This document shows positions 1 through 64,000 of a stretch of 64,000 nt of DNA, piece after piece. A model generated the notes under the pieces. The model was given only the letters and a program-made list of their open reading frames with translations. It ran no database searches and was not told the origin of the DNA. Positions within the stretch are counted from its first letter, which is position 1. Each line of letters opens with the position of its first letter. A program made the translations under genes and the position numbers. This stretch comes from Allocoleopsis franciscana PCC 7113 (lineage in GTDB: Bacteria > Cyanobacteriota > Cyanobacteriia > Cyanobacteriales > Coleofasciculaceae): the NCBI RefSeq assembly GCF_000317515.1, contig NC_019738.1, positions 2,001,623 to 2,065,622 of the forward strand, given 5' to 3'.

Positions 1-1208
1 TTCATTTCAAATAGGGCAAAAGTGCCTCCGATACAAACACGAGCACCGCCGCCAAAGGGAAAAAATTCGTAGGGAGAGAATTGTTTTTCTAGAAAGCGCT
101 CTGGCTTGAATTGTTTTGGCTCTGGGTATAAATCTTCACGCTGATGTGTGGAATAAATATTACCAGTGAGCGCTACACCCGGACTCAACTCATAACCCAT
201 CACCTCAACTGGGGACTCTACCAACCTGGGAAATGTAAATAACTGAGTCGGGTAAATTCGCAAAGCTTCGTTACAAACAGCATTAAGGTAGGGTAATGCA
301 ACAATGCTCATGGGCTCTGGATTTTTACCAAGGCTATCGAGTTCCTCAATCAGTCGATCGCGAACGACAGGTAAACGGTGAATCCAGTACAAAGACCAGG
401 CGATCGCAGTTGCTGAAGCATCTTGAGCTGCGAATATGGGTGATAATAGAAGGTCGCGCACCTCTTCATCGCTTAATGGTTCACCTGATTCATCATGAGC
501 AAATATGAGATCGGAGAGAATGTCAGTGTGTGAAGGTTTTGCTTGCTTGCGGCGTTCTTGGACTTCAGCGTATAGCAATTGGAAAAGTTCTTGCCGGAGG
601 TGAAGCAGGTATCCCTGTGGACTCCACCGACCTAAATCCCGTTGTCCAAAGGGGAGTCTTGTGGCAATCTCAAACAAGGGAGAATTCGCATGTTTGAGCA
701 CAGAAACGAATAGATGCTTGATTTTGTCATAGCGCTCTCCTTCAGGCAATCCCATCACAACCTCTATACCCACTCGCAGGGTGATATCTTCGATGGTAGG
801 GTAGGCAATAAAAGGTTTCCCGATCGCCTGTTGACTCATGATTTTTTCTGTGAGTTCGCAGATCCGTCGTCCGCAGGCTTGCATCCGCTCTCCGTGAAAA
901 GCCTGCATTAACAGCTTGCGCCGATGTTTGTGACGGAAGCCATCGAGTTGAAGGACTCCTCGCTCTCCTGTAATCAAGGCGAAACTCTGGTTCAATGCAC
1001 CGGATGCAGTGATTTCTTTGACGTTAGTGAAAATCTGCTTTATCCCTGAAGGATTGCTGACGAACAGTGTTGGTGTAGAATCAGGCATGATTATGGTGAA
1101 GATCTCACCATAGCGTTTGCACATGGCATCCAGCCAGCCAAAGGGGTCAGCTTGGAGTTTCGGATACAGTTGTCTAGCGGGAGCTTTCGGTCCTGGGGGT
1201 AGTTTCAT
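1..1208 (-). CDS. Cytochrome P450 monooxygenase, partial (C-terminus runs off the window start)
   Basis: Reverse-strand translation from the ATG at 1208-1206 gives MKLPPGPKAPARQLYPKLQADPFGWLDAM... and the heme-binding signature FPFGGGARVCIGG near position 40. The ATGA start overlaps the upstream NRPS stop. No stop codon before position 1. Confidence 0.8.
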   Translation of the reverse strand, partial: MKLPPGPKAPARQLYPKLQADPFGWLDAMCKRYGEIFTIIMPDSTPTLFVSNPSGIKQIFTNVKEITASGALNQSFALITGERGVLQLDGFRHKHRRKLLMQAFHGERMQACGRRICELTEKIMSQQAIGKPFIAYPTIEDITLRVGIEVVMGLPEGERYDKIKHLFVSVLKHANSPLFEIATRLPFGQRDLGRWSPQGYLLHLRQELFQLLYAEVQERRKQAKPSHTDILSDLIFAHDESGEPLSDEEVRDLLLSPIFAAQDASATAIAWSLYWIHRLPVVRDRLIEELDSLGKNPEPMSIVALPYLNAVCNEALRIYPTQLFTFPRLVESPVEVMGYELSPGVALTGNIYSTHQREDLYPEPKQFKPERFLEKQFSPYEFFPFGGGARVCIGGTFALFEM

Positions 1209-4200
1209 CAGTATTCTTTACTTGCGTTCTGTATACAAGAGTGAGCCTTATCAATAAGATTTCTCAACTGTCTAGCTAATTCCTGAATATGAGGTTCGAC
1301 GAACATCGAGAAATGATCTCCTGAAACTTCAATGACTTGAATAGGCTGGGTGGAACATTTACTCCAACCTAGAAAGGGGTCATCAGTATGGAATTCTGGA
1401 CTCTCAAAGTCATGAATAATTTGCTCCTTAGCTTTCAAGAGAGTCATCTGGTGAGGATAAACCTGCGGAACATAATCTCGCATGGCTTGGACATGAGCTT
1501 TGAAAAGTTTGTAATAGCGGAGAAAATCCTTAACCTCTTTGTCGCTAAAGATGAAGTTAGCTTTTTTATTGATTAAATGAAATTGCTCATCCACTGGCAA
1601 ATCTCGAAGTTCCTCAAAAGGAAGGGAAAAGTCAATATTATTGTTAGTTTTTAGCGATTCCGCCATGCGAAGGAAGAATTTTGCATCATCATCGTCTGCT
1701 GGTTTAACGGCTGTTTCTGATAATATGGCGTCGATGACAACTAGCAAACCTACTGTTTGACCCTGCCTTTGCAATTGTTGCGCCATTTCAAAAGCAAGTA
1801 CACCCCCGTAACAAAACCCTCCTAAAAGATAAGGGCCATTCGGTTGTACCTGACGAATTTCTTCGAGGTATCGAGCTGCTGTTTCCTCCACCGAAATTAT
1901 TTCAGGTTCCTCTTGGTCAGGGGTATGTTGCAATGCATAAAATGGGTAGTTCTCACCCAGTCTTCTGGACAAGTTAAAGTAAGCCTGAACACCTCCACCA
2001 GCGCCATGCATACAGAAAAAAGGAATTTTGGAACCAGAAGACTGAATGGCTACCAGATGAGAATTGGATGTCTCATGGACAGGCTGACTGACAAGGTGAG
2101 CTAGTTTTTCAATCGTTGGGTTTTCAAAAAGAGCAGACAGGGGAAGATTGTGCCCAAATCGATCGTATATTTGAGCCATTAAGCGTACAGCTAAAAACGA
2201 ATGACCACCCAAGTCAAAGAAGTTATCTGTTACTCCAATCGGGCTAGTATTCAGGAGATTTTCCCAAGTCTTCGCTAAAGTCAGTTCCGTAAAATTCCGG
2301 GGAGCAATGAAGGATTTCGTGGTGTTTGGTCGGATACCGTCGTCGGTGGGAAGCGCTTGCTTGTCTACTTTACCATTAGGTGTCAGTGGGAGTGCATCTA
2401 GTACTACGAAAGCGGACGGTAGCATGTAATTTGGCAGTTTCTGCTGTAAGTCAGCGCTTAACTGTGGCACTATGTCTGGCTGATCTGTCACTATATATGC
2501 AATCAAACGCCGATCGCCTTGAGCATCATCTCGGACAATGACGACAGATTCTTGCACATCTGGATGTTGTGAGACTACAGTGGCAATTTCTTCCAGTTCC
2601 ACTCGGAAGCCACGGATTTTGACTTGGTCATCATGGCGACCTAAATACTCTAGATTTCCATCGTTGAGATAACGCACTAAGTCGCCAGTTTTGTAAAGTT
2701 TGGTTCCTGGAAAAAAGGGGTTATCAATAAACCTTGCCTGAGTTAATTCAGGACGATGCAAATATCCCCTAGCTAATCCATCGCCACCAATATAGAGTTC
2801 ACCAACAACTCCTACAGGCGTTAGTTGCAAATGGCGATTCAATACATAGACCAGAGTATTGTCAATAGGGCGACCAATGGGAATGCTGGTTGCTTGTTCT
2901 GGCAATAAACTAATGTCGTAGTAAGTGACGTTGGCAGAAACTTCCGATGAGCCATAGAGGTTGATCAGTTTCGCAGATGGCATTAATTCTCGGAATGTTT
3001 GAGCTAAGCTAACAGACAGCGCTTCACCACTCGTTATCCAGAGTTTTAGATGTGACAAATTTCTAGTCAGATGACTGTAGGTATCCAAAAGTAAGCGCAG
3101 CAGTGAGGGCACAAGTACGATACGCGTAACGTTGTGATGTGCCAGAGTTTCGATGAACAATTGGAGGTCTTTGAGAATGGCATCGGGAATAATCACACTG
3201 GGAACGCCCTGAAGTAAGGGAGCAAAAATTTCCCATACTGAGTCTACAAAGCTAATCGCTGTCTTCTGGCAACAAACTTCCTCTTGTGTGAAGGGATAGG
3301 TTTTCCACAGCCAGTGCAAGCCATTGACTGTACCTTGGTGAGTCCCAAGAACGCCTTTAGGAGTTCCGGTGGAACCAGAAGTATAGATAATATAAGCGAG
3401 ATTATCAGCTTTTGACGGACTGATCGGGTTTTCCTGACTTTCTTGGGCAATTTCGTCTTTGTGGATGTCCAGGCATATAGTTTTGGCTTTTGATGCAGGT
3501 AGCTTTTCTAATATCTCTTGTTGGGTGATTAACACCAATGCCTGGGAATCAGAGAGCATGAAGCCAAGGCGATCGACTGGATAACTTGGGTCAAGGGGAA
3601 TGTATGCACCGCCAGCTTTGAGGACAGCTAAAATTCCCACAACCATTTCTACTGAACGTTCCAGACAAATCGCAACCAAAGAAACTTTGGTTACACCTTG
3701 TTTTTGTAAATAATGGGCAAGCTGATTAATTCTCTGATTAAGTTGACGATAAGTCAGTTGCTCTGTTTGGCTAATTAATGCTAATGCATCAGGAGAATGC
3801 TTGACTTGCTGCTCAAATAGTTGATGGAGAGATGCATCTTGGGGATAATCTGCACGAGTCTGATTCCACTCAAATAATAGTTGCTCTCGCTCTTTAGCCG
3901 TGAGGGGTGACAATTCTGAGATGCGCTGTTCTTGATTCGCAACAATGTTTTCCAATAAAGCTTGGAAATTGCTGATGAATCGGGTTATTGTTACCTCTTC
4001 AAAAATGTCTGTATTGTACTCCAAAAACCCTGTTAAACCCTGTTGAGATTCAGACATCGACAGGAAAATGTCCAGCTGAGCTGTACCGCTATCGAACTCC
4101 AAAGTACGCAAGGTTAAACCAGAAATTTCCTGCGCGGGCATTGGGGTGTTTTGCAGGACAAACATCACTTCATAAAGCGGATTCCGGCTTAAGTCTCGGT

Positions 4201-5320
4201 CGGGTTGCAATTCTTCTACAAGCATCTCAAAAGGCAAATCCTGATGTGCATAAGCATCGAGAGTTACCTCACGCACTCGATGTAGCAGTTCGCGGAAGCT
4301 AGGGTCGCCACTGAGGTTATTACGCAACACCAAAGTATTCACAAACAAACCCAGCATCCCTTCTAATTCAGCTCGATTCCGGTTGGCAATTGGGGAACCA
4401 ATTAGGATGTCTTCTTGGTCTGTGTAGTGGTACAGCAAGGTATTGAATGCTGCCAGCAGAGTCATAAATAAAGTGGCATCTTCTCGCTGACTGAATTGAT
4501 TTAGTGCATCTGTGAGAGTTTTTGAGAATGTAAAGTATTGCTTAGCACCAGTAAAAGTGGTCACAGTAGGTCGCGGACGATCTGCGGGTAACTGTAGTAC
4601 AGGTAGTTCGCCGCTGAGTTGTTGCTTCCAATAATTAAGTTGAGTTGATAGGACTTCACCTTGGAAGCGATCGCGCTGCCAAACCGCAAAATCTGCATAC
4701 TGAATCGGGAGTTCAGCTAAGGGAGAAGGCTGATTTGTGGAGAAAGCTGCATACAGTGTTGCAAACTCCCGCAGAAACACACCCATAGACCATCCATCCG
4801 TAATGATATGGTGCATGGTCAAAAGGAAGACGTGTTCTTCGTCACTCAATCGCAGTAAAGTTGCTCTGACTAAAGGTTCTTTAGCCAAATTGAAATGTTT
4901 CTTGGCTTCTTCAGCGGCAAGTTGTTTAATCTCTGGTTCCCAGTTTTTTCCGGACAAATGCTCGAAATTGATGATGGGTAAGTTCCAGGTTAATTCCGGT
5001 ACAATCTCCTGTACTGGCTCTCCATTTACAAGTGCAAAAGTTGTACGCAAAACTTCATGACGCTTAAAGATTTCATTAAGACTTTGCTGGAATGCAGTAA
5101 TATTAAGCAGTCCTTTTAAATGACAGGCGATAGGAATATTGTAGAAAGGACTCCCGTGGTAAAGTTGGTCAATAAACCACAGCCTTTGTTGCGAGAAAGA
5201 TAAAGGAGCCTTGTTATAGAATTGACGCTTTGGAATAGTATCAGCTTTAAATTTTCCTCCTTTCCACTTTTCCAAAAGGGCTTTCTTGGCGGGTGATAAA
5301 TTGGGGTATTGCTTATCCAT
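1208..5320 (-). CDS. NRPS module C-A-PCP-TE. A domain core reads FVDSVWE; the TE has a Cys nucleophile.
   Basis: C domain MHHIITDGWS. A domain LAYIIYTSGSTGTPKG, YKTGDLVRYL, LPLTPNGKVDKQAL. PCP FFDLGGHSFLAV. TE elbow GGFCYGG. N-terminal LSPAKKALLEKW head. Confidence 0.9.
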   Translation of the reverse strand: MDKQYPNLSPAKKALLEKWKGGKFKADTIPKRQFYNKAPLSFSQQRLWFIDQLYHGSPFYNIPIACHLKGLLNITAFQQSLNEIFKRHEVLRTTFALVNGEPVQEIVPELTWNLPIINFEHLSGKNWEPEIKQLAAEEAKKHFNLAKEPLVRATLLRLSDEEHVFLLTMHHIITDGWSMGVFLREFATLYAAFSTNQPSPLAELPIQYADFAVWQRDRFQGEVLSTQLNYWKQQLSGELPVLQLPADRPRPTVTTFTGAKQYFTFSKTLTDALNQFSQREDATLFMTLLAAFNTLLYHYTDQEDILIGSPIANRNRAELEGMLGLFVNTLVLRNNLSGDPSFRELLHRVREVTLDAYAHQDLPFEMLVEELQPDRDLSRNPLYEVMFVLQNTPMPAQEISGLTLRTLEFDSGTAQLDIFLSMSESQQGLTGFLEYNTDIFEEVTITRFISNFQALLENIVANQEQRISELSPLTAKEREQLLFEWNQTRADYPQDASLHQLFEQQVKHSPDALALISQTEQLTYRQLNQRINQLAHYLQKQGVTKVSLVAICLERSVEMVVGILAVLKAGGAYIPLDPSYPVDRLGFMLSDSQALVLITQQEILEKLPASKAKTICLDIHKDEIAQESQENPISPSKADNLAYIIYTSGSTGTPKGVLGTHQGTVNGLHWLWKTYPFTQEEVCCQKTAISFVDSVWEIFAPLLQGVPSVIIPDAILKDLQLFIETLAHHNVTRIVLVPSLLRLLLDTYSHLTRNLSHLKLWITSGEALSVSLAQTFRELMPSAKLINLYGSSEVSANVTYYDISLLPEQATSIPIGRPIDNTLVYVLNRHLQLTPVGVVGELYIGGDGLARGYLHRPELTQARFIDNPFFPGTKLYKTGDLVRYLNDGNLEYLGRHDDQVKIRGFRVELEEIATVVSQHPDVQESVVIVRDDAQGDRRLIAYIVTDQPDIVPQLSADLQQKLPNYMLPSAFVVLDALPLTPNGKVDKQALPTDDGIRPNTTKSFIAPRNFTELTLAKTWENLLNTSPIGVTDNFFDLGGHSFLAVRLMAQIYDRFGHNLPLSALFENPTIEKLAHLVSQPVHETSNSHLVAIQSSGSKIPFFCMHGAGGGVQAYFNLSRRLGENYPFYALQHTPDQEEPEIISVEETAARYLEEIRQVQPNGPYLLGGFCYGGVLAFEMAQQLQRQGQTVGLLVVIDAILSETAVKPADDDDAKFFLRMAESLKTNNNIDFSLPFEELRDLPVDEQFHLINKKANFIFSDKEVKDFLRYYKLFKAHVQAMRDYVPQVYPHQMTLLKAKEQIIHDFESPEFHTDDPFLGWSKCSTQPIQVIEVSGDHFSMFVEPHIQELARQLRNLIDKAHSCIQNASKEY

Positions 5321-5431
5321 TTCGGAGAATTTTAATACTTGTTACGTTATAACTTGTAAAGTGAGTGCCTGTTTTAGTCAGCGATGTACTGCTAGCAAAA
5401 ATTTTAGGGATTGTTCCAATTAGCACGAAAA

Positions 5432-8400
5432 CTAGTTACCTAAAAGAACTGCAACTTGTTCTTCCGATAATTCTTCAATTTTCTCTAACATAAGTTGCTC
5501 AATCATTTCTGCTTGTTTTACAGGTATCATTGCTTGCAGTAAAAGGTCTCGCAGTGGTAGCTCTACTGGAAACTTTGTTCGCAATCGAGAAACTAGTTGA
5601 GTTGCAATCAGAGAGTCTCCTCCCAATTCATAGAAGTTATCGTAAATACCAACTTGTGCAATTCCAAGAACTTCTTGCCAGATTTCGGCAATTTGTTTTT
5701 CTAACTCGTTAGTTGGAGCAACATAGGAATTACTAAGGTTAGGTCTGGAATAGCGTGAGGATAAGTCTGCTTGACTGGAATGTTTTGAATCTGGTAGAGA
5801 GTCAAGGTTAAATGTGTGATGGCGCTGCGTGCCGCGCCAAAGGCGATCGCACCGGGTTTTGAGATCGACTGTGGAAACAACAACTTGAGTTCCCTCTCCT
5901 AAAGAGAGTATCCGTTTAAATACTTCTACGCTTTCTATTTCAGTGATGGCTAACTCCACCCCAGATGCCTGTTCAAATACTGTTTGTTCTTGGGTTGCAT
6001 TCAGTTGCAATTTATCCCAATTTATAGAAAGCCAGGGGGGACATTTAGTTTGGTTTTGTCTTTGTCTTTGAGTAAAGGTATCTGTTAATTGATTAACCCC
6101 TGAGTATAAAGCTAACCCAAACCCTCCTAAAATGGAAGACAAATAAGAAAATATAATACAAAAACTTAGATTTTTATTTTGTATTATTTGTTCTAATACA
6201 GTAATTTTATGGCGTTGATAGTCAAGTTGTTTTTCTAACGTTGTACTATCAATTTCTGATATCGAACTAAATATATTTTCGCGTGTTATTCCAGTTGAAT
6301 AGATAACCCCATGAATTTGACCAACCTTTTCAGGTGCAAGGCTCTGGTGCATTTGATCGTAGTTAGTTGCATCTGCACGCACCACCAAAACTTCTGCACC
6401 TAATTCATCTAACACTAGCAATTTTCTGATTTTACGACTCACCTCATCTTCTTGAGCGTGAGTTTCTAACCATTGCAAGTATTCATCCCTGCCAGGGAAA
6501 GCGGAATCTTCGATAAATATGAGTTTGGCTTGTAGGGTTTTTGCTAGATATTCCGCAATCACAACTCCAAGACTTTCCAGTCCGCCTGGAAACAGGTATA
6601 CACCTTGTTGTCTCAAACGAGTTTTTTCTTCAATTACTGACTCTAAGCGCATTGGCTCAAATGTTTGTACCCAGCGGTAGCGATCGCGATATGCAACAAC
6701 CAAGTCTGACGACAAAGCTGTGAACTCACCTAAGATTTGGTCAATAATAGGACTGTCACAATCTCCTCGTCCTCTCTCTGCGTCTTGGCGATTCGTTAAA
6801 GCAACATCAATACTCCGACAGGTGATATTAGGATACTCTTGCGGAATTACCTTACATAAACCTAAGACTGTTGCTTTCTCTGGAACCAGAGTTTCATTGC
6901 CACTGACTTCTTGGGTCTGGTTCGATACAACCCATATTTGCAGGTACTCATTAATGTTGAGCTTACCAAGAGACTGCGTTAAAAATAGCAAACTGTTAAA
7001 TTCTAAATACTTACCCAGTTGACGATTGTCAAAAGTATTCAGACTCCATAAGTGAGCAATGTTATGGGGAATTTTATCTTGTGCAATCAGCTCTTGGAAC
7101 AACGCCTCGTAGTCATCTCTGTTTTGGGGATTAATAGCATAGACTCCCTCACTCAATTGTGTAAATTTCTCTCCCACTTTCACCACAAGCACATTTTTGC
7201 CATTCTGTTCCAGTTTGTTAACTAACTGGGAACCTACCCCCCACTCATCAACAAACAACAACCATTGTTCTTGTGCAGATTCTATTGGAGAAGGGAAGGA
7301 TGCATGAGGTAGCAAGGAACGTTTCCATGAAGGGATATAGAACCAGTCAGCAATGTCTTGTTTTTTGTCTACTGTTACTGGCTTGCTACTTAAAGAAGGT
7401 GATGACGATTTTGCCTCAATCCAGTATCTTTGTCGCTCAAAGGGGTAGGTAGGCAAAGGCAGACGATGACGCCGCTCGTGGGTATAAAATCCTGACCAAT
7501 CTATCTCTACTCCAGCTAGCCACAACCGACCTAGTGTCTGCAACAAGAAGCTCACATCCGATTGTTGTTCTTTGACATGGCGTAAGGAAGTCAGCACCTG
7601 TTGTTTGGCTTGTGGCTTCAAATGCTGTGTTGTGAGTGTGCTTAATGTCCGCCCCGGACCTACCTCTAAGAAAACACCATCAAACTGCTCTAATAGTTGA
7701 GATATCCCATCAGAAAACTTCACAGATTGCCGTAGATGTTGACCCCAGTAGCTGGGATTTGTCGCTTGTTCATCTTTTATCCAAGTACCAGTCACATCGG
7801 AAATGAAGCGAAGGCGTGGCGGATTGAGTTTGACTTTTTTGACAGCCTGCACAAAGGGTTCCACTATTGGTTCCATCATCTGGGAGTGGAAAGCATGAGA
7901 TGTATGCAATAGCCGACATTCAATCCCTTGGGAGGATAATTGATTTTGGAGTGAGGCTATAGCCTCCCTAGAACCGGAAACTACGCATGAAGATGAAGTA
8001 TTGATTGCTGCTATTTGGATAGACGGGCCACCGTGCGTCTGTTGCTCCAACAGAGATTGCACCTGTTTTTCGGGAAGTGGAATTGCCAGCATACTCCCGA
8101 CGGGCAACTGTTGCATCAGTTTTCCCCTGGTTGCCACAATTGCTAAAACATCTTCCAAGGAGAACACACCAGCAATTGTTGCCGCGACATATTCCCCGAT
8201 GCTGTGACCAATCATCGCCTCTGGACGCACTCCCCATTCCATCCACAACTGGGCGAGGGCGTATTCAATTACAAACAGTGCTGGTTGGGTGATGGCTGTT
8301 TGTTGTAGTTGTTGAGATGCAACTTCAACCAGTTGTGCTTTGGGGAAGAGTATCTGGCGGATATCCAGATTGAGCAGGGGTTGGAGAGTCTTGGCGCAAG

Positions 8401-10102
8401 TATCTACATGTTTTTTGAAGGTGGCTTCCACCTCGTACAGTTCCTGCGCCATATTTACATATTGCGCCCCTTGTCCGGAAAACATGAAGATTACTGGACA
8501 GTGACTGGGTTTGCGATAGTTAGTGAAAATACGTTGCGCTTCTTGGGAGGTCAGCACTTTCAGTGCATCGTCAATGTCCTGGCAAACCAACATGCGGCGA
8601 TGCTCAAAAGCCCGACGACCTACTTGTAGGGTATGAGCGACATCAGGCAGGGTAATATCGGGATGTTGCTGGAAGTAATCAGCCAAATTTGTTGTAGCGC
8701 ACTCCAGGGCTGAATTAGTCTTAGCCGAGAGCAGCAACAACTGCCAAGGGCGTGAAGAGCTAGAGGCTTCAACGACGGGAGCTTCTTCGAGAATCACATG
8801 AGCATTAGTTCCACCAATTCCGAAAGAACTGACTCCAGCACGGCGAGGAATACCGTTGGTCTTCCATTCAGACAACGTGGTATTGACGTAGAAGGGACTG
8901 TTAGCAAAATCTATCTGGGGATTGGGCTGTTTGAAGTGCAAGCTGGGGGGTATTTGTTTATGTTTAAGCGCTTGGATGGTCTTAATTAAGCCAGTAACAC
9001 CAGCGGCTGTATTCAAATGTCCGACATTGGTTTTAACTGAACCAATAGCACAGAAGCCTTTTTTGTCAGTTTGGAGTGAGAACGCCTGTGTGAGAGCCTC
9101 AATTTCAATAGGGTCACCTAAGGAAGTTCCGGTTCCGTGAGCCTCGATGTAGCTAATAGTTTCAGATTCGACTCCAGCTAAGGCAAGCGCCTCTAAAATC
9201 ACCTCTCTTTGACCATCCACGCTGGGGGCTGTGTAACCAACCTTTAAAGAGCCATCGTTATTGATAGCCGAACCTTTGATGACGGCATGAATACAATCGC
9301 CATCAGCAAGGGCATCTTCTAATCGCTTCAACACGACAACCCCCAACCCATTGCCGAAAATGGTTCCCTGAGCATTAGCATCGAAGGCTCGGCAGTGTCC
9401 GTCAGGAGAATTAATCCCTCCTTCTTGATAGTAGTAACCAGCTTTTTGTGGCACTTGTATCGAAACACCACCGGCCAAAGCGATATCACTTTCGCCGTTC
9501 AGCAAACTTTGGCAGGCTAAGTGAACGGCAACCAAAGATGTAGAACAAGTGGTCTGAACATTGATGCTCGGTCCCCTTAGGTTTAACTTGTAAGAAATTT
9601 GCGTGGGCAGGTGGTCTTTATCATTTCCAATCCACGTTTGGAACTGGTCTACTGATTCTATTAAGTCCCGATTTGGATATAGGTTTGAAAATAAGTAACT
9701 ACTCACGGTTACACCAGCGTAAAGACCAATTTGGTCACTGTAAGTTTCCGAGTTGTAACCAGCATTTTCTAGCGCTTCCCAGACACTTTCTAGGAAGAGA
9801 CGATGTTGTGGGTCTGCTATTTCAGCTTCTCTGGGAGAAAAGCCGAAAAATGAAGCATCAAAAAATTCTATATTCTCTAGTACAGTGCCAGCCTTGACAT
9901 AGCTGGGGTCATTCAACACAGCGGCGTCTATTCCTGTGGCTACTAGTTCTTCATCTGTAAAAAAAGAAATTGACTCCACCCCGTCTCGCAGATTTTGCCA
10001 AAAAATATCAATATTTTTTGCCTCTGGAAAACGACCCGCTAGACCAATAATAGCTATTTCATCTCTATGATCAATAGTATTAAGTTCATTTGAATTATTC
10101 AT
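5432..10102 (-). CDS. Type I PKS module KS-AT-KR-ACP (malonyl-type AT; KR cofactor motif degenerate)
   Basis: KS: TTCSTSLVAVHLA, EAHGTGT, NVGHLNTAAG. AT: GHSIGEY plus HAFHS. KR region with FPGGLESLG in place of TGGxGxxG, then YSGVN. ACP: LGGDSLIATQL. Confidence 0.9.
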   Translation of the reverse strand: MNNSNELNTIDHRDEIAIIGLAGRFPEAKNIDIFWQNLRDGVESISFFTDEELVATGIDAAVLNDPSYVKAGTVLENIEFFDASFFGFSPREAEIADPQHRLFLESVWEALENAGYNSETYSDQIGLYAGVTVSSYLFSNLYPNRDLIESVDQFQTWIGNDKDHLPTQISYKLNLRGPSINVQTTCSTSLVAVHLACQSLLNGESDIALAGGVSIQVPQKAGYYYQEGGINSPDGHCRAFDANAQGTIFGNGLGVVVLKRLEDALADGDCIHAVIKGSAINNDGSLKVGYTAPSVDGQREVILEALALAGVESETISYIEAHGTGTSLGDPIEIEALTQAFSLQTDKKGFCAIGSVKTNVGHLNTAAGVTGLIKTIQALKHKQIPPSLHFKQPNPQIDFANSPFYVNTTLSEWKTNGIPRRAGVSSFGIGGTNAHVILEEAPVVEASSSSRPWQLLLLSAKTNSALECATTNLADYFQQHPDITLPDVAHTLQVGRRAFEHRRMLVCQDIDDALKVLTSQEAQRIFTNYRKPSHCPVIFMFSGQGAQYVNMAQELYEVEATFKKHVDTCAKTLQPLLNLDIRQILFPKAQLVEVASQQLQQTAITQPALFVIEYALAQLWMEWGVRPEAMIGHSIGEYVAATIAGVFSLEDVLAIVATRGKLMQQLPVGSMLAIPLPEKQVQSLLEQQTHGGPSIQIAAINTSSSCVVSGSREAIASLQNQLSSQGIECRLLHTSHAFHSQMMEPIVEPFVQAVKKVKLNPPRLRFISDVTGTWIKDEQATNPSYWGQHLRQSVKFSDGISQLLEQFDGVFLEVGPGRTLSTLTTQHLKPQAKQQVLTSLRHVKEQQSDVSFLLQTLGRLWLAGVEIDWSGFYTHERRHRLPLPTYPFERQRYWIEAKSSSPSLSSKPVTVDKKQDIADWFYIPSWKRSLLPHASFPSPIESAQEQWLLFVDEWGVGSQLVNKLEQNGKNVLVVKVGEKFTQLSEGVYAINPQNRDDYEALFQELIAQDKIPHNIAHLWSLNTFDNRQLGKYLEFNSLLFLTQSLGKLNINEYLQIWVVSNQTQEVSGNETLVPEKATVLGLCKVIPQEYPNITCRSIDVALTNRQDAERGRGDCDSPIIDQILGEFTALSSDLVVAYRDRYRWVQTFEPMRLESVIEEKTRLRQQGVYLFPGGLESLGVVIAEYLAKTLQAKLIFIEDSAFPGRDEYLQWLETHAQEDEVSRKIRKLLVLDELGAEVLVVRADATNYDQMHQSLAPEKVGQIHGVIYSTGITRENIFSSISEIDSTTLEKQLDYQRHKITVLEQIIQNKNLSFCIIFSYLSSILGGFGLALYSGVNQLTDTFTQRQRQNQTKCPPWLSINWDKLQLNATQEQTVFEQASGVELAITEIESVEVFKRILSLGEGTQVVVSTVDLKTRCDRLWRGTQRHHTFNLDSLPDSKHSSQADLSSRYSRPNLSNSYVAPTNELEKQIAEIWQEVLGIAQVGIYDNFYELGGDSLIATQLVSRLRTKFPVELPLRDLLLQAMIPVKQAEMIEQLMLEKIEELSEEQVAVLLGN

Positions 10103-10177
10103 ATAAATAAATCCTTTTAATTGATAGATTGCAATAGTTGAGACTCGTAACTGATACTCGATCTTTTTTTTACTTCA

Positions 10178-11848
10178 TTAGGCTACGTTATCGGACGCTT
10201 CTATAGAAGTTGATGTGGAAAGTTCCAAGGCAATCTGAATCTGATCGTTCAAAACCGCTTCGATATCATCTTCAGTAGTCAGTGGATTTGCAATCACTGC
10301 CCGCAGTGCAACAATAGGAACTTCTTTTCCAGCGCAGATAGTTGTTTTCATCGTCCGCGAGATAAAGGTACGACCCGCTTGACGCTGGCTTTTTTGAAGG
10401 CACTCATTAAATTGATTGATGAGTTGATTATCAGTTTCAGTTAACTGCTTCTTGGCAGCACGCTCTCTCAAGGACTCTGGGATGTAGCGATAGATTAGAA
10501 TGTTAATATCTGGCTGGGCTAACAATTCAAACTCAGACATGGCACAGATACGAGCAGCCATGTATTGAGTTTTCCTGATTCCTTCATCAATTAAAAATTC
10601 ATATCCCTTGACCCCTATCAGGTTTAGTCCAGCATGAAGGAATAATGCCATAGCGGGTCGAGAACCTTCCAAAGTCCGTTTTCCTAAATCGAACGAACTC
10701 TTACGCATGGTGTAACTGGCATTCTTTTCGATCGCTTGCGCCATTTTTGGATCGCGCAGAAAGACCATACCAATGCCCATCGGCAGATACAGTTGTTTAT
10801 GTCCATCAATAGTCACTGAGTCTGCCCGTTCGATGCCAGCAAGCTTATACCGATGTTGTTCGGAAAAGATGAGTGGCCCACCCCAAGCCGCATCTACGTG
10901 AAAATGAACATTAGCTTCTCGTGCAATCTCCGCGATTTGCCAAAGGGAATCCATACCACCAGAGTCTGTAGTGCCAGCAACGCCCACAATCGCGATAATA
11001 TGCTTGTTCTGAACACGACAGTCTGCAACAGCTTCGCGCAGGGCTTGTATGTCAACCCGATTGTTGCGATCGCTCTTAATTTTAATCAAACCCTGTGTAC
11101 CAATGCCCATTAAATCAGCCGCTTTATCAAACGAGTAGTGCATCAACTCAGAGCCAATCACCACTGCTCCTTTGTAGCCGTAGAAATTTAGGGCTACAGC
11201 TAAGCCTTCCTTTTCTACACCAAGAAAGCCATCCTTGGGTCCCAAAGAAGCATTACGAGCACACCAAAGCGCTGTGATATTTGCTGTAGTGCCTCCAGAA
11301 ACCAAAATGCCCAACGTACTCTGGCTGTTTTGAACATGCCGATCGTAGAAATGCTCAGAAAAGTTGTAAATCAGTCGATGCATCATTGCTAAAGCCTGAC
11401 GTTCATAGGGGCTTAAGGCTTTAGCCGTTTCCATTTTGACGGCGTTTTGGTTCATTGCCGTCATTAGTTTGGCTAGAGGTCGCACAAAATAAGGAAGTGC
11501 CGAGGTCATGTGACCGATAAATCGTGGCGAAGATGTGTGTACTGAATGGGCAATAACATTGTCAGCTAAGTATTCGAGATAGCTTTCAAAATCAGAAGGT
11601 TCAACAGGAACATTACTGTCAGAAAAATTTGCTATTACCGAAGCATAATCGATATCCGTATTAGTATAAATGGCGTCTAAAAAATCATGGGTTAAAGTAT
11701 CGAATTGCACATCTATTTTTTCCTCTACAGAGGCTACTTCTTTCGCTGAATTAAATAGTTGACTGATTTTTTCTTCAATCCCATAAGGCAAGTCTAGTTC
11801 AGTCTTAGTCAGTTGATTTGGTTGTGAAGTTTTTTGTTTAAATGTCAT
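10178..11848 (-). CDS. PLP-dependent group II amino-acid decarboxylase (glutamate/aspartate/aromatic decarboxylase family)
   Basis: HVDAAWGGPLIF and the PLP-lysine motif SVTIDGHKQLYLPMGIGMVF. Length of 556 aa fits the fold. Sits between NRPS and PKS genes in the same operon. Confidence 0.8.
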   Translation of the reverse strand: MTFKQKTSQPNQLTKTELDLPYGIEEKISQLFNSAKEVASVEEKIDVQFDTLTHDFLDAIYTNTDIDYASVIANFSDSNVPVEPSDFESYLEYLADNVIAHSVHTSSPRFIGHMTSALPYFVRPLAKLMTAMNQNAVKMETAKALSPYERQALAMMHRLIYNFSEHFYDRHVQNSQSTLGILVSGGTTANITALWCARNASLGPKDGFLGVEKEGLAVALNFYGYKGAVVIGSELMHYSFDKAADLMGIGTQGLIKIKSDRNNRVDIQALREAVADCRVQNKHIIAIVGVAGTTDSGGMDSLWQIAEIAREANVHFHVDAAWGGPLIFSEQHRYKLAGIERADSVTIDGHKQLYLPMGIGMVFLRDPKMAQAIEKNASYTMRKSSFDLGKRTLEGSRPAMALFLHAGLNLIGVKGYEFLIDEGIRKTQYMAARICAMSEFELLAQPDINILIYRYIPESLRERAAKKQLTETDNQLINQFNECLQKSQRQAGRTFISRTMKTTICAGKEVPIVALRAVIANPLTTEDDIEAVLNDQIQIALELSTSTSIEASDNVA

Positions 11849-11981
11849 ATTTAAATCCTCTGAATAAATTATTTTTCACTTTTTGTGTAGCACAAAAAAC
11901 ATCTATTAATTCCCTAATTCAACCGAATTCCAGGTAGTTTTATTAGAGAATATACCCGTGGAATGGAGGTATTTGTTTGAA

Positions 11982-14900
11982 TTATTGAGATGGAGTGCTT
12001 TTGGGCTTGCCTGCTGCTCGATGTTTTTGTCTGACTTGTTTTCTGCGATTGATTGAATCAGTCCGGCTTCCAGAGCGGTTAGAAGATTGTGAAGAAGACG
12101 GTTGTTTGCTTTGCTCCTGACTTAAATATTGAGCTAAGTAGCTTATGGTTGGATATTGAAACATTCCAACTAAGGGAAAATCTCGCTGAAAGGTTTTTTG
12201 CAGCTTGCCATGAACCTGAACCAAGAGCAATGAATGACCGCCGAGTTCAAAGAAATTGTCATGGATACCTATCTCCTCGACATGAAGGACTTCTTGCCAA
12301 ATAGTGGCAATTGTTTGTTCTACTTCAGTCCGGGGTGCCTGATAAGCCGCTTCCAACTCGGGACGCGATCGCTCGTCGGGCATTGGCAGCGCTCGATGGT
12401 CTACCTTGCCATTGGGTAGCAGTGGCAGAGCTTCTAGCATCACGAAAGCTGATGGCACCATATAGTTGGGCAGCTTCTGTTTGAGTAAGCGATGAAGTTC
12501 ACTAATTGCGATCGCCTGCACTTCGTGCCGCTTCTTTAACGGCATAGCTTCGCTTACCCACTGCTCTAGATCAGAAACGACATAAGCCACCAATTGCTGG
12601 TTACCGGATTCATCTTCCCTAGCCAGAACTACTGCCTCCCGTACCCCTGGATGTTGACCTAGCACCGCTTCAATTTCTCCCAGTTCGATGCGGAAACCGC
12701 GAAGTTTCACCTGGTTGTCGATTCGTCCCAGGAATTCGAGGTTACCGTCCGGTAGGTAGCGAACTAAGTCCCCAGTTTTGTATAGACGCACACTCGATTT
12801 GGGACTTCTAAATTGTGCGTTAGTCTCACAAGATTCTGAATTTTGATTAGAATCTGCCAATCTAAAATCTACAATCGGCAATTCCAAATCATTGAAAGGG
12901 TTTGGGATAAACCGCTCTGCCGTCATCTCTGGTCGGTTCAGGTAGCCCCTAGCAAGTCCTGCACCGCCTACATAGAGTTCACCAGGCACACCGATGGGAG
13001 CAGGCTTTAGATGCCGATCTAGCACGTAGATTTGCGTATTGGCGATCGGGCGACCGATGGAAACGTGCGAAGGAGCTTTATCTTGCGGACTTATGCTGTA
13101 GCAAGTCACGTCAGCAGACACTTCTGACGAACCGTAAAGGTTTAAGAGGGTACGATGAGACATGATCTGTCGAAACTTCTGCAATAGGTCTACTGAAAGT
13201 GCTTCTCCACTCGTGACCCAGAGCTTCAACTTGGGTAGCCGTTTTTGGAGGTCGCTGGCAGTATCCAAAAGTACGCGCAGCAATGAGGGGACAAGTACGA
13301 GTCGCGTTACCGCATTGTCGGCAAGGGTTTCCACAAACTGTTGAGGGTCTTTGAGAACTTGATCGGACACAATGACGATCCGCACTCCTTGGAGTAATGG
13401 CCCAAAAATCTCCCAAACGGAGTCCACAAAGTTTAAGGATGTTTTTTGACAACAAACTTCTTCGGCTTCAAAGGGATAGGTTTCCCACATCCAGTGAAAA
13501 CGATTGACGGCACCTTGATGAAGACCGAGAACCCCCTTGGGTTTCCCAGTCGAGCCAGAGGTGTAGATGACATAAGCCAGATTGTTAGCCGTAGAACTAC
13601 TGACGAGATTCTCTTGGCTTTCCTGGGCAATACTACCCCAGTCAGCGTCCAGGTAAACGACCTGTGCCTCATGTTCGGGAACTCTCTCGACCAGATGCTG
13701 CACAGTTAGCAGTACTTGTACTTGAGCATCTGAAAACATGAAAGCTAATCGCTCTTGCGGATAAGCTGGATCGAGGGGTACATATGCGCCACCCGCTTTC
13801 AGGATGCCCAAGAGTCCAATGACCATATGGAGCGATCGCTCTACACAAATGCCCACCAGTACCTCTGGTTTTACACCTAGCTTTTGCAGGTGGTGCGCTA
13901 GTTGATTTGCCCTAGCGTTGAGTTCTCGGTAGGTTAATTGTTGCCCTTCAAATACTACCGCTACAGCATCGGGTGTCTTCTCCACCTGAGCTTCAAAAAG
14001 CTGATGAATGCATTGATTGTGGGGATAATCAGCCTGTGTATCATTCCATTCCACTAATAGCTGATGGCGCTCGGCTTGGGTCAATCGAGGTAAATCTGAA
14101 AGGCGTACTTTAGGATTGGCGACCATTCCTTCTAGTAAGGTTTGTAAATGACCCAACATCCGAATAATGGTAGCTGCATCAAAACGGTGGCAATTGTACG
14201 CAATTTTCAGTTCTAACTCTTCTCCAGGTATTGCAAACACACTCAGAGGATAGTTCGTCTTTTCAAAGGCACGAATATTATCAACCTTGAGGTTAGCGAC
14301 TCGCTCCCGCAAGGAAGACTCTATGGGGTAGTTCTCAAAAATTACCAGACTCTCGAACAGAGGCAAATCTCTAGGTATTTCACTCCAGCCGTGAATTTCC
14401 ACTAGCGGACTATACTCGTACTGACCCATCTCAATGTATTGAGCTTGGATGTGCTTGAGCCAAGGCAGGAGGAATTCGTCAGGAGCTACCTGCACCCGTA
14501 TTGGCAGGGTATTGATCAACAGACCTACCATAGACTCTACATTCAGCAGAGCAGACGGGCGACCGGAGACGGTCGCTCCAAATACTACATCGTCCTGAGT
14601 GCTGTAACAGCTCAGGAGTAAACCCCAAGCTCCCTGAATCAAAGTATTGAGAGTCAGATGTTGCTGCTGTGCCAGTGATTTTAGTGCGGCTGTTAGTGCG
14701 ATCGATAGTTTGATTTCTTGCTCGTCGTAGTTCTCTTCCAGATTCGGAAACCTTAGAGAAGCTTGACCTACTTCCAGTGGTGTTGGAGCTGTAAAACCTT
14801 TAAATTTCTCTCGCCAGAATGCTTTGGCTTGAGACATATCCTGCTGCTGTAGCCATGCAATGTAGTTCCGATAGGGGCAAGGTAGTTTTAGTTCGGGGAT

Positions 14901-15416
14901 TTGACCTTGGCAAAATCCCTCATAGTAGGCAATGACTTCTTTAACGATTATGGGTAAAGACCAACCATCCAGCAGTAGATGGTGATGGCTCCAAACAAAA
15001 TGATAGTGAGTCTCGGCAAGTTTGATTAGAATTAGGCGCATTAGCGGCGCTTTGGACAGTTCAAAACCGCGCTTTCGGTTTGCGTCCAGTAAATTTTCCA
15101 GTCGTTCCTTTTGTTCAATGGGAGGGACGCTTTGCCAGTCTTGTTCTTCCCAATCGAGTTTTACGTGCCGACCTACTATCTGAAGGGGCTTTTCCAGTTT
15201 TTCCCACACAAAGGCGGTTCGTAAAACGGAATGCCGATTGACTACTTGCTGCCAGGCTTGGGCAAAGGCAGAAACGTTCAATTCTCCCTGCAATTCGCAA
15301 CTTAGTTGAGTGACATATACGTCGGATGCTGGGTCATAAAGGCTATGGAAAAGCATCCCCTGCTGCATCGGAGAGAGAGGATAGACATCTTCAATGTTTT
15401 TATTTTTTAAACTCAT
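11982..15416 (-). CDS. NRPS module C-A-PCP with an insertion in the A domain and an S/Q-rich C-terminal tail
   Basis: C: HHHLLLDGWSL. A: LAYVIYTSGSTGKPKG, core NFVDSVWEIF, YKTGDLVRYLPDGNLEFLGRIDNQVKLRGFRIELGEIE. PCP: FFELGGHSLLLVQV. ATGA start/stop overlap with the upstream NRPS at 15413-15416. Confidence 0.9.
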   Translation of the reverse strand: MSLKNKNIEDVYPLSPMQQGMLFHSLYDPASDVYVTQLSCELQGELNVSAFAQAWQQVVNRHSVLRTAFVWEKLEKPLQIVGRHVKLDWEEQDWQSVPPIEQKERLENLLDANRKRGFELSKAPLMRLILIKLAETHYHFVWSHHHLLLDGWSLPIIVKEVIAYYEGFCQGQIPELKLPCPYRNYIAWLQQQDMSQAKAFWREKFKGFTAPTPLEVGQASLRFPNLEENYDEQEIKLSIALTAALKSLAQQQHLTLNTLIQGAWGLLLSCYSTQDDVVFGATVSGRPSALLNVESMVGLLINTLPIRVQVAPDEFLLPWLKHIQAQYIEMGQYEYSPLVEIHGWSEIPRDLPLFESLVIFENYPIESSLRERVANLKVDNIRAFEKTNYPLSVFAIPGEELELKIAYNCHRFDAATIIRMLGHLQTLLEGMVANPKVRLSDLPRLTQAERHQLLVEWNDTQADYPHNQCIHQLFEAQVEKTPDAVAVVFEGQQLTYRELNARANQLAHHLQKLGVKPEVLVGICVERSLHMVIGLLGILKAGGAYVPLDPAYPQERLAFMFSDAQVQVLLTVQHLVERVPEHEAQVVYLDADWGSIAQESQENLVSSSTANNLAYVIYTSGSTGKPKGVLGLHQGAVNRFHWMWETYPFEAEEVCCQKTSLNFVDSVWEIFGPLLQGVRIVIVSDQVLKDPQQFVETLADNAVTRLVLVPSLLRVLLDTASDLQKRLPKLKLWVTSGEALSVDLLQKFRQIMSHRTLLNLYGSSEVSADVTCYSISPQDKAPSHVSIGRPIANTQIYVLDRHLKPAPIGVPGELYVGGAGLARGYLNRPEMTAERFIPNPFNDLELPIVDFRLADSNQNSESCETNAQFRSPKSSVRLYKTGDLVRYLPDGNLEFLGRIDNQVKLRGFRIELGEIEAVLGQHPGVREAVVLAREDESGNQQLVAYVVSDLEQWVSEAMPLKKRHEVQAIAISELHRLLKQKLPNYMVPSAFVMLEALPLLPNGKVDHRALPMPDERSRPELEAAYQAPRTEVEQTIATIWQEVLHVEEIGIHDNFFELGGHSLLLVQVHGKLQKTFQRDFPLVGMFQYPTISYLAQYLSQEQSKQPSSSQSSNRSGSRTDSINRRKQVRQKHRAAGKPKSTPSQ

Positions 15417-18400
15417 CTTGCACCTCCTCCCTCAAACTCAACCATTCCCAATACTGCATCTAAGTCGTCTTGACCAAGTTGCGCTAGTGGAAAGTCTGAG
15501 GGCGTGAAGCCACCAGCTTCAGGAGATTGACAGTGAGCGATCAGCGATCGCAACGCTTCCACAAAACCCTGAGCCAAGGTCTCAATCGTTGAGCGACGAT
15601 GTACCTTGTGGTTATAACTCCACTTCAGTTGCAATTGCCCCTGACTCACCAACCCATCGATTTCTAAAAGATGCGATCGCTTACCTCTGAGACTTCGAGC
15701 TAATCCACTCGATTCTTGAGTCAAGCCAAACAAAGACGATTCCGAAAGGGTTTGGTCAAACTGACCCAAGTAGTTGAAAATGACCTCAGCCTGCGGCAGA
15801 GTCCTCAGTTGTTCGGTAATCTCCGGGTCATCACTGAGATAGCGCAGTACACCATAGCCAATGCCTCGATTGGGAATGCCACGAAGCTGTTCTTTAACTT
15901 TCTTCAAAGCATCTCCTGGGTTAGAAGCCTCTCCTAGATTCAGGAGTACCGGAAAGATAGTGGTGAACCAACCCACGGTGCGTGACAAATCTACATCATC
16001 GGCAATGTCTTCCCGCCCATGACCTTCTATATTGACTAACAGAGTGCGTTCACCCGTCCATTGAGCAAAAGCTTGCACCAGTGCCGTTAACAATACATCG
16101 TTGATCTGAGTGTTATAAATTTGTGGCACTTCCTTGAGTAAGGCTTGGGTCTCTGAGAAACTCAAGGTACTCGATACACACCCCACAGAAGCCATTGTGT
16201 TTTCGCCCCCAGGAAAATCTACAGGTAGAGGGATGGACGGCTTACGGGACTGGCGTCGCCAGTAGTCCAACTCTTGCTGTAGGGCAGTTGAGCGTACATA
16301 CTCCCCCAGCTTTTGAGACCACTGCTGGAAAGATGTTGTTTTTGCGGGTAACTGTACTTGTTCACCCTGGCTCAGTTGCTGGTAGGCTGTTTGCAAGTCT
16401 TCTAGCAAGATTCGCCAAGAGACTCCATCTACAACCAAGTGGTGAATCACGATCAGTAAGCGGCTGGGTTGGTGAACCCCTAAGTCGAAGAAACCCACGC
16501 GCACGAGTAGTCCGGTTGAGAGGTTAAGACTGGCTTGTAATTCGGTGGCAGTTGCCTCAATCGCTAACGTTTGCTCTGCCTCTGCCAGCGCTGAGAAGTC
16601 CCACCGGGTTAATGGCACGGATACATCAGGACTGGATTGAACCTGCTGCCACCCAGACTCTATTGGTTCAAATCGCAGGCGGAGGACATCGTGGTGGAGT
16701 AACAAATGCTGCAGTGCTTGTTCTAACAGAGCTAAGTCGATCGCTTGTCGCACTTCCAGCAAAACAGCTTGGTTAAAATGGTGCGGATCGGATAGATTTT
16801 TCTCAAAGAACCATTTCTGGATGGGCGTTAGAAAAACTACACCCGTGACTAATCCTTGCTCTGCTAAGAGTACCTTCTTGGTGACGGCAACGGCTGCTAA
16901 GTCGGCAATATTCTGGTATTCAAATAACTGTTTGGGGGTTAACTGTAAACCTGCCTGGTTTGCCCTGGCAACGATTTGGATCGTGAGGATGGAATCTCCC
17001 CCCAATTCAAAAAAGTTATCGTAGATACCGACCTGCTCTACACCGAGGACTTGAGACCAGATCTCAACTAGCGTGGTTTCGACCGGAGTGCGGGGAGCCA
17101 CAAACGCTTTATCCAGTTCGGGTCTGACTGTATCGGGTGCTGGCAGTACTTTGCGGTCTATCTTGCCGTTCGGTGTTAGGGGCAACGCTTCGAGCTGCAC
17201 AAAAACCGAAGGCACCATGTATTCGGGCAACTTCTCTTTGAGGAAGCGACGCAGGTCATTGATAGAAGGTGCTAGCTGTTGTTCTGTAACTATATAGGCA
17301 ATCAGGCGCTTGTCCCCCTGCACCTTTTCCTGAGCGAGAACCACCGTTTCTCGCACTGCTGGGTGTTGATTCAGTGCCGCTTCAATTTCCCCTAATTCAA
17401 TGCGGAAACCCCGAACTTTTACTTGATGGTCGATGCGACCGAGGAATTCAATCTCTCCATTGGGCAGATATCTGGCTAAATCCCCGGTTTTGTACAGCCT
17501 TCTACCTTCTGCCTTCCCAAAAGGGTTAGGAATGAATTTCTCTGCTGTAAGTTCGGGGCGGTTGAGGTAGCCTCGTGCCAGTCCGTCACCACCGATGTAC
17601 AGTTCTCCTGGCACACCAATGGGAGTAGGTGTCAGGTGAGAGTCGAGGATATAGATTTGCGTGTTGGCAATAGGGCGACCGATGGGAACGGTTTGTCGTT
17701 CGCTCTGGCGCTGGCACTGCCAGAAGGTAACATCAATGGCAGCTTCAGTTGGACCGTAGAGGTTGTGCAGTTCGGCATCGAGACGCGCAAAGAAGCGTTG
17801 AGTCAGTTCAAAGGGTAGTGCTTCGCCGCTACAAATCACCCGCTTGAGACCGTTACAGGTTTCAAGTCTAGGTTCTTCTAAGAAAACTTGGAGCATTGAG
17901 GGGACGAAATGAAGGGTGGTAATTTGCTCAGTGGCAATCAGTTTGACCAGGTAAGCACTGTCCTGATGTCCTCCGGGTTTGGCAACCACCAGACGCGCCC
18001 CAGTCATCAGCGGCCAGAAGAACTCCCAAACTGACACATCGAAGCTGAAGGGGGTCTTTTGCAGAATGCGATCGCCTATCGTTAACTGATAGGTTTCCTG
18101 CATCCAGACCAAACGATTGCAAATCCCTTGATGGGTGTTCATCGCCCCCTTGGGCGTGCCTGTGGAACCAGAGGTGTAGATCACGTAGGCTAAGTTATCG
18201 GTTGTCGCTCCGCTATCGGGGTTTTCCTGACTCCGATTGGCAAGCATCTCGCCGTCGGTGTCCAGACAGAATACCTTAGCTTGATGAGTCGGTAATGTCT
18301 CCAACAACTGGAACTGGGTGAGCAAGACGGGAACTTGGGCATCCTCTAACATGAAAGCGAGGCGTTCTGGAGGATAAGTTGGGTCTAGCGGAACATAGGC

Positions 18401-21400
18401 TCCACCTGCTTTGAGGATACCCAAGAGTCCAATGACCATATCAAGCGATCGCTCTACGCAAATTCCTACCAGTACCTCTGGTTTTACACCTAGCTCTTGC
18501 AAATAATGGGCTAGCTGATTCGCCCTAGCGTTCAGTTCCCGGTAAGTCAACTGTTGGTTTTCAAAGACTACCGCTACAGCATCGGGCGTTCTCTCTACCT
18601 GCTCCTCAAATAGCTGATGAATACAGACATCTTTTGGATAATCGGCCTGAGTTTGATTCCATTCTCTCAACAACTTATGCTGCTGTGCTTCACTCAACAG
18701 GGGCAATTCAGCAACAGTTTGTTGGGGATTTTCCACAATGGCTGACAACAAGTTCTGGAAATGAGCCGCCATCCGCTCAATGGTTGACCCGTCAAACAAG
18801 TCACTGTTGTACTCCCATTCCCCCACCAATCCCTGGGAAGTTTCGGTGATTAACACTGTTAAATCAAACTTAGCAATTGTGCTTTCCCGCTCTAACTGAG
18901 TCAAAGTCACACCGGGTAATTCTACTTCACCCATCGGTGCGTTTTGCAACACAAACATCACTTGAAACAGGGGAGAATGACTCAAAGAGCGTTGCGGTTG
19001 CAAGACTTCTACTACCTGCTCAAAAGGCACATCCTGATGTTCATAGGCTTTGAGTGTGGTGTCCCTAACTTGTGCCAGTAAGTCTTTCATACTGGGATTA
19101 TCTTCAAAACGGGTTCTCAATACCAAAGTATTCACAAAAAAGCCAATCAAAGATTCAATTTCACGGCGATGGCGATTGGCTATAGGAGAACCAATTAAAA
19201 TATCTTCTTGACCACTGTAACGATAGAGTAAAGTAGCAAACGCCGCCAACAGGGTCATAAATAAAGTCGTCCCCGACTCCTGAGACAGAGTTTGCAACTT
19301 TTGGGTTAAATCAGTATCTAAAGTAAAACTTTGAGTCGTACCCCGGTAAGTTTGCACACTTGGACGAGGGCGGTCAGTGGGTAATTGTAACAAGTCTGGC
19401 GCACCCTGCAATTGTTGCTGCCAGTAATTGAGTTGCGTTTCTAGTACCTCGCCACACAACCATTGTCTTTGCCAAACGGCAAAGTCGGCATACTGGATTG
19501 GTAATTTTGCTAAAGGAGACGGCTCTCCCGTACAAAATGCTTGATATAAACTAGACAGTTCTTGGATAAATACTCCGATTGACCAACCATCAGCAACAAT
19601 GTGGTGCATCGTCAGTAACAATACAGATTCTGTTGCTGATAACTGCAACAAACTACACCTGATTAATGGTGCTATTTCCAAGTTAAACTCTGTAATGGCT
19701 TCAAGTTGTAGTTGTTGGTGTAGGACAGTTTCTCGTTCTGGTACTTCTAGTCGCTCTAAGTCCACCAGAGTTATGTTCAGGGTGGCTTCTGGATGAATTA
19801 CCTGTATGGGTGTGCCGTTAACAGTTTGGAAGCTCGTGCGTAGTACTTCGTGGCGGCGTAATATTTCTGATAAGGCTTGTTGTAGGGCATGAACATTTAA
19901 GTTACCAGTGATGCGGAGTGCCCCTGATAAGTTGTAAGTGGCACTTGACCCTTCCAGTTGGTTGAGGAACCACAGTCGCTGCTGGGCAAAGGACAGGGGT
20001 ATTTGTTCGCCCTCGGTTCTGGGTTGAATGGGGGGAAGACTTAATCCACTATTGGTAGTACGTAGTTGAGTTAATGTTTGCTCTAATTGAGCGACGGTGG
20101 GAGATTCAAAGACTGTCCGTAGTGGGATTTCTACGTCCCAGGCAACTCTGAGTCTCGAAATTAATTGGGTGGCTAGTAGAGAATGCCCTCCCAATTCAAA
20201 GAAGTTGTCGTGGATTCCTACATTTTGCACGCCGAGAACGGAAGCGAATATATTGGCTATTATTTCTTCACTTGGTGTGCGGGGTGCTACGCATTGATGT
20301 TCTCGGTTGATTTCTCCATCAGGTGCTGGTAGTGCTTTTCTATCTACTTTGCCGTTGGGTGTTAAGGGTAGGGTGTCTAAGGTAACAAAGACATTTGGCA
20401 CCATGTATTCGGGTAGCTTTGAAAAGAGGAATTCACGGAGTTGATTGTTGGTGAGTGATTCATCTCTAGTAACAATATAGGCAACTAAGCGTTGGTTACT
20501 AGCAATGTCCTCTGTGGCAATGACTACAGCTTGTTGGATTTGGGGGTGGGTGTTGAGGACTGCTTCAATTTCTCCGAGTTCGATGCGGAAGCCTCGAATC
20601 TTTACTTGATGGTCAATGCGACCGATAAATTCAATATTTCCATCTGGCAAATACCGACCTAAATCACCAGTTTTATACAACCTTTCCTGGGTTCGGGGAT
20701 GAATAATAAAACTAGCATTAGTCTTTTCTGGGTTTCGCCAGTAACCCTTAGCGAGTCCAATTCCCCCGATGTAAAGTTGTCCAGTCACCCACACTGGACA
20801 TGGCTCCAAAGCTTCATTCAGGACATAAAAATGTTGATGGCGCATTGGGCGACCGTAGGGAATGCTTTTCCAAGTTGGATCAACTTTTTCAATGGGATAG
20901 AGAATTGACCAGATAGAGGCTTCTGTCGCGCCGCCTAAACTAATGACCTGCACATCTTGAAACAAAGTCCGAATCTGGTCGGGTAAGCTTAGGGGTAGCC
21001 AATCTCCACTTAACATCACCAACCGCAAAGATTGAGGTAATAATTCTGAGCGATTAGCCGCATATTCCACCAGCATCTGCATCAAAGCTGGTACTGAATT
21101 CCAGATAGTGACCTGATGTTGTACGATTAATTGCGCCCAGTGGGCAGGGTCTTTTGTGGCATCGGCATCAGGAATGACAATGGTTCCTCCCGCTGCCAGG
21201 GTGCCAAAGATGTCATACACCGACAGGTCGAAACTCAGAGATGATAGGGCAAATACCCGGTCTTGGGGTTGAACGTTAAAGCGCTGGTTGATGTCGAGGA
21301 TGGTATTAACAGCACCTCGATGGTCAATCATGACTCCTTTTGGTTTGCCAGTTGAGCCAGAGGTGTAGATGACGTAAGCTAAATCCGACGGTTGTTGTAT

Positions 21401-23383
21401 CGACTCTAGAGGTGTGGAGGAACTAGGAGGTTCTACGGTGTCGATACAGAGGCGTGTGATATTTTCTGACCATTCTAAGGAGGTGTCGAGCCAAGATTGA
21501 GTGAGTATGCACTGCACTTGTGCTTCTTCTAATAGATGTTGCCGACGTTCGCTAGGGAGTCCGGGGTCAATCGGTACATAAGCAGCACCAGATGCGAGAA
21601 TGGCTAAGGCAGCGACGACTTGCTCCCAGCCTTTCTCCATGACAATTGCTACTAGTTGGTTGGGGCGAATACCTTGTTGTCGCAGTTGATGGGCGAGGTG
21701 ATTGGCGCGATCGCATAATTCCTGATAGGTTAGAGTGCGACTAGAGGTAACGACAGCAGCAAGCTTAGGATGCAAAGCGACTTGCTCAAAAAACAAGGTC
21801 TGGAGTAAGGCTCCTTCCGCAATGGGTGTCTCAGTGGCATTAATCGCGGCTATTTGCTTGAGCTGTGCTGAGGGCAACAGTTGCCGTGTTGTTGTTTGCC
21901 AAAGGTCTTCTTCATGTGCCAGACGATTCAGGAAGTCACAGTAAGCGGCAAACATATCATCCAGGAGTCCTGGAGGAAAGACTTCCTCAACAGCATCCCA
22001 ATCGAGAACCAGAGTACCTTCTCTTTCAGAAACCTGAAGGTCTAGATAAACCTGGGGTGTCTGGCTGAGAGCATAGACGAGTTTTCCTAACCGATCAATT
22101 GATGATAACGATTGTTCATTGGGTGCGTTACCAATTTGAGGTTTAGTTAACTTTTCTCGACTTAGGTTTTCTTGAGTTAGCCTGCTAGTAAAGACAACTG
22201 GCATTAGTGCCTCTGACTGACGCTTTTGCCTGCGAGCTAACTCCCGTAAAACTTTCACGCCACTAAAATAGCGGTAGTCAAAGTCTTGCCAAAGTTGCTT
22301 TTGAATACGTTGCGATCGCTGTGCAAAAGACTCCTGCTGTGAGTTGTCCACTGCTAGTAAATTCAATGATGTAAAGTCCCCAACAATCTGATTCACTTCG
22401 GGGTGCAGGGGTAGACGATTGAAAAGAGTCAGATTGATCGTAAATCTGGGACTTTTACTCCAAACGGTTAGGATTTCGGCAAAAGCAGCTAGCAATATTC
22501 CCGAAGCGGTCAAGTTTGCTTCAGTAGCTCTCCTCTTGAGACAATGCCAGGTATCTGGAGCTAATTTGCCACTGCGGCGCAGAAAACGGGGGTATTTGAC
22601 AGTTGCCGGACTTTTATCGAGGGGGAGTTCAGGAGAAGAGGGTAAGCTAGCCAGACGACTTTGCCAATATTCTTGTGCTTTCAGATAAAGTTGTGAATTT
22701 CGTAGGTCAATTTCAGCTAGGACGTAATCCCGAAATGAAAGTTCATAAGGAGCAAGATAAATATCCGGATTTTGGATTAAATCAGCTAGTTCCCCCAGCA
22801 AGATTTCAAAACTCCAACCGTCACCAATCAATACCTCTAAGCTGATATAAAGTCTGGCTTTACTCTTGTCTAACTTAGCAACTCGAATGTCAAATAAAGG
22901 CCAGGTGTCAGCAGGCAAGACTTGGTGGGACATTTGATTGCGAATTTCTGCTAACTGAGAAGCCACTAGTTCAGAACTTTTCCCACGCAAGTCCACCACC
23001 TTAATTTTGTACGGAGGTACCTGCTCCAAAATCTGCTGTTGCCCATCAGAGTTGATAATCATTCGCAACATCTCGTGATGGTCGATCAGTCGTTGCCAAG
23101 CTTTTTCAAATCTTTCTAGGTCTAAATCCGCCGTTTCAATCTCTAAATATCCATGACTTGATACATTACTTAACTCAAAAATACCACTACGACCAATCCA
23201 GTAAGCCTGCTGAACATCAGTGAGTGGGAATGGTTGGTATCGATCATCTGGATTGGGAACTATTGTGGGTAGTTCTTCGGTTTTGGACTTAACTTCACCA
23301 CGTAAACGCTTTTCAAGAAGTGCTTGTTTAGCAGGTGAAAATTTAGACTTAAGTTTGATAACTTCTTCTTCGGGTGATAACAT
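15413..23383 (-). CDS. Bimodular NRPS Cy-A(Cys-type)-PCP-C-A-PCP-E
   Basis: Cy motif FPLTDVQQAYWIGR and core EVLIGDGWS. A1 FDLSVYDIFGTLAAGG (Cys-type core). PCP1 FFELGGHSLLATQL. C MHHIVADGWS. A2 FSFDVSVWEF. PCP2 FFELGGDSILTIQ. C-terminal E domain LTPIQKWFF ... HHLVVDGVSW. Confidence 0.9.
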   Translation of the reverse strand: MLSPEEEVIKLKSKFSPAKQALLEKRLRGEVKSKTEELPTIVPNPDDRYQPFPLTDVQQAYWIGRSGIFELSNVSSHGYLEIETADLDLERFEKAWQRLIDHHEMLRMIINSDGQQQILEQVPPYKIKVVDLRGKSSELVASQLAEIRNQMSHQVLPADTWPLFDIRVAKLDKSKARLYISLEVLIGDGWSFEILLGELADLIQNPDIYLAPYELSFRDYVLAEIDLRNSQLYLKAQEYWQSRLASLPSSPELPLDKSPATVKYPRFLRRSGKLAPDTWHCLKRRATEANLTASGILLAAFAEILTVWSKSPRFTINLTLFNRLPLHPEVNQIVGDFTSLNLLAVDNSQQESFAQRSQRIQKQLWQDFDYRYFSGVKVLRELARRQKRQSEALMPVVFTSRLTQENLSREKLTKPQIGNAPNEQSLSSIDRLGKLVYALSQTPQVYLDLQVSEREGTLVLDWDAVEEVFPPGLLDDMFAAYCDFLNRLAHEEDLWQTTTRQLLPSAQLKQIAAINATETPIAEGALLQTLFFEQVALHPKLAAVVTSSRTLTYQELCDRANHLAHQLRQQGIRPNQLVAIVMEKGWEQVVAALAILASGAAYVPIDPGLPSERRQHLLEEAQVQCILTQSWLDTSLEWSENITRLCIDTVEPPSSSTPLESIQQPSDLAYVIYTSGSTGKPKGVMIDHRGAVNTILDINQRFNVQPQDRVFALSSLSFDLSVYDIFGTLAAGGTIVIPDADATKDPAHWAQLIVQHQVTIWNSVPALMQMLVEYAANRSELLPQSLRLVMLSGDWLPLSLPDQIRTLFQDVQVISLGGATEASIWSILYPIEKVDPTWKSIPYGRPMRHQHFYVLNEALEPCPVWVTGQLYIGGIGLAKGYWRNPEKTNASFIIHPRTQERLYKTGDLGRYLPDGNIEFIGRIDHQVKIRGFRIELGEIEAVLNTHPQIQQAVVIATEDIASNQRLVAYIVTRDESLTNNQLREFLFSKLPEYMVPNVFVTLDTLPLTPNGKVDRKALPAPDGEINREHQCVAPRTPSEEIIANIFASVLGVQNVGIHDNFFELGGHSLLATQLISRLRVAWDVEIPLRTVFESPTVAQLEQTLTQLRTTNSGLSLPPIQPRTEGEQIPLSFAQQRLWFLNQLEGSSATYNLSGALRITGNLNVHALQQALSEILRRHEVLRTSFQTVNGTPIQVIHPEATLNITLVDLERLEVPERETVLHQQLQLEAITEFNLEIAPLIRCSLLQLSATESVLLLTMHHIVADGWSIGVFIQELSSLYQAFCTGEPSPLAKLPIQYADFAVWQRQWLCGEVLETQLNYWQQQLQGAPDLLQLPTDRPRPSVQTYRGTTQSFTLDTDLTQKLQTLSQESGTTLFMTLLAAFATLLYRYSGQEDILIGSPIANRHRREIESLIGFFVNTLVLRTRFEDNPSMKDLLAQVRDTTLKAYEHQDVPFEQVVEVLQPQRSLSHSPLFQVMFVLQNAPMGEVELPGVTLTQLERESTIAKFDLTVLITETSQGLVGEWEYNSDLFDGSTIERMAAHFQNLLSAIVENPQQTVAELPLLSEAQQHKLLREWNQTQADYPKDVCIHQLFEEQVERTPDAVAVVFENQQLTYRELNARANQLAHYLQELGVKPEVLVGICVERSLDMVIGLLGILKAGGAYVPLDPTYPPERLAFMLEDAQVPVLLTQFQLLETLPTHQAKVFCLDTDGEMLANRSQENPDSGATTDNLAYVIYTSGSTGTPKGAMNTHQGICNRLVWMQETYQLTIGDRILQKTPFSFDVSVWEFFWPLMTGARLVVAKPGGHQDSAYLVKLIATEQITTLHFVPSMLQVFLEEPRLETCNGLKRVICSGEALPFELTQRFFARLDAELHNLYGPTEAAIDVTFWQCQRQSERQTVPIGRPIANTQIYILDSHLTPTPIGVPGELYIGGDGLARGYLNRPELTAEKFIPNPFGKAEGRRLYKTGDLARYLPNGEIEFLGRIDHQVKVRGFRIELGEIEAALNQHPAVRETVVLAQEKVQGDKRLIAYIVTEQQLAPSINDLRRFLKEKLPEYMVPSVFVQLEALPLTPNGKIDRKVLPAPDTVRPELDKAFVAPRTPVETTLVEIWSQVLGVEQVGIYDNFFELGGDSILTIQIVARANQAGLQLTPKQLFEYQNIADLAAVAVTKKVLLAEQGLVTGVVFLTPIQKWFFEKNLSDPHHFNQAVLLEVRQAIDLALLEQALQHLLLHHDVLRLRFEPIESGWQQVQSSPDVSVPLTRWDFSALAEAEQTLAIEATATELQASLNLSTGLLVRVGFFDLGVHQPSRLLIVIHHLVVDGVSWRILLEDLQTAYQQLSQGEQVQLPAKTTSFQQWSQKLGEYVRSTALQQELDYWRRQSRKPSIPLPVDFPGGENTMASVGCVSSTLSFSETQALLKEVPQIYNTQINDVLLTALVQAFAQWTGERTLLVNIEGHGREDIADDVDLSRTVGWFTTIFPVLLNLGEASNPGDALKKVKEQLRGIPNRGIGYGVLRYLSDDPEITEQLRTLPQAEVIFNYLGQFDQTLSESSLFGLTQESSGLARSLRGKRSHLLEIDGLVSQGQLQLKWSYNHKVHRRSTIETLAQGFVEALRSLIAHCQSPEAGGFTPSDFPLAQLGQDDLDAVLGMVEFEGGGAR

Positions 23384-23437
23384 CTTTTTCGTAACTAAAA
23401 CTACCTAAAAATATGCCTTATTAATCATTTTTAATTT

Positions 23438-24508
23438 CTAAGAAATAATCTTTACTTTCATATACTCAGGCCAAAGTTGAATTCGCGTTAGTTCATTTTC
23501 CATAACTACCAACTCGCCCCTCTTTTCAATTTCCTTGAAACCCGCAAACTTATAAGAGATATACATCATCCGATTGCGATTATTGGAAACGAACTCTGCA
23601 CACAGACGAACCTTATTTTCCTTAGCCAGCTTGATAATGTAGTTGAGCATCACTGTGCCGACACCCCTAGACATGACGCGGCAAGACATTAACAATAACT
23701 TAATCGTCCACAGGCTTTCTTGGCATTCCACAAGAGCTAGCCCAATTTTTCCATAACTTCCATATTTATCTTCCAAACTGGCAATTAGCAGTTTGTGCTG
23801 ATTCGATTGCCGAAACTGATTGAGTTCATCGTAGGAGTATGTATAGCCAGTTGTGTTAAGTTGGTTTGTTCGTACCGTTAATTCTTCAGCTCGCTGTAAA
23901 TCCTCTTCTTGAGCCGAAGAGATAGTGAAGTGCATATTGAGTGTAGCTAAGAATTCTTCTTGAGGGCCTACGAATTCTGACTCTACCTTCTGGCGTTTTA
24001 TATCGCTAAGATACATCAACCTTCTCTTTTTTGAATCCTCTGTAATAAAACGAGGATTCATTTCTGGCATATCAAGCAACTGCTCCAGAGTGGCGGCATT
24101 AATACAGAGAACTTCAGGCAGTGAAAAACTGACTTCTTCCAACTCAAATGGCTGATCGTCAACAAAAGCTATTGTATCTATACCGATGTTGATTGATTTA
24201 GCAATTTCCTGAATAGAGGAAGCCTTAGAATTCCAGTTGATTTGTGGATACAAAAAATACTCATGCAATCCCAGCTCCTCTAGTTTCGCCATTGCTTTGC
24301 CATACTCATTTTTGCTGGCAACGGATTGGAGTATTCCTCGACTGTCCAAGGTTTTGATGATACCGACTATATTGTCTTTTAAGGAAACGCGATCGTCCTC
24401 CAATAATACGCCATTCCATAGGGTATTATCCAAATCCCAAACTACACATTTAATCGTTTTTTGACTAACTAGATTAGTTTCTACTTTCTCTGAATTTAGA
24501 CTTACCAT
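23438..24508 (-). CDS. FkbH-like HAD-superfamily glyceryl-ACP-forming enzyme
   Basis: N-terminal HAD motif I WDLDNTLW. Length about 356 aa. C-terminal half carries a conserved Cys (LLLMSCRVMSRG). Co-located with acyl-dehydrogenase, ACP and 3-hydroxyacyl dehydrogenase, as in hydroxy/methoxymalonyl-ACP cassettes. Confidence 0.7.
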   Translation of the reverse strand: MVSLNSEKVETNLVSQKTIKCVVWDLDNTLWNGVLLEDDRVSLKDNIVGIIKTLDSRGILQSVASKNEYGKAMAKLEELGLHEYFLYPQINWNSKASSIQEIAKSINIGIDTIAFVDDQPFELEEVSFSLPEVLCINAATLEQLLDMPEMNPRFITEDSKKRRLMYLSDIKRQKVESEFVGPQEEFLATLNMHFTISSAQEEDLQRAEELTVRTNQLNTTGYTYSYDELNQFRQSNQHKLLIASLEDKYGSYGKIGLALVECQESLWTIKLLLMSCRVMSRGVGTVMLNYIIKLAKENKVRLCAEFVSNNRNRMMYISYKFAGFKEIEKRGELVVMENELTRIQLWPEYMKVKIIS

Positions 24509-24511
24509 TTG

Positions 24512-25696
24512 TCAAATCTTTGCCACTAATTCTTGAGATATTACAGGGCGAGTCGGTGGAAACAGATGTTCTTGGTAACCATACTCAGCGATGGTAATTT
24601 GTTGAATCTGGTTGCTACCTTCAATAATTTCCATGATTTTGGCGTCTCGCAAATACCGTTGAACAGAGTATTCACTACTACAACCATTACCGCCATGAAT
24701 TTGTACTGCATCATTTGCCGCTTTAGTTGCCGTTGTGGAGGCAAAATATTTGGCAATTGAAGTTTCCATAATTGATTTAGGAGCGCCAATATCTTTGAGG
24801 TAGCCTGCTTGATAACATAGCAGTCTCGCTGCTTTGACATTGACAAGCATCTCAGCAATCATTTGTCGAATTAATTGGTGTTCTTTGAGATAGACACCAA
24901 ATTGCTGGCGTTGACTCGTATATTGAATGCAAGCTTCTAAACAGGCTTGGGCAATACCTACACAACCCCAAGCTACGCTATATCTTCCATAATCCAGTGC
25001 AGAAGAAGCCACATGGGAAAAACCAAAACCCTGCCTACACACAAGGTTTTCCAACGGAATTTTACAATCATGCAGGTGCAGTTCTGCTAACATTGAAGCT
25101 CTCACACCTAACATCCCAAAAATGGGTTTGATTGTCAATCCTGGGCTATTTTTTTCGACTAAGAATGCTGATGGCTTACCTTCACACTGAGCAAAGACTA
25201 AAAAGACATCCGCAATTTGCCCATAAGTAATCCATTTTTTTTGCCCATTTAATACATAAAAATCTCCCGAACGTGTGGCTGTCGTCTCTATACTTTTGGC
25301 ATCGCTGCCGACGTTAGGTTCGCTCAATGCAAAAGCCGCAATGACTTCTCCAGATGCTAATTTAGGCAACCAATTTTCTTTTTGAAATTTGTTGCCCCAC
25401 TTGAGCAGAGCCTGAGATACCATATTATGAACTGTCAGCAAGCTCCTGAGTGAAGAACAGCCTCGTCCAATTTCTTCATTCAAAAGACCGTATGTAATTG
25501 CATCCATTCCACTGCCACCTTTATCTTTAGGTAAGGCAGCACCTAAATATCCTTGTTGAGCTAGTTTTTCAATGAGTTCTGGGGGCGTATGTTCTTTGCG
25601 ATCGCATCGATTTGCATAAGGAATTATTGCTTCGTCTACAAAAGCTTTGAATTCAGATCGAGCTTGGTTTTGCTGAGGAGTTAATTCTATTCGCAT
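24512..25696 (-). CDS. Acyl-CoA/acyl-ACP dehydrogenase (FAD; FkbI-like)
   Basis: ACAD signatures LSEPNVGSDA and YQAGYL. C-terminal catalytic region IMEIIEGSNQI. Confidence 0.85.
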   Translation of the reverse strand: MRIELTPQQNQARSEFKAFVDEAIIPYANRCDRKEHTPPELIEKLAQQGYLGAALPKDKGGSGMDAITYGLLNEEIGRGCSSLRSLLTVHNMVSQALLKWGNKFQKENWLPKLASGEVIAAFALSEPNVGSDAKSIETTATRSGDFYVLNGQKKWITYGQIADVFLVFAQCEGKPSAFLVEKNSPGLTIKPIFGMLGVRASMLAELHLHDCKIPLENLVCRQGFGFSHVASSALDYGRYSVAWGCVGIAQACLEACIQYTSQRQQFGVYLKEHQLIRQMIAEMLVNVKAARLLCYQAGYLKDIGAPKSIMETSIAKYFASTTATKAANDAVQIHGGNGCSSEYSVQRYLRDAKIMEIIEGSNQIQQITIAEYGYQEHLFPPTRPVISQELVAKI

Positions 25697-25767
25697 TTTA
25701 CACTTAAATCACAACAAAATCCATTCTTCTCTGTCCAGATCCCCGACTTCTTCAAGAAGTTTGGGAT

Positions 25768-26022
25768 CTAGATCGAGCCTATAGCTACATTTGTCTTAGA
25801 TTGGATCAACCGATTCATCGCTTCAATAGTTCTAAAGTTATCAAAATCGAGGTCTTCGTTTTCAATCGTGACATTAAACTCTTTTTCTAGAAATAGAACC
25901 AGTTGCATGGCAAACATCGAATTAACAAAACCTAGAGCAAAGATATCTTCATCATCTTGGAGTTGATGATTGCCGAAATACTGGGAAAGAAAATTTTTGA
26001 TTTTAGATTTAGCTGCTTGCAT
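25768..26022 (-). CDS. Discrete acyl carrier protein (FkbJ-like)
   Basis: 84 aa, acidic. Carrier-protein serine motif ALGFVNSMFAMQLV in a four-helix-sized protein. Confidence 0.65.
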   Translation of the reverse strand: MQAAKSKIKNFLSQYFGNHQLQDDEDIFALGFVNSMFAMQLVLFLEKEFNVTIENEDLDFDNFRTIEAMNRLIQSKTNVAIGSI

Positions 26023-26062
26023 GGTGAGTTATCTTGTGTGAATTACTGCAAATTTAAGAAGT

Positions 26063-26917
26063 TCAGGTATAAGCATAAAAACCTTGCCCGCTTTTTCGAC
26101 CATACAACCCTGCATCTACCATTTTCTTGAGCAAAGGGCAGGGTCTATATTTACTGTCGTTAAAGCTTTCGTATAGAACTTCAATAGAGAAGAGAATCGT
26201 ATCTAATCCGATTAAATCAGCGGTTTCAAGAGGTCCCATTTTGTGACCAAAGCAGGTTTTGAAGATTCTATCTACATCGGAGGCTGAAGCAACTTGGTCT
26301 TGCAAAAGAAAAATTGCTTCATTAATAGTTAACATCAGTACACGATTAGAAACAAAACCGGGAGAATCATTGACTAGGATGCATTCTTTGCCCATCTGAG
26401 CCAACATTTTTTTTGCGGTTTCAATAGTTTCCTCAGAGGTATGATAGCCGCGAATCGTTTCCACCATTGATTTCATTGGTACAGGATTCATGAAATGCAT
26501 ACCAATGACTTTAGGGGCACGCTGAGTTACTGAAGCAATGCGAGTAATGGGAATAGCAGATGTATTGGCGGCAAAGACTGATTCTTTAGGACAAATGGTA
26601 TCAAGTTGAGAGTAAACCTGGTTTTTAATATTCCATTTTTCTGTCGTGTTTTCAATAACGAATTCCGCAGATTCTAGAAATTGATAATTAGTTGTAAATT
26701 TAATTCGCTGGAGGACTTCTTTGGGATTTTCGGTTTTCTCGCTTTTATTGAAAAAACCTTGAAAACGAATATTTTTACTAATTTCCTGTTTCGCCTGCTC
26801 CAAAATCTTATCGGAAATATCAACAAGAATCACTTGATGTCCGGTTTGGGCAAGGTTTTGTGCTACCCCGATACCCATAACACCAGCTCCGACTACACCA
26901 ACTGTTTGAATGTTCAT
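26063..26917 (-). CDS. 3-hydroxyacyl-CoA (ACP) dehydrogenase, NAD-binding (FkbK-like)
   Basis: N-terminal Rossmann VGVVGAGVMGIGVA. HBD-family C-terminus GRKSGQGFY. Confidence 0.85.
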   Translation of the reverse strand: MNIQTVGVVGAGVMGIGVAQNLAQTGHQVILVDISDKILEQAKQEISKNIRFQGFFNKSEKTENPKEVLQRIKFTTNYQFLESAEFVIENTTEKWNIKNQVYSQLDTICPKESVFAANTSAIPITRIASVTQRAPKVIGMHFMNPVPMKSMVETIRGYHTSEETIETAKKMLAQMGKECILVNDSPGFVSNRVLMLTINEAIFLLQDQVASASDVDRIFKTCFGHKMGPLETADLIGLDTILFSIEVLYESFNDSKYRPCPLLKKMVDAGLYGRKSGQGFYAYT

Positions 26918-27005
26918 TTTCAGATCTACCTCATGTAGAGTTTTTGGACATGGGTGTATAGTAATGCTGCCAAAATTGTATTGTGATGTATTGATTTTGT
27001 TTCTT

Positions 27006-30000
27006 TTATTTGCTGGTAATTTCTCTCATAAGCTTCTGAGCATCTTCTTCAGTTATTTCTGCTATTTCCCTTATGATTATTTCTTCTATAAACAGAGCCA
27101 ACTCCGCTACAGATGGTTTCTGAAACAAGCTAATTAAAGGTATTTCTACTTGTAGTTCTTGGCGAATTATTAGAAACATTTTGGTTGCTATTAAAGAGTT
27201 TCCGCCCAATTCAAAAAAGTTGTCATGAATACCTACTTTATCGATTCCCAAAAACTCTTGGAATAATTGAGCAATCCGGTGTTCAATTTCACTGCTAGGA
27301 ACAACATAGGTAGTCCGCAGGTTTGAGCGCGGATACAGAGAGGGGGTTGCCTCACTGCCCTTTACTTTTTCAGGATACTGGCTAGACTTATGCTTAATAA
27401 GCTTATCGACTTCTGTTTCTATATCACTCTGCCAGATAGCAACCTGAGGAATTAGACGATTAGATAAAAGACGTTTAAAAATTTCCACAACTTGTTCATG
27501 AAAAACCTCAATTTTTCTTGGGTCTGGGGCTATACCTCTAAGGGCTAAGAAGGCATCTTCATAGTGAAACCAATTTACACTACACCAATTACTATTACCA
27601 AGCTGGTTCTGCCTGTGAACCCAGGCATCCATGAAAAGATTAGCCGCAGTATAGGAAGCAAACCCTGTTCCTCCAAAGATAGCTCCCATTGAGGACATCA
27701 ATATGCAAAAATCAATTTCTCTGTCTTGCAAAACTTTATCTAACGTATAAAGTCCATACACCTTAGCTTGAAAGTGCCAGTTAGATTCGGTGTAGCTTGT
27801 ATCCAAAATTGAATTAATGATCTTATCTTGATCGAGAATTGCAGCTGCATGGATCACCCCATTAAGCTTGCCAAATCGCTTTTCAGTCTGCGTAATAACT
27901 CTTCGCATGTGGATTTCATTCGCCACGTCTGCGCTGATGACGAGAACATCAGCACCTAAATCTTCCAATTCTTGGATTTTCCTGATTCTGGTGCTTACTC
28001 GATTTTGTTGCTCATGATTTGCCAGCCACTGCTCCCATTCTTCTTTAGGAGGTAATGCTGAACGTCCTGTCAATACAAGCTTGGCTTGTACAGTTTGCAC
28101 TAGGTATTTAGCTAGTGTCAAACCAAATCCTCCTAATCCGCCTGTTATTAAATACACGCCCCCTTGACGCAATTGTTTGGGAGACTCAACTGGATTATCG
28201 AATCTTACAGGCTCAAATACTTGCCGCCAACGCTGATTAGCCCTATAGGCGATTACCAAATCAGATGACTTTCCAGTGATTTCTGCTAAGAGTTGGTCTA
28301 TTAGTTTATCCTTCGACCAACTTCCTAATTTGGGCAGTACTAAATCAACACTTTGGCAGGTGATATTACTATACTCTTGGGGAATGACCTTACACAGTCC
28401 CAACAAGGTTATCTTTTCCGGATATGACACATCAGTGCTCTCTACAGCGTACATACTATTGGACAACACCCAAAGTCGAAGAGGAATAGTAATCCGTTGC
28501 TTACTGAGAGCCTGCGTAAGAAAGAGCAGACTGTAGAAACCTAAGTGCTGAGCTTCTTCAAATAGCTCTACTCCTGATGGTATTTGTTCGTGAGAAGTGA
28601 TACTCCACGAGTGAATCACAGTACTGGGAATTTTGTCCAAAAAATCAAGTTTTTTGAGTAAGGAATGGTAGTCCTCTTTCCTTTGAGGATTGATAGTGTA
28701 TTCCCATTCACTAACTTGGTCAAATTGTTCTCCTACCCTTACACTGATGACATCTTGACCCTCGTTTTCTATTCTTGCCGCAATTTGAGAACCTATTCCG
28801 CATTCATCGACAAATACCAGCCAGCAGGACTTTTGCTTTGCCAAGCTACCCACTTCAAGCGGAACAGGCGGCATCGACTGTTTCCAGACTGGAATGTAGA
28901 ACCAGTCTGCTATGTCCAGCTTTTTCTCTAAGGAGGCTTGATCTATGGACACAGTCTGTCCCGCTTGGGGAGAGTCAACCCAGTAGCGCTGGCGCTCAAA
29001 GGGATAAGTCGGTAATGGGACACGTTCGCGGTACTCCTCGGCATAGAACTTCGACCAATCGATTTGAATTCCCGATAGCCACAACTGACCCAAAGCGTTG
29101 AGCAAAAACGCTAAATCCGACTGTTGAGTATAGGCATCGCGAAGAGAGGGTAGCACAACTTTATCTGCCACCTGCTCGCTTTCTAAACACTGTAATGCCA
29201 AACTACTCAATGTCTGTCCTGGCCCCACTTCCAACAAAATCGGTTGCTGTTGTTTCCATAACTCATTCACCCCATCGGCAAATAGCACAGGTTGGCATAG
29301 ATGCTGCGTCCAGTAGCTGGGGTCTGTGGCTTGGGCTGCTGTTATCCAAGTTCCCGTAACATTGGATATGTAAGGGATTTTCGGGGGATTGAGACTGACC
29401 GTTGTTACCAGTTCAGTGAAGGAAGAGGCAATAGGTTCCATCATCTGGGAATGGAAGGCATGAGATGTCTGCAAACGTCGGCAAGCCAAGCCCTTTTCAG
29501 TTAACTGAGAAGCCAATTCATCCACAGCATCTGGGGTTCCGGCAATTACGCAGAGTTTTGAGCCATTCACCGCAGACAAAGACAGTTTCTCTCCTAGGAG
29601 AGGACGTACCTCTTCCTCTGAGAGGGGAACCGCCAACATTGCTCCACCGGGCAACTCTTGAATCATTTGCGCTCTTTTTGTCACAAGAGTCAGAGCATCT
29701 TCCAGAGACAATACTCCCGCCAAAGTTGCCGCGACATACTCACCGATGCTGTAGCCAATCATCGCCGTTGGACGAATTCCCCACGACATCCATAACTGGG
29801 CGAGGGCATACTCGATAACAAAAATTGCCGGTTGAGTAAGATGGGTTTGATTCAGTTTTTGAGTGGCTTCATCGATCGGTTCTGCGTTACGACCAAGCAT
29901 TTTGCGTAGATCGATGCCCGATTGAGGCACACCTGCGATCGCCTGGGTTGGTTGGGAACTTGCCGAAGCCTCGTTCTTCGTGGGATACAGTACATCTCTC

Positions 30001-31688
30001 AGATCGAGACCAAGGAGAGGCTTGAGCAACTCGCAACAGCGATCAATTGTTTTTTGAAACGTTGGCTCAATTTGGTAAAGCTCCCAAGCCATATTAATGT
30101 AATGAGTTCCCAGTCCAGTAAACATGAAGGCGATGGGGCGATCGCTCGTCTCCTGAAGACCGGAGAGAACCCGTTTGGGGTCTTGCAGTGCGACTAGAGC
30201 ATCTTCAATATCTTTGCAAACAACCGTTCGCCGATGCTCAAATTCTCGACGACCCACTTGTAGGGTGTAAGCCACATCAGCTAGGTTAAGCTCAGGATGT
30301 TGTTTCAGGTGTTCAACCAAGTTGCTTGTCGCCGTCTCCAAAGCTGAACTCGTCTTGGCAGATAACATCAGCACTTGCCAAGGGCGGGAGGTTGCAGACG
30401 GTTGCACAGTTGGCGCTTCTTCGAGAATGACATGGGCATTGGTTCCACCAAAACCAAAGGAACTTACTCCAGCGCGACGGGGAGTACCGTTAGCTTTCCA
30501 CTCTGTAAGCTTAGTGTTGACATAAAACGGGCTATTCTCAAAATCTATCTGAGGATTGGGTGTCTCGAAGTTAAGCGTCGGCGGTAGCCACTTTTTGTCG
30601 AGAGCTAAAACTGTTTTAATCAAGCCTGCGATCCCCGCCGCAGCATCCAAATGCCCAATATTGGTTTTCACTGAGCCAATTGCACAGTAACCTTTTTGAT
30701 CTGTTGAAAATGCTTGTTTTAACCCAGCAATTTCAATCGGATCGCCCAGAGACGTTCCGGTTCCATGTGTTTCTATATAAGTAATTGTTTCTGGCTCAAC
30801 TTCAGCCATGATTTGAGCGGCTCGAATGACTCTCGCTTGTGCCTCTTCACTAGGGGCTGTGTAGCTAACTTTTACAGCACCATCATTATTGATGGCTGAA
30901 CCTTTAATAACAGCATAAATATAATCTCGATCTGCGATCGCATCTTCCAGTCGCTTGAGGACAACCACACCAATTCCGTTGCCGCCAATTGTCCCATTGG
31001 CACGAGCATCAAACGCTTTGCAATGTCCATCGGGAGAAATCCCTTCCGGACACAGCGTTACTTCGTTTTGGGGAGCTTTAACTGAAACCCCAGCCGCCAA
31101 AGCCATGTCGCATTCACCACTGAGCAAACTTTGACAGGCGAAATGAACGGCAACTAACGAACTGGAACAAGCTGTTCCAACACTAACACTCGGCCCTTTG
31201 AGATTTAATTTGTAAGAAACTCGGGTGGATGCGTAATCTTTATCATAAGCAAGTAGAGTGGGGAAATATCCTAGTGTTTCTCTCACCTTGTTGGGGAAAA
31301 GATTATAAAGCAAATATGTGCTTGTCCCTACTCCCGCATACACTCCTATCGGTCTTTCTTCTTTTTCAGAGTCATAGCCAGCATTTTCCAGAGCCTCCCA
31401 AGCACACTCTAAAAATAGACGATGCTGTGGATCGATAATCTCCGCTTCTCTGGGATTAAACCCAAAAAACGAGGCATCAAATAGCTCAATATCTTCTAGT
31501 AATGCAGCCGCTTTTATTTCTTTATTAAAACCATTAGCTTCAGGATTTTTTCCCGAATCTGGAAAAACTGAAATAGACTCTTTTCCATTGAACAAATTTT
31601 CCCAAAACTGAGCAATATTACCACTGCCTGGAAAACGTCCGGAAACACCTATTATTGCAATTTCTAATCCGTTATGTTTGAAGTTCAT
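27006..31688 (-). CDS. Type I PKS module KS-AT-KR-ACP
   Basis: KS: GTACSSSLVAVHFA, ETHGTGT, NIGHLDAAAG. AT: GYSIGEY plus HAFHS, with an insertion relative to the other PKS. KR: TGGLGGFGLTLAKYL, LTGRSA, SYTAAN. ACP: LGGNSLIATKMF. Confidence 0.9.
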   Translation of the reverse strand: MNFKHNGLEIAIIGVSGRFPGSGNIAQFWENLFNGKESISVFPDSGKNPEANGFNKEIKAAALLEDIELFDASFFGFNPREAEIIDPQHRLFLECAWEALENAGYDSEKEERPIGVYAGVGTSTYLLYNLFPNKVRETLGYFPTLLAYDKDYASTRVSYKLNLKGPSVSVGTACSSSLVAVHFACQSLLSGECDMALAAGVSVKAPQNEVTLCPEGISPDGHCKAFDARANGTIGGNGIGVVVLKRLEDAIADRDYIYAVIKGSAINNDGAVKVSYTAPSEEAQARVIRAAQIMAEVEPETITYIETHGTGTSLGDPIEIAGLKQAFSTDQKGYCAIGSVKTNIGHLDAAAGIAGLIKTVLALDKKWLPPTLNFETPNPQIDFENSPFYVNTKLTEWKANGTPRRAGVSSFGFGGTNAHVILEEAPTVQPSATSRPWQVLMLSAKTSSALETATSNLVEHLKQHPELNLADVAYTLQVGRREFEHRRTVVCKDIEDALVALQDPKRVLSGLQETSDRPIAFMFTGLGTHYINMAWELYQIEPTFQKTIDRCCELLKPLLGLDLRDVLYPTKNEASASSQPTQAIAGVPQSGIDLRKMLGRNAEPIDEATQKLNQTHLTQPAIFVIEYALAQLWMSWGIRPTAMIGYSIGEYVAATLAGVLSLEDALTLVTKRAQMIQELPGGAMLAVPLSEEEVRPLLGEKLSLSAVNGSKLCVIAGTPDAVDELASQLTEKGLACRRLQTSHAFHSQMMEPIASSFTELVTTVSLNPPKIPYISNVTGTWITAAQATDPSYWTQHLCQPVLFADGVNELWKQQQPILLEVGPGQTLSSLALQCLESEQVADKVVLPSLRDAYTQQSDLAFLLNALGQLWLSGIQIDWSKFYAEEYRERVPLPTYPFERQRYWVDSPQAGQTVSIDQASLEKKLDIADWFYIPVWKQSMPPVPLEVGSLAKQKSCWLVFVDECGIGSQIAARIENEGQDVISVRVGEQFDQVSEWEYTINPQRKEDYHSLLKKLDFLDKIPSTVIHSWSITSHEQIPSGVELFEEAQHLGFYSLLFLTQALSKQRITIPLRLWVLSNSMYAVESTDVSYPEKITLLGLCKVIPQEYSNITCQSVDLVLPKLGSWSKDKLIDQLLAEITGKSSDLVIAYRANQRWRQVFEPVRFDNPVESPKQLRQGGVYLITGGLGGFGLTLAKYLVQTVQAKLVLTGRSALPPKEEWEQWLANHEQQNRVSTRIRKIQELEDLGADVLVISADVANEIHMRRVITQTEKRFGKLNGVIHAAAILDQDKIINSILDTSYTESNWHFQAKVYGLYTLDKVLQDREIDFCILMSSMGAIFGGTGFASYTAANLFMDAWVHRQNQLGNSNWCSVNWFHYEDAFLALRGIAPDPRKIEVFHEQVVEIFKRLLSNRLIPQVAIWQSDIETEVDKLIKHKSSQYPEKVKGSEATPSLYPRSNLRTTYVVPSSEIEHRIAQLFQEFLGIDKVGIHDNFFELGGNSLIATKMFLIIRQELQVEIPLISLFQKPSVAELALFIEEIIIREIAEITEEDAQKLMREITSK

Positions 31689-31892
31689 TGCTTTATCTTT
31701 TTGTAGACGGTATCTTGGCTAGCGATTACTACTCTTTTTTGAGACGAACCACTCCAGGCACAGAGTTCGCAGAGTCGAGAATAAGAGGAAATAAAGAGAT
31801 ATAAGGGGTTATAAGGGTGGATTTGGTATGCGACTCTGAGCTGGGCAATTAATTATAGAATTCCCTAGTTTGGAGCCAAGCGGCATGACCGA

Positions 31893-34800
31893 TTAGCGAG
31901 TCGTTAGTCTTGATTTTTGAAATCTTTGCTTCAGGCGAGTTTTTCCCTGTTGTATTTTCTGCTCCAAGTTAGTATCTGGCTGTTGTAAAGAAGGAGCTTG
32001 GGAAAAAACTAAGTGCTTAGCTAAAGCACGAATGCTTGAGTAATTAAACAAGTCAATCAATGAGATATATTGTACCTCATCTGGCAATTCTTCTCGAATC
32101 TTGTTGTAAATTTTTATAATGAGTAGTGAATTTACACCCAAGTCAAAAAAGTTATCATTAACTCCTACTTTCTCTATCTGCATCACATATTGGACAACAG
32201 CAGCAATCGTTTTTTCGATTTCATTTTTTGGGGGTACATAAGAAACGTTTAATTCCTGAAGAAAAGCGTCTGGAGTAGGAAGCGCACGGCGGTCTACTTT
32301 ACCATTTGCTGACAGTGGAAAAGCCTCTAGAAAGACAAAGGCTGATGGCAGCATATACTCAGGCAGCTTCCCGCGCAGAAAACGACGCAATTCATCTGTG
32401 GGAATTTCCTGGTGGGGAACCACATAAGCGACCAGCCGCTTATGGCTGGGCTGTTCACCCGCTACAGTAACGACTGCTTTACCCACAGCAGGATGCTGCA
32501 CCAGCACCGCTTCAATTTCTCCTAACTCAATGCGGTATCCACCAATCTTGACTTGAAAATCTTCTCGACCCAGAAATTCAATCGTTCCATCGGGAAGAAA
32601 ACGACCCAAATCACCTGTCCGGTACAATCGCTCACCTGTACGAGGATGGGTAATAAAACTAGCCGCCGTTTTAGCTTCTTGCCGCCAGTAACCCAACGCC
32701 AGCCCCATGCCTCCGATGTAAAGCTGCCCTGGAACCCAAACAGGACAGGGTTCTAGCGCATGATTGAATACATAGAAACGCTGATTTGTCATCGGACGAC
32801 CATAGGGAATACTCTTCCAAGCTGGGTCAACCGATTGAATCGGATAGAGAATAGACCAGATAGACGCCTCAGTAGCACCCCCCAAACTAATCACTTGAAT
32901 ATCCGGGACAAGGGCTTTAATTTGAGTCGGTAAAGTTAGGGGGAGCCAATCTCCGCTCAACAAGACCAACCGCAGACTGGCTAAAGCTTCAGAGTTATTC
33001 TGGGCATAGTCCACCATCATCTGCATTAAAGCTGGCACCGAGTTCCAGATAGTGATGTTGTGCTGTACTATCAACTCTTCCCAGTGGCTCGGTTCCCGCT
33101 CAAAGGATGCTTTGGGGATGACAATCGTTCCCCCTGCTGCTAGCGTGCCGAAAATATCGTAAACCGACAGGTCAAAACTGAGGGAAGAGAGCGCCAACAC
33201 GCGGTCAGTTGGACTCACGCCAAAGCGCTGATTGATATCAATAATGGTGTTGACGGCACCCCGATGGTTAATCATCACCCCTTTGGGAACACCTGTAGAA
33301 CCGGAGGTGTAGATGAGGTAAGCTAAATCCTCTGGTGTCTGGACTGGCTCTAAAGGCTGGTTACTTTCTTCTGCTAAGTCTTCACTGTCTATACACAACC
33401 GATGAACTGACTGAGGCCAAGACAGTTTCTCATTGAGCCAAGATTGAGTGAGAACAATATTAACTTCACTGTTTCTTAGCAGGTACGAAAAACGTTCTTC
33501 AGGGAGTCCGGGATCGATGGGGACATAGGCAGCACCAGAGGCTAAAATGCCCATAATTGCAACAATTTGCTCGCATCCCTTTTCCATCACTACGGCTACC
33601 AGTTGGTTGGGAGTTGCCCCCAATTTCCGCAGTCGATGAGCAACTTGATTGGAGCGATCGCATAATTCCTGATAGGTTAGGCTACGCTCCGGCGAAATGA
33701 TAGCCAGCTCATTTCTTCGACGCTGTACTTGTTCGGTAAATAACTCATGCAGCAGCGTATCAGGAACGGGTGCGTCAGTAGCATTGATAGCATCCCGTTG
33801 CGCTAACTGTGCCGGAGGTATAAGATTTCGCCTTGTCTCAACCCAAACTGAATCGGAGGTAGCTAGCTGCTGGAGAAAGCGGCAATACGCCTCGAACATA
33901 TCCTGAATTAAATCTTCAGGGAAGAGTTCCTCGACTACATCCCAATTAAATGTCAGCGTTCCCTTTTCCTCCCATACTTGAACATCCATCCACGCCTGAG
34001 ATGCTTGGCTGATGCCATAGACTAACTCTCCAAAATGGCTGAAGGTTAAGGTTTCCTGTCCTAGCGAACTGAAGCCTAAAGTACTGGTGAAGATGACAGG
34101 TATGGTGCTGATAGCCGTCCCTTTCCTGCGAGCTAGTTCCCGCATCGCTTGCACACCATTAAAGTAGCGGTGTTCTAAATCCTGCCATAGTTGTTTCTGG
34201 AGGCGGATGGCGCGTTGGCTAAACGACTCAGAGGCTGAGTTGTCCACTGCCAGGAGGGTTGCAGAGGTAAAGCCTCCCAAGATTTCATTGACTTGGGGAT
34301 GCAGGGGCAACCGATTAAACAGGGCAAGATTGAGAGTAAATTGGGGACTCTTGCTCCAAACGGTGATGATTTCGGCAAAAGCGGCAAGTAAGACGCCAGA
34401 AGGTGTCAAACCAACTTGAGCAGCACGTTGCTTTAACTGCTGCCATTGAGTGCGATCTAAGCCACTCTCATAACGCTTGGAGCGATACTGTTTAAGTTGA
34501 TGGGGACTCTTAGCCAGGGGTAAGTCGGGTGCTGGGGGAAGAGTGTCTATACGGCTTAACCAATAATCGCGCGATCGCTGATACAGTTGGGTCTCTTGTA
34601 AACGTTGCTCTGCTAAAGCATAATCCCGGAATGAAAGTTCAAGCGGTGGCAGTGCAACTTCAGGATTTTGATACAGTTGAAACCACTGTTCAAATAGACG
34701 AAACAGACTCCAGGCATCAAAAATTAGCAAGTCGTAGCTGATGTGCAATCGAACGCGATCTGCCGTAGGCGGCAGCGCTTCGCTATCGCCCTTACGGGCG

Positions 34801-35411
34801 CGCCTTCGGCTATCGCCATCCAAACACGTTGCCCTAAACTCAAACAAAGGCCACTGATTGGCAGGCAACACCTGATGAGACATTCGTTCCCGAATAGCCT
34901 CTAACTGAGCCTTGACAACTGCCTCATCTTGTCCTATTAAATCTAAAACCTCGAACGGGTAAGGAGGCACCTGCTTGAGAATCTGCTGTTGACCATCCGG
35001 TAACACCACAGCCCTCAGCATGTCGTGACGCTCAATCAATCGTTGTAACGCCCAGTTCAAGCGTTCCAGATTTAAGTCCTTACCCTCAATTTCGTAGTAA
35101 CCATGATTGCTCACATTGCCTAACTCAAATACCCCACTGCGGCCTATCCAGAAGGCATGTTGCATATCCGTCAGAGGAAACGGTTCGTAGCGCAACTCTG
35201 GTGCTGGCACAATAGTTGGTAGAGCAGTAGAACTGACACTTATATTGCTTTGGTGCAGCAACTTAAGAATCTCTGCTTTATGCTCTGCTAAAGAGTTCCG
35301 CAGTTCTGGAGTGATTACCCCTTTGGGCGCATCAATTTCTAGTGAATTACCATTAGCAGAAAGTTTTACGCCTTTGTTGGAGAGGGTGGTTAAAAGTGAA
35401 TGTAAATCCAT
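31893..35411 (-). CDS. NRPS Cy-A(Cys-type)-PCP with a TubC-like N-terminal docking domain
   Basis: N-terminal about 55 aa [47 protein letters not shown]. Cy [14 protein letters not shown] and [44 protein letters not shown]. Confidence 0.9.
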   Translation of the reverse strand: [1172 protein letters not shown]

Positions 35412-35620
35412 AACTGACTCCAGAAGATTGTGCCTTGCACTACGAACCTGATTCGCTAATTTTTAAGCAAATAGACCAAAAAAATAAATTTGTAGGGGCG
35501 GGTTTAGCGATATGGATTGCCAACAACTAGTTTGTTCTGTTCAAAACCTACCCTGCTCCTGCTGTGTTTCTTTTCACTCACCTGCTTAAGAAAAAAATAT
35601 CCGTATAGTTCAGACACACG

Positions 35621-37180
35621 TTACAGACTCAACTTCTCTCGTTCTTCTTCATGTGTTTTAGCAGCATCAATTGGCTCTGTTGCAATTAGATTGACCAGCA
35701 CTAATTGATTAAGCAATTGTTCTGATAGTTGAGCAATGGTGTTGTCTCCAAAGAAGCTCTCCATTGGCACTTGTACCTGGAGGTCGGTTTCAATTCGGCT
35801 CCTAAACATCAATGCCATCAAGGAGTCCAGTAATGAAGCAAAAGATTGCTGAGGCGTGAATTGATTTGGGGGAAGCTGTAAAGTAGTGGTGAGCCATCCT
35901 ATAAGGTAAGTTTCCAGCATCTGCCGTCTTTTCTCTGGTTCAGCAGCTAGAAGCTGTTCTCTTGAAAGAGTTTCCGTTTGGTGAATAGGAGGATTTTCTT
36001 GGGAACGAGAGTCTGCTCCTGCTAAACGAATCTTCTCTTGTTCCGGTGTAACACTAATGGGAGGAGCTGGAACCGCTCCTAGCGCTACATCACCCCAACG
36101 CATCACCATTGCGCCTGCTGTGGCACCTGCACCGTTTGTGTAAACGAGAACCAGGTCATTTTCACGCAGTTTGCCCGATCTCGTCGCGTGGTACAAGTTG
36201 GCGATGGGAAGAACTGGTCCGATATTGGCGTATCGGGGGTAAAGATTGATGGTACGTTCTGGATCGATGCCTAATGCCCGCGTACAGACGCTAGCATACC
36301 AGGCGGTCGGCGTATTGAAGGCAAAAAAGTCGATGCCCTCAAGGGACACTCCTGCTGCTGTTGCCGCTTCTTTGCAACAAGTGCGGACGAAATCAACGGC
36401 AGTTTCAGCAAGCATACTTGCGTTCTCACCCGTTCGAGTACGCATTCGAGGCACGCCTTGAGCATCCGTTACGAGTTCGTGGGAGTAAGCGCCGCAGGTG
36501 GCAGTGGTGCTGATGATTTTGGTGCCGAGGACTCCCTGATTGGGTTTGAGCGCACTCACGACAAAGGCTCCAGCGCCGTCACCCATCGACCAAGAAAGCG
36601 TGTCTTCATCGTCTACCGTGTTAGAACCAAATTGCGAAACCACCACCAGTACATTGCGGTACTCTCCCGTTTGCACCAAGGCACGGGCATTTTGCAGTGC
36701 CACCAAAGCACTCGAACAGGTTGATTCCAGATTCCAGGCAGGACAATGCAAGTTGAGTTGACGGACGAGGGAGGAGGTATTACTAAGTCCGATGGGTTCA
36801 CAGAAAAGTGAGGTGGCGATAGCGAAGCGCTGCTGCGAAGCGCAGATCGCCAATTCGACTTCTTCAGGATGAAGGTTTGCCGCCTCAAGTGCCTCTTTTG
36901 CCGCCCGATACTCCAGTGTCAGCGGCGACTCATCATGACTGAGTACTCGCCGTTCGACATTCCCTCGAAACGGGTCGTTTAAATACGGGGCTACCTCTTG
37001 CGACCAGATTTCAATTCCATCGTCGTTGGAGGTGGATTGAGAGGTTCTAGGCAACCGAACTCGTTTTGGTTGAGCTTGAACCGCTAACTCTGGAAACTTC
37101 TCGTACCAATAATCATTGGTACGAATCAGACTGGGAAAGCTTACGGCAAGCGAACGAATACCAATGGAGTGACTCGTCAC
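35621..37180 (-). CDS. Thiolase-fold KSIII-like enzyme fused to a C-terminal ACP domain
   Basis: Cys-containing condensing-enzyme motif NLESTCSSALVALQNA. Last about 100 aa form a carrier domain (FASLLDSLMALMF). Confidence 0.55.
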   Translation of the reverse strand: MTSHSIGIRSLAVSFPSLIRTNDYWYEKFPELAVQAQPKRVRLPRTSQSTSNDDGIEIWSQEVAPYLNDPFRGNVERRVLSHDESPLTLEYRAAKEALEAANLHPEEVELAICASQQRFAIATSLFCEPIGLSNTSSLVRQLNLHCPAWNLESTCSSALVALQNARALVQTGEYRNVLVVVSQFGSNTVDDEDTLSWSMGDGAGAFVVSALKPNQGVLGTKIISTTATCGAYSHELVTDAQGVPRMRTRTGENASMLAETAVDFVRTCCKEAATAAGVSLEGIDFFAFNTPTAWYASVCTRALGIDPERTINLYPRYANIGPVLPIANLYHATRSGKLRENDLVLVYTNGAGATAGAMVMRWGDVALGAVPAPPISVTPEQEKIRLAGADSRSQENPPIHQTETLSREQLLAAEPEKRRQMLETYLIGWLTTTLQLPPNQFTPQQSFASLLDSLMALMFRSRIETDLQVQVPMESFFGDNTIAQLSEQLLNQLVLVNLIATEPIDAAKTHEEEREKLSL

Positions 37181-38010
37181 AACACGACTCCTAAACTTCG
37201 GTAACTATCACCTGGAAAGGTGCATGACTCTGCACTCAGCACTGAACGTCGTCATAGCTGGCACTCAGGTGGTAATTCCATTGATTGATTTATGCCTGTA
37301 GGTCACTAATGAGAATTACTAGCGACTGACTGACTCATGTATCTTACTACTTGACAAGACATTGACAAGTCTTTCATTGAATATTTTTTCTTATTTGCAG
37401 AAAAAAATTGATAGTAATTTATTATTAATGAGTACGAAAGCGACCATTAAGGGCATCTAGTCGGTCATGGGAGGCGAAGGTTTCCATTCGGAGAAAAGCA
37501 AGTATGCTGATGCTATCAGCCTTGTTCGGAGGCGATTGCGCCCAAATCCGATGCACCTTCGATCAGGCTCGAATCGGTATCAAGCGGCGATCGCTAGCGC
37601 CTGCGATCGCAAGTGACCCTAAAAATTTTTAAAATTTTATTGCAAATAAATACCAGTTAGCTGTATTGTAATTCTGGATCAGTAAACGATAAAATCAACT
37701 TAGTTAATGAGAAAATTTATCGTGAGTTGTACCCACATCATGCATAGAGGGTTGGGCGCATCAAGTCTGCCATCAAAGGTGCAGGCTGGCTTCAAATAAC
37801 TAACCAGCTTACCCTCACAGGAATGCGTGAAGGCGTGACTTGGAACAAAACGGCACTAGTACCGCTACCCTTTATGTCAAAAGTCAAAAAGCTTTATTTC
37901 TAGACTTTTGAGCAAGTTTTCAGATGGTAGGCTCATTTGGGTCGTCATGTACTAGTCACATCTCAAAAGAAAGCCATCTGGGGCAATTAGATTTCCGAGG
38001 TGTTTTCTGC
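37181..38010. promoter_or_regulatory. Divergent promoter region between the two biosynthetic operons. AT-rich, with a tandem TTGACAAG repeat and a Fur-box-like AT tract.
   Basis: ttgacaagac/attgacaagtc at 37351-37369. tgatagtaatttattattaatga at 37408-37432. Both operons start here. Confidence 0.3.
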
Positions 38011-38274
38011 ATGGATACTTCAAAAGCGATGGATACTCTCAAAGCAATACTTGCTGACTTAGGTATTCCCCAAGAATCGCTGCACAATGACACACTACTG
38101 CACGAGGATTTACAACTTGATTCCACTGAAATAGTAGAAATTGCCCTAGGACTGAAACGCCAACTAGGGGTAAGCGTGAAGCTGGAAGGTCGGCAGGATA
38201 TGACACTGGCTCAAGTCTGCAACAAAGTCGAAGCGGCGCTGCTGGCCAACTCCAACTCTAACCATGTCTCTTGA
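38011..38274 (+). CDS. Free-standing aryl/acyl carrier protein
   Basis: MDTSKAMDTLKAILADLG... with LQLDSTEIVEIALGL (DS phosphopantetheine site). In frame inside track ORF 37924..38274. Stop overlaps the start of the following PPTase. Confidence 0.6.
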   Translation: MDTSKAMDTLKAILADLGIPQESLHNDTLLHEDLQLDSTEIVEIALGLKRQLGVSVKLEGRQDMTLAQVCNKVEAALLANSNSNHVS

Positions 38275-38683
38275 AGTTAAAGGACTCGGTATTGATATCG
38301 CGCCCATCCCCCGGATTGCTAGATTAATTGAGCGGTACGATCGCGAAACGTTAAATTTGTTGTTTACTCCGGGCGAACTCGACCGTTGCCAATCCTCCAG
38401 TCATCCCCACCGTTCTTTCGCCGTGTGCTTTGCCACCAAGGAAGCTGTGGGAAAAGCTTTAGGAACTGGATTAGCAGGCATTGGCTGGAATGAAATTGAA
38501 GCCAACCTTACCCAAGACAGGTTAACCGTTCACCAGCATGGGGACGCCAGCATTCAGGCGAAACGATGGGGTATCCACACATGGTTAGCGACATGGTGCC
38601 ATTGGGATGAACACGTACTAGTTCACGTTCTCGCCTTATCAAACATAAGCGTCAAAGAAAAATTTTATGAAAAGTGTTTCTGA
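38264..38683 (+). CDS. AcpS-type (holo-ACP synthase-like) 4'-phosphopantetheinyl transferase
   Basis: 139 aa. GLGIDIAPIPRI and FATKEAVGKALGTG match AcpS motifs. Coupled to the carrier protein upstream and the ligase downstream. Confidence 0.65.
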   Translation: MSLEVKGLGIDIAPIPRIARLIERYDRETLNLLFTPGELDRCQSSSHPHRSFAVCFATKEAVGKALGTGLAGIGWNEIEANLTQDRLTVHQHGDASIQAKRWGIHTWLATWCHWDEHVLVHVLALSNISVKEKFYEKCF

Positions 38684-40229
38684 ACAGTTGCCGAGTGCCT
38701 TCAATGTGGCAGCTTATTTCTTGAACAGCAATATAGAACGGGGAAATAGCCAAAAAGTCGCCTGTTTTTATCAGGACGATACCTATACTTACGATCAACT
38801 CAACCGCTTTGTCCAACGCACGGCGCGATCGCTCCTCACTCTCGATTTAGAGCGGGAAAATAGGATTGCCATTCTTTTGCCTGATACTCCCGAGTTAGTC
38901 TTTGCCTTTTGGGGAGCAATTTGGATGGGTGCCGTACCTGTTCCCATTAACACCGCCTGTAGCATTGATGAAATCCAGTATATTCTGCAAGACTCGCGAG
39001 CCAAAATCTTACTGACGACTCAGGAATGGCAAAAGAAACTCACTCCCATTCCGTCTCAGTTTTTGCAGCACATTCTACTCAAAGATGGAGACAACCCATT
39101 TTTATCCCGACTCACCCAACAGCCTGACGAACCCTTCCCCTGTGCCGAAACCTCTCGCGACGAACCCGCCTTCTGGCTTTACACCTCCGGCAGTACAGGC
39201 AAACCCAAAGGGGTGGTTCACTTGCATCAAAGCATGGTGGTTTGTGCTGAACGCTATGCTAAAGCCACACTTGGCTTGCAACCCGATGACATCACCTATT
39301 CGGTTGCCAAGGTGCCTTTCGCCTACGGTTTAGGAAATACGCTTTATATGCCAATGGCAGTCGGTGCAGCCACCGTATTGTCAGATGCCAGCAACGCATT
39401 TGATATTATCTCCGACATTCAGCGCTATCAACCGACCGTCTTTTTTGGCATCCCCAGTATTTATGCCAACCTTCTCGCCGTACAGGATATCGCACCTTTA
39501 GATGTCTCCTCCCTGCGCTTATGCATCTCTGCCGCCGAACAGCTTCCTGAGAGTATCTGGCAAAAGTGGCGAGAGACTTACAACCGGGAAATTTGTGAAG
39601 GAATTGGCACAACTGAGTTTTTGCACATTTTTCTTGCCAACCGCTTAGGTGAGTGCAAACCTGGCACCTCCGGTCGCCCCGTTCCGGGTTACGATGTCCG
39701 AGTCGTTGATGAAAATGGACTTCCCTGTCCTCCAGGCGAGATTGGCGACCTTTTGGTAAGTGGAGAAAGCCTGATGTTGGGGTACTGGAACCGACTCCGA
39801 GAAACGCGGCAAGCACTCTATGGCAACACCATGCGAACGGGGGATAAGTATCTGTGTGATGCTGACGGCTATTTTAAGTTTATGGGTCGTAAGGACGATT
39901 TGTTTAAAGTAAACGGTCAGTGGGTTTCTCCTTTGGAAATTGAGGATATCTTGCACCAGCATCCCCAAGTGCTAGAAGTGGCGGTGGTTCCTGAATCTAA
40001 TGAGGGCGAACAACTCACTCGAGTCGTTGCTTATGTCAGCCTCAAACCCGGACAAGAACCGTCCCCTGAATTGGAAACTAGTATTTGTAAATTTGCCAAA
40101 CAGCAACTTCCTCATTTTAAGGCTCCAAAAACCGTGCGCTTTGTGGAACAGTTACCGCGTACTGCGACGGGGAAAATTCACCGGAAATTGATAGGAAAAA
40201 ATCAAGTCCTAGCTGTAGGCACTCACTGA
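38667..40229 (+). CDS. Aryl-CoA ligase of the benzoate-CoA ligase family (candidate salicylate/aryl acid activating enzyme)
   Basis: NVAAYFLNSN, FWLYTSGSTGKPKGVVHLH, VPFAYGLGNTLYMP, MRTGDKY, RKDDLFKVNGQWVSP, LPRTATGKIHRKL. These are typical of the BadA/BclA-type family. Confidence 0.8.
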   Translation: MKSVSEQLPSAFNVAAYFLNSNIERGNSQKVACFYQDDTYTYDQLNRFVQRTARSLLTLDLERENRIAILLPDTPELVFAFWGAIWMGAVPVPINTACSIDEIQYILQDSRAKILLTTQEWQKKLTPIPSQFLQHILLKDGDNPFLSRLTQQPDEPFPCAETSRDEPAFWLYTSGSTGKPKGVVHLHQSMVVCAERYAKATLGLQPDDITYSVAKVPFAYGLGNTLYMPMAVGAATVLSDASNAFDIISDIQRYQPTVFFGIPSIYANLLAVQDIAPLDVSSLRLCISAAEQLPESIWQKWRETYNREICEGIGTTEFLHIFLANRLGECKPGTSGRPVPGYDVRVVDENGLPCPPGEIGDLLVSGESLMLGYWNRLRETRQALYGNTMRTGDKYLCDADGYFKFMGRKDDLFKVNGQWVSPLEIEDILHQHPQVLEVAVVPESNEGEQLTRVVAYVSLKPGQEPSPELETSICKFAKQQLPHFKAPKTVRFVEQLPRTATGKIHRKLIGKNQVLAVGTH

Positions 40230-40253
40230 AAAAGTATTGACAAGGAGATATTA

Positions 40254-41576
40254 ATGGTTACAGAATTAAAAACCGCTCTATCGTATCAAGAAACTTTTGT
40301 ATCGGGCAGAAGGAATGCAGTAGCGGTTTTACAGAATTTTTTGAAAGCGGGTATTTTTTCCAATTATGTGATGTATGAAAAAGACAACGAAGTTCGCATT
40401 GCGGGCAATGAGCTAGCCAAGGTGTCCGTCAGCAAAACTACAGTCTGTCTTGAGGGTATGGGGAAATCTTCCTCTCAACCTGTCAGCGATCCGTTTAAAC
40501 AAGTCGGTGATTTACTGAGGTCTTTATCTATTAAAAATTGGACCGCTTATGGTTATGTAGCCTTTGACATGGCTGGCTTCTATTCGTCCTACTCTAAAGC
40601 AATGGAGCAGCCACTTCTTTATTTATTAGTTCCTGAAACCGAACTGCGTTTTACGTCAGAAGGCGTTCATGTTAAAAGCACCAGTTCATTAGAGCAAATT
40701 CGAGAACTACTATCTATTGATAGCAAGCTCCCCGATTATGTACCCATCTCTCTCGCTGAAGATTTCGCGGACTGCGAAAATTACTCCCACCGTATTGAGA
40801 GGTTAATTGAGGCAATTCAAAATGATGAATTGCATAAAGCTATTATCTCTCGCTCCAAGAAACTTATCGGCAATTTGGATGTATTGGGAACTTATGCCGT
40901 TGGAGCCAAAGCGAATAATTCAGCGCGTTCCTATTGTCTAAATATAGGAGACGTGCGTGCGGTTGGCTTTAGTCCTGAAATTTTGATGCAAGTTAATAAA
41001 GACGGGTTTGTCGTGACGAATCCTTTAGCAGCAACTCGTCCTCGCGGTCAATCTAGTGAAGAGGATGCACGCTTCAATGATGAACTTTTCACCGATGCTA
41101 AGGAGGTGAAAGAACACGCACTTTCTATCTGGTTGGCACAAAGCGAACTGAGTTCATTTTGCTTTCCAGAAACGGTTCGGGTTTTTAATTTTATGGAGGT
41201 GAAAAAATATCGCTGTGTGCAGCACCTTTCTTCGAGAGCTGGCGGTCAGCTAAAAGATGGAAATACGTTGTGGGATGCGTTGAAGGTTTTGTTTCCAGGT
41301 ATTACTGTTTCTGGAATTGATAAACAAAAAGCTTTAGATTGGATCGATCGCTTGGAGGACGAACCGAGAGGAATTTATGCGGGTGGTATTGGTTGGGTTG
41401 ATAGTAATGGGGAATCGGATTTAGCGATCGCAATTCGTTCTGTCTACCAGTACGGCAATGAAATCTACCTCAATGCTGGAGCGGGTATTGTTGCTGAATC
41501 AGTGCCTCAAAATGAGTATATCGAGTCGGTTAACAAAATGAATACGATGCTGACGAATTTAGTTTTGCAATCTTGA
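40254..41576 (+). CDS. Chorismate-utilising enzyme (salicylate synthase / isochorismate synthase family)
   Basis: 440 aa. C-terminal chorismate-binding signature PRGIYAGGIGWVDSNGESDLAIAIRS. Size fits MbtI/Irp9-like salicylate synthases. Confidence 0.7.
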   Translation: MVTELKTALSYQETFVSGRRNAVAVLQNFLKAGIFSNYVMYEKDNEVRIAGNELAKVSVSKTTVCLEGMGKSSSQPVSDPFKQVGDLLRSLSIKNWTAYGYVAFDMAGFYSSYSKAMEQPLLYLLVPETELRFTSEGVHVKSTSSLEQIRELLSIDSKLPDYVPISLAEDFADCENYSHRIERLIEAIQNDELHKAIISRSKKLIGNLDVLGTYAVGAKANNSARSYCLNIGDVRAVGFSPEILMQVNKDGFVVTNPLAATRPRGQSSEEDARFNDELFTDAKEVKEHALSIWLAQSELSSFCFPETVRVFNFMEVKKYRCVQHLSSRAGGQLKDGNTLWDALKVLFPGITVSGIDKQKALDWIDRLEDEPRGIYAGGIGWVDSNGESDLAIAIRSVYQYGNEIYLNAGAGIVAESVPQNEYIESVNKMNTMLTNLVLQS

Positions 41577-41594
41577 TAACGACGAGATAGCTGC

Positions 41595-42026
41595 ATGAAT
41601 ATTATCGGTCATGGGATTGACATTGTGGACGTGAGATGCATCCAAGAACTTGTCGAACAAACGGGGGAGTGTTTTGAACGTCAATGCCTCACGGCTGCGG
41701 AACTCAATGCTTCGGGGTTCCGTACTCACCGCTTTGAGTATCTTGCTAGCCGTCTCGCTGCCAAAAAAGCGGTTCAAAAAGCGCTCGGTGGAGATTGCCA
41801 ACAGCCTATCTCGTGGCATGAGATTGAGATCCAAAAGCTACCGACGGGTGAACCGTTTGTCGTGCTGTATGCCACTACCCTTGAAATTGCCGCGAAACTT
41901 GGCATTACCAAGTGGCTGCTGAGTATCAGCCATACCCCATCTTATGCGACAGCCAGTGCGATCGCCCTTCAGGCGCTGGCAAAGCCAATTGCCCTTCTAT
42001 TCTCCAACAGTGGTGCACCTTACTAA
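41595..42026 (+). CDS. AcpS-type 4'-phosphopantetheinyl transferase (second copy)
   Basis: 143 aa. MNIIGHGIDIVDV, LASRLAAKKAVQKALGG and SISHTPSYATASAIA match AcpS motifs. Confidence 0.75.
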   Translation: MNIIGHGIDIVDVRCIQELVEQTGECFERQCLTAAELNASGFRTHRFEYLASRLAAKKAVQKALGGDCQQPISWHEIEIQKLPTGEPFVVLYATTLEIAAKLGITKWLLSISHTPSYATASAIALQALAKPIALLFSNSGAPY

Positions 42027-42168
42027 CTGTCAACTGTACAGTCATCTACCGAAATAAATAAAGTTGACATGGCAAACGAACTGTTTTATTGTTACTTGAG
42101 TTAATGATACTATTTCTCAATAATTTACTTGAGTTGCTGAGAGTAACTCAATTCCTGGGGGTGAGGAC
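42027..42168. promoter_or_regulatory. Promoter region of the TonB-dependent receptor gene with a Fur-box-like element and a direct repeat
   Basis: ttgaca at 42064-42069. tgatactatttctca at 42104-42118 matches the Fur 7-1-7 consensus TGATAATnATTATCA at 11 of 14 positions. ttacttgagtt is repeated at 42092-42102 and 42125-42135. Confidence 0.35.
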
Positions 42169-44757
42169 GTGGACACTCGATTGAAACTACAACAATTATT
42201 TCCTAGTTTTTTGTTCGCTAGCACGGTTTCTGTACTCGTTGCAGCTCCGGCTTTTGCTCAAGTTATACAAGTAACAGGCGTGCGTGTCTCTGCCACATCG
42301 AGCGGAGTTAATGTGATTTTAGAGACCAATTCAGACACTATTCCCCAAGTGTCTACGGCAAGCTTGGATAAGACGTTACTGACTGATATTTTCAATACTC
42401 AACTGCGTCTACCAGATGGTCAAGCGTTTCGTCAAGACAACCCGGTGGAAGGGATTTCGTCTGTCACGGTGACTCAGCAATCTCCAAACACCATTCGAGT
42501 TGCGGTAACGGGTACAACAGAGGTGCCGACGGTTCAACTTAGTCCCAGTCCATCAGGATTCGTCCTGAGCCTGAGTACTCCATCGGCTACGGCTCAAACT
42601 CCATCAACTGAAACTCCTACAGCACAAGAGCCTCAAACTCAGCCGCCTACCGCACCTGAAGTCACCACCCCTTCAGAGGATAAACCCGAAGCCCCGACGG
42701 CTGCACCCGAGCCAGAAGAGGAGATTGAAATCGTGGTGACGGGGGAACAAGATGAAGATAGATACTTTGCCCCCAATGCCAGCACCGCGACGCGCACCGA
42801 TACTCCACTGCGCGACATTCCTCAGTCAATTCAGGTGATTCCGCAAGAGGTAATTAAAGATCAACAGGCAACCGATTTAAGAGATGTCCTAAGTAACTTG
42901 AGTGGCGTAACACCCAGTGGCTCAGCCGGTAATGCGGTTACTAATTTTACGATTCGAGGATTTCAACAGGCACCCATCTTACGCGACGGCTTTAGACAAA
43001 ATCCTTTGAATCGGGGAGTACCACAACTTGCCGACCTCGAGCGGGTTGAAGTTCTCAGAGGCCCTGCATCAATTTTATACGGTGAGGTGCAGCCAGGAGG
43101 TGTGATTAACCTAGTGAGTAAACAGCCCCTCACTGAGCCATTTTATGAAGCGGAACTGCAAATTGGCAACCGCGAGCTGTTTCGACCCCGGATTGACATT
43201 TCAGGTCCATTGACAGCAAACCGCAGCTTGCTCTATCGCTTGAATTTGGCATACGAAAGCAGTGAACCGTTTCAAGACTTTGAGCAAGGATTTGAGCAAT
43301 TTCTGATTGCACCCGTAGTCACTTGGAAGCCGAGCGATCGCACAGATGTCACGTTTCGACTACAGTATTCTGATCGAGAAGCCCCCGCAGATAATGGTTT
43401 AGTTGCGTTTGGCAACCGAGTTGTTGATGTTCCTTTCGATACCATTACCACTTCTCCAAACGACCCTGGGATTCGGGAAAACAACTTCAGCATCGGGTAC
43501 GACTTAGAGCATCGCTTTAGCGACAACTGGCGACTTCGCAACGCCTTCCAGTTTTCGGATTTCTCAAGCGATATCGGTCTCAGGAATCCTTTCTTCATTA
43601 ATGAAACTACAGGAATTTTGGGTCGTGTTCCTGTTCGACAACAAACTGATACGCAAAATTATAATTTGCAAACCAATATTGTCGGGGAATTTGCCACAGG
43701 CTCGATCAAGCATACACTTTTGTTTGGAGTCGATCTTAATCGAATTGAAAATGCCCAACTCCTATGGGGAGGTTCCTTCGGCAATCCGTTGCCACTCAAT
43801 ATCTTCGCTCCTGATTATGGCGCAGATCCTAATATTGATTTTAAGACCTTACCCTTCTTATCTGGCTTTGGCCCTTCAAAAGTTCAAACCGATCGATTGG
43901 GAGTTTATATACAAGATCAAGTCAAGTTTCTAGACAACCTAATCCTAGTGGCAGGGCTTCGCTATGATACAGTAAACAGCACCAGCGCTCCTTTCCTTGA
44001 TGTAGACAATACTGGACCTGAAACGACTCAAAACGATGACGCACTAACCCCCCGAATTGGAATTGTCTATCAACCCATCCCAGCGATTTCGCTCTACGGC
44101 AGCTACTCCCGGTCATTTACACCCAGCAGCGAAACTACAGCCAACGGCGATCCGCTTGAACCAGAACGAGGTGAGGGATTTGAAGTTGGTGTCAAAGCCG
44201 AATTGCTCGAAGGTAGACTGTTGACCACCCTGGCATATTTTGACATCACCAAACAAAATGTTGCCACAGCCGATCCCAATAATTTGTTTGGGGTTGTGGC
44301 AGCGGGCGAACAGCGAAGTCGCGGGGTTGAGCTGGACGTGACTGGAGAAATCTTGCCGGGATGGAATATTATTGCCTCCTATGCCTACACCGATGCCGAA
44401 GTTACAGCAGACAACGAAATTCCTGTGGGCAATCGGTTGTTTAACGTCCCTGAACATAGTGCCAGTCTGTGGACGACCTATGAAATCCAACAGGGGAATT
44501 TGCAAGGCTTGGGTTTTGGTGTTGGATTTAACTTTGTTGGGGAACGTCAGGGCGATTTAGCCAATAGTTTTCAGGTAGACAGCTATTTTCTGACCAATGC
44601 GGCTATTTTTTATCGTCGCAACAACTGGCGAATTGGCCTCAACGTCAAGAACCTGTTCAATATCGACTACATTCAAGCGACTGATAATCTTAGGCGGGCT
44701 GGAATTGAACCAGGCGATCCGTTGACGATCATTGGCTCAGTTTCAGTGGAATTTTGA
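42169..44757 (+). CDS. TonB-dependent outer-membrane siderophore receptor
   Basis: Signal peptide. N-terminal extension, then Pro/Thr/Glu-rich linker. Plug domain (DTPLRDIPQSIQVIPQEV). Long beta-barrel ending in C-terminal aromatic SVSVEF. Confidence 0.85.
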   Translation: MDTRLKLQQLFPSFLFASTVSVLVAAPAFAQVIQVTGVRVSATSSGVNVILETNSDTIPQVSTASLDKTLLTDIFNTQLRLPDGQAFRQDNPVEGISSVTVTQQSPNTIRVAVTGTTEVPTVQLSPSPSGFVLSLSTPSATAQTPSTETPTAQEPQTQPPTAPEVTTPSEDKPEAPTAAPEPEEEIEIVVTGEQDEDRYFAPNASTATRTDTPLRDIPQSIQVIPQEVIKDQQATDLRDVLSNLSGVTPSGSAGNAVTNFTIRGFQQAPILRDGFRQNPLNRGVPQLADLERVEVLRGPASILYGEVQPGGVINLVSKQPLTEPFYEAELQIGNRELFRPRIDISGPLTANRSLLYRLNLAYESSEPFQDFEQGFEQFLIAPVVTWKPSDRTDVTFRLQYSDREAPADNGLVAFGNRVVDVPFDTITTSPNDPGIRENNFSIGYDLEHRFSDNWRLRNAFQFSDFSSDIGLRNPFFINETTGILGRVPVRQQTDTQNYNLQTNIVGEFATGSIKHTLLFGVDLNRIENAQLLWGGSFGNPLPLNIFAPDYGADPNIDFKTLPFLSGFGPSKVQTDRLGVYIQDQVKFLDNLILVAGLRYDTVNSTSAPFLDVDNTGPETTQNDDALTPRIGIVYQPIPAISLYGSYSRSFTPSSETTANGDPLEPERGEGFEVGVKAELLEGRLLTTLAYFDITKQNVATADPNNLFGVVAAGEQRSRGVELDVTGEILPGWNIIASYAYTDAEVTADNEIPVGNRLFNVPEHSASLWTTYEIQQGNLQGLGFGVGFNFVGERQGDLANSFQVDSYFLTNAAIFYRRNNWRIGLNVKNLFNIDYIQATDNLRRAGIEPGDPLTIIGSVSVEF

Positions 44758-44900
44758 CTTTACTTGGTATCCTCCTTTCATCAGGACTTACGCAAAACCT
44801 CTATTTGTAGAGTGTGTTAGCGTAGCGTAACGCACCATCTCCTCTATAAGTGGTGTAGGTGCGTAAGTCCTGTTCATAAAAGGAAGGGAGTCGAAATTTC

Positions 44901-46013
44901 TTGGCAAGGGGGGATTGGGAAAGCCGGATTTTCACTCATGAAGTAGAGATGAGAACAAAGAATCAATTTATTAAGCTTCTGGTATTAGCAGTACTCACAG
45001 CGTTTGTAGTGGCGGCTTGTAATGGAACAGCCAATAAGCTCACTGCTGATGACGACAATCCCCTGATTAGATCATCTGCAACGTCAGCAAACTGCCGCAC
45101 CATTGAGCATCAAATGGGAGAAACCGAAGTTTGTGGTCAGCCCCAGAGGATTGTGGTGCTTGGTCCTTCTGTCCTAGAATTGCTCCTAGCTCTAGACGTT
45201 CAACCGACTGGGTTCGCTGACCAGGTAACGTGGCATAGAGGAAATTACGATAACCCCGGTCAACAAATTCCTTATCTGGGAAGCCGAGTAACCAGTCAGT
45301 TGAAGAATGTAGGCTCGGTTTCTGAACCGTCTATCGAAGCCATTCTCAGTGTTCAGCCCGACTTGATTTTAGGCACTCAGTACAATGCCAATCAATATAA
45401 GGTATTTTCTAAGATTGCTCCAACCTTGCTGCTCAGTCGGAATGATAATGATATAGAAAAAAGTTTGCGGGCGATTGCCAAGGCTGTAGGAAAGTCTGAC
45501 CAAGCCGAACAATTGCTAACGAAAACACAACAGCAAATTGCTTCGGCTCGTGAAACCTTTGCACGCACTGTTGCTACTCACCGCAAAGTATTGCTGCTCA
45601 GTGCAGTCAAATGGGAGGAGCTTTATTTAGGTGACTCTAACTTTGGTCTTTGCAGTTCCTTGCTTGAAGCTTTGGGATTTCAACTAGTTACACCACCTGG
45701 TTTAAATTTGTCTAAACCAGATACTCCAGTTCCCATTTCTCTCGAAATTCTACCTCAACTGAATGCCGCAGATTCAGTGATTATGTTTGGAGGCAATTTC
45801 AGCGAACTTAATAACACGAATAATTTTGAAGCCCACCAACTGTCACATCTGAAGCAAGCGTGGGCAAACAATGCGATCGCCCAATCCCTCAATGCCAGCA
45901 AAACTGGACGAGTGTATTTCATTGCTGGTTATCTATGCCGAGGTTTTCCCGGTCCGATTGGTACTGAGCTTTATCTGGAAGAACTTGAAAAGCAATTGCT
46001 CTCGCCAAGTTGA
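44901..46013 (+). CDS. Periplasmic iron-siderophore ABC transporter substrate-binding lipoprotein (FecB/FhuD-like). Likely true start at 44949.
   Basis: MRTKNQFIKLLVLAVLTAFVVAAC lipobox. Class III SBP-like sequence follows. Adjacent to the TonB-dependent receptor. Confidence 0.7.
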   Translation: MARGDWESRIFTHEVEMRTKNQFIKLLVLAVLTAFVVAACNGTANKLTADDDNPLIRSSATSANCRTIEHQMGETEVCGQPQRIVVLGPSVLELLLALDVQPTGFADQVTWHRGNYDNPGQQIPYLGSRVTSQLKNVGSVSEPSIEAILSVQPDLILGTQYNANQYKVFSKIAPTLLLSRNDNDIEKSLRAIAKAVGKSDQAEQLLTKTQQQIASARETFARTVATHRKVLLLSAVKWEELYLGDSNFGLCSSLLEALGFQLVTPPGLNLSKPDTPVPISLEILPQLNAADSVIMFGGNFSELNNTNNFEAHQLSHLKQAWANNAIAQSLNASKTGRVYFIAGYLCRGFPGPIGTELYLEELEKQLLSPS

Positions 46014-46449
46014 ACCTTACTGCCTACAGCTCCTTTGGATTACTGGTTGAGTCGAGGAGGCTGTTTCGCCTCGCCCCTCTCAGTGGGTGTGGTCAAAAGC
46101 TGTTGGTGACGAATAAGCTGTTCAGAATTTAAATCACTGCCGCAAAGCTCGGATTCAAAAGAATCATATTGCTTGTGCTATTTTAGTTTGGCTCAGGCTT
46201 AAAGATATTGCTTATCAGACGGGTCAAACTATTTATCAAATCAAATACGCACTTTTGTCAGAGTATTTAATTCAACAATTAAAACGACCGAATACTTTCA
46301 TGCGTTTTGTCTAGTTTTTTGGTAGAAGGCGCGGCGTAGCAGCGCCTGTGCTTGTGACAGTTGCGTAAGTCCTGAAAACAAGAAAATTGGAACACAGTTG
46401 GAGGCATTCTGGCACCCGATCAGGTACTCTCTCTGGATACCATCCTTTG

Positions 46450-47562
46450 CTAAGTTCGAGTTAGATAGCAGTGGCAATCAGGCTTTTCAATCAGCGTTTC
46501 AACCAAGGCATTTAGAGTCACTGCGGCTAAAAGACTACCACCAAGACTCCCTTGAATCGTAACGGACGGAATTGATGTTGCCATCAGTCGCCGCTTTGCT
46601 GCTGGGGCATGGCTAAAGCCAATCGGCATCCCAATCACAAGGGCTGGTTGAATTTGCTGTTGCTCAATCAGCTTACAGGCAGTAAGCAAGACGGAAGGGG
46701 CATATCCAATCACAAGTATGCATCCCTTTGGAATCTGTTGTAACCGTTGCTGCCATTGGTCATGATTCCAAAAGGCTTGCTCAGCTTCACTGACTCCAGT
46801 AATGTGAGGGTCATCAATCAGCGTTTCAAACGCGCATCCTAAATGGACTAACCGAGTTTGATCGAGGGCCGCCGCAACAACCGGAACATCGGTCAAGACT
46901 GGACACCCGACTTTCAGCGCATCCCGTGCAGCCGCGATCGCATTTTGGCTTAACTGAACCGAGTTCACCAAACTGACATCGCCACACGCCAGCACCAATT
47001 GATGCAGCAAATGGACGGTGATTTCAGAATAACCAGACAAATCAGGCAGCAGGTGTTGTAGGGATTCCTGAAATGCTTCTGGATGAGTATTTGTCTCTGC
47101 ATCCAGGTTAGTCCATAACTGATCGAGTTTTCCTAACCCCTCTTGGGCATCTACATCCAGTTGCTTCAGTTGTGCTAGGGCTTCAGCTTGAATGATTTGG
47201 CAGTTTTGATCACGTCCCAGCAATCCCTCCAAAGCAGATGCTGTTTGGCGGAGCCGGGTGATCTGCTGAATCACAGAGCGATATTGCTGCTGCAACTGAA
47301 TCATCAGGGTTGGATCGACGGTCTCTTCTGAATGGCTGTCTAGAAGTTGTCGAATGTGGGATAACTGAAAGCCTTGCTGTTTCAAAGCAATGACCCGCTG
47401 TAGCCGTTGCACATCCTGCTGAGTGTAGAGGCGGTAATTGCCTTCTGAGCGTTGTACTGGGGGAAGCAATTTGAGCGTGTGATAATGGCGTACCATGCGA
47501 GGGGTAACGCCACCGCCCACCGCATCCGTCAGTTCTTTAATCGTCAAGTGTTCGGTCTTCAT
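46450..47562 (-). CDS. coaR: CoaR-like cobalt-responsive regulator (MerR HTH fused to a precorrin isomerase CobH-like domain, C-terminal Cys-His-Cys)
   Basis: MerR HTH LTIKELTDAVGGGVTPRMVRHYHTLKLL. CobH-like segment GYAPSVLL ... VIGMPIGFSHAPAAKRRL ... GSLGGSLLAAVTLNAL. Terminal KPDCHCYL. Confidence 0.8.
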   Translation of the reverse strand: MKTEHLTIKELTDAVGGGVTPRMVRHYHTLKLLPPVQRSEGNYRLYTQQDVQRLQRVIALKQQGFQLSHIRQLLDSHSEETVDPTLMIQLQQQYRSVIQQITRLRQTASALEGLLGRDQNCQIIQAEALAQLKQLDVDAQEGLGKLDQLWTNLDAETNTHPEAFQESLQHLLPDLSGYSEITVHLLHQLVLACGDVSLVNSVQLSQNAIAAARDALKVGCPVLTDVPVVAAALDQTRLVHLGCAFETLIDDPHITGVSEAEQAFWNHDQWQQRLQQIPKGCILVIGYAPSVLLTACKLIEQQQIQPALVIGMPIGFSHAPAAKRRLMATSIPSVTIQGSLGGSLLAAVTLNALVETLIEKPDCHCYLTRT

Positions 47563-47644
47563 CCTTTCAGTTTACTCAAAACCTTGACATTGACACTAAT
47601 GTTAAGGTTTAGGCTGAAAGGGTAGGAATCTGACGTAAAAAAAC
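47563..47644. promoter_or_regulatory. Divergent coaR/coaT promoter-operator with tandem TTGACA and flanking 8-bp inverted repeat
   Basis: cctttcag (47563-47570) pairs with ctgaaagg (47614-47621). ttgacattgaca at 47584-47595. Confidence 0.4.
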
Positions 47645-49570
47645 ATGGTTGCGGCTACCCGTTTTACTTCTCGATTTACCAACCTTTTCAAGGAACACCC
47701 CGATGCAGTCGCCGCGATCACCTGTGGAGTTCTGGTATTTTTAGGCTGGCAAATGCTCAACTTTGGTTGGCTGGGAGTTGCCCTTTTCATTCTGACGGCG
47801 GCTTATGTGATTGGTGGGTTTGAAAGTGCCCGCGAAGGGTTGACAACCTTATTTAAGGAAAAAGAATTCGATGTAGACCTGCTAATGATTGTGGCAGCGT
47901 TGGGAGCCGCAGGTTTGGGACTCTGGCGACAAGAATATTATCTGATTGTGGATGGGGCGGTTCTGATCCTGATTTTTGCCATCAGCGGGGCGTTAGAAGG
48001 GTATGCGATGCAACGGACGGAGCGTAGTATTCAGGGATTGATGAGCCTAACCGCTGATACGGCGCGAATGGTGCGGAATGGGCAGGAGAGAATTATCCCC
48101 GTTTCAGAACTCAAAATTGGGGATCAAGTTCTGATCAAACCAGGAGAATTAGTGCCAACAGATGGCTTAGTTATAGAAGGATTTAGCACTCTCAACCAAT
48201 CTTCCATTACAGGAGAATCGATTCCTGCCGAGAAAACGGTTGGGGATGAAGTCTTTGCAGGTACGATTAATGGTCATGGCGCACTGCGGCTCAAAATTCA
48301 TCAACCGCCCGAAAGTAGCTTAATTCAGCGAGTCATTCGTCTGGTTCAGCAAGCCCAAACGGAAGCACCGCCTTCTCAGCAGTTCATTGAACGATTTGAG
48401 CGCGGCTACGCCAAGTTGATTGTAATTGCCGGAATCTTGTTGGGTACATTACCGCCGTTTCTGTTGGGCTGGAACTGGGAAGAAACCATTTACCGGGCAT
48501 TGATTTTCCTGGTCGTTGCCTCACCCTGTGCGCTCATGGCTTCGATTATGCCGACGCTGCTCTCCGGTATTGCTAATGGAGCGCGTCACGGCATCCTGTT
48601 TAAGAACGGGGCACAGTTGGAGCGGATTGGACGAGTGCGGGCGATCGCCTTTGATAAAACTGGAACGCTGACCATAGGAAACCTTCAAGTCGTGAACGTT
48701 CTCTCAACTCAGCCATCCACCGACAAACTTCTGCAAGTAGCGGCGGCACTGGAAAGCTTGTCAGAGCATCCGATTGGAGAGGCGATCGCTCAGTTCGCCA
48801 GTCAGCAAAACCTGCACTGGACAACAGCCGTGAACGTTCAAGCCCAGGCAGGACAGGGAATCACTGGAGAAATCAACTCCAAGATGGCGATCGTTGGTAA
48901 AGCAGCGTTTGTCCAGGCGCAAATGAACGATGCTGCAAAAACCCTGATAGAGCAGAGCCAACAGTGGGAATTTGACGGCAAAACTGTGGTTTGGGTTGCC
49001 TATGCCAGAGAAATCTTAGGCATCATTGCCGTTGCGGATACGGTACGACCGGCAGCCGCAAAAGCGATCGCCCGATTAAAACGGTTAGGAATTGAGCAGA
49101 TTGTGATGCTAACTGGAGATAACTCGCGTACCGCCCACAGCATTGCTCAACAGGTTGGAGTCGATCAGGTTTATGCAGAGCTTTTGCCCGAAGAGAAAGT
49201 TGATATCATTCGCAAACTCCAGAAGCAGTATCAGGCAGTAGCAATGATTGGAGACGGCATCAATGATGCTCCTGCCCTGGCTCAAGCGGATGTGGGAATT
49301 GCGATGGGAGCCGCAGGTAGTGATGTGGCGTTGGAAACGGCAGATATTGTATTGATGGCGGATCGTCTGGAGCGACTAGAACATGCGATTCGTCTGGGTC
49401 GTCGCGCTCAAGGTGTGGTAAAACAAAACATTGTGTTTGCCTTGAGCTTCGTGGTAATTCTGTTGATTACAAACTTTACAGGTAATATCACCTTGCCGTT
49501 AGGAGTCTTGGGGCATGAAGGCTCAACGGTAATTGTGACATTAAGTGGATTGCGATTGCTGAGAGGTTAA
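47645..49570 (+). CDS. coaT: P1B-type heavy-metal ATPase, CoaT-like cobalt exporter (SPC motif, no N-terminal metal-binding domain)
   Basis: VVASPCALMAS (SPC motif), DKTGTLT, GDGINDAP, HEGSTVIV. 641 aa. Divergent from coaR. Confidence 0.85.
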   Translation: MVAATRFTSRFTNLFKEHPDAVAAITCGVLVFLGWQMLNFGWLGVALFILTAAYVIGGFESAREGLTTLFKEKEFDVDLLMIVAALGAAGLGLWRQEYYLIVDGAVLILIFAISGALEGYAMQRTERSIQGLMSLTADTARMVRNGQERIIPVSELKIGDQVLIKPGELVPTDGLVIEGFSTLNQSSITGESIPAEKTVGDEVFAGTINGHGALRLKIHQPPESSLIQRVIRLVQQAQTEAPPSQQFIERFERGYAKLIVIAGILLGTLPPFLLGWNWEETIYRALIFLVVASPCALMASIMPTLLSGIANGARHGILFKNGAQLERIGRVRAIAFDKTGTLTIGNLQVVNVLSTQPSTDKLLQVAAALESLSEHPIGEAIAQFASQQNLHWTTAVNVQAQAGQGITGEINSKMAIVGKAAFVQAQMNDAAKTLIEQSQQWEFDGKTVVWVAYAREILGIIAVADTVRPAAAKAIARLKRLGIEQIVMLTGDNSRTAHSIAQQVGVDQVYAELLPEEKVDIIRKLQKQYQAVAMIGDGINDAPALAQADVGIAMGAAGSDVALETADIVLMADRLERLEHAIRLGRRAQGVVKQNIVFALSFVVILLITNFTGNITLPLGVLGHEGSTVIVTLSGLRLLRG

Positions 49571-49952
49571 TAGACCTCTTGCAAAAGTCGCGGCTGAGGT
49601 ACTATGAGAGCTAAAATTATGCGCTCGCAACAAAAGAGTCAGCGATCGCCTCGCTCCATTCATAAGTAAAAAGCGAGCGCTGTTGACACTCTTTCCAGAA
49701 TAACCCATCAGAACTAATGACATGAACCACTAGTAAGGGCGACCTTGATATTGCAAAAAGAGTTAGTGGGTTGATTCAATGCATTGACCAAAAACTAACC
49801 ATTATAGCATTTTTTATTTTTATGGCAATTATTTGCAATATTTATTTGTATTTTTTAACAAAATACTGCAATATAAAATTGAAGAGGGCAAACAAGAGAG
49901 ACGTACCTCAAACTGATTAACTGCTCAACACTAAAGGGTTTTTGGCAAAATC

Positions 49953-50915
49953 ATGACTTATACCATCGAGTCGGCTCAAGGCATTTTCCCTAATACTCAA
50001 ATTGCTAATGCGGTTCCAGCAACCACGGAAGCATACAATAAACTCAGCGTTGAGGATCAACTGGCATTACTCTGGTTTGCCTACACCGAAATGGGTACTT
50101 CTATTACTCGCGCCGCCACGGGAGCCGCCAGCATGATTCTAGCGGAAGGCTTACTCAATGAAATCAAGCAAATGCCTCGACAGGCTCAATCGCAAGCCAT
50201 GTATGATTTGGCTAGCAATGCTGACACTCCTATCGGTCGTACCTATTCCTCCTTCCGTGTCAACACCAAGCTAGGTTTCTGGTATGAGTTAGGGCAGTTG
50301 ATGAAACAGGGCGTAGTTGCTCCCATCCCCCCTGGTTATCAAATGAGTTCTGAAGCTGTTGGCGTGCTAGAAACGATCAAGAAACTCGATCCCGGTCAGC
50401 AAATCACAGTCTTGCGTAATACCGTAGTTAACATGGGATACGACCCAGATCTGAGCGAGGATTACGCAAAACGCGAAGCCCCCCGCAGCACACCGAAGGC
50501 ACTATCTGAACGTGTTCAGACCAAGATTGAGGGTATCGACAATTACACGGTATTAAACTACATTGACTACATGAATGCATTTGACTTCACACCGGCTGTG
50601 GGTCTATTTGCTGAAGAAGGTGCCCTGCAACCTCCATTCCAGAAGCCGATAGTCGGCAAGGCAGCTATTCTCACCTATATGCGTGAAGAATGTGTGGGAC
50701 TTAAGATGATGCCAGAGCGGGGCGTAGCCGAGACCATAGAAAATGGCTACACGCAGATTAAAGTGACCGGTAAAGTAGAGACTCCTTGGTTCGGTAACAA
50801 CGTCGGTATGAACATTGCGTGGCGGTTCTTATTAGATCCCCAAGGCAAGATTTTCTTTGTAGCGATAGACTTGCTCGCCTCTCCCAAAGAACTACTAAAC
50901 CTGATGCGGAAGTAG
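49953..50915 (+). CDS. ocp: Orange carotenoid protein (full-length)
   Basis: Near-colinear match to canonical OCP: GIFPNT, DQLALLWFAYTEMG, ITVLRNTVV, TPWFGNNVGMNIAWRFLLDPQGKIFFVAIDLLASPKELLN. Confidence 0.9.
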   Translation: MTYTIESAQGIFPNTQIANAVPATTEAYNKLSVEDQLALLWFAYTEMGTSITRAATGAASMILAEGLLNEIKQMPRQAQSQAMYDLASNADTPIGRTYSSFRVNTKLGFWYELGQLMKQGVVAPIPPGYQMSSEAVGVLETIKKLDPGQQITVLRNTVVNMGYDPDLSEDYAKREAPRSTPKALSERVQTKIEGIDNYTVLNYIDYMNAFDFTPAVGLFAEEGALQPPFQKPIVGKAAILTYMREECVGLKMMPERGVAETIENGYTQIKVTGKVETPWFGNNVGMNIAWRFLLDPQGKIFFVAIDLLASPKELLNLMRK

Positions 50916-50943
50916 AATACAAAGTTCGGCAAAATCCGTCTAG

Positions 50944-50972
50944 AAGGGCAGGTCTACACCTGCCTTTCTGCT
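50944..50972 (+). terminator. Rho-independent terminator candidate downstream of ocp
   Basis: Stem ggcaggt / acctgcc with loop ctac, followed by tttctgctt. Confidence 0.45.
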
Positions 50973-51124
50973 TAACTGGGCTTAAACGAAAATTAAGAGT
51001 AAACAGAAGTATAGTGCTTAACTGTACATTCGCCAATTAAATGTCGCAATTCAAGAGCGCGACATATATCATCTAAATTCGTGAAAGCTTTTCATCAGTT
51101 TTGATAACCAAATGATAGCCACTG

Positions 51125-51325
51125 TTAAGACTCAGGTGGTACTGGAGGCGTAGCACCTGAGTAGATGACTGCTGCTTTCCCTTGCCTACGGGCTACCTTG
51201 ACCGCTTCCATTGCTTCATCCCAGCTAGGATAGGCGAGGTACTGCCATTCTCCAGTGTTGTTGCCTTCTATAGCAATTACGGTTTCCTCTTGCTTCCAGT
51301 CATCGCTGCGATCGCTATCGTTCAT
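51125..51325 (-). CDS. Small hypothetical protein (66 aa)
   Basis: Track ORF only. No recognisable motif. GC content matches the host DNA. Confidence 0.2.
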   Translation of the reverse strand: MNDSDRSDDWKQEETVIAIEGNNTGEWQYLAYPSWDEAMEAVKVARRQGKAAVIYSGATPPVPPES

Positions 51326-51772
51326 TAGAAGGATCGTAAACTATCTTTAGGTCATATCCTACCTTAATAGCGTTTCTCATGCTTCACAGACTATTCTCGA
51401 AGGATTAATCTAACAACCTGATAGCAATACTCGATCTGTAACATCTAGTCAACATAAACACTTAAGCTTATTACCTTTTAGGTGTGTGATAGCTTTGCTA
51501 TTCATCTAAATTACTCATTTATCAATTATTCAGCTTAGTAATTTATTTACTGATTCCTACTTTTTTAGGTAACTGGATTTATCTGGCAAGTATAAAGAAT
51601 CAGGTAAGTTTAAGTAGAAGATTAGACATAAGTTTAAGTGTAAGTAAAAGCTTAAGAATAACTATGAAATTGTCATATAATGACCTATTTTTTAATTTCT
51701 CATCTTGATATTCTGCTCTAGAGGACATTAGTAGGTAATTGTTTCTTACATTCCATTCTGATATAGCTATAG

Positions 51773-54538
51773 CTACGACTTAGGTAATCCTCCACTTCCT
51801 TGTAAATTCTCGAAAGCATCTTTAAGCTCAAACTTTTTTGGAATCTGACTTAGTGCAGCCATCTTTTCATGCACGATATCAAGATAACTATTTAAATCTA
51901 GTTGTCTTGCTTGTGCATACTGCTGTAAGCCAATTTTGGTCTTGTTAGCAGCATCCCTTAAGTTACGGTAGCGCCGTATTATTTCTACTGCTCGATATGC
52001 AAATATCGAATAAATATTTACCAACTCAGTAGGTAATGGCTGAAATGTTGTGAGTAATTTATCATGCTCTAGTGATGTTTTGTTTCGTATTTCTAGAAAT
52101 TCCTGACTAAGCATTAACGAATGTATGACCGCATAATGTATCGGTAGCATATTACTTGCTACATTACTAAATGAGTTAAGACCTAGAGAATTATTAATAT
52201 CTAGAATCTTATTTTGAAATTTAGTTGCATCTACCTTTGCTGGCAACTTACTATTTCTTAAAGTAAGAACTACTCTTTGTTCTACCATTGCTAGCTGAAA
52301 CAACAACGGTTTTACATACCCAGCAAGCTTGACTGAATAAATGGATATTTCTTTGGTCGGTTCATTAACAGATAATACTGAAATATCACGAGCATCTAGT
52401 AACTCATTAATTTTTATTTTCTGACGTTCTACTTGAAGATGGTGTTTAACTTCTATGATTGATTTTTTTTGTTTAACTTTTTGTTTAACAGGTAAAAGAA
52501 TATCATAAATTATTGCTAATTTGCCTACTCCTGCTTGAGGATAAGAAACAGATTCAGGATTGCTTGCTATGTTCTTATCTTCGGGAGATTTATCTTTAAA
52601 ATTACTTATTTGTTTGATTTCTCGATTGTCTTTTACTTCAAAAAAATGATTGCCATCTATTATTAGAGGCACAAAATCAAGATTAAAATAACTAGCTATT
52701 TGTTCATTCCATATCTTAATCGGTGTAAATTTATTTTTATTTCCTAAATTATATTTCTTGGCTAAATATTCCTTTAGTTGTTTATTGTCAGTATTAGTAA
52801 ATATTTTTTCAGCGTCTTTTAACTCCTTGATCTTTAAATATTTTGTACGACTGCAACTAACTGGTTGATTATTTTCTAATCCCCACTTATTTAATGCTAA
52901 TAATATACAACCAAAAGCAGTTAATCCATTACCTAACTCATGCTTTTTAGCTAACGAGGTAAATTTAGGTACTAATTTGCAAAATAATACAGACTTACCT
53001 TTAATATTTTGTATTATTAATGAACCAATTGCTTGAAATCTTAATTCATTTCTTTCATTATCTAATACAGATTTATCGCACCAAGCTATATCTACTAATC
53101 TGTTTTGAACAGGTGAAGCCTTTAATATTACAATAATGCTGCCTATTTGTTGCCGTATATATAGCGGAATATCAAGTAATAGATCATTTAAATTTCTATC
53201 ATTAATTGCACTTGCGCCTAGCTGATGTTGAGCTACGGAATTATATTTATTTTCTAAAATCAAAAAAAATCTATCATCCCTTGAAAATTCATAATTAATT
53301 CCTAGATTTCGTAATTTTTGTTCAGCGACATCTAGCATAGCTTGTAAGTCGCCTAAATGAGTTGGTTTGGAATTTACGGGGATTTTCTCAATTTCTTCTC
53401 CAATTAATCTAATTACTTGATTGGCAGAATCAATCCATTTCTCATTAGATAATGGCAATGGGCTAGGTGGATCAATAAAATTGACTGTCAAAATATCTCC
53501 TTGGATTTTTTGACTTGCTAATATACCGACAGCTAACATGAACCATTGAACATTGCTACTGTTGATAATTTTCCATATCAATTGTGAGAAGAAATCTTGA
53601 GACGGAGATGTTCGACGTAGTAATTCGCAGTTAATTCCTTTCTCATAGTTCAACTCTAATTTAAATAATTCTGATTTTTTTTGTGTCTTATCTATTACCG
53701 AATAAATAGAATTTTCACAACTAATAATTGAGTAGCGCTCATTTATGAATAGTGAGCTGCTGCCATCTCCTCTGTTGAAGTTAGAAACATAAGGTTGATA
53801 TTCTTTCTTTTTAAAATTAGTTTTAAATTGTTTTCCAGATCCCCAATCAATATCAATAATTATTTGAAGAGTTTTTTCAATAGTTTTATTAAAAAACTCT
53901 TCTTTGTTTGACTGTATTTGTGCTTTGATGATGCTTTCTTTAGCTCTGCTAGGAATTAATTCAAAACTTTCAATAACATGATTAATTGCATACTGAATAA
54001 GCTTTTCTAAAATATGTCTATTCATGTCAATAGACAAAATATTTAATACAGCTATACAATGTGCAGGATTATTAGAAGAATTATTTCGTATCCAGTCTTC
54101 TAACTCTTCCCATTCTTCTTTAATATTTTTGTTAGCATCAAATTTAATGAATTTCTTTTTAATTTCGTTTGAAATATATTTAAGACAATGAATATTACTT
54201 ATTGTACTTGTTATCTCTTCATAAGAACTATTTATACTTGAGAATATAATCTTTTCAAATTCATTTTGTATACCTTCTAAATCTTGTCCTTGATTTTCAT
54301 TAGTATTTATATTAACTGCGGCGTTATTGCTAGATGATTTAACTCTAAGATCACAGCTTTTATCCTCAACATCGTAGTGAGCGAAATAACTTGATTTTGA
54401 TTTTCTCCAATGAACAAATTGATAACATTCAGGACAGTACAACTTCCATTTTCTGCAAAGTTTATGAGTTAGTTCTGGTTGGTTAGCGTCAATTTTCTTA
54501 CTAGCATATTGTCCAGCAAGAGCTTTAGCTTTATCCAT
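51773..54538 (-). CDS. Large hypothetical protein (921 aa) with an N-terminal Cys/His cluster. Island cargo.
   Basis: Long uninterrupted ORF in AT-rich DNA. N-terminus CRKWKLYCPECYQFVHW...FAHY...C. No family recognisable by eye. Confidence 0.5.
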   Translation of the reverse strand: MDKAKALAGQYASKKIDANQPELTHKLCRKWKLYCPECYQFVHWRKSKSSYFAHYDVEDKSCDLRVKSSSNNAAVNINTNENQGQDLEGIQNEFEKIIFSSINSSYEEITSTISNIHCLKYISNEIKKKFIKFDANKNIKEEWEELEDWIRNNSSNNPAHCIAVLNILSIDMNRHILEKLIQYAINHVIESFELIPSRAKESIIKAQIQSNKEEFFNKTIEKTLQIIIDIDWGSGKQFKTNFKKKEYQPYVSNFNRGDGSSSLFINERYSIISCENSIYSVIDKTQKKSELFKLELNYEKGINCELLRRTSPSQDFFSQLIWKIINSSNVQWFMLAVGILASQKIQGDILTVNFIDPPSPLPLSNEKWIDSANQVIRLIGEEIEKIPVNSKPTHLGDLQAMLDVAEQKLRNLGINYEFSRDDRFFLILENKYNSVAQHQLGASAINDRNLNDLLLDIPLYIRQQIGSIIVILKASPVQNRLVDIAWCDKSVLDNERNELRFQAIGSLIIQNIKGKSVLFCKLVPKFTSLAKKHELGNGLTAFGCILLALNKWGLENNQPVSCSRTKYLKIKELKDAEKIFTNTDNKQLKEYLAKKYNLGNKNKFTPIKIWNEQIASYFNLDFVPLIIDGNHFFEVKDNREIKQISNFKDKSPEDKNIASNPESVSYPQAGVGKLAIIYDILLPVKQKVKQKKSIIEVKHHLQVERQKIKINELLDARDISVLSVNEPTKEISIYSVKLAGYVKPLLFQLAMVEQRVVLTLRNSKLPAKVDATKFQNKILDINNSLGLNSFSNVASNMLPIHYAVIHSLMLSQEFLEIRNKTSLEHDKLLTTFQPLPTELVNIYSIFAYRAVEIIRRYRNLRDAANKTKIGLQQYAQARQLDLNSYLDIVHEKMAALSQIPKKFELKDAFENLQGSGGLPKS

Positions 54539-54714
54539 GCTTGAAACTCCTAATATTTAGGTCTGTTTATAAGTTATCTAATTTTTATCGTATTAGAAAG
54601 TAAAATCTTAAAGCAACGCTGGTTTCTTCTAAACTAATCACTTGAATTCGATAGTAGATGCATCCTGATTTTCTATGTAAGCTCGTTCTTACTAACTTCC
54701 GCAGATATTAATCA

Positions 54715-55008
54715 TTACTTACAATCCTTATCTGCTAAGTTAATCTCTGCATTAACTAACTGTAAATCCTTATTATTGTTTATCTCCTTTAGAGCTTTAA
54801 ATTGTAAAGAAGCTTTATTATGTTTTTTCTGCTTAATGGCTTTACAGAAAGTATCATATCTATCTTTACTTTTTACTTCACCTCCAGCATTTTCATATAC
54901 TTGATTATCAAACTTATCTCCTAGCTGTTGCTTAATCTTGTCTGTATGGCTGCTACATGACGTTAGAAGCAATGATAAAACAATTAATGATGGAATATGT
55001 TTTAACAT
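54715..55008 (-). CDS. Small lipoprotein (97 aa), hypothetical
   Basis: Signal peptide with lipobox LLLTSC. Lys-rich mature part. Confidence 0.4.
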   Translation of the reverse strand: MLKHIPSLIVLSLLLTSCSSHTDKIKQQLGDKFDNQVYENAGGEVKSKDRYDTFCKAIKQKKHNKASLQFKALKEINNNKDLQLVNAEINLADKDCK

Positions 55009-55376
55009 GATAAGTCTCCTTAAATAAGCTCAATCTATTTAATCATCTTCAGCGCAGTTTTAATTGTTATACCTGTAGATTGCAGTGATCGCTTCATTAA
55101 AGCTTGAATAGGTTTCAGATTACCTTCTTTGGCAAGAAGTTGCAAAAGAGTCTGTTTATTAGACAGAAGATAAAAACTTCTCTTTTTGCTTGTTTAAGTA
55201 TTAGTGCTTATCTTTTCCAAGATAATCTCTACTAATTACGTTAGTGTGATTTCCATCAACTAAAACTGTGATTTTAATAGTTGAATTTTTTATTGTCTTA
55301 TGAGTTTAAATATTAAAAATACTCCTACAACCAATAAAGCTATAGGAGCATCTTGCTAAATTATCACAAACCTAAT

Positions 55377-55574
55377 CTATTGCTGATCGGGTTCGACTGG
55401 TCTAATCATCTCTTCAAGCTGCTGTAACTGTTGCTGTAAATCCTCGAAGTCTTCTGTGAATTTTTGCTCCAGTAACAACAATTGATTGATATGAATATTT
55501 GTGATTAACCTCAATCTTTCTTGAATGTAGTTAACCTTGTCTATCAATCTCAGACTAGCCGTATTTTCTGGCAT
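55377..55574 (-). CDS. Small hypothetical coiled-coil protein (65 aa)
   Basis: Track ORF. Gln/Leu/Glu-rich heptad-like sequence. Low support. Confidence 0.2.
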   Translation of the reverse strand: MPENTASLRLIDKVNYIQERLRLITNIHINQLLLLEQKFTEDFEDLQQQLQQLEEMIRPVEPDQQ

Positions 55575-55726
55575 GATATATTTGCTCCTTCGCTTGGCGC
55601 TTCAAGTGGAGTGAGTAGTCCAGCAGTAGTATTCCCAGTACTAGCTGCTGGGCGTTAGATGCAATAATTATTGTGTGAATGGAATGTTAATTCCATGTAC
55701 ATCATAATCACACAGTATGTACATTA

Positions 55727-55903
55727 ATGGCAAGTAAATCTAAATTAGTAAGGCTCTCAGTTAACATAACTCAAAGCCAGATGCACAAATTGGAGAGATA
55801 TGCTGAACAAAATGAATGGACTAAGACCCAAGCAGTGCAGGAATTAATCAAAGCTATACCTGAATCCAAGCTGAAAGCAGATGACAGTGAGGAAAATGAG
55901 TAA
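55727..55903 (+). CDS. Small ribbon-helix-helix-like protein (58 aa), not in the ORF track (<60 aa)
   Basis: MASKSKLVRLSVNITQSQMHKLERYAEQNEWTKTQAVQELIKAI... has a beta-strand then two-helix pattern typical of CopG/Arc-type RHH regulators. Upstream of the integrase. Confidence 0.3.
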   Translation: MASKSKLVRLSVNITQSQMHKLERYAEQNEWTKTQAVQELIKAIPESKLKADDSEENE

Positions 55904-56110
55904 TTATTACTAGCTTCTCTATGGCTCTAGAAGACGATCGAAACTAGTTTTAGGTCTTGAACTACCTAGAGCAGTTGAGTTATTTGTCTGTATTTAGTGT
56001 TTTTCTAGTGTAGGGATGCCTTAGAGAGAATAATTTAATCGACATAGATATAGAAAAGGATAGTAGAAACTAAAAACTACTATCCTCTTAAGGTTAATTA
56101 GCTGATTTCA

Positions 56111-57286
56111 TTAGAATTCAGGTACTTGCACATGAGCAGTAATACCAGCATAATGCTTCATAATTATTTCTGGTGAATTTCCTGCCCACTTCGCTACCTG
56201 CACAACACTAACTCCAGCTTCTAAACACTGCGTAATAAACGTATGGCGTGTATTGTATTGAGTACGATAACGGCTTATTTTTCCTTCCTTGACAAGCTGT
56301 GTAACAATTCCATCATTTCTATCAGAACGTCCTTTCCATGCACTATCAATGAAATGACCAGAACGAATAACTCCACCTTTCTTACTTGGAAAAACTAATG
56401 CTTCAGGATTACAGGCATTAGGTTTAATACTCAGTAACAAAGCTTGCAAAGTAGCATTACAAGGAAATTTACGGCTTTGATGTGTTTTACAGTCTTTACG
56501 GATTTTCAATTGAGTACTAACTGATTCAGAGAACGTAATTGTTCTACAATCCGCAGAAATATGTTTCCACTGCAATCCTACCGCTTCACCAGTACGGCAT
56601 CCAGTCATAAATAAGAACTTGACGAATGGAACATAATAGGAATAGAGAGAATGTTCCTCAAAAGCTTTGATGATAATATCTCGTTCTTCAGCAGTGAATG
56701 GATCGATAGTATCTGTTTCATCCTTTACTACCTTAATTTTCTGTGCCATGCCATGAAACGGATTACTGGAGATTAAGCAAGAATCAACTGCCCAGTCGCA
56801 ACAAGCTGAAATTTGAGTTAGAGTTCTTCTTGCCGCATCATTAGACAACTTACCTACCAGAAAATCTCGAATCTGAACAGCATCGCTTAGAGTCTTTGTC
56901 GGTAGCTTGGCAATATGATTCCGTACTGCTGCATATTGAATCTTGAGCGTTGTCTCAGCAATCAGAGGTTTTCTATACTCGGTGTACTGTTCCCATAGTT
57001 CCGAAAGTGATAGCGCTGGTTGAGCTTTAATTGCTTGTACAACTGTTAAATGATGCTGTGGCTTATAGCTAGCCAAGGTAGAATCAAACGTTCCACGGCT
57101 GATATCATCCTCAATCTGCCATGCTATCTTCTGAGCTTTCTTGCTGTTTTCTGGAGTATCCTGCCAGCCAGTAGAGATATATCTGTTCTTAGTTTCAATA
57201 CTACGAGGTAAGCGCAGACGTAATTTACCTCTGAAGCTCTCAACCCCTACTGTTCCTTTCGCTGCTTTGGTTTGTGTAGTATTCAT
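56111..57286 (-). CDS. Tyrosine-type site-specific recombinase (phage integrase family)
   Basis: C-terminal catalytic region RHTFITQCLEAGVSVVQVAKWAGNSPEIIMKHYAG (H-x-x-R ... Y). Adjacent to a tRNA gene. Confidence 0.85.
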   Translation of the reverse strand: MNTTQTKAAKGTVGVESFRGKLRLRLPRSIETKNRYISTGWQDTPENSKKAQKIAWQIEDDISRGTFDSTLASYKPQHHLTVVQAIKAQPALSLSELWEQYTEYRKPLIAETTLKIQYAAVRNHIAKLPTKTLSDAVQIRDFLVGKLSNDAARRTLTQISACCDWAVDSCLISSNPFHGMAQKIKVVKDETDTIDPFTAEERDIIIKAFEEHSLYSYYVPFVKFLFMTGCRTGEAVGLQWKHISADCRTITFSESVSTQLKIRKDCKTHQSRKFPCNATLQALLLSIKPNACNPEALVFPSKKGGVIRSGHFIDSAWKGRSDRNDGIVTQLVKEGKISRYRTQYNTRHTFITQCLEAGVSVVQVAKWAGNSPEIIMKHYAGITAHVQVPEF

Positions 57287-57417
57287 TCGTTGGATATCAA
57301 AACTCTAGCGCGTCACAACGACGATAGCCAGTTGATAGCCAAAAAGACAAGATATAGCCAAAAATAAGTTAAGGATTCCAGCTAACATCTAAGCTAGAAC
57401 CCTTACCAGATATTAAA

Positions 57418-57499
57418 TGCGGATGAAAGGACTTGAACCTTCACACCTTGCGGTACTAGAACCTAAATCTAGCGCGTCTGCCAATTCCGCCACATCCGC
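57418..57499 (-). tRNA. tRNA-Leu (anticodon UAG), class II with long variable arm
   Basis: Reverse complement GCGGATGTGGCGGAATTGGCAGACGCGCTAGATTTAGGTTCTAGTACCGCAAGGTGTGAAGGTTCAAGTCCTTTCATCCGCA. Acceptor stem GCGGATG/CATCCGC. Anticodon loop TTTAGGT. T-loop GGTTCAAGTCC. CCA not encoded. Confidence 0.8.
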
Positions 57500-57582
57500 T
57501 TAACTTGCATTAGCAATCATAGCAAAAACTTGAGATTATTGAACACACTCAGGCAAAAGAATTCCAGACAGCCTAGCCTCCA

Positions 57583-60500
57583 CTACGAAGATTGCCGAAT
57601 CGGAAGGGAAATTAAGAACACCGTACCCTGACCTGGTGCTGAAATACACTCCAATCGCCCCCCGTGTTTTTCCACCACAATCTGGTAACTAATCGACAAC
57701 CCTAAACCTGTACCCGAACCGACGGGTTTGGTTGTAAAGAACGGATCGAAAATCCTTCGCTGTACCTCTTGGGTCATCCCAGGCCCGTTGTCACTAATCA
57801 GAATCATTACCTCATTGCGCTCGGCTATAACCTCTGTGCAAATCCAAATCAACCCAGGATGACTTTTGAACAGCTCAGGCGAACACGGTGGGTTAACCTG
57901 TCCAAGCGCCTCGCAAGCGTTACGAGATGCGATCGCGTCTATGGCATTCGCCAGGATATTCATAAACACCTGATTGAGTTGCCCCGCATAGCACTGCACT
58001 TTGGGCAGATTGTTGTAGTCTTTAATAATTTGGATATCTGATTCTTCCGGTCGTTGGGCTTTCAGGCGATGAGCGAGAATCAACAGGCTATTATCAATCC
58101 CCTCGTGAATATCCACCCATTTCATCTCAGCTTCATCCACCCGTGAGAAGTTCCTCAAAGATAAGACAATCTGACGGATGCGATCGGCACCGCCCTTCAT
58201 GGATGACACGATTTTGGGGAAATCCTCTTTCATGAAATCCAAATCAAGGTTCGCCGCTGCCGTTTCAATCACGGGTGCAGGACGGGGGCAATATTCCTGA
58301 TAAAGTTGAATCAGATGGAGCAAATCTTCGGCATATTCACTCACGTAGGTGAGATTGCCATAGATAAAATTAACAGGATTATTAATTTCGTGCGCGATAC
58401 CCGCGACTAATTGCCCTAAAGAAGACATTTTTTCGCTTTGCACCAATTGAGCCTGGGTTTGCTGGAGTTCATTCAATGCCTGTTTAAGCTGGGTTGCTTG
58501 CTCTTGAGCTGCTGCTGCGGTTGTGCGACTTTGATGCAAAAGTTCGGCCTGGTCAATAGCGATCGCCATTTGATCCGCCACTGCCTCTAGCAATTCTACT
58601 TCCTCCTGACGCCAAGGTCTTGAACCCGTTGAGTGACCACAGCTAACCACTCCAATTTCGCCGGATGTGGTGTGAATCGGCAATGCCAACATCGCCGTGT
58701 AGCCCAAACTGAAGAAAAACTTGCGCTCGGCGGGATCTGTTAAACTCCTGGCATTGTCCACACGAGTAATTTCCTTGTTAAACACCCGACGGGTCAAGGG
58801 GCCAAAGGTGCTAAGCGGAACACAGTGACCAATAACGCTGGGAAAGGCCGGACTCCTCGCTTCGGTCACGACCTCCCAAACGGGTTGAGTTTCATGCGCT
58901 CTGTACCACAAAAAGAAACAACGGTCAATCTTTAATAAGTTTTGAATTTCATGCACCGCTGTTTCTAGAATGGTGTTGAGGTCGAGAGAACGACGAATCT
59001 GACTTGCCAATTGGTTCAGCAAAGCCTCCCTCTGAGCTATGGCTCGAAATCTAGCTTCCGATTGCCGCAACTCCTCTTCTGAAAGCTGATGTTCCAACAA
59101 TGCTCCCACCCACTGCGCCATCAGCTTCAACAGTGCCTTATCTCCGGCTGTAAAAGGGTGTTGGTGTGCGTGGAGACTAAAAAAGCTTAAGCTGCCGTAT
59201 ATTTGACCCGCTACCACCACGGACATACCAAGATAGGCTTCCACTGGGCGAGAGGTATAGGCAGGGAGATGACGCCAGGAAGAAGTTCCAGCCGATGCAA
59301 ACGCAATTGGTTCTTTCGTGCCCAACGTTACGCTGCAATACGTCTGCTCTAGATTCCAGATCGTTCCTTTGGTAATGGGAAAGCTAGATTTGGGCGCAAC
59401 TTGAGCGGCAATGACTTCATAGACATTGTTTTTCACCCGACCTAAAGCCCCTATTTCCAGTCCAAATCGGCGGCGTCCCAGAGCTAACAAGCCTTGCAGG
59501 CGTTGCTCAAAGCTGAGTTTTCGAGCTGTGCTGACTTTATAGATCGCTCGCAGGGTTTCTTCCGTGCGTTTGCGTTCCTTAATTTCGTGTTTCAGCGCTT
59601 CGGCTTGCTCTTGGGCTTTAACAGTGGCAATTTGACTTTGATTTAAGAGTTCCGCTTGTTGAATGGCGATCGCCAATTGCTCGGCAACAGCTAAGGTGAG
59701 TTGCACCTCTGAGTCTTGCCAAGCGTAAGCATGATTTTCGACAAACAAGCTGAGACTTCCCCAGAGTTGGGAACCCAAATACAACGGCACCCATAACCCA
59801 GCACCGGGAAAAGTTGGAGAAAAGTGGCGGTTAATTTCATCCTCACACTGATTCGTGTGATCCATCAAAACCAGTTGTGATTGCTTCAATCGAGCAGCAA
59901 TACAATTATCCTCATCCGGAATTTCTAAACCTAATGCGACGGGTAAATCAGAGGAGGCGCGATAATCAGCGACATTCAACCACAGCTTGCGGTCTGGCAA
60001 ATATTGAACCACAAGCGCCCGATCTACGGGCAAGAGTTTGCCAATTTCAGCAACAGCGGTGAAAAAAATCGTCTCTAAATCGAGAGAGTTGCGGATAGAT
60101 TGGACAAGCTGATGTAGCGCCTGCTCTCTGAGAAGGCGTTGTTGCAGCGCTTTTTCTGCCTGCTTGGCTGGTGTAATGTCGTGAGTTACACCGAGCAAAA
60201 ACCGGATTGTCCCATCTTGGGCGAACTCTGGGATAATACGGGTTTGATAAGATTTAAGACCACTGGCGGTGGGAAAATCGAATTCAATCATCCCTTCCTG
60301 CCCGGTTGCCAATACCTCCAACAAGACCTTGTTCCAACCCGCCACGAGTTCCTGTGGCATACCCAATTCCTGATTAGTTTTGCCAATAAATGTCTGTCTC
60401 GGTATTCCCGTGCTGCGTTCCACGGCTGGATTGACGTACAGATGGCGTAATTGGGGGTCAAACCGCACAATCAAGTCTGGTGAATGTTCCACCAAGGCTC

Positions 60501-61719
60501 TAAATTCTTGTTCACGCAGATGTAACAGTTCTTCAGCTTGCTTTCGTTCGGTGATGTCTGTGGAAATCACCATTGCTGCGATAACTTCTCCCTCCTGTTG
60601 AATTGGGCCAACACGGCTGGCATACCAGGACGTTGTACCATAGGCTCCCGATCCCTGTGTTTCGTAGTAAACCGCTTCCCCGGTTTGGAAAACTCGCTCA
60701 AAGGATTGTTTTAATAACGGTTTACTTTCGTCGGGTATGTAATCATACACACTGCTACCAATGGCCTGTTCTAATGTAAAACCGGGTACAGTGCGATTTA
60801 TATACAGGATTTTACCGGTGCGATCGCAGGTGAAAATCAGGTCGGGAGCATTTTTTACCAGGGAGCGCCACCGTTCTTCGGATTCACGCAGGGCTTTTTC
60901 GGTGCGTTGGCGCTCATTAATTTCTTGCTGAAGTTGTTCTAAGGTTTTTGTGAGTTTAGCAGTACGCTGTGCAACTAATTCTTCCAGGTGTTCCTGATAT
61001 TGAGCCTGGGATAGAGCAATGCTAACTTGGTCAGCCAGTTGCTGCAAAAGTTCAATTTCACCCCTTAACCACTGCCTGGGATGAGCGCACTGATGGGCTA
61101 CCAACAAACCCCAAAGTTTTTCCTTGAGAAGAATCGGTACCACTAATTTGGACTTCACCTCAAATTGTTGGAGAAATTCCACCATGCAAGGAGATATCTC
61201 AGCGTCTTCTACATTTTTAATCGCCAGAATACGTCCAGAGGCATAGAGCTGATGGTACTCTTGGGGAAAAACTTCGGCTTCAAATACTTGTCCCAGAACC
61301 GTTGACCAACCGGGCACAATCGCTTCTGTGACTCCGCTTCCGGTTCCATCGGGCCAAAGCCGATAGATTAAAACTCGATCCGCCTCCAGCAACTCTCGCA
61401 CTTCTGTAACTGTGGTTTGCAGAATGTCCTCTAACTGTAAAGACTGGCGAATTTTAAGAGTGATTTTAGCCAGTAACTGTGTCCACTGGTCTTGTTGAGC
61501 TGGCTGTTTGCTCCAGGAATTGGCTTGATTTAAATTAGTCGAAATAAGCTCTTGTTTTTTTTTCAATGTCCATTCATTATCTGTGTTGTCCGACATTGAT
61601 TCCGTCATGTGAGCTAAGCTGTGATTGAGGTCTGAGTTGCAGCTCTGCATCGATTTTTCGGCTCCAATTTGATTGGTATTGCCAATTTCGGGACAATAAA
61701 ATACTCTCCTCACAATCAA
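57583..61719 (-). CDS. Multi-sensor histidine kinase (GAF/PAS repeats, HisKA, HATPase; no receiver)
   Basis: Several GAF/PAS segments. H-box LVAGIAHEINNPVNFIYGNL. ATP-binding GTGLGLSISYQIVVEKHGGRL. Confidence 0.85.
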   Translation of the reverse strand: MIVRRVFYCPEIGNTNQIGAEKSMQSCNSDLNHSLAHMTESMSDNTDNEWTLKKKQELISTNLNQANSWSKQPAQQDQWTQLLAKITLKIRQSLQLEDILQTTVTEVRELLEADRVLIYRLWPDGTGSGVTEAIVPGWSTVLGQVFEAEVFPQEYHQLYASGRILAIKNVEDAEISPCMVEFLQQFEVKSKLVVPILLKEKLWGLLVAHQCAHPRQWLRGEIELLQQLADQVSIALSQAQYQEHLEELVAQRTAKLTKTLEQLQQEINERQRTEKALRESEERWRSLVKNAPDLIFTCDRTGKILYINRTVPGFTLEQAIGSSVYDYIPDESKPLLKQSFERVFQTGEAVYYETQGSGAYGTTSWYASRVGPIQQEGEVIAAMVISTDITERKQAEELLHLREQEFRALVEHSPDLIVRFDPQLRHLYVNPAVERSTGIPRQTFIGKTNQELGMPQELVAGWNKVLLEVLATGQEGMIEFDFPTASGLKSYQTRIIPEFAQDGTIRFLLGVTHDITPAKQAEKALQQRLLREQALHQLVQSIRNSLDLETIFFTAVAEIGKLLPVDRALVVQYLPDRKLWLNVADYRASSDLPVALGLEIPDEDNCIAARLKQSQLVLMDHTNQCEDEINRHFSPTFPGAGLWVPLYLGSQLWGSLSLFVENHAYAWQDSEVQLTLAVAEQLAIAIQQAELLNQSQIATVKAQEQAEALKHEIKERKRTEETLRAIYKVSTARKLSFEQRLQGLLALGRRRFGLEIGALGRVKNNVYEVIAAQVAPKSSFPITKGTIWNLEQTYCSVTLGTKEPIAFASAGTSSWRHLPAYTSRPVEAYLGMSVVVAGQIYGSLSFFSLHAHQHPFTAGDKALLKLMAQWVGALLEHQLSEEELRQSEARFRAIAQREALLNQLASQIRRSLDLNTILETAVHEIQNLLKIDRCFFLWYRAHETQPVWEVVTEARSPAFPSVIGHCVPLSTFGPLTRRVFNKEITRVDNARSLTDPAERKFFFSLGYTAMLALPIHTTSGEIGVVSCGHSTGSRPWRQEEVELLEAVADQMAIAIDQAELLHQSRTTAAAAQEQATQLKQALNELQQTQAQLVQSEKMSSLGQLVAGIAHEINNPVNFIYGNLTYVSEYAEDLLHLIQLYQEYCPRPAPVIETAAANLDLDFMKEDFPKIVSSMKGGADRIRQIVLSLRNFSRVDEAEMKWVDIHEGIDNSLLILAHRLKAQRPEESDIQIIKDYNNLPKVQCYAGQLNQVFMNILANAIDAIASRNACEALGQVNPPCSPELFKSHPGLIWICTEVIAERNEVMILISDNGPGMTQEVQRRIFDPFFTTKPVGSGTGLGLSISYQIVVEKHGGRLECISAPGQGTVFLISLPIRQSS

Positions 61720-62206
61720 GGGATAGTTTAGAGAGTTGAAAATTATTGGAGTTAAATCAAGATAAATATTTTCTTGAAAACTAATCCCTTAGGGTAAACG
61801 CGATAGCATCTTTAAAAAAATATAAAACTCTATAAACTCATCTCTTGTGAAAAAAAACACAATCGTGTTCAATCTATCCTGTAGATGCTTGGGCTTCTTG
61901 CCGGGGTGATGGAAGAGGAAAATTTTTATCGCCTAACAATAACCCTCTTGAGTTAGAAGTCTATATATAATTCTTGCCATATTTGGCAACAAATGTAAGT
62001 CTATTTAAGAAGTATTTACACAATCTTATTGCAACTTTACTTACGGGGATGTTTTGGATACTGTTATTCCATTCATTCTCGTCTTGTAAGTACTGCAAAC
62101 TTTTCTAGAGACTCCTCTAGGTATGGTTTTAGAGAAATTTTGCCAAAGCTGCACACCTGTAGAGGAGCCTCATGAAGGCTTTATGTATTATTCAATACAT
62201 CATAAC

Positions 62207-64000
62207 TTAATGATGATTTAGTGGCAGCGTCACCGTAAAGGTTGTGCCAACGCTTCCTTCACTAGCTACAAAAATCTCGCCTCCCTGTAATTCCACACAC
62301 TGTTTAACGACGAATAAACCTAAACTACTGGCGGCAAGGGTGCCGAGGGAATTGCCTCGGTGCAATACCTTAAACAGCAATTCTTGGTCTTCAGGAGATA
62401 TACCTGATCCAGAATCTTGAATGTGAAAAACGACCTGTTGTTCTTGACAAATCAACTCCATCTTAACCTCGCTGCCTTCAGGCGAAGACTTAATCGCGTT
62501 GAGCAGTAAATTGGTGAGTAGGTGCCGCAGTAGTTTTTTGTCCATACACACATCAACATCAAGACATTCACTATTAAAGCTCAGTTGATGTAAGAAACCT
62601 GCACCCTGCTGTACATCTTCGGTCAACTCACGGCAGAACTCGGTTAGATTGAGCAAAGCGGGGTTTAAGCTCAGTTCTTTCGCTTCTAACTTCTTAATCA
62701 ACAACAAGTTATGCAAAAGCTGATTGATCCGTCTAACATTTGCTTGAATCAGTTGCAGATAGTAGAGTAGTTTTTCATCAGCTTCTGGATGAGCGTTCGT
62801 TTCAATTAACTTCGTGCAAGCGAAAATATTGTTGAGTGGATTCCGCAGTTCCCGCACCACAACCGAGACAAAATAAGAAAAGTGAGATTGAAGAGTACTC
62901 AATTCGTCTTCTTTGGCTAAGGCTTCACTCATCGCGACGGCGGCAAGTTTTTGCTCAGTGATATCTCTAACGGTGACGACGACGGCCTCCGGTTTATTGT
63001 TGATGTCACTAATCGGCGTCATGGTATATTCATAATCCCGGATGCCGTCTACGGTCGGAAAACTGGCTTCATCTGCGATCGCTTGTCCCGTTGCGAAGAC
63101 GGTGGCGCGTTGAGCATCCAAGCGTTCCATCACCTCTGCGGGTAAATCGAGCTGTTGCCAGGTTTTACTGATAAAATCGCTTTGAGTCAAACCCAAGGCA
63201 TGTGCTGCGGCTCGATTCACATAGATGTATTTGCCGGTGCGATCGCAGACAAAGAAGAATTCAGACGTACTCGAAAGAATATCATTCAAGATTTTCCCTA
63301 GCTGTTCCAGCAAGGGTGCCAGTTGTTGATTGGGAGTTTCCAGCAACTGGTTTAAGCTATTTTTCTGCTCTTGAAGGGTAATTTCTAACTTCTTGGTCGC
63401 CTGCTGCTGTTTAATGGCTTCCTGGTGTTCAATGGCATGTTGCTGCGCGGCTTTGAGCTGACGCAGGGCTGTAATGTCTTCTAGGATACAGGTTGCCAAG
63501 GTGGGTTCAGACTGAGTCCCCCGGACGAGAGAAAAGGTCAGGCGTCCCCATTGCATAGAGCTATCATGATTCGAGAGACGCTTTTCTAGCTGGTAAGAGC
63601 GGCGTCGTCCTGCCATCAATTGGTGAAACATGGCAGACTCCATACCGGGTTCATCCAAGTTCAGCAACATGGGGAAACGAGACTGCAACTCTTGGGCGCT
63701 ATACCCTAAGGCTTCTTGAAGTGCCCGGTTGCTTTTGAGGATGCGACCCTGGTGATCGAGAAGTGCGATGCCAACCGCCGAGTTTTCAAACATAGCACGA
63801 AACAGGCGATCGCTCTGAGTTTGGGCAGACTCCTTCTTGGGGGATGTCAAGTCTTGCATCTGCCAGCGCAACCCCACCACCTCCCCTTGGGAATTCTTGA
63901 ACGGTGCCACAGTCAACGACACCCTAAAGGAGGCACCACGCCAACGCTGAAGCTGAACTTGCCAATTTTTAATCGACTCGCCCTTTTGCAACTGACGTAA
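62207..64000 (-). CDS. PAS-domain sensor kinase-like protein with HATPase domain and degenerate H-box. N-terminus probably continues past the window end.
   Basis: PAS repeats. DHp-like VSVVVRELRNPLNNI, with Arg where the phospho-His is expected. HATPase DSGSGI ... GLGL. No in-frame stop between 63991 and 64000. Confidence 0.7.
   Translation of the reverse strand, partial: LRQLQKGESIKNWQVQLQRWRGASFRVSLTVAPFKNSQGEVVGLRWQMQDLTSPKKESAQTQSDRLFRAMFENSAVGIALLDHQGRILKSNRALQEALGYSAQELQSRFPMLLNLDEPGMESAMFHQLMAGRRRSYQLEKRLSNHDSSMQWGRLTFSLVRGTQSEPTLATCILEDITALRQLKAAQQHAIEHQEAIKQQQATKKLEITLQEQKNSLNQLLETPNQQLAPLLEQLGKILNDILSSTSEFFFVCDRTGKYIYVNRAAAHALGLTQSDFISKTWQQLDLPAEVMERLDAQRATVFATGQAIADEASFPTVDGIRDYEYTMTPISDINNKPEAVVVTVRDITEQKLAAVAMSEALAKEDELSTLQSHFSYFVSVVVRELRNPLNNIFACTKLIETNAHPEADEKLLYYLQLIQANVRRINQLLHNLLLIKKLEAKELSLNPALLNLTEFCRELTEDVQQGAGFLHQLSFNSECLDVDVCMDKKLLRHLLTNLLLNAIKSSPEGSEVKMELICQEQQVVFHIQDSGSGISPEDQELLFKVLHRGNSLGTLAASSLGLFVVKQCVELQGGEIFVASEGSVGTTFTVTLPLNHH

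Follow-up and report, generated by a model that had tools for sequence, protein, structure and literature searches.

Two AcpS-fold genes in a conserved salicylate-loading cassette of cyanobacterial metallophore clusters

The window, i.e., the whole 64,000-nucleotide stretch of Allocoleopsis franciscana PCC 7113 DNA that was analysed, contains a siderophore-type cluster with two small AcpS-fold genes, PPT1 and PPT2, and the question is what two such genes do at one locus. The original prediction was that both encode AcpS-type phosphopantetheinyl transferases (PPTases) for carrier-specific priming, and it was thought surprising because cyanobacteria were held to lack AcpS-type enzymes. This view is outdated, as 238 and 118 homologues were found, all organism-named matches being cyanobacterial, and Yang et al. 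had reported eight cyanobacterial AcpS-type PPTases in 2017 (PMC5605751). Moreover, such genes were previously annotated in published clusters as FatC and FatF (fatuamide), "PP" (lusichelin) and gloPPT. The answer we favour, with middling confidence, is that both genes serve a conserved cassette providing salicylate as the starter unit for metallophore assembly lines of cyanobacteria, in which PPT1 would be the catalytic partner and PPT2 a non-autonomous auxiliary subunit; the activity of PPT1, the role of PPT2, their trimer and the KSIII relay described below are all predicted.

The cassette and its carriers

31893..35411, minus strand: first NRPS module, with TubC-type N-terminal docking domain, Cy, A and T (PF18563 TubC_N, 67.5 bits; Condensation, AMP-binding, PP-binding)
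35621..37180, minus strand: KSIII::ACP fusion, FatG-like, divergent (PF08545, PF08541, PF00550)
38011..38274, plus strand: free-standing carrier, 87 aa, gloACP/FatB orthologue (PF00550, 23.8 bits)
38264-38683, plus strand: PPT1, AcpS-fold phosphopantetheinyl transferase, gloPPT/FatC orthologue, 139 aa (PF01648, TIGR00556)
38667..40229, plus strand: benzoate-CoA-ligase-type salicylate ligase (TIGR02262)
40254..41576, plus strand: salicylate synthase (chorismate to salicylate), FatE orthologue (TIGR03494, PF00425)
41595-42026, plus strand: PPT2, AcpS-fold paralogue, FatF orthologue, 143 aa (PF01648, TIGR00516)
42169-44757, plus strand: TonB-dependent receptor (PF00593, PF07715, PF11741)
44901-46013, plus strand: periplasmic binding protein (PF01497)

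The gene order of the cassette is carrier, PPT1, salicylate ligase, salicylate synthase and PPT2, adjoined by the KSIII::ACP gene and the docking Cy-A-T NRPS gene, and it recurs in many cyanobacteria. The PPT1 frame opens inside the carrier gene, sharing its last 11 nt, and the ligase frame likewise shares the last 17 nt of PPT1, which bears out the predicted coupling of one copy to carrier and ligase; PPT2 starts 18 nt past the stop of the salicylate synthase, the chorismate-utilising gene that the second copy was said to follow. The TonB receptor and the periplasmic binding protein (42169..46013) mark the cluster as a metallophore locus, and such genes also flank the cassette in L001, L088, L091 and L092. 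The salicylate synthase, scoring 327.8 bits against TIGR03494 (cutoff 325.15) in addition to its PF00425 match, is present in 22 of 24 loci and missing from the incomplete L027 and from L028. The ligase, with 495.7 bits against TIGR02262 (cutoff 375), has counterparts of 64–93% identity in 23 of the 24, L028 offering only a 28% AMP-ligase match. The cassette with both AcpS-fold genes is conserved, and it is previously published, being printed without comment as FatB-FatG in the fatuamide cluster table (PMC11877528), which it matches in gene order and gene sizes. Elsewhere in the window, an orange carotenoid protein gene at 49953-50915 is its cyanobacterial marker.

The free carrier, which has 87 residues from the ATG at 38011 rather than the 88 first counted, carries its attachment site at Ser38 within a Q-L-D-S-T motif, and its helix II has a charge of about 0, vs. 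−6 in E. coli AcpP. A homologous carrier lies directly upstream of PPT1 in all 24 loci, each from a different cyanobacterial species. Compared with gloACP, the carrier in the window has 60% identity and the same QLDST motif. In the study of gloACP, priming failed both with Sfp and in E. coli BAP1, and the Q-L-D-S-T motif was reported to make this carrier refractory to Sfp (PMC11744666), which provides an experimental reason for a dedicated PPTase. By analogy with this orthologue, the carrier in the window would also be refractory to Sfp-type enzymes. The same study showed that gloSCL and ATP alone put salicylate on holo-gloACP(Q31G/T35L) (PMC11744666), and the ligase at 38667..40229 would, again by orthology, load salicylate on the holo-carrier.

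The KSIII::ACP fusion keeps the KSIII Cys and Asn, whereas an alignment to FabH structures places Asn at the position of FabH His244, this site being Asn in 17 and Ser in 1 of 18 loci. Its ACP has the motif LLDSL, a helix II that is non-acidic (about 0 vs. −6) and a C-terminal tail, EEREKLSL, conserved across the 18 loci. The translation of the first NRPS module contains DLLIFDAWS, a DxxxxDxxS motif of the heterocyclisation type, and in the loci reaching that far this module is 65–73% identical beside KSIII::ACP. In the proposed route, salicylate made by the salicylate synthase would be adenylated by the benzoate-CoA-ligase-type enzyme and loaded on the free carrier; the KSIII-like acyltransferase, with its Cys kept and its catalytic His lost, would then move the salicyl group to its own fused ACP, which would dock via the C-terminal tail on the TubC-type domain of the first Cy-A-T module, the likely acceptor of the salicyl group.

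Active-site residues of PPT1 and PPT2

The original prediction of two AcpS-type open reading frames of about 140 residues holds in size, profile and fold. PPT1 and PPT2, which are 30% identical to each other, both pass the suggested PF01648 search (56.8 and 42.3 bits, cutoff 25) as well as TIGR00556 (59.3 and 69.0 bits, cutoff 45.35), and PPT2 also passes TIGR00516 (70.6 bits, acpS cutoff 59.8), while neither reaches any NCBIfam equivalog cutoff for full-length AcpS. Rather than a non-PPTase fold, their AlphaFold models (pLDDT 92.2 and 87.5) have V. cholerae AcpS as the best PDB match (3qmn; TMt 0.89 by Foldseek for PPT1 and 0.93 for PPT2, both with an rmsd of 1.8 Å). The KEA motif read in both frames is present in PPT1, FATKEAVGKALGTG, but PPT2 reads KKA, LAAKKAVQKALGGD, with Lys58 at the Mg-binding Glu site (E58 of B. 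subtilis AcpS).

PPT1 has a complete set of catalytic residues (D11, E60, K64), and KEA or KES is found in 119 of 120 PPT1 homologues. It has Cys55 at the position of the 3′-phosphate Arg and no GKP loop, as at all loci; the type II PKS loci without PPT2 show the same, and the reciprocal half-site pattern is therefore not specific to PPT2 loci. In a species-representative scan, PPT1-type genes occurred in 24 cyanobacterial species only, each beside a QLDST carrier in a biosynthetic cluster, and this adjacency spans both NRPS/PKS and type II PKS clusters (24/24 species); dN/dS is 0.12–0.55. The sole orthologue tested biochemically is gloPPT, 58% identical to PPT1 and encoded with the type II PKS of Gloeocapsa, for which it was called the "putatively cognate" PPTase; its authors obtained no holo-carrier with it in vivo or in vitro, with or without gloSCL, and noted that misfolding is possible (PMC11744666). 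Judged from its residues and setting, PPT1 is a plausible dedicated holo-synthase for the free carrier, and would most likely convert this Sfp-refractory Q-x-D-S-T carrier into its holo form.

PPT2 retains D9, K62 and the CoA-nucleotide half-site, i.e., R53, G85-x-P87, S112 and H113. Among 89 cassette-clade PPT2 sequences the metal ligands drift, with Asp kept in 40 and Glu in 23, whereas the nucleotide site is nearly fixed (R53 and S112 in 88/89; G85, P87 and H113 in 89/89). In a basal non-cluster clade (n = 30), the tabulated sites are invariant save for the middle residue of G-x-P and one Arg53-to-His change. The Glu changed at least seven times independently and the acidic residue at the Asp site was lost at least ten times, giving (Asp site, Glu site) states such as (S,K), (V,Q), (V,I), (S,R), (V,T) and (S,N). 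The gene is nevertheless intact at every locus, with some 20 positions that vary little or not at all and a dN/dS of 0.11–0.41 in ten of eleven pairs, a range close to that of PPT1. About one-fifth of the cassette sequences keep both acidic ligands, e.g., L007, L015 and P0160, and these could be ordinary active enzymes. PPT2 was found with KSIII::ACP in 21 of 22 informative loci, counts that are not phylogenetically independent, L089 being the one locus with PPT2 and no KSIII::ACP nearby. No PPT2 was found within 10 kb in eight type II PKS loci with PPT1 and no KSIII::ACP, so at these loci PPT1 must act by itself or with a partner from another part of the genome.

Readings of PPT2

The Asp and Glu metal ligands are essential in all PPTases tested and present in 556 of 556 group II enzymes; SchPPT and Hppt become inactive when these ligands are mutated, and Sfp, Lys5 and AASDHPPT either become inactive as well or show a drop of more than 20-fold (PMC4103896). 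PPT2 has lost the Glu, and it is thus probably a helper subunit rather than a second independent enzyme. In AcpS, one subunit provides Asp8, Glu57 and Lys61 while its neighbour makes the nucleotide contacts (PMC3447402), and this division of the active site leads us to prefer the auxiliary-subunit reading. PPT2 would derive from an active AcpS that arrived together with the KSIII::ACP module; in most lineages, the present one among them, one or both of its Mg ligands have disappeared, while its nucleotide half-site stayed under purifying selection. Its role would be to lend that half-site to a catalytic subunit, the simplest candidate being PPT1 in a mixed trimer, so that the KSIII-fused ACP, as the second carrier, can be primed; against this, PPT1 and PPT2 share only 30% identity.

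The original prediction assigned one independent, active PPTase to each carrier, which in this cassette means PPT1 for the free carrier and PPT2 for the KSIII-fused ACP. Its pairing of genes with carriers stands, since the carrier–PPT1 pair is invariant and PPT2 tracks KSIII::ACP, and the full AcpS fold of PPT2 with its TIGR00516 score, the retained Asp9, Lys62 and CoA-nucleotide contacts, and the orthologues with both ligands all fit. However, Lys58 and the ligand loss in most relatives, with many non-acidic combinations, make two active enzymes unlikely as stated, the equivalent mutations being those that kill or cripple the tested PPTases. The kept Asp9 and Lys62 may still give PPT2 some residual or metal-independent activity. 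A metal-independent PPTase, in which Lys58 replaces the charge neutralisation by Mg2+ at the CoA pyrophosphate, would explain why Lys is by far the commonest substitute (44/89 sequences, i.e., 44 of 66 non-Glu states, a frequency largely inherited inside subclades rather than independent), why acid and Lys pairings are the commonest states ((D,K) 17, (E,K) 5, swapped (K,E) 4) and why the CoA-binding residues are invariant. Yet relatives with neither Lys nor acid there, (V,Q), (V,I), (V,T) and (S,N), are otherwise conserved, which speaks against selection for catalysis at this site; no precedent for a metal-free PPTase was found, against the 556 surveyed enzymes with Asp and Glu, and we consider this reading very unlikely.

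It is quite unlikely that PPT2, making no contact with PPT1, assists the KSIII::ACP relay as a non-catalytic adaptor that binds a carrier or CoA, e.g., to hold or present a carrier, with all priming left to PPT1 and/or a genomic Sfp/HetI-type PPTase. The PPT2 gene does adjoin KSIII::ACP at most loci, its docking helix α1, which in housekeeping AcpS has a charge of +2 to +4, is no longer basic (mean −1.5), the fused ACP lacks an acidic helix II, and the metal ligands were lost while purifying selection persisted. However, the strict conservation of R53, G-x-P and H113, which contact the 3′-phosphate and the adenine, would make little sense if PPT2 no longer bound CoA or 3′,5′-ADP, and the nucleotide half-site of AcpS is productive only beside a catalytic half-site. 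The more ordinary explanations, that housekeeping fatty-acid AcpS copies lie here by chance or that PPT2 is a functionless, decaying duplicate, would suit the source-database name of both genes, "holo-ACP synthase", and the degenerate active-site residues of PPT2. They are effectively refuted by context and selection, and are extremely improbable given the restriction of PPT1-type genes to QLDST-carrier clusters, the unreached equivalog cutoffs and the intact, constrained PPT2.

Comparison with known systems

Among the closest systems are the fatuamide A, lusichelin and anachelin clusters. The fatuamide A cluster of Leptolyngbya sp. (PMC11877528) has, as here and in this order, genes for an ACP, a PPTase-superfamily protein, a benzoate-CoA ligase, a salicylate synthase, a holo-ACP synthase, a KASIII and a Cy-A-T module, with near-identical sizes and with TonB receptor and transport genes beside them, whereas its downstream assembly line and product differ. 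Its authors gave roles only to FatB, FatD and FatE and listed FatC, FatF and FatG without discussion, and they do not mention that FatF-type proteins have a degenerate active site (PMC11877528). The type II PKS cluster of Gloeocapsa sp. PCC 7428 (PMC11744666) shares the carrier–PPT–ligase triad in the same order, and clusters of this type also carry a salicylate synthase. However, the triad in the window feeds an NRPS/PKS metallophore line rather than a KS-CLF, and the window adds PPT2 and KSIII::ACP, two genes missing from the type II PKS loci; gloPPT itself is a putative PPTase.

By role, the cassette resembles the anthraquinone synthase of Photorhabdus luminescens, whose AntF carrier is not primed by host PPTases and needs the in-cluster PPTase AntB, aided by the neighbouring ligase-like AntG (PMC6638757). 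AntF has a D-S-T site in common with the carrier in the window (alignment in the supplement of PMC11744666), but the Ant system has neither a second PPT-like gene nor a KSIII::ACP, and, unlike AntG, the ligase did not rescue gloPPT when added. The actinomycete type II PKS enzymes JadM, SxrX and FdmW are cluster-encoded PPTases selective for their cognate carriers (PMC9769936) and, unlike PPT1, are not paired with a degenerate paralogue; in that account SxrX is of the Sfp type, about twice the size of PPT1 or PPT2, and FdmW is of the ACPS type by motif.

Housekeeping AcpS (E. coli, B. subtilis and V. cholerae; PDB 5vbx, 1f7l and 3qmn), with active sites at subunit interfaces (PMC3447402), shares fold and size with both proteins, its Asp/Glu/Lys being kept in PPT1 and its nucleotide-binding residues in PPT2. 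However, identity is only 25–33%, PPT1 has neither the 3′-phosphate Arg nor the GKP loop, and PPT2 is without the Glu. The basic docking helix is missing from both proteins and the acidic helix II from their carriers, and both genes are cluster-borne, outside fatty-acid synthesis. An Sfp-type PPTase joins two AcpS-like halves into a pseudo-dimer that has a single active site; the catalytic Asp/Glu/Lys lie in one half, the other being non-catalytic. The residue pattern of PPT1 and PPT2 suggests, as an analogy only, a similar division of labour, here between separate polypeptides of about 140 residues that are 30% identical, neither of them Sfp-like in sequence, in a putative association.

Gene layout and family assignment

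PPT1 (38264–38683) and PPT2 (41595–42026), the two small AcpS-fold proteins, lie on the + strand exactly where the original prediction had placed them, in a tight five-gene run.

Genes of the run and its surroundings, in window coordinates
38011–38274, + strand: small carrier, 87 aa, first gene of the run
38264–38683, + strand: PPT1, 139 aa, second gene
[quoted passage not shown]
40254–41576, + strand: chorismate-binding enzyme, salicylate synthase (TIGR03494 327.8, cutoff 325.15)
41595–42026, + strand: PPT2, 143 aa, last gene
35621–37180, − strand: KSIII fused to an ACP (KSIII::ACP), divergent, from profile searches
next gene beyond KSIII::ACP: TubC-docking Cy-A-T NRPS module, from profile searches
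after PPT2: TonB-dependent receptor and periplasmic binding protein, from profile searches
49953–50915: orange carotenoid protein, a cyanobacterial marker

Reading frames overlap at the first two junctions, by 11 nt between the carrier stop and the PPT1 ATG and by 17 nt between the PPT1 stop and the ligase ATG, and 18 nt separate the salicylate synthase stop from the PPT2 start. According to profile searches, the remaining minus strand, down to position 1208, encodes a hybrid NRPS/PKS line that includes an extender-unit set of the FkbH type, and the locus is a salicylate-capped metallophore cluster. At 23438–26917 (− strand) an FkbH-like HAD protein, an acyl-CoA dehydrogenase, an 84-aa ACP and a 3-hydroxyacyl-CoA dehydrogenase were found, with no O-methyltransferase seen in this set, which looks like one for a hydroxymalonyl-ACP-type extender unit. 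The 84-aa ACP (25768–26022) is a third free-standing carrier, likewise requiring priming.

Near the metallophore uptake genes, a 370-aa MerR-type HTH::CbiC (precorrin-8X methylmutase) fusion (46450–47562, − strand), adjoined by a P-type ATPase (47645–49570), is a regulator of unusual architecture. A low-GC island at 51700–57300 (about 30–32% vs. about 45%), which contains a 921-aa ORF without a Pfam match (51773–54538, − strand) and a tyrosine integrase (56111–57286, − strand), is probably an integrated mobile element at the border of the cluster region. Scanning the window with a 19-bp Fur-box consensus gave three best matches of 14/19, not significant against 1.25 expected, two of them in the promoter regions of the carrier operon (37703–37721) and the TonB receptor (42100–42118); these positions are suggestive of iron control, at a level that is not significant. 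A promoter and terminator scan of the operon was uninformative (13 vs. 7.2 expected and 6 vs. 5.4 expected).

Size, profile and fold agree that both proteins are AcpS-type, as had been claimed from the sequence. The AcpS type (group I) was defined as one domain of about 120–140 aa matching PF01648/TIGR00556, and PPT1 (56.8 and 59.3, respectively) and PPT2 (42.3 and 69.0) are both single-domain proteins scoring above these cutoffs. With TIGR00516 acpS (cutoff 59.8), PPT1 scores below (50.4) and PPT2 above (70.6), and neither protein reaches a full-length PRK equivalog cutoff in NCBIfam. The top Foldseek matches of both AlphaFold models (pLDDT 92.2 for PPT1, 87.5 for PPT2) are AcpS structures only, with V. 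cholerae AcpS (3qmn) matched at TMt 0.89 (PPT1) and 0.93 (PPT2) and an rmsd of 1.8 Å, and the PDB sequence matches are AcpS chains and fungal FAS PPT domains only; both models thus have the AcpS fold, and not the non-PPTase fold that had been set as a refutation. Sfp-type (group II) enzymes have about 230 aa and two AcpS-like halves per chain, and both proteins fall outside this type with about 140 aa and one domain. Neither a tblastn search with Sfp nor Pfam profiles run on the 22 ORFs of ≥150 aa revealed an Sfp/HetI-type PPTase in the window. PPT1 and PPT2 are 30% identical to each other, and a housekeeping AcpS is ruled out by the cluster context and the restricted distribution.

The premise that cyanobacteria lack AcpS-type enzymes is outdated. 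This view of cyanobacteria as having only the Sfp type was traced to Copp and Neilan 2006 and was still repeated in 2021 (PMC8600333), whereas Yang et al. 2017 reported eight cyanobacterial sequences inside an AcpS clade (PMC5605751). Our homologue searches yielded 238 sequences related to PPT1 and 118 related to PPT2, the majority without an organism name; all of the named ones are cyanobacterial, including Moorena, Symploca, Nostoc, Fischerella, Microcoleus, Phormidium and Leptolyngbya. Even if PPT2 is not an auxiliary protein, the blanket statement in the literature needs correction.

PPT1, its carrier and the shared starter cassette

PPT1 has the canonical motifs GLGIDI and FATKEAVGKALGTG. 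Catalysis by an AcpS was taken to require two Mg ligands (the Asp of GxD and the Glu of KEA) and a general-acid Lys, all of which are present in PPT1 (D11, E60, K64) and nearly invariant, with KEA/KES in 119 of 120 homologues. The nucleotide side is deviant, with Cys55 instead of the 3′-phosphate-binding Arg and no G-K-P loop, though D115 aligns with V. cholerae D112; both deviations occur in all loci, NRPS/PKS and type II PKS alike.

A scan with the PPT1 alignment, at one genome per species, retrieved 24 cyanobacterial species at 51–71% identity, below which identity falls sharply to about 40% in the AcpS of Chloroflexota and Thermoleophilia. A small carrier with the signature DLQLDSTE...KLExRQDMTL lies immediately 5′ of PPT1 in all 24 loci and the ligase lies 3′ in 23, giving a carrier–PPT1–ligase triad in 23/24 loci and in the window. 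The window holds all seven fatuamide-type genes (ACP, PPT, ligase, salicylate synthase, second PPT, KSIII::ACP and docking Cy-A-T), and context look-ups showed the same cassette order, up to the docking NRPS, in Phormidium LEGE 05292 and Nostoc. Of the cassette loci, the closest comes from a MAG that bears the label Acaryochloris sp. IP29b_bin.176, with its ligase at 93% and its salicylate synthase at 90%. The orientation of KSIII::ACP and the NRPS varies: they are divergent in the window and in three homologous loci (L001, L091, L092), and co-linear in most others.

In eight loci (L020–L027, from Phormidesmis, Stenomitos, Pleurocapsa and Waterburya), the triad follows KS-alpha/KS-beta and precedes cupin and cyclase genes, which identifies these loci as type II PKS clusters, not NRPS/PKS clusters; their type is that of the gloPKS of Gloeocapsa PCC 7428. 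As an example, one of them (L023, 7075–16546) contains the triad together with salicylate synthase, KS-alpha, KS-beta, a cupin, two cyclases and an alpha/beta hydrolase. Since the triad is found in both cluster types, one starter cassette is common to type II PKS and NRPS/PKS metallophore lines.

[quoted passage not shown] The window carrier shares 60% identity with gloACP, Q31-L-D-S34-T35 included. gloACP stays unprimed in E. coli BAP1 and with Sfp, Q31 and T35 being the residues that cause this refractoriness, and gloSCL puts salicylate on an engineered holo-carrier with ATP alone (PMC11744666). Attempts to obtain holo-gloACP with gloPPT failed both in vivo and in vitro, whether gloSCL was present or not, and the authors left the folding of gloPPT open (PMC11744666). 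PPT1 thus belongs to the family regarded as the "putatively cognate" PPTase for a class of Sfp-refractory carriers.

The docking surfaces are also non-canonical. Helix alpha1 is basic in housekeeping AcpS (+2 to +4), and its charge averages +0.4 in PPT1 and −1.5 in PPT2; helix II carries −6 in AcpP and about 0 in both cluster carriers. These charges fit the failure of E. coli AcpS on gloACP-class carriers. Pairing each PPT with a carrier by charge complementarity was rejected, the numbers failing to discriminate between them with both PPTs and both carriers non-canonical.

Ligand loss in PPT2 and its link to KSIII::ACP

Among the features of the locus, the missing KEA of PPT2 proved the most informative. 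Both proteins had been predicted to carry GIDI and KEA; GIDI was found in both, KEA in PPT1 only. PPT2 has GHGIDI but LAAKKAVQKALGGD, in which Lys58 occupies the position of the metal-binding Glu (B. subtilis E58, V. cholerae E57), with D9 and K62 present, and therefore lacks the full catalytic set that PPT1 possesses. Among 15 cassette copies (14 species and the window), 11 have Lys at the Glu position, two have Gln and two keep Glu; at the Asp position, six have Asp, six Glu and three Asn or Thr.

A neighbour-joining tree of the 118 database relatives of PPT2 has a basal group of 30, uniformly Asp/Glu, and another clade that includes every cassette copy looked up and shows at least seven independent changes of the Glu and, at the Asp site, at least ten events that removed the acidic residue. 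Two basal-group members that were looked up lie in an unrelated DUF1643/MazG/HTH neighbourhood, outside any biosynthetic cluster. In Oscillatoria acuminata (L085, 7431–8405) and Microcoleus anatoxicus (L086, 7414–8381), which represent this sister group with Asp and Glu intact, the AcpS-like gene adjoins a DUF1643 gene and a conserved run of genes for MazG_C, HMUDK_hel, M78 peptidase and HTH proteins; no carrier protein is encoded nearby, which is odd for an AcpS.

Residues kept in the PPT2 cassette clade
metal ligand Asp: 40/89
metal ligand Glu: 23/89
R53: 88/89
G85, P87, H113 and E78: 89/89 each
S112 and W107: 88/89 each

The window PPT2 itself retains the CoA nucleotide contacts R53, G85-x-P87, S112 and H113. 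A decaying pseudogene is excluded by these invariant positions, by an ORF that is intact everywhere and by dN/dS values of 0.11–0.41 in 10 of 11 pairs (0.12–0.55 for PPT1); the eleventh, the near-identical pair L010/L011, gave an uninformative 2.27. Mutation studies found both metal ligands essential in every PPTase examined, and 556 of 556 group II enzymes retain them (PMC4103896). Loss of ligands that are essential elsewhere, in a gene that is intact and under selection, indicates that PPT2 is maintained for a conserved function other than conventional Mg-dependent transfer at its own catalytic half-site.

PPT2 occurs with KSIII::ACP in 21 of 22 informative loci, usually as the gene directly before it, and is missing from the eight type II PKS loci, each with a single AcpS-like gene. 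In the sole exception (L089, 3132–7642), MbtH follows PPT2 and no KSIII::ACP lies within 7 kb; this PPT2 is the most degenerate form (Ser/Arg at the two ligand positions), and an aminotransferase and an SfmD-like peroxidase lie upstream.

KSIII::ACP, whose role is absent from the discussion of published clusters, varies very little between loci: it retains the Cys and Asn of the FabH triad, and its His244 is replaced by Asn in 17/18 loci, which argues for acyl transfer, not decarboxylative condensation. Its fused ACP has an LLDSL site, helix II of this ACP is non-acidic, and the conserved tail at the C-terminus of the protein, EEREKLS[L/F/I], looks as if it binds the TubC-type docking domain of the NRPS that follows. 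In the simplest pathway, the free carrier would hand salicyl to the KSIII Cys, from which it would reach the Cy domain by way of the fused ACP. Such a two-carrier relay would leave two carriers to prime in loci with PPT2 and one in loci that lack it.

Proposed division of labour between PPT1 and PPT2 and relation to known systems

In the V. cholerae AcpS–CoA complex, one subunit provides Asp8, Glu57 (via the metal) and Lys61, and the neighbouring subunit the contacts to adenine, 3′-phosphate and part of the pyrophosphate (PMC3447402). PPT2 retains the neighbour half but no longer the catalytic one, and in PPT1 the catalytic half is retained and the neighbour half deviant. This complementary pattern leads us to favour, tentatively, a model in which PPT1 would be the catalyst and PPT2 an auxiliary subunit, most simply in a mixed trimer. 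The model is tentative because the same PPT1 deviations occur without PPT2, the two proteins share only 30% identity, and the window PPT2 keeps Asp9 and Lys62.

The proposal that the deviant half-site of PPT1 (Cys55, no GKP) is specific to PPT2-bearing loci was refuted, the type II PKS loci being identical in both respects; since these loci lack PPT2, a heteromer is offered as a hypothesis and not as a conclusion. A heteromeric AcpS with one fully equipped active site per mixed trimer, a "split Sfp" in which PPT1 would supply the Asp, Glu and Lys half-site, lost in PPT2, and PPT2 the half-site for CoA 3′-phosphate and adenine, lost in PPT1 (Arg to Cys, no GKP loop), is possible but in our judgement rather unlikely. 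Three alternatives were ranked in descending order. PPT1 and PPT2 may be two autonomous enzymes, although the change of Glu to Lys58 and the retention of Glu in only 23 of the 89 cassette relatives speak against this reading. PPT2 may instead be a carrier-binding adaptor unrelated to PPT1 or, ranked lowest, a Lys-assisted metal-free transferase.

If true, the "split Sfp" would be the first natural PPTase built from two gene products, one of them an obligate pseudo-enzyme subunit, and the heteromer might explain why gloPPT alone is inactive in vitro on a carrier class that resists every PPTase tried. A limited literature library contained no description of a pseudo-enzyme PPTase, which is weak negative evidence only. 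Apparently new, as not found described in this limited library, is the repeated, selective ligand loss in PPT2 combined with strict retention of the CoA half-site and the link to KSIII::ACP.

In-cluster dedicated PPTases are already known, namely JadM, SxrX and FdmW, and AntB with AntG. The existence of the cassette genes is likewise known, and they are annotated in published clusters. The fatuamide A cluster runs FatB (ACP), FatC (PPTase superfamily), FatD (ligase), FatE (salicylate synthase), FatF (holo-ACP synthase), FatG (KASIII) and FatH (Cy-A-T), an order identical to that of the window's cassette and with matching sizes; roles are given in that paper to FatB, FatD and FatE only (PMC11877528). 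A lusichelin figure legend lists a "PP" gene, and the anachelin model includes KSIII-ACP, salicylate synthase and ligase. The present analysis flags the FatC-, FatF- and FatG-type genes, parts of several published clusters without an assigned function.

Carriers of the gloACP/FatB class resist Sfp, E. coli AcpS and, so far, their own neighbouring PPTase, and this priming barrier blocks the in vitro reconstitution of non-actinobacterial type II PKS and cyanobacterial metallophore lines. With its predicted activities, the locus would provide a direct experimental handle on the priming of such carriers. The PPT1 family is common to two very different cluster types, always beside that carrier class, and the NRPS/PKS cassettes pair it with a PPT2 that has lost its ligands yet kept the CoA half-site, which yields a concrete hypothesis. 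If PPT2 is indeed an auxiliary or pseudo-enzyme subunit, it would represent a new way to build a PPTase and a natural intermediate between the trimeric AcpS and the fused, two-half Sfp.
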